Assembly (NCBI RefSeq): GCF_023055435.1 | Contig: NW_025964383.1 | Coordinates: 14,136,001-14,200,000, forward strand | Reading direction: 5' to 3' | DNA length: 64,000 bases | From: Haliotis rufescens | Lineage: Eukaryota | Shown: in pieces, positions 1 through 64,000 of the stretch | Numbering within the stretch: position 1 is the stretch's first letter | How the letters are laid out: each line of letters starts with the position of its first letter | Translations under genes and position numbers: made by a program | Notes under the pieces: model-generated | What the model was told of the DNA's origin: nothing | Seen by the model: only the letters and a program-made list of their open reading frames with translations | Database searches by the model: none

Positions 1-179
1 TGTGCATCTTTCTCCGCTTCTTCAGTTGGCCCCTTATCTTCACCTAGCAACATGTAGGAAGCCTTCTGTGACTGGACGAACAGTTTATGAATAATGGCAC
101 CTACCGGACCACACGGACCATCTCGGACTGCAAACTCATTATTTCGGAAGCATTACCATTTTAAATTAAGGGTTAAAAT

Positions 180-960
180 CGGTTTTCAAATGTAGTGAAA
201 AACTATCAACATTTCATACATGTACTTTAATGAATACATGGTCTGCCTAACGCCATTTGATAGAAGAACCATATTAAAATTCATTATTCTACCCAAACTT
301 AATCATCTCTCTTTCTTCAATATTTAATCCACCAAAAACTATTATGACTATTTTTCAAAATAAATGCTTTGCATTCGTTTGGTAAAATAAACCTTACAAG
401 GAAAGGGAGAAATCGAGTTTTTTTAGTAAAAAATGGAGGATTCAAAGTATCCAACGTCTAATTCAGACACAAAAGCTTTCGATGATAAGACAATCTTACA
501 TGTAAAAATCAAAGGATAAATGAACAATCAATAAATGATATTGAAACATATACAGTTTGCAATAAAAGAAGAGCAACACAGTGGTTCCAATTCGCGGAAG
601 TAGCACTAAGTAACAGGCCCTATAATTAATGATAGTACACACACGAAGTTTTGTCAGAGTTTTGTCACAGTCTATATTTGGAAACAGCCATGTCTCCATT
701 CTAAAATTCAGAATAGTGTAGGAAACTGTGAGGATTCGGTGCTTTAAAATCCTGGAAACTATGCCAAACCTCTCAAAAATAACTTTACTTTGCAAGAATT
801 CGGAGATGGTCTCAAAGGAGCCCTGTTGGGGCTTTAATCATGGTTGTCAACAGCTTTTGACTTTTGCAATCAAAGATCTGAACACAATGAACCAATCACA
901 ACATTGATGCCCCCCAAACCTGGTACTGAACAATAGCCGCATTACACCCTATGAGACCAG
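180..960 (-). mobile_element. Highly decayed RT (Penelope-like) remnant
   Basis: Weak remnants (PxIGTxCVALL, HLSFDF, KxDFS) with many stops. Confidence 0.4.
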
Positions 961-1049
961 ACCATAGATTTCTCGGGTGTTCTACCAGAATCAACCCTTC
1001 ATGAGCGTCGATATATGTGGTTTGCCGATTGTATTGTGCCGAGAGGGGA

Positions 1050-1850
1050 CATTGCTTTCTCGCCTTCAATTACGGCCGCGAGAAAGCGGTAAGGGGATAC
1101 CACGAGACGAGAAATCCAGAAAGCGGTAACACGAGATGAGAAAGGGAAGACATTTTTTTCCAGTCACATTCAAATTATACCCTTTTCTCTTAAACATAAT
1201 AACTGTACAGACCTAGGGGATTTCAAATCAATCCACGGATTTCTGCGTAAAATGTGTCCCTATTTGAGTTTTATAGAACCACCACGCCGTCAGCGCGTGG
1301 CGGGTCATGGTAAAACCCTCTCAATAAATCAGGTTAGAATTTAAACATATACTGTTCAAAAGAAGGTAAAGAACACCCGATTCTTACATATGCATATCCA
1401 ACAAATGTATCTACAACAGTATGTTGAAAAGCTTTAGGTAAGAGAAAGCCCGGTCACTATGCTATTCGCTTCTTTGAATGTTATCGAATGACATGAAGGG
1501 TCGCCATCCTTTTAACCAGAAATGATATCAAAGGGCGTCTGGAGAGCAGATGGAATAAGTGCACTGAAAAGCAAGAGGGACGATGGCAAAAATAATTAAA
1601 GCGCACGACACAGCAGTTATGATATCCCCCAGTACGTTCACTTCAGGAGTCTGTGCTGGTATTGATTGAGGAGAAGCAGTGCTCAGTCATGCAGGGGTAA
1701 AGAGGCAGTGAGTGGACGTTGTGTTTCAGTATCAGAAACAACCCAGGACAATCTCATTAAGATCAGACCAAGTTTCTCACTTATTTAGCGTCAGCGAGAA
1801 GTAAGATCTGATTTTAATGGATTGCAACCCAGGACATCGGAGTACTCAGA
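1050..1850 (-). mobile_element. Possible decayed LINE endonuclease remnant
   Basis: Scattered ICSP and WG remnants in APE-like order; heavily disrupted. Confidence 0.3.
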
Positions 1851-2086
1851 CGCATATCATAGCCAGGCCTTATTTAGTAAATACTCGACCCTTGATTATC
1901 CGTATCTATGATACTCACAGTCCAAACGCCACTGTATTTTATCGATGGTGTTTCTCGGTAATGATCATATATAACCTTCCATTTACTCAAAAAATTATAT
2001 ATTTTTTTAAATTATGAATGTTGTTGCATAACATTATCGGTGAGCTGGAATTCTTTCTGTATTGATAATGCGGATATTTTACTTAG

Positions 2087-2815
2087 TTGTATTTAAATGG
2101 CTGTTTTCATATCCAAACTCTATCAACCCGAGTCCTCTATACCAGCCCGAGCCCCCTATATCAGCCCGAGCTCCCGATATCATCCCGAACCCCCTATATC
2201 AGCCCGAGCCCCCTATATCAGACTGAGCCCCCTATATCAGCCCGACCCCCCTATATCAACCCGAGCCCCCTATAGCAGCCCGAGCCCCCTATATCAACCC
2301 GAGCCCCCTATATCAACCCGAGCCCCCTATATCAACCCGAGCCCCCTATAGCAGCCCGAGCCCCCTATATTAACCCGAGCCCCCTATATCAGCCCGAGGC
2401 CCCTATATCAGCCCGAGCCCCCTATAGCAGCCCGAGCCCACTATATATCAGCACGAGACCCCTATATAAACCGAGCCCCCTATAGCAGCCCGAGCCCCCT
2501 ATATCAGCCCGAGCCCCCTATAGCAGCCCGAGCCCCCTATATTAACCCGAGCCCCCTATATCAGCCCGAGGCCCCTATATCAACCGAGCCCCCTATATCA
2601 ACCGAGCCCCCTATAGCAGCCCGAGCCCCCTATAGCAGCCCGAGCCCCCTATAGCAGCCCGAGCCCACTATATATCAGCACGAGACCCCTATATAAACCG
2701 AGCCCCCTATATCAACCGAGCCCCCTATATCAGCCCGAGGGCCGAAGGACAGAGAAGTGCTATGGGGATCGAGGGTTGATATGGGAAATGATATGAAAAC
2801 TGCCATATAATAACC
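2087..2815. repeat. 19-bp minisatellite (cccctatatcagcccgagc, ~32 copies, 2120-2740) inside an imperfect palindromic element
   Basis: Direct reading; 2087-2140 is an imperfect inverted repeat of 2760-2815, with cccgagggccgaagg near the apex. Confidence 0.9.
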
Positions 2816-5800
2816 TGTTTGTCATACACCATAACATCACATTGTAAAATGTATCTATTTGCAAGTAAATGCCATACATTTTCACCTTGTTTGAAAGACA
2901 TTGTCACGGGAAAGCTAGCCGAGCATACGAGTAGACGACATACTAAGGGACGTAATTCCAATTTCTTACCACGCTTTATCGCCCATTCAAAACGCATTGA
3001 CAAGCCATGTCAGCTCAACAGGGGTGTAATACAGGGCTGGTTATTACACACCCTGTCATATGGCCGTCTCCGTGCTAGCTGTATCGCACAGGGGAAGTGC
3101 CTCATGTCAATGACAGGTACATGATAACAGTTGGTGTTGACCATTTTGGCCTAACGAATTGGAACACATGAAGATTCACTTGTGCAATCTTTAACCTTCC
3201 AAACGGCATATCCACAAAAGAGATTGTATGGGATCGAATCCGAATGTTGTGAGGGAATTGCGCAAACTGCAACCGTCAGGCCACCCAACTGCTCCTACAA
3301 ACTGTACTGTAGGCTGATAACGCCCACAGACGCCGCTCCAAATTACAGCGTCATATTTCATTATCCATATCATCAACCTGCAGTTACTTCATCCCAGACT
3401 CCTTTTCATTAAATTGAATCTCATAAAATCCCAATTTTGTACAATATCCTGGATGTTATATATATTTATTTTTTTAAGTTGAAGTTCACACGGTATACGG
3501 CTTTTCCATTGGAAGAGAGGCCAGACACATGACATCGAAAGTGATGTTCATAAGCGTACGATCAACTCAATTTGACGTTCACAAGACTGTATTCTTGAAA
3601 TGAGGTAAACACTGACGGACTACTAACAACTTCATGGAGAAACCCCTTGGAATTCTCTTTCACAAAAACATACAAATGCTTTGTTTCTGACGATGCAGAC
3701 GCTTTAATCTTGATCTCGGCGTTTTAGCAAACATTGAGAAACGTAGGAAGGTTTGCCTGCATGATCGTTCACTTATATCCTCCCTTTGGCCCATCCTACT
3801 GGGCAAAACGTAGAAATGCACATCCACTAGTAGTATCGACTCGATCGTGTCCAGACTCATAGTGACAGTTTCCAGTAATCTATATTTTTTCTCAGTATCT
3901 ACTTGACACATCTTTATAATCTACTTTCAGTAATCGGCGAACTGATCAATGATGAATAACACATATAACCGCCACGGATTGATTTACCCATACGGATATC
4001 ACTCACGGAACGTTTGTCGTGTCGGCCATTATGACGTCTTGTACTTGATGTAAATGTATTACGACGAGCTGTCATTGTTACTGACTTATTGAGGTAGCTC
4101 TTAACAGACCTGTCTCACACCAAGGATGATAATATTTGAATTCATTTCTTGTTAACAAACGACCTTCTTGTAAAGGACGTTGAGCATACATACGCTCATG
4201 TCACCTCTCTTTTTGTGGAACTATTTTTTTCAGCGATACAGCAGGTTGTTTTTTGGCTGTCAGTGTAAACATGAAATCATGTTACGCTACATCCCTCGAG
4301 GATCAAAATAGTGAAACAAGAATTTTTAGCAATTGACCTTCAATTCATTGGAGTATGATCCTGCATGGAGTGCACGTTTAAACATACATACTCATATTTA
4401 TATTTGAATATATATTATTTATAAAATCCAGGCTGTGGCATAATTTAATTCCCCTCGTTTTAACACACANNNNNNNNNNNNNNNNNNNNNNNNNNNNNNN
4501 NNNNNNNNNNNNNNNNNNNNNNNNNNNNNNNNNNNNNNNNNNNNNNNNNNNNNNNNNNNNNNNNNNNNNNNNNNNNNNNNNNNNNNNNNNNNNNNNNNNN
4601 NNNNNNNNNNNNNNNNNNNNNNNTTTAAAAATCGTTTTTTTGAGTACATGTATATCAGCAAGATATATTTTACTTCCGTTTCTTAAGGTTCATAGAAAGG
4701 GTGTTTGAAATAAAATTGTAGATAAACGTTGTTTCATATTTTTCATTCAGTTTATGAGAGTGAGATAAATTACCCCCTCTGTGTTATATTAGATTAAAAA
4801 CTATCACCCTCAGGATAAAACCTCGAATGGGGGTTTCAAATCTCATAAAAACCGTCGGACGTATTTTACCCTACACATAACATACGCAATCAACGGTACG
4901 GATGGCCTCTCAGCCACTGCAAGTCAACGTGTAGTGTTTGGTTGGCGTGTCAGGAACTACTGCCACGAAAACGCCCACCACTTCCATTCCCACTACAACA
5001 ACCACTTCCCACCACAACCCACTACTACCCCTACAGCTACCACTACTATTATTATTACTGGGGCACGGGTGTCCCATTCATCTCGCTGTACAGAGTTGCG
5101 CCCCTTGGGCACGCCAGAAACCTTGTGGATTCGATTCCCAGATTCGCTCTGATTATGTTTCTATTTGCGTCAGCACCACACATTCTCGTCGATTTCACCA
5201 AAAGGGAAACGTCTAAGACCTGCGTCACTTCAGACCTTCCTCCCACATTAAACAGCCATGCCGTGACATGACTGAAATGCTGTTCAACTCACATAATCGA
5301 CTAGTACACCTATTAAACCACATGTATTAAAAATCAAATCACAAATTGCCATATCATGTTCACTTTTATTGTAGTACCAGAATATAGAACACAAATATCT
5401 GTCTGCAGACATTGTAGGATAAAAATACAAGTACTCAAAATAGATCTATAGGAAGCTAAAAAATACATGCCTCCCTGACAAGCGTTTTATTAATTTTAGT
5501 TTTTTCAGTTATATGTGATTCGTCTAAGAAGCCCTATCAAATATCAATAAGAATTGCCGTATCTGTTGTCCAACCTTTTTAGAAAAAAAACAAAGCAAAC
5601 ATCCATATATTTGTCATGCACACATCAGGTAGTGTACGGATGATGAATTCCCCTACCTTCCCCTTGCTCAGTACACTAATCATGAATTGTACACATAATT
5701 CCAATATGCCGTGCCAGCAAACATATTGCCATACACGCCTACCCCACGATAGGCATCAATTCGTCTTCGTCATGATATACTAACATCCAGATCTTCCCTT

Positions 5801-6483
5801 TTCTAATTATGTTTAGGATAGGCATGATACCTGCTGAAACTTTGGTTGCAGAACACTGTATGTTTCTGAATACGTTACAAGTACTTGATGATGTAGTCAT
5901 TCAATAGAGGAGGAGATAGGAGCGATAGTTACATTTACTGATTTACAGAGGTCCATTCACATAATTTCCACAGCTATTTTGCCCTTTACGCCAGGTAGAA
6001 TCTCTTTCGGCGGATGATCGAGTCTGGTTGTTCTCTTGTATTTACATTTTATAATAGCTTTCTGTATTTCATTGCGAGTGTTTGACTTTGTAAATAAAAG
6101 AGAATATTTTCGTCAAAATATTAATACACGGCACGATTAAATGAGGGTTATTTTATATAGCAATATATTTATAAGCGGAAAACTGTCTAACATATTTGAG
6201 ACATTGGACCTAATACAAGTAAATTGAAGAGTCAATTAAAGAGTTCATTAAATAATGTTTCGAGGTTGGAGACTGGTGAAACCAGAAACGTAAGACTAAT
6301 GTTGTTTAATCCTCATAAAATTAATGCGCAAATCGTATCTACGTTCGAAATTAACATTGCAAATGGACACAAGCCAGTGATTCAGGAAATGTGAAGCAAT
6401 TGGTGTGGTATGTATTTGAAGTTGCAGCTATGTAAATTATGTACAGAAAAAACGATTATCTGATTAGTTTACTTCTGAAACAT

Positions 6484-6704
6484 TCAGAAGTTACTGCAGA
6501 GTATGACTGGCAAGAACAGTGCCGCAAGAACCAGAGACAGCACTCTCCCATGCGACTCAGCACTACTGCAGACAGTGGGTGTTTCCGTTGTCATGGGAAC
6601 GTAGTTCTCCAGCCAATCGTCGACAATTTCCTCCACGACATTCAGAGGCATCCTCCCGTTCTCAAGAATAACAGCGTGAAAATCCCGGACGTTAAACTGA
6701 TTCC
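6484..6704 (-). CDS. DUF885 gene terminal exon with GPI-signal-like tail
   Basis: [34 protein letters not shown]...[28 protein letters not shown]; ttccag acceptor. Confidence 0.88.
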
Positions 6705-9700
6705 CTGGAAACATATATTTTTGTATTTTAAACATTTGCTGTTCAAATGATTTAAATATTTAACCAATATTGAATGGGTGCAGCTTGAGTAACCCAAGAG
6801 AGACAATTATCTGTGAGATATACACATGCATTGGTAAAGGCTATAGGTGGCACAGCGTAGATGTGATGCCACGGTTCACTTGCAATTGCCACTTCCTGTC
6901 TGATTCCTGGCTTAGTGTGCGCTGCGACAGGTGTGACACGCAGAGAGACACGCTCATGTATTCTACCTTAAACCAACCAAAGTACAGTAGGTCAGCATTT
7001 GTCTTGTTTCATTTTGTGTCAATGAGCCCCATTGTCATGATAATGAATATTGTGTACGTTTGTGATCAAACCTATGAATGAATCAAATGTAGAACTGGAA
7101 AGGTAACAGTTCGGGTATCAACCAAACAAATTCCATGCACAAGTTAATACACAAAAGTTTGTTTTAATATCTGTTCAAGTAGTACCGCGTGTGTAATAAG
7201 AGAATGACTACGAGGAATTTCAGAGGACATGATACGAGTGAAATTAACCTTTACACATAATACACGCTTAATTCAAGAGGGACATATTATCCATAATACC
7301 AAATGTCGATTGGGTCATTTTTGTTATTACCCATATTTACAAAACGTATCGGCTTCCCCAAATGTAAGCCAGACGAGCGCTAGGATATCCTAGTATCCTT
7401 CCGCGTGTAAAACGCCATCTCGTGTGCAGAACACACCTTCTCAATTACGTTCTTATACGAGGTCTATGAGTAAATAGTCCTCTAAATATTTGCAGCAACC
7501 AAACACTTCAGGATGACATATAACACAAATATCACCCTTACTGTCCTTGTTCCAGTGAAAAAACTGGTCGTAATAATGGAAATTACTCAGCTCAAAAAGT
7601 CGTATAAAACTGAATTCAAGATTCTCAACAAACTCCTCCTACCAAGTCTTTGCTCTGCCCGTTTCCTCAGCTCCAGGATCTTCAGTTCGCCTATCTTGTA
7701 GGTGAGGGCCTGCCCTGGCCAGGTGATGTAGCGGTCAATCTCAGTCGCAGCTGTAGCGTAGGTGAAGGCTGTGTAGTTGAGGAAATACTGGATGGCCTGT
7801 TCTCTGTCCCAGCTGTAACACACACTCTTTCTCACAGTGGACAGTGGTAGTATTACAACCGTCCTAATGGTTAAACAAATTTGTTCTCTGTCCCAGCTGT
7901 AAATCACACTCTTTCTCACAGTGGACAGTGGTAGTATTACAACCGTCCTAATGACTTAACACAATCTGATCTCTGTCCCAGCTGTAAGACACACTCTTCC
8001 ACAATGGACAGTTGTAGCATTACAACCGTCCTAATGACTTAACACAATCTGTTCTCTGTCTCAGCTGTAAGACACACTCTTCCACAGTGGACAGTGGTAG
8101 TATTACAACCGTCCTAATGACTTAACACAATCTGTTCTCTGTCCAAGATGTAAATCACACTCTTGCACACTGGATAGCGGTAGTATTACAACCATCCAAA
8201 TGGCTTAAACATATATGTTCTCTGTCCCAGCTGCAACACACAGAGATCATCCTCGGAGTGGCAGGTCACGCGTAACCAATAATCGACAAGACAACTGGAT
8301 TCGAACAACACACCTACAAAATCGATTCCAGCCAGCAACAGTGACTGCAAGAAGCCTCCCTGGCCGTCGACGAATATCTACACAAACCGTATGTCGTCGC
8401 CTCAGATGTGCAGGGATTGTCGCCAGAAGACCCGCCAGACGTCCCATTTTGACAGGAAACCACCGTCAAGCACGTCTACAGTGTTGCAGACAGTGTCTAC
8501 CCTGGACGGCCATGCAGTGGGGAGAAGTTCTATTCACTGGCGAGTCTCGTTTTCACCTCAGCCACAGCGATGGACAGATTCGAGTGTACCGACGTCGAGG
8601 TGAACGTTACGTCAATCATTGTGTCATGGAAGAAGATCGGTTCGGGGGCGGCAGCGTTATGGTATGGGGTGGGATTACAGCAAGACAGAGGACCCGTTTG
8701 ATAGTGGTAGAGGGAAATCTCAATGGACAGCGCTACCGCGACGAGATCATCGATCCTGTTGTTCTACCGTTTTTGCGTCGTCATGGCCGAGGCATTACCT
8801 TTCAACATGACAACGCCCGGCCTCATATTGCTCGACTTGTTCAGGATTCTAAACGTCATCCCCTGGCCTGCTTGCTCCCCTGATCTCTCACCAGCACATG
8901 TGGGATGAGATGGATCGCCGCTTCGAAACATGCTCCAGCAGATATCACAGGACTTTGTGCGACGCCTGGTACATTCCATGAGACGAAGATGTGTTGATTG
9001 CATCGCAACCAGAGGTGGACACACACGCTATTGAATTGTAAATTGACAATTTGGCATGTTCATGTTTTTTATGAAATCACGCATTTTCTGAAGTCAGTAT
9101 GGCAAAGTAAACCATTTGAACACTTTCAGGAGTCTTTTATCTGTTGCAAATCGATATTGTTTCAGATTTGGTAAAAAACATAACTTTGCATTAAATTTTA
9201 TTCAATATCACAGGAACTTTTGTTGTTCAGTATACCTAGGGCTAAAGTTAGTCCTTTTGTCGAAATTCCTTTGTTTTGATTTTGACAATTCCGGGGGAAA
9301 TTCTGAGTGTTATGGCTGCTGATCAAACAGATCAGCAAGGAGGAGAGCACAATCGATGTTCATGGATGTGCCTACTTCTTGTCTATGAACCGCCTCCGTG
9401 GTCTAGTGGTAGAGCGTCCGCCCAGAGAGCGGAAAGTCCGGGGTTCGATCCCCGGCCACGTCATACCAAAAGACGTTAAAAGATGGTACTTGTTGTTACC
9501 CCGCCTGGCGCTCGGCTTTAAGGGGATAAAACAAGGACTGGTCGGCTCGTTGTCAGTATACAGTGTCTGAGTTTGATATTCATGTAAAACTGAGGCATTG
9601 TATCTCAGTGAGCTAGCACTATAACTCGGCATCAGTCCGGANNNNNNNNNNNNNNNNNNNNNNNNNNNNNNNNNNNNNNNNNNNNNNNNNNNNNNNNNNN

Positions 9701-12700
9701 NNNNNNNNNNNNNNNNNNNNNNNNNNNNNNNNNNNNNNNNNNNNNNNNNNNNNNNNNNNNNNNNNNNNNNNNNNNNNNNNNNNNGCAATAATTTCACGGA
9801 ATGTTTTCTCGGTAAATTTGAAATTAGCTTTCATATTTGACCAATTGTCCTAAACTTAGAAGGTGTAACTATATCTATGGTCATCCCATTTAGTATAATA
9901 TGCCCCATGGATATTGCCGTGTAGGATAGTGTACAAAGTTGAAAAATCAAATCAACATATTTAAACTTGGTTCTCCTCTGAAAACGCTCAAGCAAATCAT
10001 TTGATGTTTTTACACTCTACATGGTATTAACTCACTGATCTCAAATACTTTCTGCGATTATAATTTCGTGATTGTATTGATGATTTTGGTTAGTTTTTGA
10101 TACAGGGATTTGGTGGTATATTTGCTGGACCCAGCAATATCTCCCACTACGGATTTTAGTGGAGCTTTGGAATCCAGTAAAATAGAATGGACATGTATTC
10201 AGGTTTTGAAGCAAGATGATCGGTTGGGGCAGTTTTCTTCCTTGGTTAACACACTGGTCTATTTGTGGCATTACTTGTCATGTCACTTTCATCGACAATT
10301 TCTTTTTCTGAACAATACATATGGGGATGTTTACATGTACTTGTGGCCTTGACAGTGTAAACCTGTAGTGTGAGGCAGCTGGTTGAGACAAAACAGGTTT
10401 ATTTCATTTGCGTTTCCTGTTTGGAGGTTAATGACACAATACAGTTTCTTGTTTATGTATTCACAGTAGGGAGATTATTCTTAATTTAGCTTCTCGATGT
10501 ATTTATGTCTGCTGCCAACGGTAAACGGTTTGCCAATATTCTTGTCCATCATTTCAATCCATCTGCAATATGGTTTACAAAAGTGTATACTACGAATACA
10601 AATGGTGCTAATACGGAACGTTGAGGAAGACCTGCTGTAAAATAGGTTTCTTTTGACAGGATATCATTTATATCAACCCTATGTGGGATTACTTACATAA
10701 CGTTCTTCCTTCTTCAGTATCTTTATTTTCGCGTCCTTCTTATCTAGAAGACACACTCTGTCAATGGCATCATAGAACACAATGCAACAAAGTACTTTTG
10801 ATTCCCTATATATTACCCTATTATATACCGCTAGCTTGTAAATGTTGACAAAAGTGTGTCAGTTTATACAGATACCAATACATGTAAATGTATTTATCAT
10901 ATAATGGGTAGGTTTCTCGGCAGGATAAAGCCAACGGATAAAAACGATATCCGTTGGGGTCATATGCGGATAGAGATGCAAATATCAAAGGTCAAGTAGG
11001 GACTACTTTCACTGTTTATAAACAAACATGGCGTCGCCCTTGTCATTCGGCGATCGAGTCAGAATTAACCATCGGGAATCTGGATAAACTACAGGGATAG
11101 TTGCTATCATTATCAAAAGAACAGTCTAATATACTGAAAATCTGTGTCTAACTGTGACGTAGCTAAGGCATTTTATAAGTTTTGTCAACTTTGGAGATAT
11201 AAATTTCGAAACAATTTGGCGAGGGCACGAGGCCTAGCCAAGCGGGATCAGTAGCCATATCTGTGCTTGTAGACCTCTGCGGCTTGAAACCTCCTCCACA
11301 AATTAAAATAGTTGGATTTGGCGGAAATATGTTTGAATTGTTACCTTGTTTCGTTTTGTCGCTGTGTGTACATCTGACTACACTTCTTATTGTAATGACA
11401 GGACAGACCGACTGTCAACAACGTCTGACCGTGGCCGTGACGTCTCATAGACTAGGGTTAGAGTAGCTTCCCTTTGTCAAAGGGCAGTTACTCTAGCGGA
11501 CAGACCGATGGATTGCCGCGAAAGGCAATTAAAAACAATTGTTGTTTTGCGTATATGTTGCTTCGCCACTGTATAAGAAACAGATTTCAGTTTGAACTAT
11601 ATTGGCTACTGTCACTGTCCGACTGACACATCACTTACCCTGTGACGTAATAAATATTAATGCGCGCATTCCAGGAAAACTCGCAATGTTTCGGTAATGT
11701 TTGTGAGAGAGGGAAAGCGATTTTGAAGCACAGAATTAAAGAATGACATTATATGATAAAGAGGTTATCACGCTTGTGTGTTTGGGGATGGTAAATATCC
11801 TGTATTAGGAATAAACACTATGTATTTAGCTCGCCAAGGCTCGCTAAATACAATGTTTATTCCTAATGCAGGATATTTACCATCCCCAAACACACTCGCG
11901 TGATAACCTCTTTGTACCAGTGTATAGATATACTAATACCTGTAATTGTTGACAGAATTACTTGCGCCAGCTCATGAAAATATCATTACTAATGTTGGCA
12001 AAATTAGAAGTATAATTACTTGTAAATGTTGACAGAGGTGTGCCAGCTTTTGAATAATTTTTACGTATGCATTTTGGCAGATGTGTGTCAGCTCATTGAG
12101 ATGCCATTTATTGTAAAAGTTGGCAGTGGTTTTAGCAGTTGATAGACCATTACCTGTAAATGATGACCGGGGCTTGCTTCATGCAATGTTAGTGCCATCA
12201 AGCCGAATTTTGGTCTGAAAATTCATACAAAAATAACACGAGATCCTGACGACAAAACTGCAATATAACATGATTGAGAGAGGAGTTGAGAGAGATCAAG
12301 AAAAACGTACAACTTACAACCAAATATGTAGAAGAAAAAAGAAGAAACTACAATGTCTACAAAATCAGACTAACCATGTATTCATTAAGTCGTGAATTTA
12401 ACATGTTGCTATTTCAGTTATATTATACCATAATAATGAGTGTTGTACAGATCACACCCTGACTGCAATGATGTATAAACAGGTCATATCTTACATATCT
12501 CCAGGTCTCAGAACGTTTGCCGTAAAAGTTCCTGGTGTACGGCCGTCAGCAGTCCCCGTAGAATACGAGCCTTGTGGCCCATCATTCGCCCTCGCCACCA
12601 CGCTGAAATGTATCAAATTGATTGAAGATATATATCATTTTTGAATATTAAACGACCTTTTCCGACTTCTGAACTCTTCTCTACTTGTTATACGCAGCAG

Positions 12701-15700
12701 TCAGCAATATCCACGCTACATCATGGCTCTGTCATGTGAAACAAGGTCTGGGGTGAGAGAGAGTCCGAGGTAGGTAGCCGGACACTATCCCATTGGCGAG
12801 AAATTGTCCACCACGAGTAAGAGAGTGTGAATAAAAGTCCTGGCTTAAGAGTCTGTCAAATAAACCCTCCTCCTCCCTGTATTCAATATATCTGGGTCGC
12901 CAAGTGAATGTGACATAACAGGCTTGTTGTGACACCGCATCGGGTTTTCAGAATATATTCCATAAAGTCCATAACTGAATATCTGACACCTCATCTGACC
13001 CCTGCTGGGTTCTCTGTGAATATCCAGGACACATACATGCTGATATGTTCTTCCTGTTCTACAACCTTGGGGCGGTGGTTAGCCTTTTGGTTAAAGTGTT
13101 CGGACGATCCACCGAAGGTCCAGGTTCGATTTCCCACATGGTTACAATGTGTGAAGCCCATTTCTGATGACCTCGGCTTGATCTGGCCGGAATATTGCTC
13201 AAAGCGGCCTAAAACCCAGCTCATTCACTAACTCCCTACTGACAACCTCTACTCACATGATGGAAAGGCCTGGCAAGTCTTTGAAAAGTTTGGTGAGGGT
13301 AGGATCGACATCTCTGATGATCTGCCTGTAGGCCTCCAGTAGTTCTCCCTTAAACGAAGGCGTGGTTTGTAAGATTGCAGATGAATTTCCCTATAATGAT
13401 GACTCATTCATTGAGACACATATCAAGGGCAGTCAGTGCCACATTGTGTTATCGCGTCGAAGGCGTCTACTTATTACATCAGTTTCAACCACAGCGTAAA
13501 TGAACCGACGTCTTGTGATATTATACCATGTCCAGTTATGTATAAGGGAAGACGCGATATTATATTTTAATCTCCAAATAGTATCTCGTGTCCCCGGATG
13601 GAATAGCATTATCTTTTTCATCGTCTTCCTTCCGCGGTTCCGCAAATGACATTTGTAACGTTAGTACATGTCCAAGGAAACGATGGGAATCTGGGCCCTG
13701 GGTTATATGAGACATGTGTTGTGGAAACTAAATATCGTCTGATACCTGTGGCATAGAATATAAGCGTCTTCTTACACATTTTATAAATAACATAATTGTT
13801 TTACCCCTGTGTTGTAGAAATATTGGGACTGATTCATGACGACAGTGAAGTATTCCCTGATGGAGAGGTTGTAGCCCTGTTTGGTTATTATCTTGAAGAA
13901 GAACACTACTACATCAAAAGAAATTGTTGACACATGTATGTCTAATCACCAAATTGTGATAATAAGTAAATAAAATTACAACAGTTCAGGGGATACAGTG
14001 TGTCATAACTGGTAAATCAGAGGTGATGCACATTGTGATCTGTTTTGGGCAACGTTGTGAAAATCGACCAAATACATTTTGTAAAGTTGAGTGACGCCTC
14101 CTAAATCTAGCTGTTGCAATAGCTTTGCGTTATGTATCAAACTTGTGTCTTCAAACACTCATTTACCAGTAATAATAGATTTCCAAGAATATACTTGACA
14201 AAAATAATTATGCTTCAGGCCGTTGAAATCAAAACAGATGGTCTGCCACAAAAATACATTGTTGCAGTTTTATGCCTCATTCCGTTGAAATAAAAACAAA
14301 TGGTCTGCCACAAAAAAAATCATTGTTGCATTTTTTATGCTTCAGGCCATTGAAACAAAAACAATTGGTCTGCCACAAAAATACATAAAGTTAAGGCTCA
14401 TATCTGGTTTCGCATCTGTAACTAAAGAACTATCTAGTCATCCAAATTCCCGGAACAGTTACCCAAACATGACGATTTACCCTCCCCATTAAGATTTACC
14501 TCCTCCATCAACATTTGCCTCCTCGTCAAGATTTACCTCCTCCATGTACATTTATCCCTCCATGAAGATTTACCTCATCCATGAAGATTAACCCCATCCA
14601 TGATGATTTACCTCCTCTATCAAGATTTACCTCCTCCATGAAGATTTACCGTCTCCATGTAAATGTATCCCTCCATGAAGATTTACCTCCTCCATGAAGA
14701 TTTACCTCCTCCACGATGATTTTCCCTGCATGATCATTTACCCCTCCACGGTGATTTACTTCCCCCATGAAGATTTACCTCCTCCATCAAGATTTACCTC
14801 CTCCGTGTAAATTTATCCCTCCATGAAAATTTACCTCCTCCACGATGATTTTCCCTGCATGACCATTTACCCCTCCACGGTGATTTACTTCCCCCATGAA
14901 GATTTACCTCCTTCATAGTCATTTGCCTCCTCCATGATGATTTACCTCTCCATGGAGATTTACCCCTCCATCGAGATTAACCTCCTCCATGGAGATTTAC
15001 CTCCTCCATGAAGATTTACCTCCTTCATGAAGATTTACCTCCTCCATGATGATGTACCTCCTCCATTATAATTTACCCCTCCATGAAGAATTACCTCCTC
15101 CATCAAGATTTACCTCCTTCATGAAGATTTACCTCCTCCATGATGATTTACCTCCTCCATGATGATTTACCCCTCAATGAAGATTTACCTCCTCCATGCA
15201 AATGTACCCACCCCATGAAGATTTAAGTCTCAATGCAGATTTACCTTCATCATGAGTTGTTCTATCCGAGCAACCTCCCTCTTCCCCGTCTCATGGACGT
15301 CCTCTGGGGTGGTGTCCAGTGAGAGGTACGCCTTCATGCACGCCTTGTAGTACTCCCCGCCGTTGTGTAATGAACTGACGCCGATACCAGAACGAGTCGT
15401 GTAGTCCAGTTTACATGCATAGTGACAGTCATACATTGAACCGTACATGTATGTACTCTGCCAATGGTATCATATGTATGTAGATAAGTAGATATTGTGA
15501 ATTACATCGCTGTGAAACACTAGACATTTTCTATTTACTTACATAAACATAAAAAAAATGTTAGTATAATGTTTCACTAATGTATTCGGACTACGCCCTG
15601 TCTTATGTGCTACTTTACTGACTTTTCATCAACAGATAATGGCATTTAATGTATATATAAATAGTATTACGATAACATTATTTTTGCAATGAAAAGAGGA

Positions 15701-18700
15701 CAACAAGCAAAAATAGAGCTAGATATACTTCTAAAAAGAAACCCTTGAATATTAAGGCACCCTCAAGTCTCTTAGCTGACACTGGGATGAGTAGGCTGCT
15801 AGAGCTGAGAAGGGTATGAGAGTAAAATGGTGGTAAATGTTTTATAGCATATATCCTCGGATACAAACATCCGTCACTGCATTGATAACATAGTTTCTAC
15901 CACACTCTAGTATACTTGTGTACGGTGATATTAGATCCTGTCCTCTAGTGGTTACGCTATTATTGCCATAAATAGTTGTATACATACATTCGTCAGATAC
16001 GATTTCAGATCCCTCAAGCTGTCCAGAGCTGATGCAATGGCGGATGTTGCTCTGTCGATGACTGTTTGCCTGTCAGCAGAACAAGAAGACATTGTTAATA
16101 TTACATTCTACGTTTTTGTTTCATCCGCTGCAAATTCCAAGGGCAACCAACTTTATCGTCGAGATACATTCACACACACTCCAAGAGGTCTCACGTTGGT
16201 CATTTGGGCTTTATTCTGCCTCGAATCCCAGTACTTGTGGGTCGTTAGTCCACATACAGAGCACTTCAGATTACTGATGACAAACCACAACACTTGACGT
16301 CTATAACATTGAAGACGAGGTCATTCATTTATCTTTATACATGTAGGTCATTGGGTTTTTATGTACTTAGGTCAACTTGTGCCATACAGAAAACACAATT
16401 TGTATTTAGTTGAATAAAATAATATCACCCTTCCCCATGGTTTATAGGGGTTCATTTGCTCATCAGATTACATGACGTGTGCTATACCTCTCTGTATCAC
16501 TAAAGCCGATCGTGTTGTTTTCCACGCTTTTGATGAAGGGTTTGTACAATGGTGACATCTTGTTGTCTGCGATATTGGTAACTTGGTCAAACTGCTCTGG
16601 TAACCGAAACTGAAGTGACACAACATCAATCATATTTCCCTCTGATATCAGACACAATATAGTACCATGTGAAGCCCGTATCTAACTTTTAGTGGTGATT
16701 TTTCCTCTGTTATAAAGGCTGGCTAAAATCAGAATAGAATCCCACTCGGCTCATCTTCATCCAACAAGTCATAAAGAAGAATCCATATTGGAACTGATTC
16801 GCTAGTGTCGCTAGTTCACATGACTATCGCTTTACACTTGGTAACCATATATAATGTCGTTTTATATCGGCTTATATACTTAAATTCTGTTAAACAAATA
16901 AACTCTATTTTTTTCAAAATCGACCCTTAGCACGAACTATATGTTATGAGGTATTACAGTGAAATCGTGCAATATAACTTTTCCATTTCTGGAGGAAATA
17001 TGTGAGTATGAGGCAGGATGAAAGCCGTGCCCTGTGTTCCCCAGTAGCCCAGCACACTTGATACTCCCTGGCTACCCATACGTCACTACCGCGATAATAC
17101 GATTCTTTTGCCGCAGCTGTCGGGTTGATCTCGCCATTATAGTCTGATAAGTAGGTGCTGAGTTCTGACTAGTTGTGTACATGCCCTCTAAACTACAACT
17201 ATATATGGTATATTTTTACCGTCTACTTTTATGCGTACCATGGATGCATTGTGGTACTTTGTTCCATTTTGCACGGCTTGCTGGAAACTCTCTTTTATCT
17301 CAGATATCTGTGTAAACGTAACACAACAATTGAAAACAACTGGAATATATTTTGTTAAGCAACGGAAAATGTAACTCATTTAAAGTTCAATTAATATATA
17401 TTTATTCTGAAATTAAACCATGCATTTTTAAAAAAATATATTGATGAATACATCTCCTCGACATTAAGGTTGTGATTCACAATTTGCACGTGCATGTTAA
17501 AAAAAGGCGCATAATTAGGATGTTTGCGTGTTTGTTTGTGCATGATACTCACACACCTGTTTTACAAATCTATCAGGTGGTCGTTAAAACATACGTTTAA
17601 CCGTGAATAACGCCTGAGTGATGTCGCGGCGTGCTGACAATCAACGTCAACACGCCTAGGGTATGCTGCAAACAGGAGCACAACGAAGTTGCCAGACATA
17701 ATATAATCTCCTTGGAAACATTATGCCACGGGCTGGTCGTCCAGGTGTGACGTCGATTGGTGCATCTAGGAATACTAGTATATTGATACCAAACTGCCAC
17801 ATTAACAGCTCGGACTACTCCTGGGTTGAGACCAATTAGAGGTAGAAACGTAGGCAACTCGGTGATTGAGCGCAAGATCCGGTACGGAAGTCAAGAAATA
17901 TGCCCTATGTTCAGGCACCCCTAGCTTGGTGTAGACAGCTTCCTTCTCAAGTTCAGAAGACAAGACATGGACAATATATTGTTCACAGATGAGTCCAGGT
18001 TTCATATGGGCAGCTCTAATCGTCGTGCATCCAGGATGTTTTAGCGACGCTTGCGTTACACAACGCCGGCAATTTGGAGAGGGGAGTATAAACTCATCAT
18101 TGTTAATGGCAATTTGAATTGCTTACGCTATCTGGACAAGTTCTAGCCTTTGTGCAAATTCAGGATAATTCCCGCATCACTTGTTGCATGTGTTGTAACA
18201 TACTTTTTTTGAGACAGCATAACAATGCAGTACTACCATGGCCTGCTGCCCCACATAGAACATATTTGGAATGAGATGGATCAGACGCCAACGACATGAT
18301 TAGAATCAACCTGCAGCTGTAACGCTAGCTCAATTGGTCCAATCTTTGCTTTACATTTGCGCCAATAGTGTTGGCTGGCTATTAGCGGTACGGAAGACTC
18401 CCCGAGTTAGTTCCCTTGTCTTCGCTCTCCTGTTCCACCTTTTGTACCCGCCTCGTGGTTTTCGAAAAGAAAACCTCTGGCAACCGAAAAACCTCTCCAT
18501 CTTGTGTCCCAATCGTCAGTGGTCTAAGAGTGTCCGTCAAACCTTACTGGCGTTGGAACAACATCCCCAAGGCTCAATCATCTGGTATCTTCAGTGCACC
18601 GCCTCTGTATCTGCGCAAAATGGTGTCACACCCGATATGGATATTGTTAATTGAGTTGTTACGCCATCCCTCTTTTAGGGCGTGTCGATCTGTAACCAGG

Positions 18701-20887
18701 TATGCGTTTCGTCAATGAATGTCTTATGATAAAACATTGAGCAGACGAATGACCAAATAGTATGTTGACCAAATACTAGATGAATGCATTTTAGAATAAA
18801 AATATTTGTGAATATATGGATATAAGAAAATGATGACTACATACCAGGAGGACAAAAGCTGTCATAAGAAATGTTTCAGTTCAAGTGATAGGAACTGTTC
18901 TCTCTTTCGCTATATTGCATTCACTACCTTCCATTGTAAATATAAAACGTCTTCATCATCCTCCAAAACAGATTTCATTTGCCGCAAAGGGCAATTAGCT
19001 GTGAAAAATCTATGAATGGATCACTGAAAAGCCATGAACACCCTAACCCGAATTTATTATCACCATTTGAAATTCCAGAAAAAAGCTGGAATAAATTCTT
19101 TCGCCTAAGAGTTTACAAACTTATTATTGTTGAGTTACCTGTTGTGGCAGCAAGGTCAATCTGTGAAGGTAGTTCTCCACATCTTCCCTTGTGTTCATTG
19201 GGGTGCTTGTCATCCGGGTCACATCCTTCTGAACTCCCTCAAGGAAGTTTACGGGGTTCAAGTTGACGTAACTGAAACAGGAAATCTTGCATCACCATCT
19301 TTTATTATAGAATATTATCATTACTTAGGCCACCTTAAGGGTAAAATAGATTTATTTACTCTTTATTGAATGTCTATTTGATACCGAAAAGCATTCATTG
19401 CAACGCGTCTGACTCCATACGGAAATCTGGTGATCTACAATCAGTAACTGAGGTCTTGTGCTGTGCACCGAAGTAGATTTAATTTGCCCTTGTGTACAGG
19501 ATGAATTTGCAGACAAAATATTATACTATGCATTATACATTTTACTATGTTAGAATATGTTAAAATGTTAGAATATGCTAGTATCACTTCTGCCATATGA
19601 ACAAAGATGTGTTTGAATCTAGATATCTAAGGTGTCATGCAACACCATGGTCTCCTGCAGCCCTACTCCATTCGGATAAACATTTGTTTTATTTTTCTCA
19701 TTAGGATCCGATACGTATCAATGTATGTGCGTTTGATCGTTGTAAGGAATTGATACTGCTATGTTGACAATGCATTCGGTGGATAGGGACATTACAATGG
19801 TATCTGTGGATATGTCATGTCTAAATTATCATTTCTTTTATATATCTTTTTGTAAGCTCGTTTGTGATGTCGTCAAACTTATCTAATTTTAAAATTGTGC
19901 ATTTTTAGCATCAATTATTTCAATCTATTACTGAACTTACTTAAACGTTTATATTATGAATATGTAATTGCATATCATTAAGAGAGACGGAAAACAATTT
20001 ACAATTTGCGCTGTTGTCTCATACAAAGTCACTCCTTTGAAGTAACAATAGACTTGAATTTAGAGGGAGAACTCAGCTAGGCGCGTTCCTGGGAATACAA
20101 TACGTCAATGTTTGCATGGCTATGTGTTTGTCGGTCGGCTGTAAGACATATTCATAGTGTTGTTACCATAACTCTGTTAAAAGTTTGTTTTCCAAAGACA
20201 GGTAATCTAATATCTGTTTAAACTCATCCTTATAGTCAAAGCATGTTGATATAACTATCACATATCCGTTTTCAACTCACAATCGCCACTGATACCCGTC
20301 TCGAAAGGCTTCTTGTGTGTAGCGGAGTACTTTGAAGCTGATTTTATCCTGACGGGGAAGCTCCACCTCCGAGATGTTTACCAGGCGCTCGTATAGCCCG
20401 TCAACAAAGTCCTACGGCAGACAACGCCAAACAACACAACGTTATGTACACATGACCTAGTTATGTACTGCAGTTAAGATCTAAACACTGAAGTGAGTCT
20501 ACATCATCTCCCAAGTATGAAGCAGGTAAAGTATTGTTTAACCTGCTCCATACTCGAATGGGCTGTTAACCGATCCCAATCCAGCGCCCTTTATAAAATA
20601 TATATAATGTAATCCAATCATCAATGCAACTTGCTGAAACGAAAACATATGCTGTTCAAAATAACGATTCTGTATTTTATATATTTAATACATTTAAATA
20701 CACCTGCAATATAATAATCCATGTCAGTATGCTGCTTAAAATGTTCATATCTGGTGTAGTTGAAGGACTTTAGGCGGTCGTTGAAGGTGTAGACGTTCCT
20801 TGAAGTCGCTGATCTTGGCCGCTGACTCAGCCGCCATGTTTGGAATTCATCAGCCAATGGAAGCCAACCTTTGACTGCTTGTTTCAT
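6484..20887 (-). CDS. DUF885-family protein (putative zinc metallopeptidase-like) with GPI-anchor-like C-terminus; spliced, >=13 exons; 5' end and 1-2 internal exons not found
   Basis: Phase-consistent exons, mostly GT-AG, in transcript order: 20887-20735 ([39 protein letters not shown], donor unclear); 20411-20281 ([16 protein letters not shown]); 19271-19139 ([29 protein letters not shown]); 17307-17239; 16609-16488; 16069-15988; ~15457-15245 ([45 protein letters not shown]); 13891-13805; 13348-13257; 12602-12495 ([19 protein letters not shown]); 12214-12154 ([15 protein letters not shown]); 7812-7643 ([26 protein letters not shown]); 6704-6484 ([18 protein letters not shown]..hydrophobic tail, stop). 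HExxPGHH, EIDRYxxWPGQAxxYKxG and FHxxxLxxGxxPL are DUF885 hallmarks. Confidence 0.9.
7643..7812 (-). CDS. DUF885 gene penultimate exon
   Basis: [57 protein letters not shown]; ttacag acceptor, gtagga donor. Confidence 0.9.
7795..8240. repeat. 83-85-bp tandem array (~5.5 copies) that includes a DUF885 splice acceptor
   Basis: tctctgtc(c/t)c starts at 7801, 7885, 7970, 8053, 8136 and 8219. Confidence 0.92.
8243..9234 (+). mobile_element. 5'-truncated Tc1-family transposon
   Basis: PRSGRx[40 protein letters not shown] and a frameshifted [10 protein letters not shown]; end GGHTRY*; right end ...ttgttcagTA. Confidence 0.9.
9390..9641 (+). mobile_element. tRNA-derived SINE, family A (runs into N gap)
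   Basis: A box tggtctagtggtagag, B box ggttcgatccc; homologous to 47892-48278, 57625-57925 and 59716-60042. Confidence 0.85.
9790..10700 (-). mobile_element. Degenerate Penelope-like retroelement reverse transcriptase fragment
   Basis: Minus-strand remnants [21 protein letters not shown] and [11 protein letters not shown], typical of PLE RT. Confidence 0.75.
11758..11913. mobile_element. 156-bp near-perfect palindrome (MITE/foldback-like); half copy at 59583-59658
   Basis: aaagaggttatcacg...atttagctcgcc aa ggctcgctaaat...cgtgataacctcttt. Confidence 0.85.
12154..12214 (-). CDS. DUF885 gene exon carrying the HEASPGHH putative metal-binding motif
   Basis: tttcag|A CCA AAA TTC GGC TTG ATG GCA CTA ACA TTG CAT GAA GCA AGC CCC GGT CAT CAT TTA CAG|gtaatg. 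Confidence 0.9.
13069..13235 (+). mobile_element. Diverged SINE family B
   Basis: ggggcggtggttagcc..ggttcgatttcccacatggttacaatgtgtgaagcccatttctg..ggaatattgct. Confidence 0.8.
14208..14390. repeat. ~63-66-bp tandem repeat, ~3 copies
   Basis: ttgaaa..aaaaca.atggtctgccacaaaa occurs three times. Confidence 0.8.
14475..15260. repeat. 19-bp minisatellite gatttacctcctccatgaa (~40 copies) abutting a DUF885 splice donor
   Basis: Direct reading. Confidence 0.95.
17560..18365 (+). mobile_element. Degenerate Tc1-family transposon in a DUF885 intron
   Basis: Fragments [19 protein letters not shown] and IEHIWNEM with stops and deletions. Confidence 0.8.
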
Positions 20888-20964
20888 CTGAAGCAAAGGA
20901 ACAATTATCGTGCATTACTATATTACTATTTATAAAAATGTAGGTCATCTTCCGATGCTAGACT

Positions 20965-23900
20965 GATGGTGGTGGTGGTGCTTGGTGATGGTTTGATGTT
21001 CTTTTTTGGTGATGGTGGTGCTTCTTTGTAGTGGTGGCTTTGGCACTTTACGGTGGTTGTTGATGCTTTGTTTGGTGTTGATCGTGCTGGTGGTTGTGTG
21101 GTGGTGGTAGTGCTTGATGTTGTTTGTGGTGGTGTCTTTTTGCGGTGCTTGATGGTGCTGCTAGATTGTGGTGTTTGGTGGTAGTGCAGTTTGTGCAGAT
21201 GGTGCTACGTGTTTGGTGATGGTGGCGCTTACGGTGCTTGCAGTGGTGATGCTTTGTGGTTAATGCTTGGTGTTCTTGTATGCCGATGGTCAATCTCTCC
21301 GAGATTTATGAGAATTTATTTTGTGTACGTGTGACGAGCACCATTTCTGTCACCTTCGATAAGTGCCGCCTTAACATCAACTGTTCTCAGATGAAGCATA
21401 TCGTAATAGTCATGCATTTTTAATAATGATAATAATAGCCCATTTATGCGTTTTTGCTTGGTAGTGGTTGTAGGGTTGTTGTGCTTTGTGATGACAGGTT
21501 GTTGTGGTGGTTGGTGTCGGTTGCCATGTTTATGATGCTTGGTAGTGATGTTGCGTGGTGGTCGTTGTGGTTGGTATACTTGGTGCTGGTCGTGGTGCTT
21601 GGTGGTGGCTGCGGCGATTGGTGGTGATTGGGATGCTTGGTGGTTGTGGTGGTTGGTGGTATTGTCGTTGGTGGTGCTTTGGTGCTTTGTTGTTGTTCAT
21701 CTTGATAGTGATGGTGGTGATGGCGATGGTGGTGTTCCATGGCGGTCCTGGGTTGTGACGCATTTTGTTGGTACTGGGTTGTGGTGATTGGTGGTGCTTG
21801 GTGGTTGTGGTGGTTGGTGGTATTGTCGTGCTTTCTGGTGGCGATGTTTGATAGTGGCGATGGTGGTGCTTGGTGAAGGTGCTGGTTGATGTAATGCTTT
21901 CAGGTGGTGATGCTTGAAAGTGGCGATGGTGGTGCTAGGTAAAGGTGCTGGTTGATGTAGTGCTTTCTGGTGGTGATACTTGATGGGGGCGGTGGTGGTG
22001 CTTGGTGAAGGTGCTGGGTGGTGTAGTGCTTTCTGGTGATGATGCTTGATGTTGGCGGTGGTGGTGCTTGGTGAAGGTGCTGGTTGATGGAGTGCTTTCT
22101 GGTGGTGATGCTTGATAGTGGCGATGGTGGTGCTTGGTGAAGGTGCTTGGTGGTGTGGTGCTTTCTGGTGATGATGCTTGATGGTGGTGGTGCTTGGTGA
22201 TAGTGGTGGTTGATGGAATGCTTTCTGATGATGATGCTTGATAGTGGCGATGGTGGAGCTTGGTGAAGGTGCTGGTTGATGTAGCGCTTTCTGATGATGA
22301 TGCTTGATAGTGGCGGTGGTGGTGCTTGGTGAAGGTGCTGGTTGATGTAGCGCTTTCTGGTGATGATGCTTGATAGTGGCGAAGGTGGTGCTTGGTGAAG
22401 GTGCTGGTTGATGTAGTGCTTTCTGGTGGTGATGCTTGATAGTAGCGGTGGTGGTGCTTGGTGAAGGTGCTGGTTGATGTAGTCCTTTCTGGTGGTGATG
22501 CTTGATAGTGGCGATGGTAGTGCTTGGTAAAGGTGCTGGTTGATGCAGTGCTTTCTGGTGGTGATACTTGATGGGGGCGGTGGTGGTGCTTGGTGAAGGT
22601 GCTGGGTGGTGTGGTGCTTTCTGGTGATGATGCTTGATGGTGGCGGTGGTGGTGCTTGGTGAAGGTGCTGGTTGATGGAGTGCTTTCTGGTGGTGATGCT
22701 TGATAGTGGCGATGTTGGTGCTTGGTGAAGGTGCTTTCTGGTGATGATGCTTGAAGGTGTTGGTGCTTGGTGAAGGTGCTGGTTGATGGAATGCTTTCTG
22801 GTGGTGATGCTTGATAGTGGCGATGGTGGTGCTTGGTGAAGGTGGTGATTGATGTAGCGCTTTCTGGTGGTGATGCTTGATAGTGGCGGTGGTGGTGCTT
22901 GGTGAAGGTGCTGGTTGATGTAGTGCTTTCTGGTGATGATGCTTGATGGTGGCGGTGGCGGTGCTTGGTGAAGGTGCTGGTTGATGTAGTGCTTTCTGGT
23001 GATGATGCTTGATAGTAGCGGTGGTGGTGCTTGGTGAAGGTGTTGGTTGATGCAGTGCTTTCTGGTGGTGATAATTGATGGGGGCGGTGGTGGTGCTTGG
23101 TGAAGGTGCTGGGTGGTGTGGTGCTTTCTGGTGGTGATGCTTGATGGTGGGGGTGGTGGTGCTTGGTAAAGGTGCTGGGTGGTGTGGTGCTTTCTGGTGA
23201 TGATGCTTGATGGTGGGGGTGGTGGTGCTTGGTGAAGGTGCTGGTTGATGGAGTGCTTTTTGTTGGTGATGCTTGATAGTGGCGATGGTGGTGCTTGGTG
23301 AAGGTGCTGGGTGGTGTGGTGCTTTCTGGTGATGATGCTTTATGGTGGTGGTGCTTGGTGATAGTGCTGGTTGATGGAATGCTTTCTGGTGGTGATACTT
23401 GATGGGGGCGGTGGTGGTGCTTGGTGAAGGTGCTGGGTGGTGTGGTGCTTTCTGGTGATGATGCTTGATGGTGGCGGTGGTGGTGCTTGGTGAAGGTGCT
23501 GGTTGATGGAGTGCTTTCTGGTGGTGATGCTTGATAGTGGCGATGTTGGTGCTTGGTGAAGGTGCTTTCTGGTGATGATGCTTGAAGGTGTTGGTGCTTG
23601 GTGAAGGTGCTGGTTGATGGAATGCTTTCTGGTGGTGATGCTTGATAGTGGCGATGGTGGTGCTTGGTGAAGGTGGTGATTGATGTAGCGCTTTCTGGTG
23701 GTGATGCTTGATAGTGGCGGTGGTGGTGCTTGGTGAAGGTGCTGGTTGATGTAGTGCTTTCTGGTGATGATGCTTGATGGTGGCGGTGGCGGTGCTTGGT
23801 GAAGGTGCTGGTTGATGCAGTGCTTTCTGGTGATGATGCTTGATAGTAGCGGTGGTGGTGCTTGGTGAAGGTGTTGGTTGATGCAGTGCTTTCTGGTGGT

Positions 23901-25120
23901 GATAATTGATGGGGGCGGTGGTGGTGCTTGGTGAAGGTGCTGGGTGGTGTGGTGCTTTCTGGTGGTGATGCTTGATGGTGGGGGTGGTGGTGCTTGGTAA
24001 AGGTGCTGGGTGGTGTGGTGCTTTCTGGTGATGATGCTTGATGGTGGGGGTGGTGGTGCTTGGTGAAGGTGCTGGTTGATGGAGTGCTTTTTGTTGGTGA
24101 TGCTTGATAGTGGCGATGGTGGTGCTTGGTGAAGGTGCTGGGTGGTGTGGTGCTTTCTGGTGATGATGCTTTATGGTGGTGGTGCTTGGTGATAGTGCTG
24201 GTTGATGGAATGCTTTCTGGTGGTGATGCTTGATAGAGGCGATGGTGGTGCTTGGTGAAGGTGCTGGTTGATGTAGTGCTTTCTGGTGGTGATGCTTGAT
24301 GGGGGCGGTGGTGGTGCTTGGTGATAGTGCTGGTTGATGTAGTGCTTTCTGGTGGTGATGCTTGATAGCAGCGGTGGTGGTGCTTGGTGAAGGTGCTTGC
24401 TGATGTAGTGCTTTCTGGTGGTGATGCTTGATGGGGGCGGTGGTGGTGCTTGGTGAAGGTGCTGGTTGATGTAGTGCTTTCTGGTGGTGATGCTTGATAG
24501 CAGCGGTGGTGGTGCTTGGTGAAGGTGCTTGCTGATGTAGTGCTTTCTGGTGGTGATGCTTGATGGGGGCGGTGGTGGTGCTTGGTGAAGGTGCTGGTTG
24601 ATGTAGTGCTTTCTGGTGGTGATGCTTGATAGAGGCGATGTTGGTGCTTGGTGAAGGTGCTGGTTGATGTAGCGCTTTCTGGTGGTGATGCTTGATGGGG
24701 GCGGTGGTGGTGCTTGGTGAAGGTGCTTGTTGATGTAGCGCTTTCTGGTGATGATGCTTGATAGTGGCGATGGTGGTGCTTGGTGAAGGTGCTGGTTGAT
24801 GTAGCGCTTTCTAGTGATGATGCTTGATAGTGGCGGTGGTGGTGCTTGGTGAAGGTGCTGGTTGATGTAGTGCTTTCTGGTGGTGATGCTTGATAGTGGC
24901 GATGGTGGTGCTTGGTAAAGGTGCTTGTTGATGTAGTCCTTTCTGGTGATGATGCTTGATAGTGGCGATGGTGGTGCTTGGTGAAGGTGCTGGGTGGTGT
25001 AGTGCTTTCTGGTGATGATGCTTTATAGTGGCGATTGTGGTGCTTGGTGAAGGTGCTTGTTGATGTAATGCTTTCTGGTGGTGATGCTTAATTGTGGCGG
25101 TGGTGGTGCTTGGTAAAGGT
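20965..25120. repeat. (TGG)n-derived GT-rich region; 66-bp unit array ~21828-25120 (~50 copies) with an 831-bp higher-order duplication
   Basis: Unit ggtgcttggtgaaggtgctggttgatgtagtgctttctggtggtgatgcttgatagtggcgatggt; variants at 22561/23392 and 22711/23542 are offset by 831. Confidence 0.95.
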
Positions 25121-26199
25121 ACAGGCCAGGCCCGAACACTATAAAATGATACCTTCAACATTAGGAGAGGAGAGCGCGGTTTGCTATCGATCGAGTCGAA
25201 TCCCGATCGTTCTAAGTTTCTACCAGTTAGTGACTAGTCTTGCCGGTCTGATCCTGTCCTGCATTGACAGATGGGCTGAGAGTAAGTAAAACTATGTGAG
25301 TATAAAACTGGTGTTGCGTTTCTTTATTATGCGTGTTTGAATGCTGATAGAGACAACTTGGAGTAAGTGTCGTTAGACCAATCACTCCTACACGGAGCCG
25401 AGCCGCGGCGGACAAGGCGATCGAGTGGCGATGTCTGGCGTAATTGACCATATGGACCAGGAACGGCAATACATTTAGTAACTGTATTAGGGTCGCACTG
25501 GACGCCCGAAAGCAGTTACGACACTATTACGAAAGACTGTCTAGAAAGGGATATATATTATGGGTACATTCAAAGTGTTTTGTTAATATGAAATTACAAT
25601 GCTTTTGCATGTACACTTTCAATCGATTTTTGTTGGTGCCTCAACCCAATACTTGTGAAGTAATCTAAGTTAAACAAAGTATTGCTACCTCTATCGCATC
25701 ATTAATATGTATTTAAGTTTTTCTTTCATATATTGTCAAGAACCTGGTGGACCGTATTTTGAACACACAATTGATTGGACCAACAGAAGCCGACAGTATG
25801 AAGACATGAAAACGTTATTGCCAAATATGTGATTGTGACGGATCTCACCGATAGGGCAGGACTCGCACCTTTTTGCGAACACCTTGTAACATCTCTTTAT
25901 CATATGGATTTACATGTATATTTTACTGTCGAAATCATACAATGGATTATTGAAAGGGTTTGCATATTTAAGTTAAAAGGGTATTCATTTTTTTTCGGCG
26001 GCAACTTCTATTAAGATCTTAAAACATTGTTTTCCTGCCTTTAGTGTGTTTCATTGTGATCACTATTCTTGTCATATTCTGGGGCGGTCGGGAAGCCTAG
26101 TGGTTATAACGTTCGCTCGTCACGCCGAAGACTAGGTTTAGATTCCCGACATTTCTGATGCGATAGATACGATTTGCAGAAATGTATACTAATACAACT

Positions 26200-26580
26200 T
26201 TTAAGATCGGATGTACTTTGATAATTACAGAACAAATATTAAGATCTGATGTACATAGATCTATTACAGTACCAATATTAAGATCTGATGTACATAGATA
26301 AATTACAGTACCAATATCAAGATCTGAGTGAGTGAGTGAGTATGGTTCAACGCCGCTTTTAGCAATATTCCAGCAATATCACGGCGGGGGACAGCAGAAA
26401 TGGGCTTCACACATTGTACCCATGTCGGGAATCGAACCCGGGTCTTCGGCGTGACGAGCGAACGCTTTAACCATTAGGCTACCCGACCGTCCCTATTAAG
26501 ATCTGATGTATGCTGATATATTACAGTACCAAACTTATGATCTGATGTACATAGATCTATTACAGTACCAATATGATGAA
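26200..26580. repeat. 39-bp tandem repeat interrupted by a SINE
   Basis: aagatctgatgtacatagatctattacagtaccaatatt. Confidence 0.85.
26325..26494 (-). mobile_element. tRNA-derived SINE, family B, (ctca)n tail
   Basis: Head gggtagcctaatggttaaagcgttcgctcgtcacgccgaagacccgggttcgattccc; inserted in a 39-bp tandem array. Confidence 0.9.
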
Positions 26581-29539
26581 TAAAGATGTATTACAATCCA
26601 AGCAGTACCAAAAGGTGCTCCCACGACCAGGCTCACATAAATACATAACAATATACTGTACAGGTATGGAAAATACCTGACAGTGAACATTTTCATTAAG
26701 TTGTACCTTTTTCAGGATTGCGTTCAGGAAATAAGAAGAATGGCAGATTACCTGGGACGCCCTCTACAGGATCAAACATACCAGGCGATATCCGATTCTT
26801 GCTCTTTTAAGAATTTCAAGCGCGCAAATGAAATAATAAAAGATCAAACCTTCCACTTTCATAGGCAAGGTGGTTCAAGTGGATACTTCAGAAAAGGTAA
26901 CTGGAAAACTGAAACTAAAACCTGATCACAAGACAAGGTACCTGTGTCTAGTTTGCAGTCTCTGTCCGTTTGTAATTATCAAATATTTTAATGTTTGAAA
27001 AACAACATCAAATATTTTATTTGGGATAACAATTTCTTAGAAAAGTACAAATTCTAGTACATTTTCGCGTTGAGTCCCATCCGAGATTTGAACCCACACT
27101 CTCAGAGTTAGGTACCTAATCGCCAGCACACAAAGTCAGCGATCTAACCAACTCAGCAACCGAGGTTTCCGCTAGATATACCGTTTATATAAAACACGTC
27201 AGCACTGCGGTATTTTACAGGAAATGTAGAAATATATAAGCAAGTTAAGTATCAAATATATTCATGAACCAAATAAATATGTTGTGTTACAGGTAGAACT
27301 GGTGACTGGAAGGACTGGTTCACTGTGGCCCAGAACGAGCGATTTGATAAAGTATTGATTATATGTGAAAAGTAAATATTTTTATTTCGAGGCATCCAAC
27401 CAGTGCAAAGGCCAGGGTTTAAGGCTTACTTTATCCGAATGCCGCAGCTTACAAATGAGAAAACACGTGTCACAATGACCCTATTTACGATAACAATGAC
27501 CTGAATTAGTGAATATATTAATCCCGTTCCCATCAGCGCATGCGAGAGCGTGTTTCGGCAACGCCTGATATTCTTATTCGTTATGCCGTCATATAAGGTT
27601 CATCTCTGACACGTTTGTCAGGCCAAGTAAAAAAATAGTTTGGGCTGTTCCATATAGGTGAATCAAACGAGCATAGATTATTAATTATTTATTATTAATA
27701 TTTATTAAGTAACAGTCGTCGGGCAAGCACAGGCGCTTGAACACCAGCTTCATTCCACGGTCTCCTGTGATCATGGACAACGTCAGCTTGACGTTGTTTG
27801 TTTGGTGTTTAGCGCAACAGCAATATTACAGATAGACAGATGGATAAACAACATGCGCATCTGTCCACACAACTGGGATATGATGACATGCATTGTCACT
27901 TCTTTCGTAGTATACATGAGTGAAGGACATTGAACATTTTTTGGTCTTTTTTTTTTGACATTCAACTTGATGACAACATCGCATGGTGTTTTAGTGAATT
28001 TGTCTAGTCATTAACATATGAAACAAATAAAGCATCTGTGCTCGCCTGGCATAGATAAAACAGTCGATACTCACTCAGCCCTTCGAGTTTGCGCAGTTCG
28101 TTGTTGCTGAGGAGTGAAATGTTGTTTAAAACTTGCGACTATCACAGCAACATTCACTAACAATCTTACATGCTTTTCTACGTCAACTTCACGTCACACT
28201 CAATAAACAACGTATCGTACCACTTTTAACCTTAGGTCAGCTGAATTGTTTGATAGGCATTTCTTAAAAGTTGACGGATGACAAATTACAAATTAATTTT
28301 ATGGATAGCAACTTCATTATTTTACTGTAAAGGCGACGATTCGGTATAGATCCTTATACCGTTGTCAAGCAAGGATGAATAATGAGCATGGTACAGAATA
28401 TGTATAGTAGTTGGGGGGTTAACAGAAACGCTAATTGCATTCATCAGAGAGATTAACGTCAGTAGGTCAAACAATGACAACAGAAGGGTGATACTGTAAC
28501 CAGATGATGGACAGAGAACACATGATGAGGAAGCGAAAAAGACTGATAGCGAATGGACAGGATTTAGTGTACATACGTGGGGTGATTGTTGGGTCAGCTA
28601 CAAACATAACAAAACTTGCGTTTTTCATTTTTGCGACGTCATGATATATTCTCCCTTGATGGGAGAACAAATCACATTTCTTTCAAAAACTAATGTTTTT
28701 TCAAACCCTATTGCTCCATTGACGTAGTGTTCCCGTTGAATACAGCGGATGTGAAACACTTATGTTTATTCTAACATTCCCGACCGGAGTGCATGTGGTT
28801 CAAGTTTCATGACACTGAAAAGCTTATTTAAAGGTATAGGGACCCTCTTTACATCCATTATTCATTTTGAGCACTTGCCTCGGAAAGATTGATAGAGGAT
28901 CGTTTCAATTTGGAATATTTACCACGTTTACTTGGTTGTACGGTAAAATGAGTATATCTTATCCTGAACATTATGAAAAGTTTTAATTATTAGTGTAAAA
29001 TTTGTGGACAGTCAAAACTTACGTCATAAAATACAGCTTTAAAACTGTGTGATAATTATTGCAAGGATATTTTGGATCTGTATGGCATCATATACTAGGA
29101 ATGACAATATCATCTGTCATCCGTTCAGATTGTCATTGATATCGGCGACTTCTAAATTACAAACGGAGAGTGTTACTGGAAGGTAGGGAGGCGACAGGGA
29201 GACAGGGTAGCAATATACGATGCCAGCAAAATTGACAAATTGTTGGTGGTGCCTGGATGCAAACAGGGAAAATAGTGTTGGGCATGTACTTGCTGTTCAG
29301 TGACATATTCAGTTGAAGAGGAGACTGCAATGGATTACCTCGGTGGGTGTATTTACCATGGATTGTCTGTGATACATGTGATATGCGATTTATTGCGAAA
29401 AATAGTGATTCGGAAAGGACACTACGAGCTTCACCCTATTGGATCCTACAGATACTGTATATGGTAAGTCTCATTTATAGTAATTTCAATATTTAGCTAT
29501 TTGTACAACTGAATCTGATACATGTTTATTATTATACAA

Positions 29540-29701
29540 GTGAGTGAGTGAGGTTTTACGCCGCTTTTAGCAATGTTCCAGCAATATCACGGCGAAGGAC
29601 ACCAGAAATGGGCTTCACACATTGTACCCATGTCGGGAATCGAACCCGGGTCTTCGGCGTGACGAGCGAACGCTTTAACCACTAGGCTACCCGACCGCCC
29701 C
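29540..29701 (-). mobile_element. SINE family B with 15-bp TSD
   Basis: TSD tttattattatacaa; empty site in the duplicate at ~43201. Confidence 0.92.
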
Positions 29702-30939
29702 TTTATTATTATACAAAGACACTGCAATATGATTTTACGCAATATATTTCCCACAAAAAATGTATTTGTAGTAAATTAATGTGAAAGTAACTAACACCCA
29801 TTTGGGTTCAGTTTTTAATAATTTTTAAATGTTACTAAAATACACTATTTAAGGATTGAATTTGTTTCTATTTCCATTTTGAAATTTGCAGGCAGGTTAA
29901 TCAATCAATTTTTAACGAAATATACTGAATGTTTTGCAAAATATAATGAATTTTACTTTTATCATGGATGTTCTGTTCAGTGTAGTGACATGTTCATAAA
30001 TTAGAGCTCTGGTATGTACAGTCTCGCCAAGGCTTTACTATCTCGCCATGTCTTCTCATGGCATCCAGCTGAGTAGCTCTGTATCTGACAAGGTTATTTA
30101 CCCTGTCAACATCCCTATTGATGTATGATTTATTAACGCCCTACTACCACTCACTTCACCTCGGCCTGGGTTCTTTGCTAGCCGTGTCAGCCCAGGCTAA
30201 TGTGCAGTGTCATGGTCATGTCAACATTCACTGACAGTAGGCTGATTCCGTCTCTCGTAAGTACGAATTGCCCTCAATATGTTTTTGGTTTATGGATCTA
30301 TTAACGTAAACACTGGTGTAGAAAACTGTATTTTATAATTTTCCTTCTCACTAACACTGTCGCTTTACTAAATAACTGTGCTACGTTAATCAATACGTTA
30401 TTGTATGAAAGAAAATAATTAATGTATGGATAAATATTGTTTCACAATTATCTTGCCATTATGTTAATTTAACTACTGCCTGTGGTCTTTATCCATTAAC
30501 ATACAATCATTATCATATCATTTATCTATACGATTATACCGCCGTCATAAGGCTGGAAAATTGCTGAGTGCGGCAATTAACAAGAAACAACCAATCAAAT
30601 ATATAATTATACCCTACCTTTCCATATCTGTTCAAAGTACAATAAGTATTGAGTACGAGAGATACTGCAATGTAGACACAGGAAGATATAGTTGCCTATT
30701 CATATTTATGAAGGCACATGGCGTACATACCTGCTTCTGAATAATGTGATTGTGACCAACGGATGAGGTATGGCGACTGCAGCATATTTTAGATGATACA
30801 CATTGAAACGAGCATTGAACTATCGCTGATCTGACGCCGCGATATGTAAGTAAAATGTGACGTTGATTAGTTGTGGGATAGTCTTTTAAGGACGCACAGT
30901 GTTGCTATTTGAGTAATACAATGTAGTTTCAGCTAGTGT

Positions 30940-31400
30940 AAGGGTGAAGCAACCAGTTTTCCTTCCACTGATTTCTCCCACCTGAGGCTACCAGTTACAC
31001 GGCTTCATCTCTTTCACATTTAGCTATATGCACGAGGATTCAGAATGAAAAGAAAAACTATCCACAAGAATGTATGACAAGAGGGATGACTTCAACTTTC
31101 AAATAGTTTACTTTATATCGAGCGATATTCCAGCAACTCCAGTCTTTGGTGTCTATATTTCACAACGATTGAGGTAAAATCGACTCTTTCTCTAAACACG
31201 TTTTATGGTAGACATGTGGACATTGCCATAACAATACACAATTCCCTATTTTGACTTGTACCATATTATCATACACATTTTAATGTGATCATCGGACTTA
31301 CCTTTAGATGTGTCTGTGACAGGTACCATCTGTCAGGCAGGATGCGCTCACCTTTTTTTGGAAGACCTGGTTACATCACTATTTGATAGTGATTCACAAA
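30940..31400 (+). mobile_element. Penelope-like RT C-terminal fragment (copies ~32980-33480 and ~44040-44320)
   Basis: STRMYDKRDDFNFQIV..DIPATPxFGVYISQR resembles the PLE motif YDKRDDFNFxIVNFP..PAYGVYISQ. Confidence 0.75.
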
Positions 31401-31494
31401 GACATGTTTATGACATAAACGGAATTATACATTGGACTCTGCTTTTAGAAGAGATTTCTTATGTTAAAAAGGACGGCTTTTTGTCGTTTTCACT

Positions 31495-32020
31495 TGTTGA
31501 CCGACCTAGGGTCAGGACACATCGAGTCTGCTAGCCTGACAGTACTGGTCATCAAGGAGTATAACGTCATGTTGTTGACCTACCTAGGGGCAGTACACAT
31601 CGAGTCTGCTAGCCTGACACTAATGGTCATCATGGAGTATAACGTAATGTTGTTGACCTACCTAGGTACAGTACACATCGAGTCTGCTAGCCTGACAGTA
31701 CTGGTCATCAAGGAGTATAACGTCATGTTGTTGACCTACCTAGGGTCAGTACACATCGAGTCTGCAAGCCTGACAGTACTGGTCATCAAGGAGTATAACG
31801 TCACGTTGTTGACGTACCTAGGGGCAGTACACATCGAGTCTGCTAGCCTGACACTAATGGTCATCATGGAGTATAACGTCATGTTGTTTACCTACCTAGG
31901 GTCAGTACACATCGAGTCTGCTAGCCTGACAGTACTGGTCATCAAGGAGTATAACGTAATGTTGTTGACCTACCTAGGGGCAGGACACATCGAGTCTGCT
32001 AGCCTGACAGTATTGGTCAA
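31495..32020. repeat. 78-bp minisatellite (~6.5 copies)
   Basis: gggcagtacacatcgagtctgctagcctgacagtactggtc...; the ORF track shows a 26-aa period. Confidence 0.95.
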
Positions 32021-33584
32021 ACAAGGACATGACCATAAATTAGAGCTCTGGTATGTACAGTCTCGCCAAGGCTTTACTATCTCGCCATGTCTTCTCATGG
32101 CATCCAGCTGAGTAGCTCTGTATCTGACAAGGCTATTTACCCTGTCAACATCCCTATTGATGTATGATTTATTAATGCCCTACTACCACTCACTTCACCT
32201 CGGCCTGGGTTCTTTGCTAGCCGTGTCAGCCCAGGCTAATGTGCAGTGTCATGGTCATGTCAACATTCAGTGAAAGTAGGCTGATTCCGTCTCTCGTAAG
32301 TACGAATTGCCCTCAATTTGTTTTTGGTTTATGGATCTATTAACGTAAACACTGGTGTGGAAAACTGTATTTTATAATTTTCTTCTCACTAACAATGTCG
32401 CTTTACTAAATAACTGTTCTAGGTTGATCAATACGTAATTGTATGAAAGAAAATAATTAATGTATGGATAAATATTGTTTCACAATTATCTTGCCATTAT
32501 GTTAATTTAACTACTGCCTGAGGTCTTTATCCATTAACATACAATCATTATCATATCATTTATCTATACGATTATACCGCCGTCATAAGGCTGGAAAATT
32601 GCTGAGTGCGGCAATTAACAAGAAACAACCAATCAAATATATGATTTTTCCCTACCTTTCCATATCTGTTCAAAGTACAATAAGTATTGAGTACGAGAGA
32701 TACTGCAATGTAGACACAGGAAGATATATTTGCCTATTCATATTTACGAAGACCCATGGTGTACTTGCTTCTGAATAATGTGATTGTGACAAACGGATGA
32801 GGTATGGCAACAGCAGCATATTTTAGATGATACACATTGAAACGAGCATTGAACTATCGCTGATCTGACGCCGCGATATGTAAGTAAAATGTGACGTTGA
32901 TTAGTTGTGGGATAGCCTATTAAGGACGCATGGTGTTGTTATTTGAGTAATACAATGTAGTTTCAGCTAGTGTAAGGGTGAAGCAACCAGTTTTCCTTCC
33001 ACTGATTTCTCCCACCTGAAGCTACCAGTTACACGGCTTCATCTGTTTCACATTTAGCTCTATGCACGAGGATCCAGAATGAAAAAAAACAACTATCCAC
33101 AAGAATGTATGACAAGAGGGATGACTTCAACTTTCAAATAGTTAACTTTATATCGATCGATATTCCAGCAACTCCAGCCTTGGGTGTCTATATTTCACAA
33201 CGATTGAGGTAAAATCGAGCATGCCCTTTCTACGAAGATTTCAAACAGCGGCATACGACTCTTTCTCTGAACACGTTTTATGGTAGATGTGTGGACATTA
33301 CCAAATTTAACTCGTCAGGCAGAATACACAATTCACTATTTTGACTTGTACCATATTATCATACTCATGTTTATGTGATCATCGGACTTACCTTTGCATG
33401 TGTCTGTGTCAGGTACCATCTGTCAAGCAGGATGCGCTCACCTTTTTTTGGAAGACCTGCTAACATCACTATTTGATAGTGATTCACAAAGACATGTTTA
33501 TGACATAAACGGAATTATACATTGGACTCTGCTTTTAGAAGGGATTTCTTATGTTAAAAAGGACGGTTTTAAGTCGTTTTCAGT

Positions 33585-34170
33585 TGTTGACCAACCTAGG
33601 GGCAGTACACATCGAGTCTGCTAGCCGGACAGTACTGGTCACCAAGGAGTATAACGTAATGTTGTTGACCTACCTATAGGGGCAGTACACATCGAGTCTG
33701 CTAGCCGGACAGTACTGGTCACCAAGGAGTATAAAGTAATGTTGTTGACCTACCTATAGGGGCAGTACACATCGAGTCTGCTAGCCGGACAGTACTGGTC
33801 ATCAAGGAGTATAAAGTAATGTTGTTGACCTACCTATAGGGGCAGTACACATCGAGTCTGCTAGCCGGACAGTACTGGTCACAAAGGAGTATAACGTAAT
33901 GTTGTTGACCTACCTATAGGGGCAGTACACATCGAGTCTGCTAGCCGGACAGTACTGGTCACCAAGGAGTATAAAGTAATGTTGTTGACCTACCTATAGG
34001 GGCAGTACACATCGAGTCTGCTAGCCGGACAGTACTGGTCATCAAGGAGTATAAAGTAATGTTGTTGACCTACCTATAGGGGCAGTACACATCGAGTCTG
34101 CTAGCCGGACAGTACTGGTCACCAAGGAGTATAACGTAATGTTGTTGACCTACCTAGGGTCAGTACACAT
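33585..34170. repeat. 80-bp variant of the same minisatellite (~7 copies)
   Basis: ggcagtacac at 33601, 33681, 33761 and onward. Confidence 0.95.
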
Positions 34171-34687
34171 CTAATAGTATTCACTAGTCTAACAGTGATT
34201 GCGGTAGTATATAGTGTGGAGTAGGCACCGGTGGCGAACAGAAGATAGCACACCCCAGTGTTATTGACACGCGTCTCAGTGGTTCAGAGCAGTGTACAGG
34301 AACAAGTACAAATAGCATGTTTGTCACTTGTCCAGCAGTAATTATTGAACCTCTAGTGTTACTGACTAGCCCAGCAGTGATACGTAGACTTTGTAGTGAT
34401 GCACATTAGTTCAGAGTGAGTAGTACACGTCTAGTAGTGGCCAGCCTAGTAGTGAAACACAGTAGTATACTGTAAGTACTACACATCTAGTGTTATTGAC
34501 TAGCCTGATAGTGATGCACATGTTATAGAGTAAGTAGTACACATCTAGTGCTATTGGCCAATGAAAAAGGACCAACTTAATTTCAATCTTCAATGAGTTT
34601 GTTCATTTGTGGCATAACTTTTAGACTTAAAATTGGATCATGTTAGAAATGTATTTCTGTTAATTTAATATGTTATAACTAGTTAAG

Positions 34688-37600
34688 ATGTCGACTCCAG
34701 CGGAGAAGGCAATGGCGACAGGGATCAATGTGGACCTGGTCATGATTGATGGATTTGTGCAGTCAGCTATGATAATGGACAACTTGAAGAGGTTAAAGGA
34801 TCTCCCCATCCGTGGCGATGATATTTACCTTTGCACGTACCCAAAGTCAGGTAATATCCTGAAGGAAATGGTTAATTATAACATCATGTACCTTCAACAA
34901 AAAAGACAAACCCACAAAACCACATAAAAATCAACAACACTGATAAATGATTAAAAGGTCAAAACACCTCCATTGCAATTGGGCTTTGCTCTCACATAGG
35001 AAACAAACACAAATGTGTCTCCTATTTCACATAGGCGTCACAATTGATTGAAAATTATGAAGTCTTAAAAATCCGTTCCAAAATAGTTCTGATTAATACA
35101 AAACCATGTCAATTCACTGAATGAGAAACAGGAACTGAAGATTGATGTATTAATAATAGTCAATATAAACACGAACGATTATTGAGAATACTTCTGTTTT
35201 TTTTATGATATCCTTCATTTACATAGAAATAGGTATGCTTGTCACACCATAGACAGACTATGTCTTGATTTTATTTTTCAATAAATATGTGGAATCACTT
35301 ACATACACATTTTAGAGGATGTGCCTGATGAGGTGTATAGATATGTCTGAAATAACGAATTTCCTGTGACCATCTCTCAAGGCACTCACTGGACGTGGGA
35401 GATCCTCAACATGATTGTGACAGGCAAGGCCGAGTACGCCAAACATTGGCAGAATTCTGCCTGGCTCGAATACAGAACCAAGGAAGAACTGGAGGAACTG
35501 GCATCACCAAGGATATTCCACACTCATCTGCGTCCAAGGTAGGGCATAATATATGATACAAAATTAAATGCAATTCAGCGAATTTTTTATCATAACAAAA
35601 AGAATCATATTCCAAACAATAATCATAAAACGAACATGAAATAGTGTTTGAAATACGGCGAAATATTGTATAAACCTGGAAAAAGGTAACAACCCCTAGA
35701 CACGTTTTCTATGTCCATTTAAACAAGTGCTTGAATGAAGTTACTGACAAAATCAGTGATGACACCAGATGTTCATGAAGAGGTTTAGCATGTCCTGCCT
35801 TGCCATGACCCGCCACTCACAAATTGCAAAAAATGTCACACACCGGTACTCCTGCAATGCGACAATCAAGGTGATCAATGAACCAGAAAATCCAGCGACA
35901 CAATACCGTATTCCCTGCTTTTGTTGAAACAAAATACTATGCATACACTATGACCTTTATGAACTATATGTATATTTTGAATTACGACTGCTGTGTAAAA
36001 GTGCAGAGATTCAAGTAAGAACAACCCTTTGACAACACATGAGGTTAGATTTTATTTACGATATTGTAACCCACAACTCTTTCAGGTATGGTGCTGCAGA
36101 GGTCATACAACTATTTCTGTTGGCTATTTCTAGATAAAAGTGTCACTTAGAGTTCCTAAATGACACCCATAGTTCAAACAGTCAGTTGTGAGAAAGCCCT
36201 TCACGTCTCTTCCCATCGGATCTTCTAAAGGGGCAACTGCAGTCACCCTCGATGTAAAGATCCCGAGGATGTCACAAATGTGTTCTAGCAGATTAAGATG
36301 GCGGGACAAGGCAGAGTCGTAACAGCGTTGTTCTGGCTTTCGACTGTCACCACGCGGGAGCGATAGGGTCTGGCGTTATCATCCATGAACTGAGTACTTG
36401 TCACAGGTGTGTGGTGGTCGAAATGGGGAACAACAATTTGTTTCCTGGTATCTCAGATCCAGGTCCAGTACAAATCAATACCGAGCTTCCCCCAATAAGG
36501 GACAGTTGACCTGATGTTCCTGAATGTATATGTCGTTTTTCTTTGCCTCCAATTTGAAAACCTTCAGTCGTCCAGGCGAAACATGGAGCAGGAACTTGCT
36601 TTCGTCCGACCAATGGGCCTTCTACTAGATTCCCAGATTCCATTGGGCTAAACACCATGCCAAACGGAACCTTTGATAGTGATCTCTGCCTGTAGGGCAA
36701 CTGATTGCTCTTTTGGACGTCATTCTTGCTACTCTCAGGAGGTTCCCCAAGGTCCTGTGGGAAGTCATTGTTGCTTCAGAACATGACTCGTTGCAAAAAA
36801 CTGAATAAAGTAGGACCCTGTCGTAACGCTGGTACATCATAGGAGGTCGACCTGACTGTGGAAGTCTGTGGATGTCTTCTCACCATTTGGCTGATTACTG
36901 TGTAGTGGTAGTCCACGTGGCGCCCGATAGCTTTGAAGGACAACCTGTGGAATGTATTCTGATTATTTGACATCTTTCTTTGTGTCATATTCCCAGGAAA
37001 TGATAAAACATTGCAAGACATCGTATTTAGATACCCAAAAGTTGATGCCTGAACATATTGCAATTTGGAGTTTGCATGAAATGCATGCTGCACGTGCATA
37101 CACTGATTAGTTTGTCGTCACATTACACCATTAAGGGTCGCATTCGTACGGATGGGACACCAGTCTTGTCATAATCATAATTTTCATTACATTTAAAATT
37201 AATTGTGACATGTTATATTTTCCCAGGTGTATATGTTAATATCTACCATGTATGTATTTTTATTTATTTTACGGTTGGTTAACAATAGTTGCATCTCCAA
37301 TTGAATACTGTAACCACGCAAACCATGACTTCAGCCAACTACCAGATGCAGTTTGGAACCAAAGATGCAAGGTGGTGTACGTCAGGAGGAATGCAAAGGA
37401 TTGCGTGGTGTCGTTCTTCAGTCATTTCAGCAAACAGATCTGGAAGGACAGCACTTTAGGGAAACATATCTACACCGGCTCCTGGGATGACTTTATAGAT
37501 CTTTTTCTCAATGGATGGTGTAAGTGTTTACCTTAAAGGGCGTGCCATTTATTGTTCATAAAGTATAAAAGTCTACCAAGAAAAGGTGGCATGTTAAATG

Positions 37601-39773
37601 TACAGTTAAATTGCTTTGTTTAAACCGAATTACCATGTCTTCTTATCTACATCTAGCTAGATTGTTGGCGTCTCGAAATATTTCTGTATATCAAGATACA
37701 TAGCCCGCTAATCACTGACAGTTCTGGTTGACCATGTTGAGAGAATTTGCACACGTTGTCTTCACATTGCGCCATCACCTTCAACAACAAGATCACCACA
37801 ACATACGTATGTTTAACAGTATTTACACCACTGCCATAATACATAAACGAGTTTCTGTTGATATGTTCAAGTACCCGGTGGACCGTATTTCGAACACACA
37901 TTTGAGTGGACCAACCTTTCTGAAGCTCACAAAGACAGTGAAATTTGCAGACTGCAGTATGAAGACATGAAAAAGGTATTGCCAAATTGACGATTCTTGA
38001 GAAACTAATATTCCTACAATTCCTAAATGTATCCCATTTAATAGATATGGTAATAAAAAAGGCGATTTGAATCAGGTTGTCGCCATTCAAAATATATATA
38101 CATACTTCAGCTCAAAATAAAAGTATGATTCCAAATCAATGTGAAGGATTGTGATAAGGGGTGTGGCCACGCTCGTTACAATCTGGAAGCACGGGGAGTA
38201 TATATTGATGCTAAGAGATGCATCAAACACTTCCAGAATATGCTTTCTTTGTGTTGCGCTATCATTGCGTTATTGGGCATTGTTATACCTCTATTAAGAA
38301 TCTTGCATTTACATTGGTGAATCCGTACAATGTGACGAAACGATACATTTCAATGAAGACCCCGATACCATGTGACTGACACAAGATGGCGTCTGGTACT
38401 GTACGCAGCTACGTTACTGTAATGAAACAAAGAAAGTGAATTTCGGTATAACAAAACGCATGATTACTCTTGACAAAATAAAAAAAAAATTTAACAAGGA
38501 CCCTCGGACCCGACCCCTTCGGCGGTCTGACCGGAGCACATTAGGTCGGGCCCTCGGGTCCTTGTTTTCGGATATTGACCTCCTCAAGAGTAATTATTTG
38601 TATACTATTTTGCAGCTCCAACCTTTACCTCCACAAGTAAATGCCTAATGGTTAATCTTATGAATTTAGAAAATATGCATAATATTATTTCACCAGCATC
38701 TTTTCTAAAACATTTACGTATCAAAATTAAGACTTAACCAGTATGATCACGGTCACGTAACAAATCAATTCTTGAATTCTGATTTGTAATGTGTAAACAT
38801 ATATATGTTATTCATATTTGTATTAGATTGTATTTCCTAGGCATATTATGCTTATGGTTTCAAGATGCTGAAGATTCGACTTCTCCGAATTGCACAATCG
38901 GAAGTTAATATCACATATACACAGAAAGCACGCCTTAATTAGTTCGACAGAAAACACTCATAGGTAGACAATGCCTTCGCTTTATATGAAATTACGAACT
39001 CCCAGTGTTCAAACAGAACACGGTACACGAGGTTTCATGTACATGAAATTAGTAGATCGTACATGCATATATAACAATATACAACATCACGATCTGATGT
39101 ACTTAGATATATTACAGTATCAAAAATAATATCTGATATACACAGATAACTTTAAACATACTGTAGATACGCGCTCCCCCCAAAAACTGCATACGTAGAT
39201 ACATAACAAAATTAAAATTAAAAATATTAAGATATGGACATTCAGTACTTGACATTTACCTTCCTAATGAAATTGCACCTTGTTAAGGATTGCGTTAACG
39301 AAGTAAGAAGAATGGCAGAATACCTGGGACGCCCTCTCTCGGATCACACATACCAGGCAATATCCGATGCTTGCTCTTTCAAAAATCTCAAGCACGCTAA
39401 CGAGAAAATTAAAGATCAAACCTACCACGTTCACTGGCAAGATGGTTCCAGTGGGTACTTCAGAAAAGGTAATTGGACCAGATCACTTAGGCTAGGTACC
39501 TGTCTCTAGCTTGCAGTCTCTACCTGTTTGATATTGTCTCAGATGTTTAGATGTTTAAAGACATATCGCTGACATCAGTCAAGTCAACACTGCGATATTT
39601 TATAGGATATGAAGAAATATACACGTTTGATTATCAAATATATTCATGAAACTACATAACTATGATGTGTTACAGGTACAACTGGTGACTGGAAGAACTG
39701 GTTCACTGTGGCCCAGAGCGAGCGTTTTGATAAAGTATATGAAGAAAGGTTAAAGGAAACATTTCCATATTGA
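34688..39773 (+). CDS. Cytosolic sulfotransferase (SULT1/ST-like), paralog B, 6 exons, 295 aa
   Basis: Exons 34688-34850, 35382-35538, 37335-37519, 37872-37975, 39288-39468 and 39676-39773 total 888 nt, in frame. Motifs: TYPKSGTHW (5'-PSB), PRIFHTHL (catalytic His), [11 protein letters not shown] (3'-PB), [29 protein letters not shown] at ~40016. Confidence 0.95.
36130..37140 (-). mobile_element. Degenerate Tc1-family transposon in SULT B intron 2
   Basis: Minus-strand [29 protein letters not shown] and an EHIxDILG remnant. Confidence 0.8.
38493..38566. repeat. Imperfect hairpin in SULT intron 4 (copy at ~51130-51205)
   Basis: aacaaggaccctcggacccgacc...ggtcgggccctcgggtccttgtt. Confidence 0.8.
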
Positions 39774-40059
39774 CATCTGTATAAGACATGAGACATGCTT
39801 GTCAATGTAAAGTGATTTTAGGGACTATGACGGTTGCATGAATAATTTTCAAAAAATCACATTTAATTATTGATTTCAGGCTTTTTCATGATACATGTTA
39901 TTTTCATATGCAGATAAAATATAAGATCATTCAGGATTGTGTAGTTTCATGTACATTTAGATTGTTGTTCATGTGTTAACTGACAATTTTGTGGAAATCA
40001 CCATCTGATCAGCAGAATAAATTTAATCTCACATTCAGCTTTAGAACAAGAGTCATTAT

Positions 40060-41250
40060 GCCACAGAGAATTTTGGCTCATGGGTCACTCATTAGAAGCA
40101 AAGTTCTTTACTTCCGATAACCCACCGAAGAGTAACGTATCAAACTTCGATGAATCCGATTTCTGTTTGTCCACTATCAGATCAGTGTCCGACGTGTCGG
40201 GCTTGATCCGATCGGGCGAAATCGTCCGATGAAGGAACTAGGCTCAGAGCTTAGTTCGCCATTGGACGCCATTTCCGGTCGCAAATCGAGTCAGTGTCGG
40301 ATGAATGTCGAGCCAGTCCGATGTGTGTCAGACTCGTATTGTGCAACTATCGGACGTGTCTAGCCGACGACTGACGGCAATCAGATGAGTGTCCGATAAT
40401 TAACAGTCATCTGACGCTCATCTGATTGCAATCTGCGGTCAGCCGCCCATCACCAATTCGATTCTCATCGGAGGAAAACATGATATTTAGCACCGTCCGA
40501 TTGCTATCCATTGTGACATCGGAGGGTAATCGCTCATTAACTCAACTGCCACCCGACTGATATCGCATAGCAAGCGGAGACATCTGACGGCCAACTGACT
40601 ATGAAAGGAGGTTAGCCGACACTCACTGATTTTTATCGGACACTACAGCACCAAGATCCTGAAGATGGCCAGAAGACTCCTCTGTGCCTCCTCCTGTAGA
40701 TGCAGAGAATAAGCCTATGCAGGCCCCAATCACTGCTCAACCACACTCTTGTTGCATCTTGTTGCATTGTTTGTTGCTGGAGCATTAAAACACAGCCTAG
40801 GGCTGCAGCGGTGCGAAAAAGTTGCTCAATGTCTAGTTCTGTCAGGAGGTGGAGCCCGCTTTTATAATCGACTGCAGATTTTGGCGACAAATCCGACCAG
40901 TATTGGGTCAGTGTCCGATTACCCTACGAATAGTAACCGATGTGTCGGGTTGGTGTCGGGAGAGTGATGGAAGTGTCAGATTAGTGTCAGGTCAGCCTCG
41001 AATAACAATCCGACCGCAATCGGATCAATCGGACGCCGCTGATGAAACTTGCGCACAGACATCGGCCGCTACCAGTCTTTCATTCGATTACCCCGATCAA
41101 TGTTGGATCTCTATCGGATTTTAAGGTAAACGGGGACTCAAAAAAGAGAATGTCGGGTGAATTGAAATGTTCACTGGAATGCTGAAATGTTTGCAAAAAT
41201 GGGATCAGATGGGCTTCAGATCAGGTTCAGTTGGTCAGTGGAATGGTGGT
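40060..41250. mobile_element. ~1.2-kb non-autonomous DNA-transposon-like insertion rich in CCGA/TCGG motifs
   Basis: Absent from the duplicate at ~52637 (gagtcattat|aagctttt|taaaattgagc); short terminal inverted match atgccac...gtggtat. Confidence 0.65.
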
Positions 41251-44200
41251 ATAAAATTGAGCTTTCTTGGACCTTAATCCAGCTGACAGCCTGACGTTGG
41301 TCCAACGGTTGTTTTATACCTCCCGGGCAGCCTGAAATGTTTGTACCAATCCAAATTATGATATCACTTCGCAAGCAATACATTCTGCAAGCTGAATTCA
41401 CTTTTAACTCTATCCATGAAACAGCAGGCCAATCAAATGCGGCATTTCTTGGTAGGTTACCTCTGAATCCAATCCAGTTGGAAGATATTTGTATTCCCAA
41501 GAATTTGATAATTACTAATTATCAGACAATAGGCATTGCATTAAGACCCACATAATCATGTGGAACATCTGAATTTCTCTTGATTCATATAAATATATGA
41601 ATATGACAACATCATAAAGCCAACAGAGGTGATAAGAAGAGCCAATCAAAGGGTGATCTTCAACTGTATACATTGTCTCTTCTTATTCCCAGGCCATAGA
41701 AGAAAATCAAACATACAAAATAAATATAATGACATGACAGGACATTATTATCAATGGAAGGAAAATTACATTCCTTCCCCTTTTAGAAAAAAATGGATGT
41801 CCTAGCAAAAAACATTGCTGCCACACACACATGCAAACGCACACACACCTATTAAATGGTCAAACAGTTAAAAATGGGAAGGCGAGTTTCTTAAGTAAAA
41901 TTAATAGTTCAGTGAAAACTATTCCTTGTTGAAAGCATGAATGTTGAATATGAATAATGAATTGACCTACCAATAAGTAATAAAAGTGTTAAAACTTTTG
42001 ATCTGATAATTATCTTTGATTATTTAATATTGAAATATGATACTATTAACTGGATATGCACCCGGATATGTTTATAGGTTTTAAACTTTACCATGATATT
42101 AATGTAGAGAAAAATAACAAAATATCTTGGATAATATCAGACGAAGTCGAAACAACTCTGTTTATATTTTTTCACACCCGGACATGATTACATGACCATT
42201 TTAAACCAAATTTGATCAACTCAATACGCAGCCTGAGCGTTAACCATATCTTACCGCGACATTTAGTAATTTCTTATAACAATGTATGAAAACAATGTTA
42301 TAGCGACAATGTCATCAACCCCTCAAAAAAAAAACAAAGACCAAAGCCCACTGTTTGGTGATTGGAAACTGTGATACATGTGATATGCGATTTATTGCGA
42401 AAAAAAATGATTCGGAATGGACACTGTACGAGTTTCAACCTATTGGATACTGCAGATACTGTATATGGTAAGTCACATTAACAGTAATTTCAATATTTAG
42501 CTATTTGTACCACTGAATATGATACATGTTTATCATTATACAAAGACACTGCAATATGATTGTACGCAATATATTTCCCACAAAATATGTATTTGTAGTA
42601 AATTAATGTGAAAGTAAAATGAGTATGTCTTATCCTCAACATTAAGAAAAGTTTTAATTACTAGTGTAAAATTTGTGGACAGTCAAAACTTACGTCATAA
42701 AATACAGCTCTTAAACTTTGTGATAATTATTGCAAGGATATTTTGGATCCTTATGGCATCTATACTCAGCAAGACAATATCATCTGTCATCCATTAAAAT
42801 TGTCATTGATATCGGCGACTTCTAAATTACAAACGGAGAGTGTTACTGGAAGGTAGGGAGGCGACAGGGAGACAGGGCAGCAATATACGATGCCAGCAAA
42901 ATTGACAAACTGTTGGTGGTACCTGGATGCACACAGCAAGGGAAAATAGTGTTGGGCATGTACTTGCTGTTCAGTGACGTATTCAGTTGAAGAGGAGAAT
43001 GCAATGGATTACCTCGGTGGATGTATTTACCATGGATTGTCTGTGATACATGTGATATGCGATTTATTGCGAAAAATAGTGATTCGAGAAGGACACTGTA
43101 CGAGGTTCAACCTATTGGATACTGCAGATACTGTATATGGTAAGTCACATTAACAGTAATTTCAATATTTAGCTATTTGTACCACTGAATACGATACATG
43201 TTTATTATTATACAAAGACACTGTAATATATATGTACGCAATATAATTCACACAAAAAACGTATCTGTAGTAAATTAATGTATTAGTAACTAACACCCAT
43301 ATGGGTTCAGTTTTTAATAATTTTGGAATGTCACTAAAATACACTATTTTAGGATTGAATTTGTTTCTATGTCCATTTTGAAATTTGCAGGCAGGTTAAT
43401 CAATCAATGTTAAAACGAAATATACTGAATGTTTTGCAAAATATAATGAATTTTACTTATGTTATGGATGTTCTGCTCAGTGTAGTGACATGTCCATAAA
43501 TTAGAGCTCTGGTATGTACAGTCTCGCCAAGCCTTTACCATCTCGCTATGTCTTCTAACGTCAGCCAGCTGAGTAGCTCTGTATCTAACAAAGCTATTTA
43601 CCTCGTCAACATCCCTATTGAAGTTATAGATGTATGATTTATTAACGCCCTACTACCACACACTTCATTTCGGCCTGGGTTCTTTGTTAGCCATGTCAGC
43701 ACAGGCTAACCCGGAATGTGCAGTGTCATGGTCATGTCAACATTCAGTGAAAGTAGGCTCATTACGTCTCTCCTAAGTACGAATTGCCCTCAATATGTTT
43801 TTGGTTTATGGATCTATTAACGTAAACACATACCTGCTTCTGAATAATGTGATTGTGACCAACGGATGAGGTATTGCGACTGCAACATATTTTGGATGAT
43901 GCATTGAAACGAGCATTGAACTATCGCTGATCTGACTCCGCGACATGTAAGTAAATGTGACGTTGATTAGTTGTGGGATACTCTATTAAGGACGCACAGT
44001 GCTGTTATTTGAGTAATACAATGTAGTTTCAGCTAGTGTAAGGGTGAAGCTACCAGTTTTCCTTCCACTGATTTCTCCCACCCGAACCTACCAGTTACAC
44101 CGCTTCATCTGTTTCACATTGAGCTCTATGGACGAGGATTCAGAATGAAAATGACAGAATGTATGACAAGAGGGATGACTTCAACTTTATATCGAGCGAT

Positions 44201-44789
44201 ATTCCAGCAACTCCAGCCTTTGGTGTCTATATTTCACAACGAAGATTTAAAACTGCGGCATACGACTCTTTCTCTGAACACGTTTTATGGTAGACATGTG
44301 GACATTACCAAATTTCACTCGTCAGTAACAATACTGGTCATCTAGGAGTATAACGTAAAGTTGTTGACCTACCAAGGATCAGTACACATCGAGTCTGCTA
44401 ACCTGGCAGTACTGGTCATCACGGACTATAACGGAATGTTGTTGACCAATCTAGTGTCAGAACACATCGAGTCTGCTAGCCTGACAGTACTGGTCATCAA
44501 GGAGTATAACGTAATGTTGTTGACGTACCTAGTGGCAGTACACTTCAAATAGTATTTACTAGTCTAACAGTGATTGACAGTAGTGGCGAATGGAAGATAG
44601 CACACGCCAGTGTTATTGACACGCATCTCAGTTGTTCAGAGCAGTGTACAGGAACAAGTACAAACTGTATGTTTGTCACTTGTCCAGCAGTTATTAGTGA
44701 ACATCTATTGTTACTGACAAGCCCTGCAGTGATACGTAGACCTTGTAGTGATGCACATTAGTACAGAGTGAGTAGTGCACATCTAGTTA

Positions 44790-46795
44790 TGGCCAGCCTT
44801 GTAGTGAAACACAGTAGTATACTGTAAGTACTACACATCTAGTGTTATTGACTAGCTTGATAGTGATGCACATTAGTACAGAGTAAGTAGTACTCATCTA
44901 GTGCGATTGACCAGCCTTGTAGTGAAACACAGTAGTATACTGTAAGTACTACACATCTAGTGTTATTGACTAGCTTGATAGTGATGCACATCAGTATCGA
45001 GTAAGTAGTACTCATCTAGTGCGATTGACCAGCCTTGTAGTGAAACACAGTAGTATACTGTAAGTACTACACATCTAGTGTTATTGACTAGCCTGGTAGT
45101 GATGCACATTAGTACAGAGTAAGTAGTACTCATCTAGTGCGATTGACCAGCCTTGTAGTGAAACACAGTAGTATACTGTAAGTACTACACATCTAGTGTT
45201 ATTGACTAGCCTGGTAGTGATGCACATCAGTATCGAGTAAGTAGTACTCATCTAGTGCGATTGACCAGCCTTGTAGTGAAACACAGTAGTATACTGTAAG
45301 TACTACACATCTAGTGTTATTGACTAGCCTGGTAGTGATGCACATCAGTATCGAGTAAGTAGTACTTATCTAGTGCGATTGACCAGCCTTGTAGTGAAAC
45401 ACAGTAGTATACTGTAAGTACTACACATCTAGTGTTATTGACTAGCTTGATAGTGATGCACATCAGTATCGAGTAAGTAGTACTCATCTAGTGCGATTGA
45501 CCAGCCTTGTAGTGAAACACAGTAGTATACTGTAAGTACTACACATCTAGTGTTATTGACTAGCTTGATAGTGATGCACATCAGTATCGAGTAAGTAGTA
45601 CTCATCTAGTGCGATTGACCAGCCTTGTAGTGAAACACAGTAGTATACTGTAAGTACTACACATCTAGTGTTATTGACTAGCTTGATAGTGATGCACATC
45701 AGTATCGAGTAAGTAGTACTCATCTAGTGCGATTGACCAGCCTTGTAGTGAAACACAGTAGTATACTGTAAGTACTACACATCTAGTGTTATTGACTAGC
45801 TTGATAGTGATGCACATCAGTATCGAGTAAGTAGTACTCATCTAGTGCGATTGACCAGCCTTGTAGTGAAACACAGTAGTATACTGTAAGTACTACACAT
45901 CTAGTGTTATTGACTAGCCTGGTAGTGATGCACATTAGTACAGAGTAAGTAGTACTCATCTAGTGCGATTGACCAGCCTTGTAGTGAAACACAGTAGTAT
46001 ACTGTAAGTACTACACATCTAGTGTTATTGACTAGCCTGGTAGTGATGCACATCAGTATCGAGTAAGTAGTACTCATCTAGTGCGATTGACCAGCCTTGT
46101 AGTGAAACACAGTAGTATACTGTAAGTACTACACATCTAGTGTTATTGACTAGCCTGGTAGTGATGCACATCAGTATCGAGTAAGTAGTACTTATCTAGT
46201 GCGATTGACCAGCCTTGTAGTGAAACACAGTAGTATACTGTAAGTACTACACATCTAGTGTTATTGACTAGCTTGATAGTGATGCACATCAGTATCGAGT
46301 AAGTAGTACTCATCTAGTGCGATTGACCAGCCTTGTAGTGAAACACAGTAGTATACTGTAAGTACTACACATCTAGTGTTATTGACTAGCTTGATAGTGA
46401 TGCACATCAGTATCGAGTAAGTAGTACTCATCTAGTGCGATTGACCAGCCTTGTAGTGAAACACAGTAGTATACTGTAAGTACTACACATCTAGTGTTAT
46501 TGACTAGCTTGATAGTGATGCACATCAGTATCGAGTAAGTAGTACTCATCTAGTGCGATTGACCAGCCTTGTAGTGAAACACAGTAGTATACTGTAAGTA
46601 CTACACATCTAGTGTTATTGACTAGCTTGATAGTGATGCACATCAGTATCGAGTAAGTAGTACTCATCTAGTGCGATTGACCAGCCTTGTAGTGAAACAC
46701 AGTAGTATACTGTAAGTACTACACATCTAGTGTTTTTGACTAGCCTGATGGTAATGCACATTAGTATAGAGTAAGTAGTACACATCTGGTGCTAT
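44790..46795. repeat. 118-bp tandem array (~17 copies; dimer of ~59-bp subunits) upstream of the SULT C start codon
   Basis: gtagtgaaacacag at 44801, 44919 and onward; single copy at ~34450-34560 upstream of SULT B. Confidence 0.95.
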
Positions 46796-46928
46796 TGGCC
46801 AATGAAAAAGGACCAACTTAATTTCAATCTCCAACGTGGTTGTTCATATGTGGCAGAACTTTTAGACTTAATATTTGATCATGTTAGAAATGTACTTCTG
46901 TTAATTTAATATGTTATAACTAGTTAAG

Positions 46929-47954
46929 ATGTCGACTCCAGCGAAGAAGTCAATGGCGACAGGGATCAATATGGACCTGGTCATGATTGATGGATTTGTG
47001 CTGTTAGCTATGATAATGGACAACGTGAAGAGGTTAAAGGATCTCTCCATCCGTGGCGATGATATTTTCCTTTGCACGTACCCAAAGTCAGGTAATATTC
47101 TGAAGGAAATGGTTAATAATAACATCATGTACCTTCGACAAAAAAGACAAACCCCCTCCTCCTCCTAAAAAGCACAAAATAAACCACAATAACATCAACA
47201 ACACTGATAAATGGTTAAAAGGTCAAAACACCTCCATGGGGCTTTGCTCTCACATAGGAAACAAACACAAATGTGTCTCCTATTTCACATAGGCGTCACA
47301 ATTGATTGAAATTATGAAGTCTTAAAAATCCGTTCCAAAATAGTTCTGATTAATACAAAACCATGTCAATTCACTGAATGAGAAACAGGAACTGAAGATT
47401 GACGTATTAATAATAGTCAATATAAACACGAACGATTATTGAGAATACTTCTGTTTTTTTTTATGATATCCTTCATTTACATAGAAATAGGTATGCTTGT
47501 CACACCATAGACAGACTATGTCTTGATTTTATTTTTCAATAAATATGTGGAATCACTTACATACACATTTTAGAGGATAGATATGTGTGAAATAACGAAT
47601 TTCCTGTGACCATCTCTCAAGGCACTCACTGGACATGGGAGATCCTCAACATGATCGTTGCAGGCAAGGCTGAGTACGTCAAACATTGGCAGAATTCTGC
47701 CTGGCTCGAATACAGAACCCAGGAAGAACTGGAGGAACTGGCATCACCAAGGATATTCCACACTCATCTGCGTCCAAGGTATGGCATAATATATGATACC
47801 AAATTAAATGCAAATCAGCGAAACTTTTATCATAACAAAAAGGATCATATTCCAAACAATAATCATAAAACGAACACCAAATAGTGTTTGAGGTGAGGTG
47901 AACTTGGGTTTAACGTCGCATCCAAGATTATTTCACTTATATAGTGACGTGCAT

Positions 47955-47999
<45 letters not shown>

Positions 48000-50900
48000 T
48001 GTGTGTGTGTGGCTGCTTGTACTAGTCCGGACTGATGCCGAGTTATAGTGCTAGCCTACTGAGATACCATGCCGCAGTTTAACATGAATATCCCACTCAG
48101 ACACAGTATACTGACTCCGAGCCGATCAGTCCTTGTTTTAGCCCCTTAATGCCGAGCGCCAGACAGGGTAACAACAAGTACCATCTTTTAACGTCTTTTG
48201 GTATGACGCGGCCGGGGATCGAACCCCGTACCATCCGCTCTCCGGGGGGACGCTCTACCACTAGACCACGGAGGCGGTCAAATAGTGTTTGAAATACGGC
48301 GAAAGATTATATAAACCTAGGCCTGGAAAAAGGTAAGAACACCTAGACACGTTTTATATGTCTATTTAAAAAAGTGCTTGAATGAAGTTACTGACACAAT
48401 CAGTGATGACACCAGATGTTCATGAAGAGGTTTGGCATGTCCTGCCTTACCGACAACACCCGCCACTCACAAATTGAAAAAAAGGCCACACACCGGTACT
48501 CCTGCAATGCGACAATCAAGGTGATCAATGAACCAGAAAATCCAGTGACACAATACCGTATTCACTGCTTTTATTGAAACAAAATACTATGCATACACAA
48601 TCACCTTTATGAACTATATGTATATTTTGAATGACGACTGCTGTGTAAAAGTGCAGAGATTCTTGAAAGTAAGAACAACATTTTGACAACACCTGAGGTT
48701 AGGTTATATTTACGATATTGTAACCCACAACTCTTTCGGGTATGGTTCTGCAGAGGTCATACAACTATTTCTGTTGGCTATTTCTAGATATTTCTAAATG
48801 TCACTTATAGTTCCCTAAATAACACCCATAGTTCAAACAGTCCGTAGCGAGAAAGCCCTTCACGTCTCTTCCCATCGGATCTTCTGAAGGGGTAACTGCA
48901 GTCACCCTCGATGTAAAGATTCCGAGAATGTCACAAATGTGTTCCAGCAGATTAAGATGGCGGGACAAGGCAGAGTCGTAACAGCGTTGTTCTTGCTTTC
49001 GACTGTCACGACGCGGGAACGATAGGGTCTGGCGTCATCTTCCATGGACTGAGTACTTGGGGAATGGGGAACAACTATTTGTTTCCTGGCATCTCAGATC
49101 CAGGTCCAGTACAAATCAATACCGAGCTTCCCCCAATAAGGGACAGTTGACCTGATGTTCATGAATGTACATGTCGTTTTTCTTTGCCTCCAATTTGAAA
49201 ACCCTGGAAAACATGGAGCAGGAACTTGCTTTCGTCCGACCAATGGGCCTTCTGCTAAGTTCCAAGATTCCATTGGGCTAAACACCATGCCAAACGGAAC
49301 CTTTGATGGTGATCTCTGCCAGTAGGGCGACTGATTGCTCTTTTGGACGTCATTCTTGCTACTCTCAGAGGGTTCCCCAAGGTCCTTTGGGGATTCATTG
49401 TTGCTTCAGACCATGACTCGTTGCAAAAAACTAAATGAAGGAGGACCCTGTCGTAACGCTGGTACATCATAGGAGGTCGACCTGACTGTAGAAGTCTGTG
49501 GATGTCTTCTCACCATTTGGCTGACTACTGTGTAATGGTAGTCCACGTGGCGCCCGATAGCTTTGGAGGACAACCTGTGGAATGTATTCAGATTATTTGA
49601 CATCTCTCTTTGTGTCATATTCACAGGAAATGATGAAACATTGCAAGACATCGTATTTAGATACCCAAAATGTGATGCCTGAACATATTGCAATTTGGAG
49701 ATTGCATGAAATGCATGCTGCACGTGCATACACTGGTTAGTTTGTCGTCACGTTAAACCATTCAGGGTCACATTCGTACGGATGGGACACCAGTCTTGTC
49801 ATAATCATAATTTTCATTACATTGAAAATTAATTGTGACATGTTATATCTCAGGCAAGGCTTAACCTTTTTCCCAGGTGTATATGTTAATATCTACCATG
49901 TATGTTTTTTTTATTTTACGGTTGGTTTACAATAGTTGCATCTCCAATTGAAAACTGTAATCACGCAAACCATGACTTCAGCCAACTACCAGATGCAGTG
50001 TGGAACCAAAGATGCAAGGTGGTGTACGCCAAGAGGAATGCGAAGGATTGCGTGGTGTCGTTCTTCAGTCATTTCAGCAAACAGATCTGGAAGGACAACC
50101 CTTTAGGGAAACGTTCCTACACCGGCATCTGGGACGACTTTATAGATCTTTTTCTCAATGGATGGTGTAAGTGTTTACCTTTTAAAAGGGCGTGCCATTT
50201 ATTGTTCATAAAGTATAAAAGTCTACCAAGAAAAGGTGGCATATTAAATGTACAGTTAAATTGCTTTGTTTAAACCGAATTGCCATGTCTTCTTAGCTAC
50301 ATCTAGCTAGATTGTTGGCGTCTCGAAATATTTCTGTATATCAAGATACCAAGCCCGCTAATCACTGATAGTTCTGGTTGACCATGTTGAGAGAATTTGC
50401 ACACGTTGTCTTCACATTTCGCCATCACCTTCAACAACAAGATCCCCACAATATACGTATGTTTAACAGTATCCACACCACTGGCATAATTCATTAACGC
50501 GTATCTGTTGATATGTTCAAGTACCTAGTGGACCGTATTTCGAACACACAATTGAGTGGACCAACCTTTCTGAAGCTCACAAAGACATGGAAATTTGCAG
50601 ACTGCAGTATGAAGACATGAAAAAGGTATTGCCAAATTGACGATTCTTGAGAAACTAATATTCCTACAATTCCTAAATGTATCCCATTTAATAGATATGG
50701 CAATAAAAAAGGCGATTTGAGTCAGGTTGTCGCCATTCAAAATAAATATAAATACTTCAGCTCAAAATAAATGTATGATTCCAAATCAATGTGAAGGATT
50801 ATGATAAGGGTAGTGGCCACGCTCGTTACAATCTGGAAGCATGGGGAGCATATATTGATGCTTAGAGATGCATCAAACACTTCCAGAAAATACTTTCGTT

Positions 50901-52368
50901 GTGTTGCGCTATCATTGCCTTATTATAGCCCTATTACGAATCTTGCAATTACATTGGTGAATCGTACAAGTGACGAAACGATACATTTCAATGAAGACCC
51001 CGATATCATGTGACTGACACAAGATGGCGCCTGGTACTGTACGCAGCTACGTTACTGTAATGAAACAAAGAAAGTGAATTTGGGTATAACAGAACGCATG
51101 ATTACTCTTGACAAAATATAAAAAAAATTAACAAGGACCCTCGGACCCGACCCCTTCGGCGGTCTGACCGGAGCACATCTGAGGTCGGGTCCTCGCGTCC
51201 TTGTTTTCGGATATTGACCTCCTCAAGAGTAATTATTTGTATACTTTTTTGCAGCTCCAACCTTTTCCTCCTCAAGTAAATGCCTCATGGTTAATCTTAT
51301 GAATATACATAATAATTTTTCACCAGCATATTTGCTGAAACATTTACGTATCAAAATTAAGACTTTACCCGCATGATCACGGTCACGTAACAAATCAATT
51401 CTTGAAATTCTGATTTGTAATGTATACATGTTATTCATATTTGTATTAGATTGTATTTCCTAGGTACATTATGCTTATGGTTTCAAGATGCTGAAGATTC
51501 GACTTCTCCGAATTGCACAATCGGAAGTTAATATCACTTAAGCACAGAAAGCACCCCTTAGTTCGACAGAAAACACACATAGGTCGACAATGCCTTCGCT
51601 TTATATGAAATTACGAACTTCCAGTGTTCAAACAGAACACGGCACACGAGGTCTCATGTATACGAAATTAGTAGATCGTACATGCAAATATAACACTATA
51701 CAACATCACGATCTGATGTACTTAGATATATTACAGTATCAAAAATAATATCTGATATACACAGATAACTTAAAACATAGATACGCGCTCCCCCAAAAAA
51801 CTGCATACGTAGATTTTTTTATTAAGATATGGACAGTCAGTACTTGACATTTACCTTTCTAATGAAATTGCACCTTGTTAAGGATTGCGTTAACGAAGTA
51901 AGAAGAATGGCAGAATACCTGGGACGCCCTCTATCGGATCACACATACCAGGCAATATCCGATGCTTGCTCTTTCAAAAATCTCAAGCACGCTAACGAGA
52001 AAATTAAAGATCAAACCTACCACGTTCACTGGCAAGATGGTTCCAGTGGATACTTCAGAAAAGGTAATTGGACCAGATCACTTAGGCTCGGTACCTGTCT
52101 CTAGCTTGCAGTCTCTACCTGTTTGATATTGTCTCAGATGTTTAGATGTTTAAAGACATATCGCTGACATCAGTCAAGTCAGCACTGCGATATTTTATAG
52201 GATATGGAGAAATATACAAGTCTGAATATCAAATATATTCATGAAACTACATAACTATGATGTGTTACAGGTACAACTGGTGACTGGAAGAACTGGTTCA
52301 CTGTGGCCCAGAGCGAGCGATTTGATAAAGTATATGAAGAAAGGTTAAAGGAAACCTTTCCATATTGA
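46929..52368 (+). CDS. Cytosolic sulfotransferase (SULT1/ST-like), paralog C, 6 exons, 295 aa
   Basis: Exons 46929-47091, 47622-47778, 49982-50166, 50522-50625, 51883-52063 and 52271-52368. Same motifs and splice phases as paralog B, no stops. Confidence 0.95.
47892..48278 (-). mobile_element. SINE family A with 14-bp TSD in SULT C intron 2
   Basis: TSD caaatagtgtttga on both sides; internal (GT)n; (tcacc)n tail; empty site in paralog B at ~35639. Confidence 0.92.
48790..49770 (-). mobile_element. Paralogous degenerate Tc1 in SULT C intron 2
   Basis: Near-identical to 36130-37140. Confidence 0.8.
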
Positions 52369-55300
52369 CATCTGTATAAAACATGAGACATGCTTGTCAA
52401 TGTAAAGTGATTTTAGGGACTATGACGGCTGCAAGTATAATTTTCAAACAAGTCACATCTAATTATTGATTTCAGGCTTTTTCATGATTCATGTCATGTT
52501 CATATGCAGATAAAATTGAAAATCATTCAGGATTGTGTAGTTACATGTACATTTAGATTGTTGTTTTGTGGAAATCACCATGTGATCAGCAGAATAAATG
52601 TAATCTCACATTCAGCTTTTGAACAAGAGTCATTATAAGCTTTTTAAAATTGAGCTTTCTTGGACCTTAATCCAGCTGACAGCCAGACGTTGGGCCAACG
52701 TGGGGCCAACGTTGGACCAACGGTTGTTTCATACCTACCGGGCAGCCTGAAATGTTTGTACCAATCCAGATTATGATATCACTTCGCAAGCAATACATTC
52801 CGCAAACTGAATTCATTTTTAACTCTATCCATAAAACAGCAGGCCAATCAAATGCATCATCTCTTGGCATGGTACCTCTGAATACAATCCAATTGGAAGA
52901 TATTTGTATTTCCCAAGAATTTGATAATTACTAACCATCAGACAACAGGCATTGCACAAAGACCCACATAATCATGTGGAACTTCTGAATTTCTCTTGGT
53001 CATACCCCGTACATTCAGCATTGAGGGCCAGGGGAATAGCCTATGCATATGATGTCCCTTGATTCATATAAATATATGAATATGACAACATCATAAAGAC
53101 AACAGATAATTCTGATTGAGGTGACTAGAGGTGATTAAAAGAGCTAAGCACGGGGTGTTCGTCAACTGTATCCATTGTCTCCTCTTATTCCCATGCCACA
53201 GAATAAAATCAAACATACAAATAAAATATAATGACATGACAAGGAGATTGTTATCAATAGAAGGAAAATACATTCCTTCCCCTTTTAGAAAAAAAATGGA
53301 TGTCCTAGCAAAAACCATTGCTGCCACACACACACACACCTATTAAATGGTCAAACTGTTAAAAATGTTTGTTTGTTTGTTGTTTAACGTCGCACTCAGC
53401 AATATTCCAGCTATATGACGGCGGTCTGTAAATAATCGAGTCTGAACCAGACAATCCAGTGATGTTAAAAATGGGAAGGCGATTTTCCTAAATAAAATAA
53501 ATAGTTCAGTGAAAGTTATCCCATGTTGAAAGCATGAATGCTGAATATGAATAATGAATTGACCTACCAATAAGTGATAAAAATGTTAAAACTTTGGGGG
53601 ATCTGATGATTATCTTTGATTATTTAATATTTAAACATGATACTATTTCTTTTTTCTGGATATAAGCCATGAAATGTTTATATGTTTTTAACTTTACAAT
53701 GATAATAATGTAGAGAAAATTAACAAAATATCTTAGATAATATCTGACGAAGTCGAAACAACTCTGTTAATATTTTTTCACGCCCGGACATGATTTCATG
53801 ACCATTTTAAACCAAATTTAATCAACTCCTTACGCAGCCTTAGCGTTAACCATATCTCACCGCGACATTTAGTAATTGTGATGTGGAATGACGTGAGGTG
53901 ATTTGGTGAGATATGTACATAAATTGTATAAAATGGTATATTCTTCAAGTTGTACTATAGGCCTGTGGCCTCTTCAGTACGTGAAATAAAGATTGAATAA
54001 TGTATGCAAACAATGTTAAAGCGACTATGTCATTAATCCCTCCAAAATAACAACAAAGACCAAAGCCCACTGTTTGGTGATTGGAAATTTAAAGCCCCAT
54101 CCTGACTATAAATAGCCCGCAAGGTGGCGGTGTTTCAGTTTCGAACAATGACTGACAATGTAAACACAACCGAGTGTCGGGAGAAGCTTATTGAAAACCA
54201 TACGGGAACAAGATCACCATTGACCGTCAAACTTCGTATCGACTTGAATGACACACCCTTAATATCACAAATTGCTCCATATCTAGACAAAAGTCAATAC
54301 ATTTTCTGTAGTTTTATCATAAAAATCGCATCAATCACAGTGGGCGGAGCTTGTTTACGGTTGCGCTATAAATAGCAAAGCACATGGTCATGTGTACAAG
54401 TGACACATTCAATGCATTTGTGGTCAAAGTGTATTTTGTATATTTTTACGGCAGAACAGCAGCAAAACATCAGTTTCGGTTAATGTAACAGTAACGATAC
54501 ATAAATACGAAACTGACAAGATTCTTTCAGTTCAATCCGAAAATTACAGATATTTGTTTAGTTGTGGTAATTTGCATTCAACAGTTAGACATACACCGCA
54601 CAATAATAAGATTATATTTATAAAACTTACATTATTACACCGCGTTTTTCAACTAGTGTTTAGGAAGGGGCCTCATTTGAAGCACCGGGAGTTGCGCCAA
54701 TATTTCGTAGCTTCAGTATATGAATATGTCACGTGTATCAACATAACAATGCACATAAGCAACTGATAAATACGTCACTAGATAATTTGACATACATTAG
54801 GCGTATCTAGAAAACATTGTACTTACGATAAACGAAAACTTCAATACACATATTCCAAGACAACTTTTATTATGTATTTCTATTTCTGTCCCAGAATTTC
54901 CACACACAAAACTGAGTTTAATCATCAGATCCACACTTGTCCCATGTTTTTTTGTTCGGGGATTTACTTCGCGCACAAGTTTTCAAATACAATCCGGGAT
55001 CCCTTTCCCGTTTTGTCCACACCAATCCCTCAACTGCGGCAACATTTAATATCCGTTTCTTCAAGTCCGAGTATCTACGATCTCTCCAACTCTTCCGTCT
55101 ATCTACCTAAGTCCAGAGGCATTGCTCTAGCTCAGTCCAGACGGATTTCTGCAACATGGTGGCCGCGCCATTCCCCAACTGCGATTGCCTGTGCTGTGTC
55201 ACGCATGGTTGACCAAGGAAGTGTGAACATACATATTCGGGTTCATCTGGCTCCACAGTAAAATCTCGTTGTGACGCTGATTCACTTATCCAAAGAATCT

Positions 55301-56886
55301 GCACAGAATTTGTCTGAAAGTTTCTGTTGCACTTACAAGGACGGAAGAGAGGCGCCATCTTGTCGATTCGAGTTGAAATCGAAATCATGTCATCTTGAAT
55401 TGGAACTTTCTCGACGATAAAGTCACCAATGTCATAATCGAAATGACCAAAGGCTCACTGATCATCTCGAACAACTCTCCGTCAAATTAAGCGTCACACG
55501 AAAGTATTTTTTCTGCTCATATTGAAGACAGGAGAACTTGTAAAGTTCTTGACAGTTGTGAGCAGCAATCTAAGTTGGTTCCGCTCATTTGGCGTGGTTG
55601 CTAGGAGATCGCGTGCTCAGAAAAGGGGAAAACAAAAAGTCTTAGAAAGTAATAAAGAAATCCGCAGTGCAATCCAAAATTACCATGTACAGGATGTTTT
55701 TTAATAAATACTATTCACGAAAACATTTCTTTTCTAAAAATGCAAATTATTTTAATAATTCATCCCAAGGTCGTAACCCTACTCCCGTGGTGGGTATTTG
55801 GAAGGAATCTTCTGATGAGGCCGTGAATCAGGCTGTGTGTATTACATTCATTTTGTTAAAATCAACTGACCAGAAGATTGTCAAGGCATTGACAGTATGA
55901 CAGATGTTCGTCATGGATGGAGAAAAAATGCATCTGATAGAAACATTGTTGTTTAGAGCTTCGAGACCAAACATGTGTTCATACAGAAGTAGTTTACAAG
56001 AGAGGATGATCTGTGTAGCCAGCGACCTGAAAAAGCTTGATGCAAATAATGTTGAAATCCATGTTCACGCAGATTGACAGAATTAATGTGAACAAATATG
56101 TATCTGAACATCGTTTCGTAGTATGTGAGGCTGTCCGTATTTTATCTCCATTCCGACGTGAAATAATATAAAGTTTTCGGGTCTCAATGTTCCTGCCGCT
56201 GGGAAAACTGCGCACCGATCTGACAAAAGAAATACGACTAGATCTACCACTGAACTATCGTAAAAGAACCAGGTCAACCTTTTCTTTCTTCAGTTGTTTA
56301 TAAAATAAAATGATTCCGAAGCAAAGCGACTCGATCTACATCATAAATTAATTCACAGACTAGATTCTGGTATTTAATACTGCCATAAAATAATTTACAC
56401 AATTATTTAAAGACACTTTTTTGTAATGTAATGTATTTCATTTCGTCCGCCCGCTCTCTAGTAAGATGGGGCTTGCAAAAAATATTGATGGCCTTATGCA
56501 AATGACACTTGACATGCCAATCAACAGGGATCCTGGGTCACTGAGACCCGCCAAGTTTAACGGATCGAGTGACTTCGGCATGACGAGCTTTCGGATAAGT
56601 GTGACTTTGCCAAAACACATTGATCCGGGGCAAGGAAAACATGTGACGGAAACGACAGAAAAATGCTTTCATCACTTGAACATATTTTTTACCATTACCA
56701 GGATTGAAGGCAAGGCCAACACAACGAAAATAAAATCACCGATTGCCGTATATATTGTGAGAAATGCTATTCATAAACTGCAGATACACCGTACACCACA
56801 GGACTACGAGGTCTTTGAAAGGCATTCTCCTCCTTATACATATTATTTTTTCTTGTTTAATTACACAGTGACTTCTTTTATTCATC

Positions 56887-57120
56887 CGTGAAGATCCGGG
56901 TTAGAATAGGTCTTCAGTAACTTGTGGTAAGAGGCGACTAACGGGATCGGGTGGTCAGGCTCGCTCACTTGGTCGATGCATGTCATCGTATTCCAATTGC
57001 GTGGATCAATGCTCATGATGTCAATCACTGGATTGTCTGGTCCAGACTCGATTATTTACAGACCGCCGTCATATAGCTGGAATATTGCTGAGTGCGGCGT
57101 TGAACATCAAACAAACATTA
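56887..57120 (+). mobile_element. SINE-like element, family D, (aaac)n tail
   Basis: 3' end gaccgccgtcatatagctggaatattgctgagtgcggcgtt. 3' fragments also occur at 53368-53462 (minus, TSD tgttaaaaatg), ~30540-30600 and ~32578-32640. Confidence 0.75.
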
Positions 57121-57624
57121 TGCGACACCATTTGTTATTCTTTCAAAGGGACATATCGATCACTCACCGTACCTCATTGTCATAGGTAAAGACCAGCGGA
57201 ATTGTCTCCCCTAGACCGTTACCTATATTACTAATACAAATGTTCAAATACAACTGTAACCATAACAAAGTTACATCAATTATAACTAAACTTCTCGCCT
57301 CGCAAGCCGGTCAATTATACCTTTCCAGTGTAGAACCCGTTTGCATCGAGACCAACCTCATCAACAGAGGTCTCTTCTACGGGTCATGGTAGAACTTGAA
57401 AACAACGTCTCCATGGACAACTGTCGTTACCGCAGGTACGTTGCCAAGCAACGGTACTATATGACTGGTAGTCACATGTAGTGTTATTTACGGTATCAGT
57501 AGTACGAACTGTCTGATTGGCATTCTTGAAGTTGGCGAGTAACTATGAAAACGTACAACTGCGTGGATAACCACCTTTTTTTATCCTTACTGTACATGTA
57601 GCTTCATTACAATTACCTGTGTCG

Positions 57625-57813
57625 TCCGTGGTCTAGTGGTCGAGCGTCCCCCGAAGAGCGGAAGATCCGGGCCGGGGTTCGATCCCCGCACGCGTCATAC
57701 TCAAAGACCTTAAAAGAGGGTACTTGTTGTTACCCTGTCTGGCGCTCGGCATTAAGGGGCTAAAACAAGGACTGGTCGGAGTCAGTAACACACACACACA
57801 TACACATACCACC

Positions 57814-57844
<31 letters not shown>

Positions 57845-57925
57845 ACACGCGCGCGCGCGCGTACATGCACGTCACTATATAAGTGCAATAATCTTGGACG
57901 CGACATTAAACGAAAGTTCACCTCA
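57625..57925 (+). mobile_element. SINE family A with internal CA/C/CG microsatellite
   Basis: A and B boxes, with body homology to the other family A copies. Confidence 0.85.
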
Positions 57926-58549
57926 TCTCAACAAGGTTTGTCAGGGGTAAGGTCCGCTCTCCGACTGGACGCCCGACCACCTGACCACGGAGGCGGTCCC
58001 GACAAAAGATGTGTTTTACTTTAAAATGTGATAATTAAAACAACAAAGACGAAAAGACTGCACAACACTTCCAGGAGCCAGGTCATTGAAAACTGAATAT
58101 TAACATGTTGATATGGGTTAAATGTGCAAGCAACAACCTTTTCTCATCATACAAGACAGCTCGACCTGTGATCTCGGGCATAGTGAGTGAGTGAGTTTTA
58201 ACGCTGCTTTTAACAGTATTCCAGATAAATTACGGCGTGTCAGCTTATTGTGAGATGAAAGCCCGAATGGATGCAGGTCTCAGACGTTTACCACTACGAA
58301 ACCCACGAGCATGGGTGACAAGCCTAGAATCGGGATTATACGACTGGGCCACAGTAAACGCAAATAGCTCTTACATTAGGATATAATCACCAACTAGCCT
58401 AAACCAAACACATATTAGTAACTTTTTAAACAACAGCCGAGGTATCCCATACAAAAATACGCAGCCCGGCAAAAGAAAGCATTTAGCTATGTGGATGGCT
58501 GAAAATGAAACAAACAAGAAATGATTCTTCAATAGTCGTCTAAGGCGCC

Positions 58550-58772
58550 CCGAGTTGCGTCCCTTGGGCATGCCAGAAACCCATGATTGTAGGTTCGAAT
58601 CCCGGTACGCCTCGATTATGTTTCTAGGTTCGTCAGTACCATACCCGTGCTCTTGGGTTTCACCAAAGTGGTAAACCATCTGAAACCTGCATCACCTCTG
58701 GCTTTTCTTCCACATTAAGCTGACACGCCGTGATGTAAATTGAATACTAGTAAAAACCCAACTCACTTACTC
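58550..58772 (+). mobile_element. SINE-like dispersed repeat (second copy ~5093-5292)
   Basis: Shared gagttgcg.cccttgggca.gccagaaacc, a B-box-like ggttcgaatcc, tttcaccaaa and an actcac tail. Confidence 0.6.
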
Positions 58773-59715
58773 CGCCACTTCTTCAATAGTGATGTACTTG
58801 ATACGGGTATCATAGTTGAGATGTAGACCTAAGTTTGCAGTGTTTCGAAAGCCGGTTTAACCCTAGAATCGTGTTGGCAATGTGTGTAATTTGTTGGTCA
58901 AATACAATGTCAATAGGTACACTTTCTTTTGCCTGCAAGTTTAGTTCAGTTAAAGTATCACCTGATGTGAATATGATACGCTGCACTCTGAGTTAGACAC
59001 AGGGGACATTACCTCGGTCACACACTCACAGCTAGGTTTCACTCTGGTCTCTCGATCTGGTCTCACGATCTGGTATAAACAGTATAGGAGTCTTCTGCCT
59101 CTGAGTGGTGGTGCGTACTGATGGTGAAGTGTTTTCTTACTCAGTTCATCCTCCCGACAAAAGGGAATTAACTGACTATACAAGTACAGTTTCCTCCCTT
59201 GCTGAACTAGGCTGGTATTATGAAGTTACATTTTGGCTGGGCTAACGAGTCGATTTATAGTCCAATCAAAATCGCGTAAGGAAATCGAAATCCTGTTCGT
59301 GAACTCAGATGCAGATTTGGGTCTATTGCAGGATTTACAAAGCATGTGCACCGCCAATTCGTTGTCCACAGATATTTTCCCAAATCTTTTTATGTTTTTA
59401 ATCAAGGTGCTCACGTGATTTGATGCACTTCGCGATGTAAGACCCGTTTTATCACAATATAGATCTTGATTATCGATCAGATCGTCTTGACATGGCGCCG
59501 CCTTTTTGTTTGAAGCAAATGCAAGTGATACGAGAGGTGGAATCTGATTGGTGCATAGGAGAGGCATAGAAGGGACATAAATAGAGGTTATCACGCGTGT
59601 GTGTTTGAGGATATTAAATATCTTGTATTAGGAATAAACATTGTATTTAGCGAGCCTTACTTAAATTACATTTGTGGCAAAAAATAGAATAAACAACTCG
59701 CTTCAATAAACTTGA

Positions 59716-60042
59716 GGTGAGGTGAGGTGAAAGGAAGTTTAACGTCGCGTCCAAGATTATTGCACTTATACAGCGACGTGCATGTACGTGTGGGTGTGGC
59801 TGCTTGTACTAGTCCGGACTGATGCCGATTTATAGTGGTAGCTCAATGAGATACCATGCCGCAGTTTAACATGAATACCCCACTCAGACACAGTATACTG
59901 ACTCCGAGCCGACCAGTCCTTGCTTTAGCCCCTTAATGCCGAGCGCCAGACAGGGTAACAACAAGTACCATCTCTTAACGTCTTTTGGTATGACGCGGTC
60001 GGGGATCGGCGGACGCTCTACCACTAGACAACGGAGGCGGTC
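59716..60042 (-). mobile_element. SINE family A with 12-bp TSD
   Basis: TSD caataaacttga; (tcacc)n tail. Confidence 0.9.
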
Positions 60043-61094
60043 CAATAAACTTGACATTACATTAACGCTCGTATAATATCCTATAGATATATTCCTAGAT
60101 AACGCATAAAACACAGCCTGTTAAAACAAGCATTATACGCAATAGATCTGGATTTTTTTTATCCCACGTCAATTACATCTGTGATAATAGATATAATATT
60201 ACATTCGCTTCAGAAACCTTGATATAAAATTAAAACTAGTGTAATGATCTGTAAATATAGTCCTAGATAAGGTATCATTAAACACAACCTGTTTGAACAA
60301 GTACTATACACTTGACAACCTCCGAAAAAACAACAGGAGGCACTTTCTCCTGTTTCAGCATATTCTACAACTGCCACCAGGAAACAAACTGTTATAGTTG
60401 CGAAAACCATATGACCATCCTGAGTAATATATTGACACGATTTCTTACTCTGTCATGACTAGATTAGTCACGTGGAACGTTGTAGGTTGCACGAATATAA
60501 ACTGCTAGGCAACCCAACATATACACGGTTAAATTCACGCTCCACTTTGCCCATTACTGTGTGCTGTTCGTCTGCGACCCCTGTTTTCTTGACATCATAT
60601 ATTCGATGTGATGAGTGGTAATGTGTCTGTGAACCTTCTTGCGCCCCGCAGCCAGCTTGGATTGTATACACCCCAGGGAGCTGAGAACGAAAATCGAGGG
60701 CAGATTTAAAGCAACACTCGTTGGTCCCAAAGTCTGAATGACATCAAGCCATTTCAGCTTTCTCTTCAATTGTCAGGTAAATGCAGCAAATTTTACATTT
60801 ACGTTTGATTGGCACCCGATGAAATATAAATTACATTTAAATGCACTTATTGTATGCACATGAATATGTGGCTCTCATGTTATTGGACGGCATTCGTGGT
60901 ATAATGGATAGAGCTTCTTTCCTGAGAGCGGAAGGTCGGTTGTTCGATCGTCTGGTCGCGTCATAGAAAAAACATGTTTTAGACGGTACTAATTGTTAAA
61001 GAAGAAAACAGTATAAGAGGACAGGTATGCACTGTCACTCATTAGTGTTAAGTGGGCGAATATTGTTGAACCCCATAGTCAGCAATATTCCAAA

Positions 61095-62129
61095 TAGACT
61101 CTTCAAAAAAAGAAACGCACAGGTAGTATGTAGTTCATTGAACCTGACTACACAAAAAATCCTGTCCATAAATTGGATGTATGTTATTGGAAAATGTTGG
61201 TGGCCTGATCTTCGACAAACGGTGCGTCAAAACGCATTGTTTTAACACTTGTTTAAAAATGTCATAGAGGAAAACAGTAAAGGATAATGCAAGTTACGGT
61301 ATTCGTGGTAATGGCTATAAAAAGGCAAGCATAAGCCTATCAATAATTTGTCATTCAATTTTCAACATTTTTCATGTTCGAAAATGCCGAGACTCATAGG
61401 ACGTATCCAAAGAGGGGAATCGCAGTCTTCTGTTGCACGCCACTTCCTCGTCCACCACAGCACCATTTCCCGCCTTTGTTCAATTCCGCTGCCGAGAACC
61501 GGCCGACCAATACTTACCACCCTACATTCGACTAATCCCCCGACGCCATCGCAATGTCACAGCTACGGAGACTGCAGGACGCATCCCTTGTTTGAAGAGG
61601 ATATCGGACCAGACTGTCAGGAACCATCTTCTCGAGGTTGGAATCTGACCGAGAAGACCAGTTATCGTCCCTGTTTTGCAACAGACCCATCGACAGCGCC
61701 GCCTGCGTTGCTGCCATACCTTACAGCCTTGGAATTTGAGAAACTGGAGACGAGTGTGGTTTAGCGAGGAATCACGATTTCTTTTTCACCAGCGAGATGG
61801 GAGACAACGTGTTTATCGTCGTCGAAATGAGCGTTTTGCCCCACATTGTGGACGTGAATGCGACACTTTCGGTGGCGGTAGTGTCATGGTGAGGGGGCCA
61901 TATTCTACCACATGAGATCTGACTTGGTTGTGGTTACAAGCAGAATGGCACAGAATTCCGCAGGACAGAATTCGTACACTTATCCACTCAGTGCCAATGA
62001 GATGCAGAGCCATGATTGCTGTCCGGGGCGGTAACATGAGATACTGAGTTCAGCGCAACCTTGTTGCATTGTGTGACATGACAAATTAGTAAAAATCTAT
62101 CCCGTGCTTTTCTTTTTTCGAAGAGTGTA
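61095..62129 (+). mobile_element. Internally deleted Tc1-family transposon with both TIRs
   Basis: Left end TAgactcttcaaaaaaagaaacgcac matches the reverse complement of right end gtgcttttcttttttcgaagagtgTA. Fragments [46 protein letters not shown] and GGNMRY*. Confidence 0.92.
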
Positions 62130-62549
62130 TATGAGTTACGCACAGCGGTAAAGGGTAAACACACTTCTGATCAGAACACACAGTCTCGAGCGGTCCCGGT
62201 GTAGTAGGTTCAAACGACTCCCCCTAAAGACTCGAGAGTCATATGGGTCTAGGCTCACATGACTTCCCGAGCAAGGCTCAAAACACTCCCTCTAGGCTCA
62301 GCTAAGTCCCCTACTGGGCCCAAATGACTCCCCTTGTTTTGGACGAACTGTCCATGCCACAATCACGATCGTCAGATGACATGCATTGACAAGGTACATA
62401 AACTATATATCCCTTCGACGTCGTGTGACAACAGCCATCCGCATCCTAGATTATTCACGTATAAAAACAACAACAACATTTGTTTCACTTTTTCTGACAT
62501 TTATAATTACATTGGCGTTGTAACCAAGCCATGCGAGGCAGACAGACAT

Positions 62550-63500
62550 TTTAGAAACAATAAAAAATACAGGATTACAATACAGGAAGGCGGCCAGATG
62601 GAGGGTTTGGGCAGCTTTAAAGCAAACATTTTCATTAGTCGTCAGAAAGCAAAATATTGGTTGTACAGCAGTACAAAGACTATAACCAGTTGTTTTAAAC
62701 ATCGAGAAACGATCAATGTGTCAGACCAGGTGCAAGATGCCCGCGAAGTCACCCCTTACGACAAGTATGGGTAGCTGGAGAGCAATTCTAATTTAACTCG
62801 GAATAAAATATAAGTACACACAGGGTTACAGCTTGCAAATGAACAAAAGTGAAAGCCACTTCACAAGAATAATGCACGTGTCTTATGAGAGACAGTGGAG
62901 GATTTACTCCATATTCAGAAATGTATGTACATGGTAACTTGTTTGTGTGAGATTAAGTCTTTGACAATAAAAATGCTTCGTATATAAGGTTTGATGGACG
63001 AAAAGGGGAAACCCGGCTGTCACTTTATTTCCCTATCAAATCTTCCGTCTTGAAAAAGAGTATCAAATTTCCACAGGTATCATATTGGGCTAACACCGGT
63101 ATCAGGGGAAGTAACTCATACCACCCGTCAACCCATTGGGTTCTTCGCGTTAATACTAGTATACAGCTAAACAAGCTATTTTGCCGACAAGTTAAAGCAT
63201 ATAAGAGACAGACATGGTTAGTAGAGCAGTCTATATTACAGCAGACAGAAGTACATGTAGGCACACCATCCGAAATCAGAACGTTCGTGTATGATTGATA
63301 ACAAATTATTTCGTTTGTGTCCACACGGTGCTGTTTCCATGGAATTCGGTTTAGGGTGCGAGGGGCAAAATTGGCATTACTGTACTGGATCATTTGATGA
63401 ATATTTATGAACACATTTACAATGAGCTGGATTCTGATGGGTTTTCACAAGCACAGCGATGATCGGAATACCTTATGACGAGGAGCGGAATAGCAGCCTT
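62550..63500 (+). mobile_element. Possible decayed PIF/Harbinger (HARBI1-like) transposase
   Basis: Ordered remnants TSCF..ETINVS..AREVT, GIILG*xRY and KAYKRQTWLVEQSI resemble the motifs ATGxFQ..VSQ..VT, LLGDSGY and HxxTRxxVEQxxG. Confidence 0.4.
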
Positions 63501-63724
63501 CGGCATGTATTTAATGTTGTCAAGCTGTTCACACTTCTACAGGAGGTGAGTTGATCTACTCTGTGTAATAGAAAAGAGAATCACATTTAAGTGATTGTGT
63601 ACGGGATTGAAGGGTTGTATTTTACTGATGATACTTGATTTAGTCTTGATCACTTGATTTTGTGTGTGACAGGGACACACAAACCATTTGGTGAACGAGT
63701 CACGCACATACATTACGCCATTCC

Positions 63725-63885
63725 AGTAGTAGTAGAAGTTGTAGTAGCGGTTGTATTAGTAGTGGCAGTAGCAGTAGCAGGAGCAGTAGTAGTAGTAGTG
63801 TAGTAGTAGTAGCAGCAACAGCAGCATTAGTAGTTGTAATAATAGTAGTAGTAGCAGTAGTAATAACAGCAGTAGTAGTTGTTGT
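63725..63885. repeat. (TAG/CAG)n microsatellite
   Basis: Direct reading. Confidence 0.9.
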
Positions 63886-64000
63886 ATATATTTAAGTGTC
63901 ACACGCATTTGAACATGAACATTTACACAAGATATACATGCAAATCAAGTGCTTATTAGAGCATAAGATGTGCCTGAAATTAACATGTGTTTCTTACACA

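Follow-up and report, generated by a model that had tools for sequence, protein, structure and literature searches.

A truncated DUF885 gene duplicate of abalone, with an internal deletion, and its three intact sister copies

The window, a stretch of 64,000 nucleotides from the genome of Haliotis rufescens, contains a segmental duplicate of an abalone DUF885 gene of 17 exons, cut short at its 5' end and with an internal deletion, an identification made with high confidence. The duplicate is likely a non-coding pseudogene, and three intact sister copies encode the corresponding protein, a predicted GPI-anchored zinc peptidase. Five lesions, read from a single assembly, mark the window copy: the absence of exon 1, one extra base in exon 2, a CA donor, a TG acceptor and a deletion of 3.2 kb. 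Introns and flanks are shared with an intact parent and accompanied by disabling lesions, as in an unprocessed (duplicated) pseudogene, and no open frame runs through canonical GT-AG exons. The locus itself is of little weight, being a decayed duplicate unfit for cloning or modelling as a gene; it leads to the three sister copies and to a family of at least 19 DUF885 loci in the abalone genome, and it cautions that a reader of sequence alone can join a plausible protein over a deletion that took the catalytic exons.

Exons and lesions of the window copy

The first-pass annotation had described 13 phase-compatible exons, and all 13 are present on the minus strand between 20887 and 6484, with the stop codon at 6486-6484. 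Exon 2 (20735-20887) contains the extra base, near 20856, and its orthologous frame stops at 20852-20850; its donor (20733-20734) is CA, which is GT in all three sister copies. It is followed by exons 3 (20281-20411), 4 (19139-19271), 5 (17239-17307), 6 (16488-16609) and 7 (15988-16069), and by exon 8 (15245-15406), the acceptor of which (15407-15408) is TG where the three sister copies have AG. Exon 9 (13805-13891) precedes exon 10 (13257-13348), which differs from every sister copy and from two further abalone species by E334G and P362S, exon 11 (12495-12602), which carries P369A, and exon 12 (12154-12214), in which HEASPGHH (12183-12160) supplies H411, E412 and H417 of the intact protein. 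Exon 16 (7643-7812) holds a named 18-residue stretch, with a 12-residue motif at 7742-7707, and exon 17 (6484-6704) encodes FHAVILENG (6681-6655), a Thr/Pro spacer, CSSA (6570-6559), a hydrophobic stretch (6543-6499) and the stop. The 3' untranslated region (6000-6483, a minimum extent as contigs continue beyond 6000) is 93-94% identical to those of the three sister copies. The named motifs, the CSSA and hydrophobic tail and all seven named sequons (NxS/T) were thus located as annotated, and 22 of the 24 splice ends are canonical.

The claim of phase compatibility did not hold, owing to the CA and TG splice sites, the extra base and the junction between exons 12 and 16, where 245 missing coding bases leave a phase-0 end facing a phase-2 start. 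These bases are exons 13-15 of the sister copies, removed by a deletion of approximately 3.2 kb, which corresponds to 28638-31856 in sister copy A and whose junction at 8241/8242 brings the remnant of a Tc1-type transposase up against an 83-bp array. The deletion takes residues 421-501, including EGWALYAE and the predicted third zinc ligand E456. Among the positions conserved in at least 90% of 142 homologs, 82 in all, 23 fall within the lost exons. If the 13 exons are nonetheless strung together starting at the ATG at 20887, a stop is reached after 423 residues, upstream of EIDRY and the tail. Searches with blastn (7-base words) of the window plus 10 kb on each side returned only chance matches to exon 1 and exons 13-15, and no signal-peptide exon was found in that range. 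Genome-wide, exons 2-3 occur four times, and exon 1 and the exon-13 acceptor region three times each, with the window in neither triplet. A run of N at 9642-9784 was considered as a hiding place for the lost exons and rejected, since these 143 bases lie opposite intron sequence of the sister copies.

At least 34 kb of the window has counterparts at the sister loci. This duplicated block sits amid sulfotransferase exons and ends inside a 66-bp tandem array of intron 1 (21824-25120), excluding exon 1; similarity to the sister copies stops at the upstream edge of the array, which places exon 1 and the promoter outside the window copy. Open frames at 21700-25233 were rejected as a mucin-like exon: the array is open in all three frames and the sister mRNA models skip it. 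Lacking a signal peptide and the third-ligand exons, and frameshifted twice, the window copy is not a working ectoenzyme, contrary to the cell-surface role first assigned to it.

It is highly improbable that an intact gene or allele stands at this place and that errors of the assembly account for its lesions. One-base indels are typical sequencing errors and the extra base in exon 2 is of this type, only one assembly is involved and the coding sequence has diverged little from the sister copies (pN 0.011-0.019), but the five lesions are of four kinds, among which are a donor changed at both bases and a deletion of 3.2 kb with clean edges, the upstream flank belongs to a different neighbourhood, and the introns differ by 4.3-5.2% from each sister, as much as is seen between the sisters (3.6-4.8%). 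The pN/pS ratio is 0.31-0.35 in the three pairs that include the window copy versus 0.18-0.23 in the three that do not; the excess of amino-acid changes in the window copy is not significant (10:5 versus 15:19, Fisher p 0.22), and four of its ten 'private' changes are shared with another abalone species.

Spliced reads across the exon junctions had been proposed as a check, and contigs whose RNA nature is guessed do splice introns common to the window and sister copies, but their letters are those of the sister copies: contigs from all four runs compared break at 13347, the site of a private window change, and bear the sister-copy letter there. They also appear to hold exons missing from the window copy, with two lengths that fit 245 extra bases. 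No splice join over intron 2 was found among the contig rows listed, and no window-copy product among the seven cluster members listed; contigs lose rare transcript forms. That the window copy is transcribed and yields, by way of cryptic sites and the ATG at 20887, a shortened, catalytically dead protein without a signal peptide, or else a regulatory RNA, is very unlikely. The extra base does bring that ATG into the frame of exons 2-12, giving 400 codons, frame-restoring acceptors lie at 7826 and 7910, weak phase-0 donors at 20708/20702 and a possible alternative first exon at 21399, and most splice ends are still canonical, as counted above. Three cryptic sites would however be needed simultaneously, the promoter and exon 1 are missing, the contigs show the sister letter at 13347, and the product would be without residues 421-501, which include model helices 452-468 and 475-499.

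Intact sister copies, family assignment and cell-surface features

The sister copies (LOC124126558, LOC124125479 and LOC124124763; proteins P0010, P0125 and P0123) each have 17 exons with AG/GT sites, no indels and a whole 631-residue frame. The translation of copy A is exactly P0010 and that of copy B exactly P0125, while the frame of copy C matches P0123 from residue 23. They share approximately 95% DNA identity with the window copy over exons 2-3 and have the same intron positions, differing from it in their canonical splice sites and whole frames, whereas the window copy, which has no open frame, is missing residues 1-20 as well as 421-501.

The assignment to DUF885 was borne out by the suggested Pfam comparison (PF05960, curated cut-off 32.4 bits): two of five single-exon stretches of the window exceed the cut-off (exon 16, 82.6 bits; exon 8, 33.5 bits), and a third reaches 23.1, with 408.9 bits for the intact sister protein across positions 1-531 of the profile. 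No Pfam family other than DUF885 matched the sister protein at E <=0.05, NCBIfam gave nothing above cut-off for three proteins, and a search of the ESM Atlas returned only DUF885 clusters and no model. The HExxPGHH, EGW and RY..WPGQ motifs are common to the intact sister protein and DUF885 members. Fold comparisons (VIA) used a model of the intact sister protein (pLDDT 93.1), not of the window copy, and gave Z scores of 42.6, 34.9 and 29.9 against three DUF885 structures, PDB 3o0y (Colwellia), 3iuk (Arthrobacter) and 3u24 (Shewanella); the bacterial fold is the same (3o0y, TM 0.80, rmsd 2.5 over 556 residues). The closest folds outside DUF885 are MATCAP (Z 14.2, rmsd 5.1-5.3, 244-253 residues aligned) and the M32 protein BsuCP (Z 13.9, rmsd 4.7, 354 aligned), where a Z of approximately 14 for a helical protein is barely above the chance range of the tool, at 11-13% identity. 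No M32, M3 or MATCAP sequence was matched by profile at E <=10. The gluzincin-like fold expected by the first-pass annotation is thus consistent with the model of the intact protein, with MATCAP and M32 next after DUF885.

The signal peptide would take the intact protein into the secretory pathway, where it would be N-glycosylated at eight sequons and its tail cut near S605-S609, with a GPI put in place. The tail, C604-S605-S606-A607 followed by V613-L627 and four further residues, has the small omega residues, the polar spacer and the terminal hydrophobic stretch of a GPI signal and no cytosolic tail, and the intact copies are very probably GPI-anchored with cleavage near S605-S609. The GPI-like tail called from the window stands, in the window and in the intact sister copies; the signal peptide also expected of a GPI protein is missing from the window with exon 1. 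A hydrophobic N-terminus is found in the sister copies by a loose rule without shuffled control, and a similar loose rule, likewise without shuffled control, finds an omega site in 54 of 55 tails. Hydrophobic tails occur in 51 of 66 rows of the spiralian branch, in 2 of 23 other animal-clade rows and in none of the 50 rows outside; the predicted signal-plus-tail layout marks the branch of molluscs, annelids, brachiopods and nemerteans, other animal copies being putatively secreted or cytosolic. Spiralian copies differ from the bacterial DUF885 structures in adding the GPI-like tail and many sequons. The idea that a GPI took over the role of the bacterial lipid anchor is too direct, as most deeper animal branches are tail-less and many lack a signal peptide; a lipobox is present in few of the aligned bacterial-type homologs.

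No animal GPI-anchored DUF885 subfamily or activity is described in the main texts searched. Secreted animal forms of about 600 residues appear only as list entries, without activity, in a spider venom account, which suggests an M32-like fold (PMC7682650), and in a snail venom transcriptome (PMC11359391), and the passages on them make no mention of a GPI form. The sister copies are a handle on a large metallopeptidase-like family without assigned function, and a tail-less construct would yield a secreted form, making DUF885 function directly testable.

Predicted metal site and activity

H411, E412, H417 and E463 are present in all 142 homologs and E456 in 140. Position 415 is proline in 141 of the 142, and the canonical HExxH of M32 is absent. 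In the sister protein model, the helix is broken at 413-416 around the invariant HExxPGH, and E456, the candidate third ligand, lies on the downstream helix 452-468. A deep helical cleft would hold a zinc ion ligated by H411, E456 and H417 (alternatively H418), while E412 would serve as the general base. On this model the intact sister proteins are probably zinc peptidases; a zinc or peptidase nature has been predicted for one DUF885-named protein (PMC12572635).

Among characterised proteins, the best non-DUF885 fold match, at 13% identity, is the tubulin carboxypeptidase MATCAP/TMCP1 (KIAA0895L). MATCAP acts on cytosolic tubulin, whereas the intact sister proteins carry predicted secretory signals. 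Both zinc motifs are lengthened, with four residues between the histidines in MATCAP/TMCP (HExxxH) and five in DUF885 (HExxxxH), and an xEG context surrounds both the third ligand of TMCP (EEG; PMC10499314) and the candidate third ligand of DUF885 homologs ([VITSG]EGW). M32, the M3 oligopeptidases and M2 (ACE/ACE2) share the helical gluzincin-type fold over the whole length (Z 13.9, 12.4 and 10.5) at 8-14% identity, differing in that DUF885 is without canonical HExxH; the zinc motif of DUF885 is longer than in any neighbouring family compared.

MATCAP and M32 are the closest characterised folds, and a terminal carboxylate could be held by the invariant R491, R529, Y530, Y540 and K541; on these grounds the intact sister protein may be a carboxypeptidase trimming C-terminal residues of extracellular peptides, a reading of the model to which we give an even chance. 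Somewhat less probable, though a serious contender, is a metal-dependent protein of another kind: an oligo-endopeptidase or peptidyl-dipeptidase (M3/M2-like), an amidase or a peptide-binding protein. M3 and M2 trail by only a few Z units, the HExxxxH spacing is unlike that of every characterised family, and the neighbours of 78 prokaryotic homologs share no pathway, their large clusters being shadow frames over the gene and one recurring downstream frame having no Pfam match. Against this, the metal and base residues are all invariant, the two top folds outside DUF885 are carboxypeptidases, and FFAS pointed to M32 for a spider homolog (PMC7682650).

Distribution and origin

DUF885 occurs in cnidarians, molluscs, other spiralians, arthropods, a priapulid and a hemichordate, and also in chytrid fungi. 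In a tree of 402 rows, all 90 named-animal tips group together in a 162-tip clade with support 0.999, which includes none of the 76 named prokaryote tips; two rows of a smaller, 63-row tree (P0310 and P0344) are labelled 'prok' without evidence. Neither nesting in a bacterial clade nor a narrow host range, as expected of a recent bacteria-to-animal transfer, is seen, and no donor lineage appears. The clade from cnidarian to hemichordate, without any sampled prokaryote, together with the number of abalone loci, argues for an old animal family and against recent bacterial transfer. DUF885 would accordingly predate the cnidarian/bilaterian split in animals, the anchored form apparently arising later, mainly in the spiralian branch. 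The description 'bacterial-type' was thus an overstatement, and the phylogeny proposed as a check of transfer does not nest animals among bacteria.

That the locus is a working GPI-anchored ectoenzyme of bacterial origin by transfer, with a GPI in place of a lipoprotein anchor, is extremely improbable. Prokaryotic homologs are close (30-39% identity) and far commoner (11,995 clusters at E <=0.001), and PMC3188802 counts DUF885 among the candidate transfers of Dictyostelium, but the window copy is broken, which refutes this reading for it, and the animal clade without sampled prokaryotes, the missing donor and the mostly tail-less deeper animal branches speak against the remainder. A more novel reading, given a little less than an even chance, is an unrecognised family of animal zinc carboxypeptidases with a seven-residue HExxPGH motif, older than the cnidarian/bilaterian split, with cytosolic, secreted and GPI-anchored forms, a birth-and-death expansion of the anchored form in molluscs and related groups and ACE2/M32-like peptide trimming; if this is true, the window copy is a dead member of a birth-and-death set of cell-surface peptide-trimming enzymes. 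In the 63-row tree the chytrid clade adjoins the animals; in the 402-row tree, where the backbone is weakly supported, it is separated from them.

Probable decay of the window copy of a DUF885 gene

The DUF885 copy in the window (W; minus strand, 20887 to 6484) is one of four near-identical loci, together with copies A, B and C, and is very probably a young unprocessed pseudogene. The motifs named in the first-pass annotation are present on the minus strand where it had placed them, and single window exons match Pfam DUF885, confirming family membership; the family behind W is real, and databases already annotate it as uncharacterised. The C-terminal window exon as query recovered P0010, a 631-residue Haliotis rufescens protein, at 96% identity. 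Aligning P0010 to the window located all 13 exons previously proposed, but with a frame break at 20856/20857, and left residues 1-21 and 422-500 without a match. Copy A comprises 17 GT-AG exons with a translation identical to P0010, copy B translates exactly to the protein P0125 and copy C holds a whole 631-residue frame. Copies A and B lie ~6 Mb from W on the same contig, and copy C on another. In the genome the C-terminal exon has 18 distinct matches above cut-off; one further DUF885 locus, closest to a 587-residue homolog grouped among mollusc copies without a signal, brings the total to at least 19 loci.

Exon 1, which encodes the signal peptide, has three genome matches, none at the W locus, and the likeness of W to its sisters stops at ~25120, where a 66-bp tandem array in intron 1 has its upstream edge and the duplication its upstream end. 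Exon 2 (minus strand, 20887-20735) carries one extra base, with which the orthologous frame meets a stop at 20852-20850, 11 codons in. On the same strand, the exon-2 donor is CA versus GT in all three sisters, and the exon-8 acceptor TG versus AG in all three. At 8241/8242 the alignment to copy A skips from 28638 to 31856, a deletion of ~3.2 kb including exons 13-15; the exon-13 acceptor region likewise has three genome matches, none at W. The missing 245 bases put W out of frame and hold 23 of the 82 highly conserved positions, including E456. An N run (9642-9784) was rejected as a hiding place for these exons, as sister intron sequence lies opposite it. There is a small chance that these lesions, read in one assembly, are assembly errors.

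W introns differ from those of the sisters by 4.3-5.2% over ~3.7 kb, indicating that the copy is young. The pN/pS ratio is 0.31-0.35 for W versus 0.18-0.23 without it; the private-change test for W was not significant (p = 0.22), and four of its ten private amino-acid changes also occur in another abalone species.

Surrounding repeats and transcripts

The duplicated block continues, in collinearity with copy C, for at least 9 kb past the start of the window; it is bordered by sulfotransferase exons, which places it within a tandem cluster of cytosolic sulfotransferase exons (plus strand; 26641-26922, 37240-37533, 39231-39506, 47591-47881, 49890-50270 and 51826-52101). Three of four stretches tested match PF00685, and the exons recur about every 12 kb, with more copies beyond both window sides. 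The 66-bp array (21824-25120), far shorter or missing in the sister copies, has minus-strand open frames as long as 1037 codons (HHHQKALHQPAPSPSTTT repeats). An 83-bp array (7797-8242), longer in copy C, repeats the exon-16 acceptor and first codons, generating cryptic acceptors at 7826 and 7910. Tc1/mariner-type transposase remnants occur at 8209-9030 (PF01498 match for 8209-8880) and, by resemblance, at 17600-18300 and 61321-62050. A short exon-like stretch (minus strand, 21399-21354) that begins with ATG and has a phase-1 donor matches the first exon of P0123, the database model of copy C; it encodes no signal peptide and has sparse contig cover.

Transcript material consisted of contigs from four runs of four studies, presumed to be RNA. 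Of the 12 introns, 10 are joined in every run and one more in a single run, with no join across intron 2 among the contig rows listed. The contigs match the sister copies better than W. Going by length, two of them appear to include the exons missing from W: one has 1517 letters ahead of exon 16, where exons 1-15 of copy A total 1505 and W exons 2-12 total 1200; another, which lacks the exon 9-10 join, has 381, agreeing with 245+61+75. Contigs of all four runs break at 13347, and the T displayed for two of them is the sister letter for E334. A join from 7812 to 12154 is labelled 'between: not known'.

Predicted fold, active site and termini of the intact protein

Across 142 homologs, H411, E412, G416, H417, G457, W458, Y461, E463, R491, R529, Y530, Y540 and K541 are invariant, and E456 (two gaps) and H418 each occur in 140. 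The model of the intact protein (pLDDT 93.1, pTM 0.89) is built of helices, and the one with the motif is interrupted at 413-416. In Foldseek and VIA the top ranks went to the three solved members of DUF885 (Z 42.6, 34.9 and 29.9), followed by MATCAP (14.2), M32 (13.9), M3 (12.4) and M2 (10.5), although by the tool's own caution Z ~13 can arise by chance for helical proteins; nearly all matches listed are gluzincin-type peptidases. This agrees with the gluzincin-like fold suggested earlier, for the intact protein rather than W. In the HExxPGH motif five residues separate the histidines, compared with three in the canonical motif and four in TMCP/MATCAP and DPP III (PMC10499314, PMC7804941). 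Pfam is cited as assigning DUF885 to the Peptidase_MA clan in PMC12572635. We read the family as zinc carboxypeptidases, and infer the zinc, its ligands and the exo-specificity; the invariant Arg, Lys and Tyr residues could hold a terminal carboxylate, as in M32 and ACE. In the homolog alignment, HExxPGH and EGW stand 32-35 residues apart in one group and 44-47 apart in a second, and the loop of 11-12 residues near the active site from which this difference arises may set specificity.

P0010 has a hydrophobic N-terminus, eight sequons and a GPI-like tail ordered C604-S605-S606-A607, spacer, V613-L627 and RSNF. By a simple hydropathy rule, such tails occur in 51 of 66 spiralian-branch rows and in 2 of 23 in the rest of the animal-containing clade. 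Two of the 53 rows counted outside that clade also have one, but both are molluscan and absent from the tree, so the count there falls to 0 of 50. DUF885 is a probable, unassigned zinc carboxypeptidase group with a putatively anchored spiralian branch. Of 55 tails, 35 have a cysteine ahead of the omega region. Remaining animal copies are either secreted without a tail or lack both signals. The former include gastropod paralogs (P0141, P0153, P0161, P0163, P0170, P0176, P0180) with a common C-terminal I(I/V)G-type motif (PIVG, NIIG, PNIG, VMIG, SAIG). A separate animal subfamily of ~576-583 residues (P0190, P0194, P0200, P0219, P0224, L019) has neither signal peptide nor tail, is probably cytosolic and likely has a member in the abalone genome.

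Distribution and origin of the animal family

Named homologs derive from gastropods, bivalves, a chiton, Lingula, Owenia, Lineus, Priapulus, crustaceans, horseshoe crabs, Ptychodera and Nematostella. The literature search found no study on activity or GPI form of animal DUF885 proteins, which appear in print as list entries. Among these are a protein of 599 residues, abundant in spider venom, whose fold was guessed to be M32-like (PMC7682650), and a 606-residue snail transcript product (PMC11359391); a fungal fusion is also mentioned (10.1101/2021.04.19.440407).

In a FastTree of 402 domains covering at least 430 profile positions, a threshold that lost Nematostella, all 90 named-animal tips fell in one 162-tip clade (support 0.999) containing 0 of 76 named prokaryote tips. 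IQ-TREE on 63 hand-picked rows recovered 18 animals and 10 unnamed rows as a branch (SH-aLRT 96), 28 named prokaryotes and one unnamed row as another (SH-aLRT 95), and a clade holding two named chytrids between them. Both trees are unrooted, with unnamed deepest members and only the nearest prokaryotes sampled, and in them animal DUF885 appears to be one old animal lineage with no donor seen. This lineage may go back to an earlier eukaryote by vertical descent or to an ancient transfer. Dictyostelium DUF885 features on candidate-transfer lists (PMC3188802, 10.64898/2026.03.01.708701). L041, a DUF885 gene from a 6-kb contig classed as Heimdallarchaeota, groups with Chloroflexota, not eukaryotes. 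Bivalve, isopod and chytrid models (P0001, P0002, P0005, P0007, P0008, P0235, P0238, P0243) contain two or three tandem DUF885 domains, as somatic ACE has tandem domains, and may be genuine or else fused gene models.
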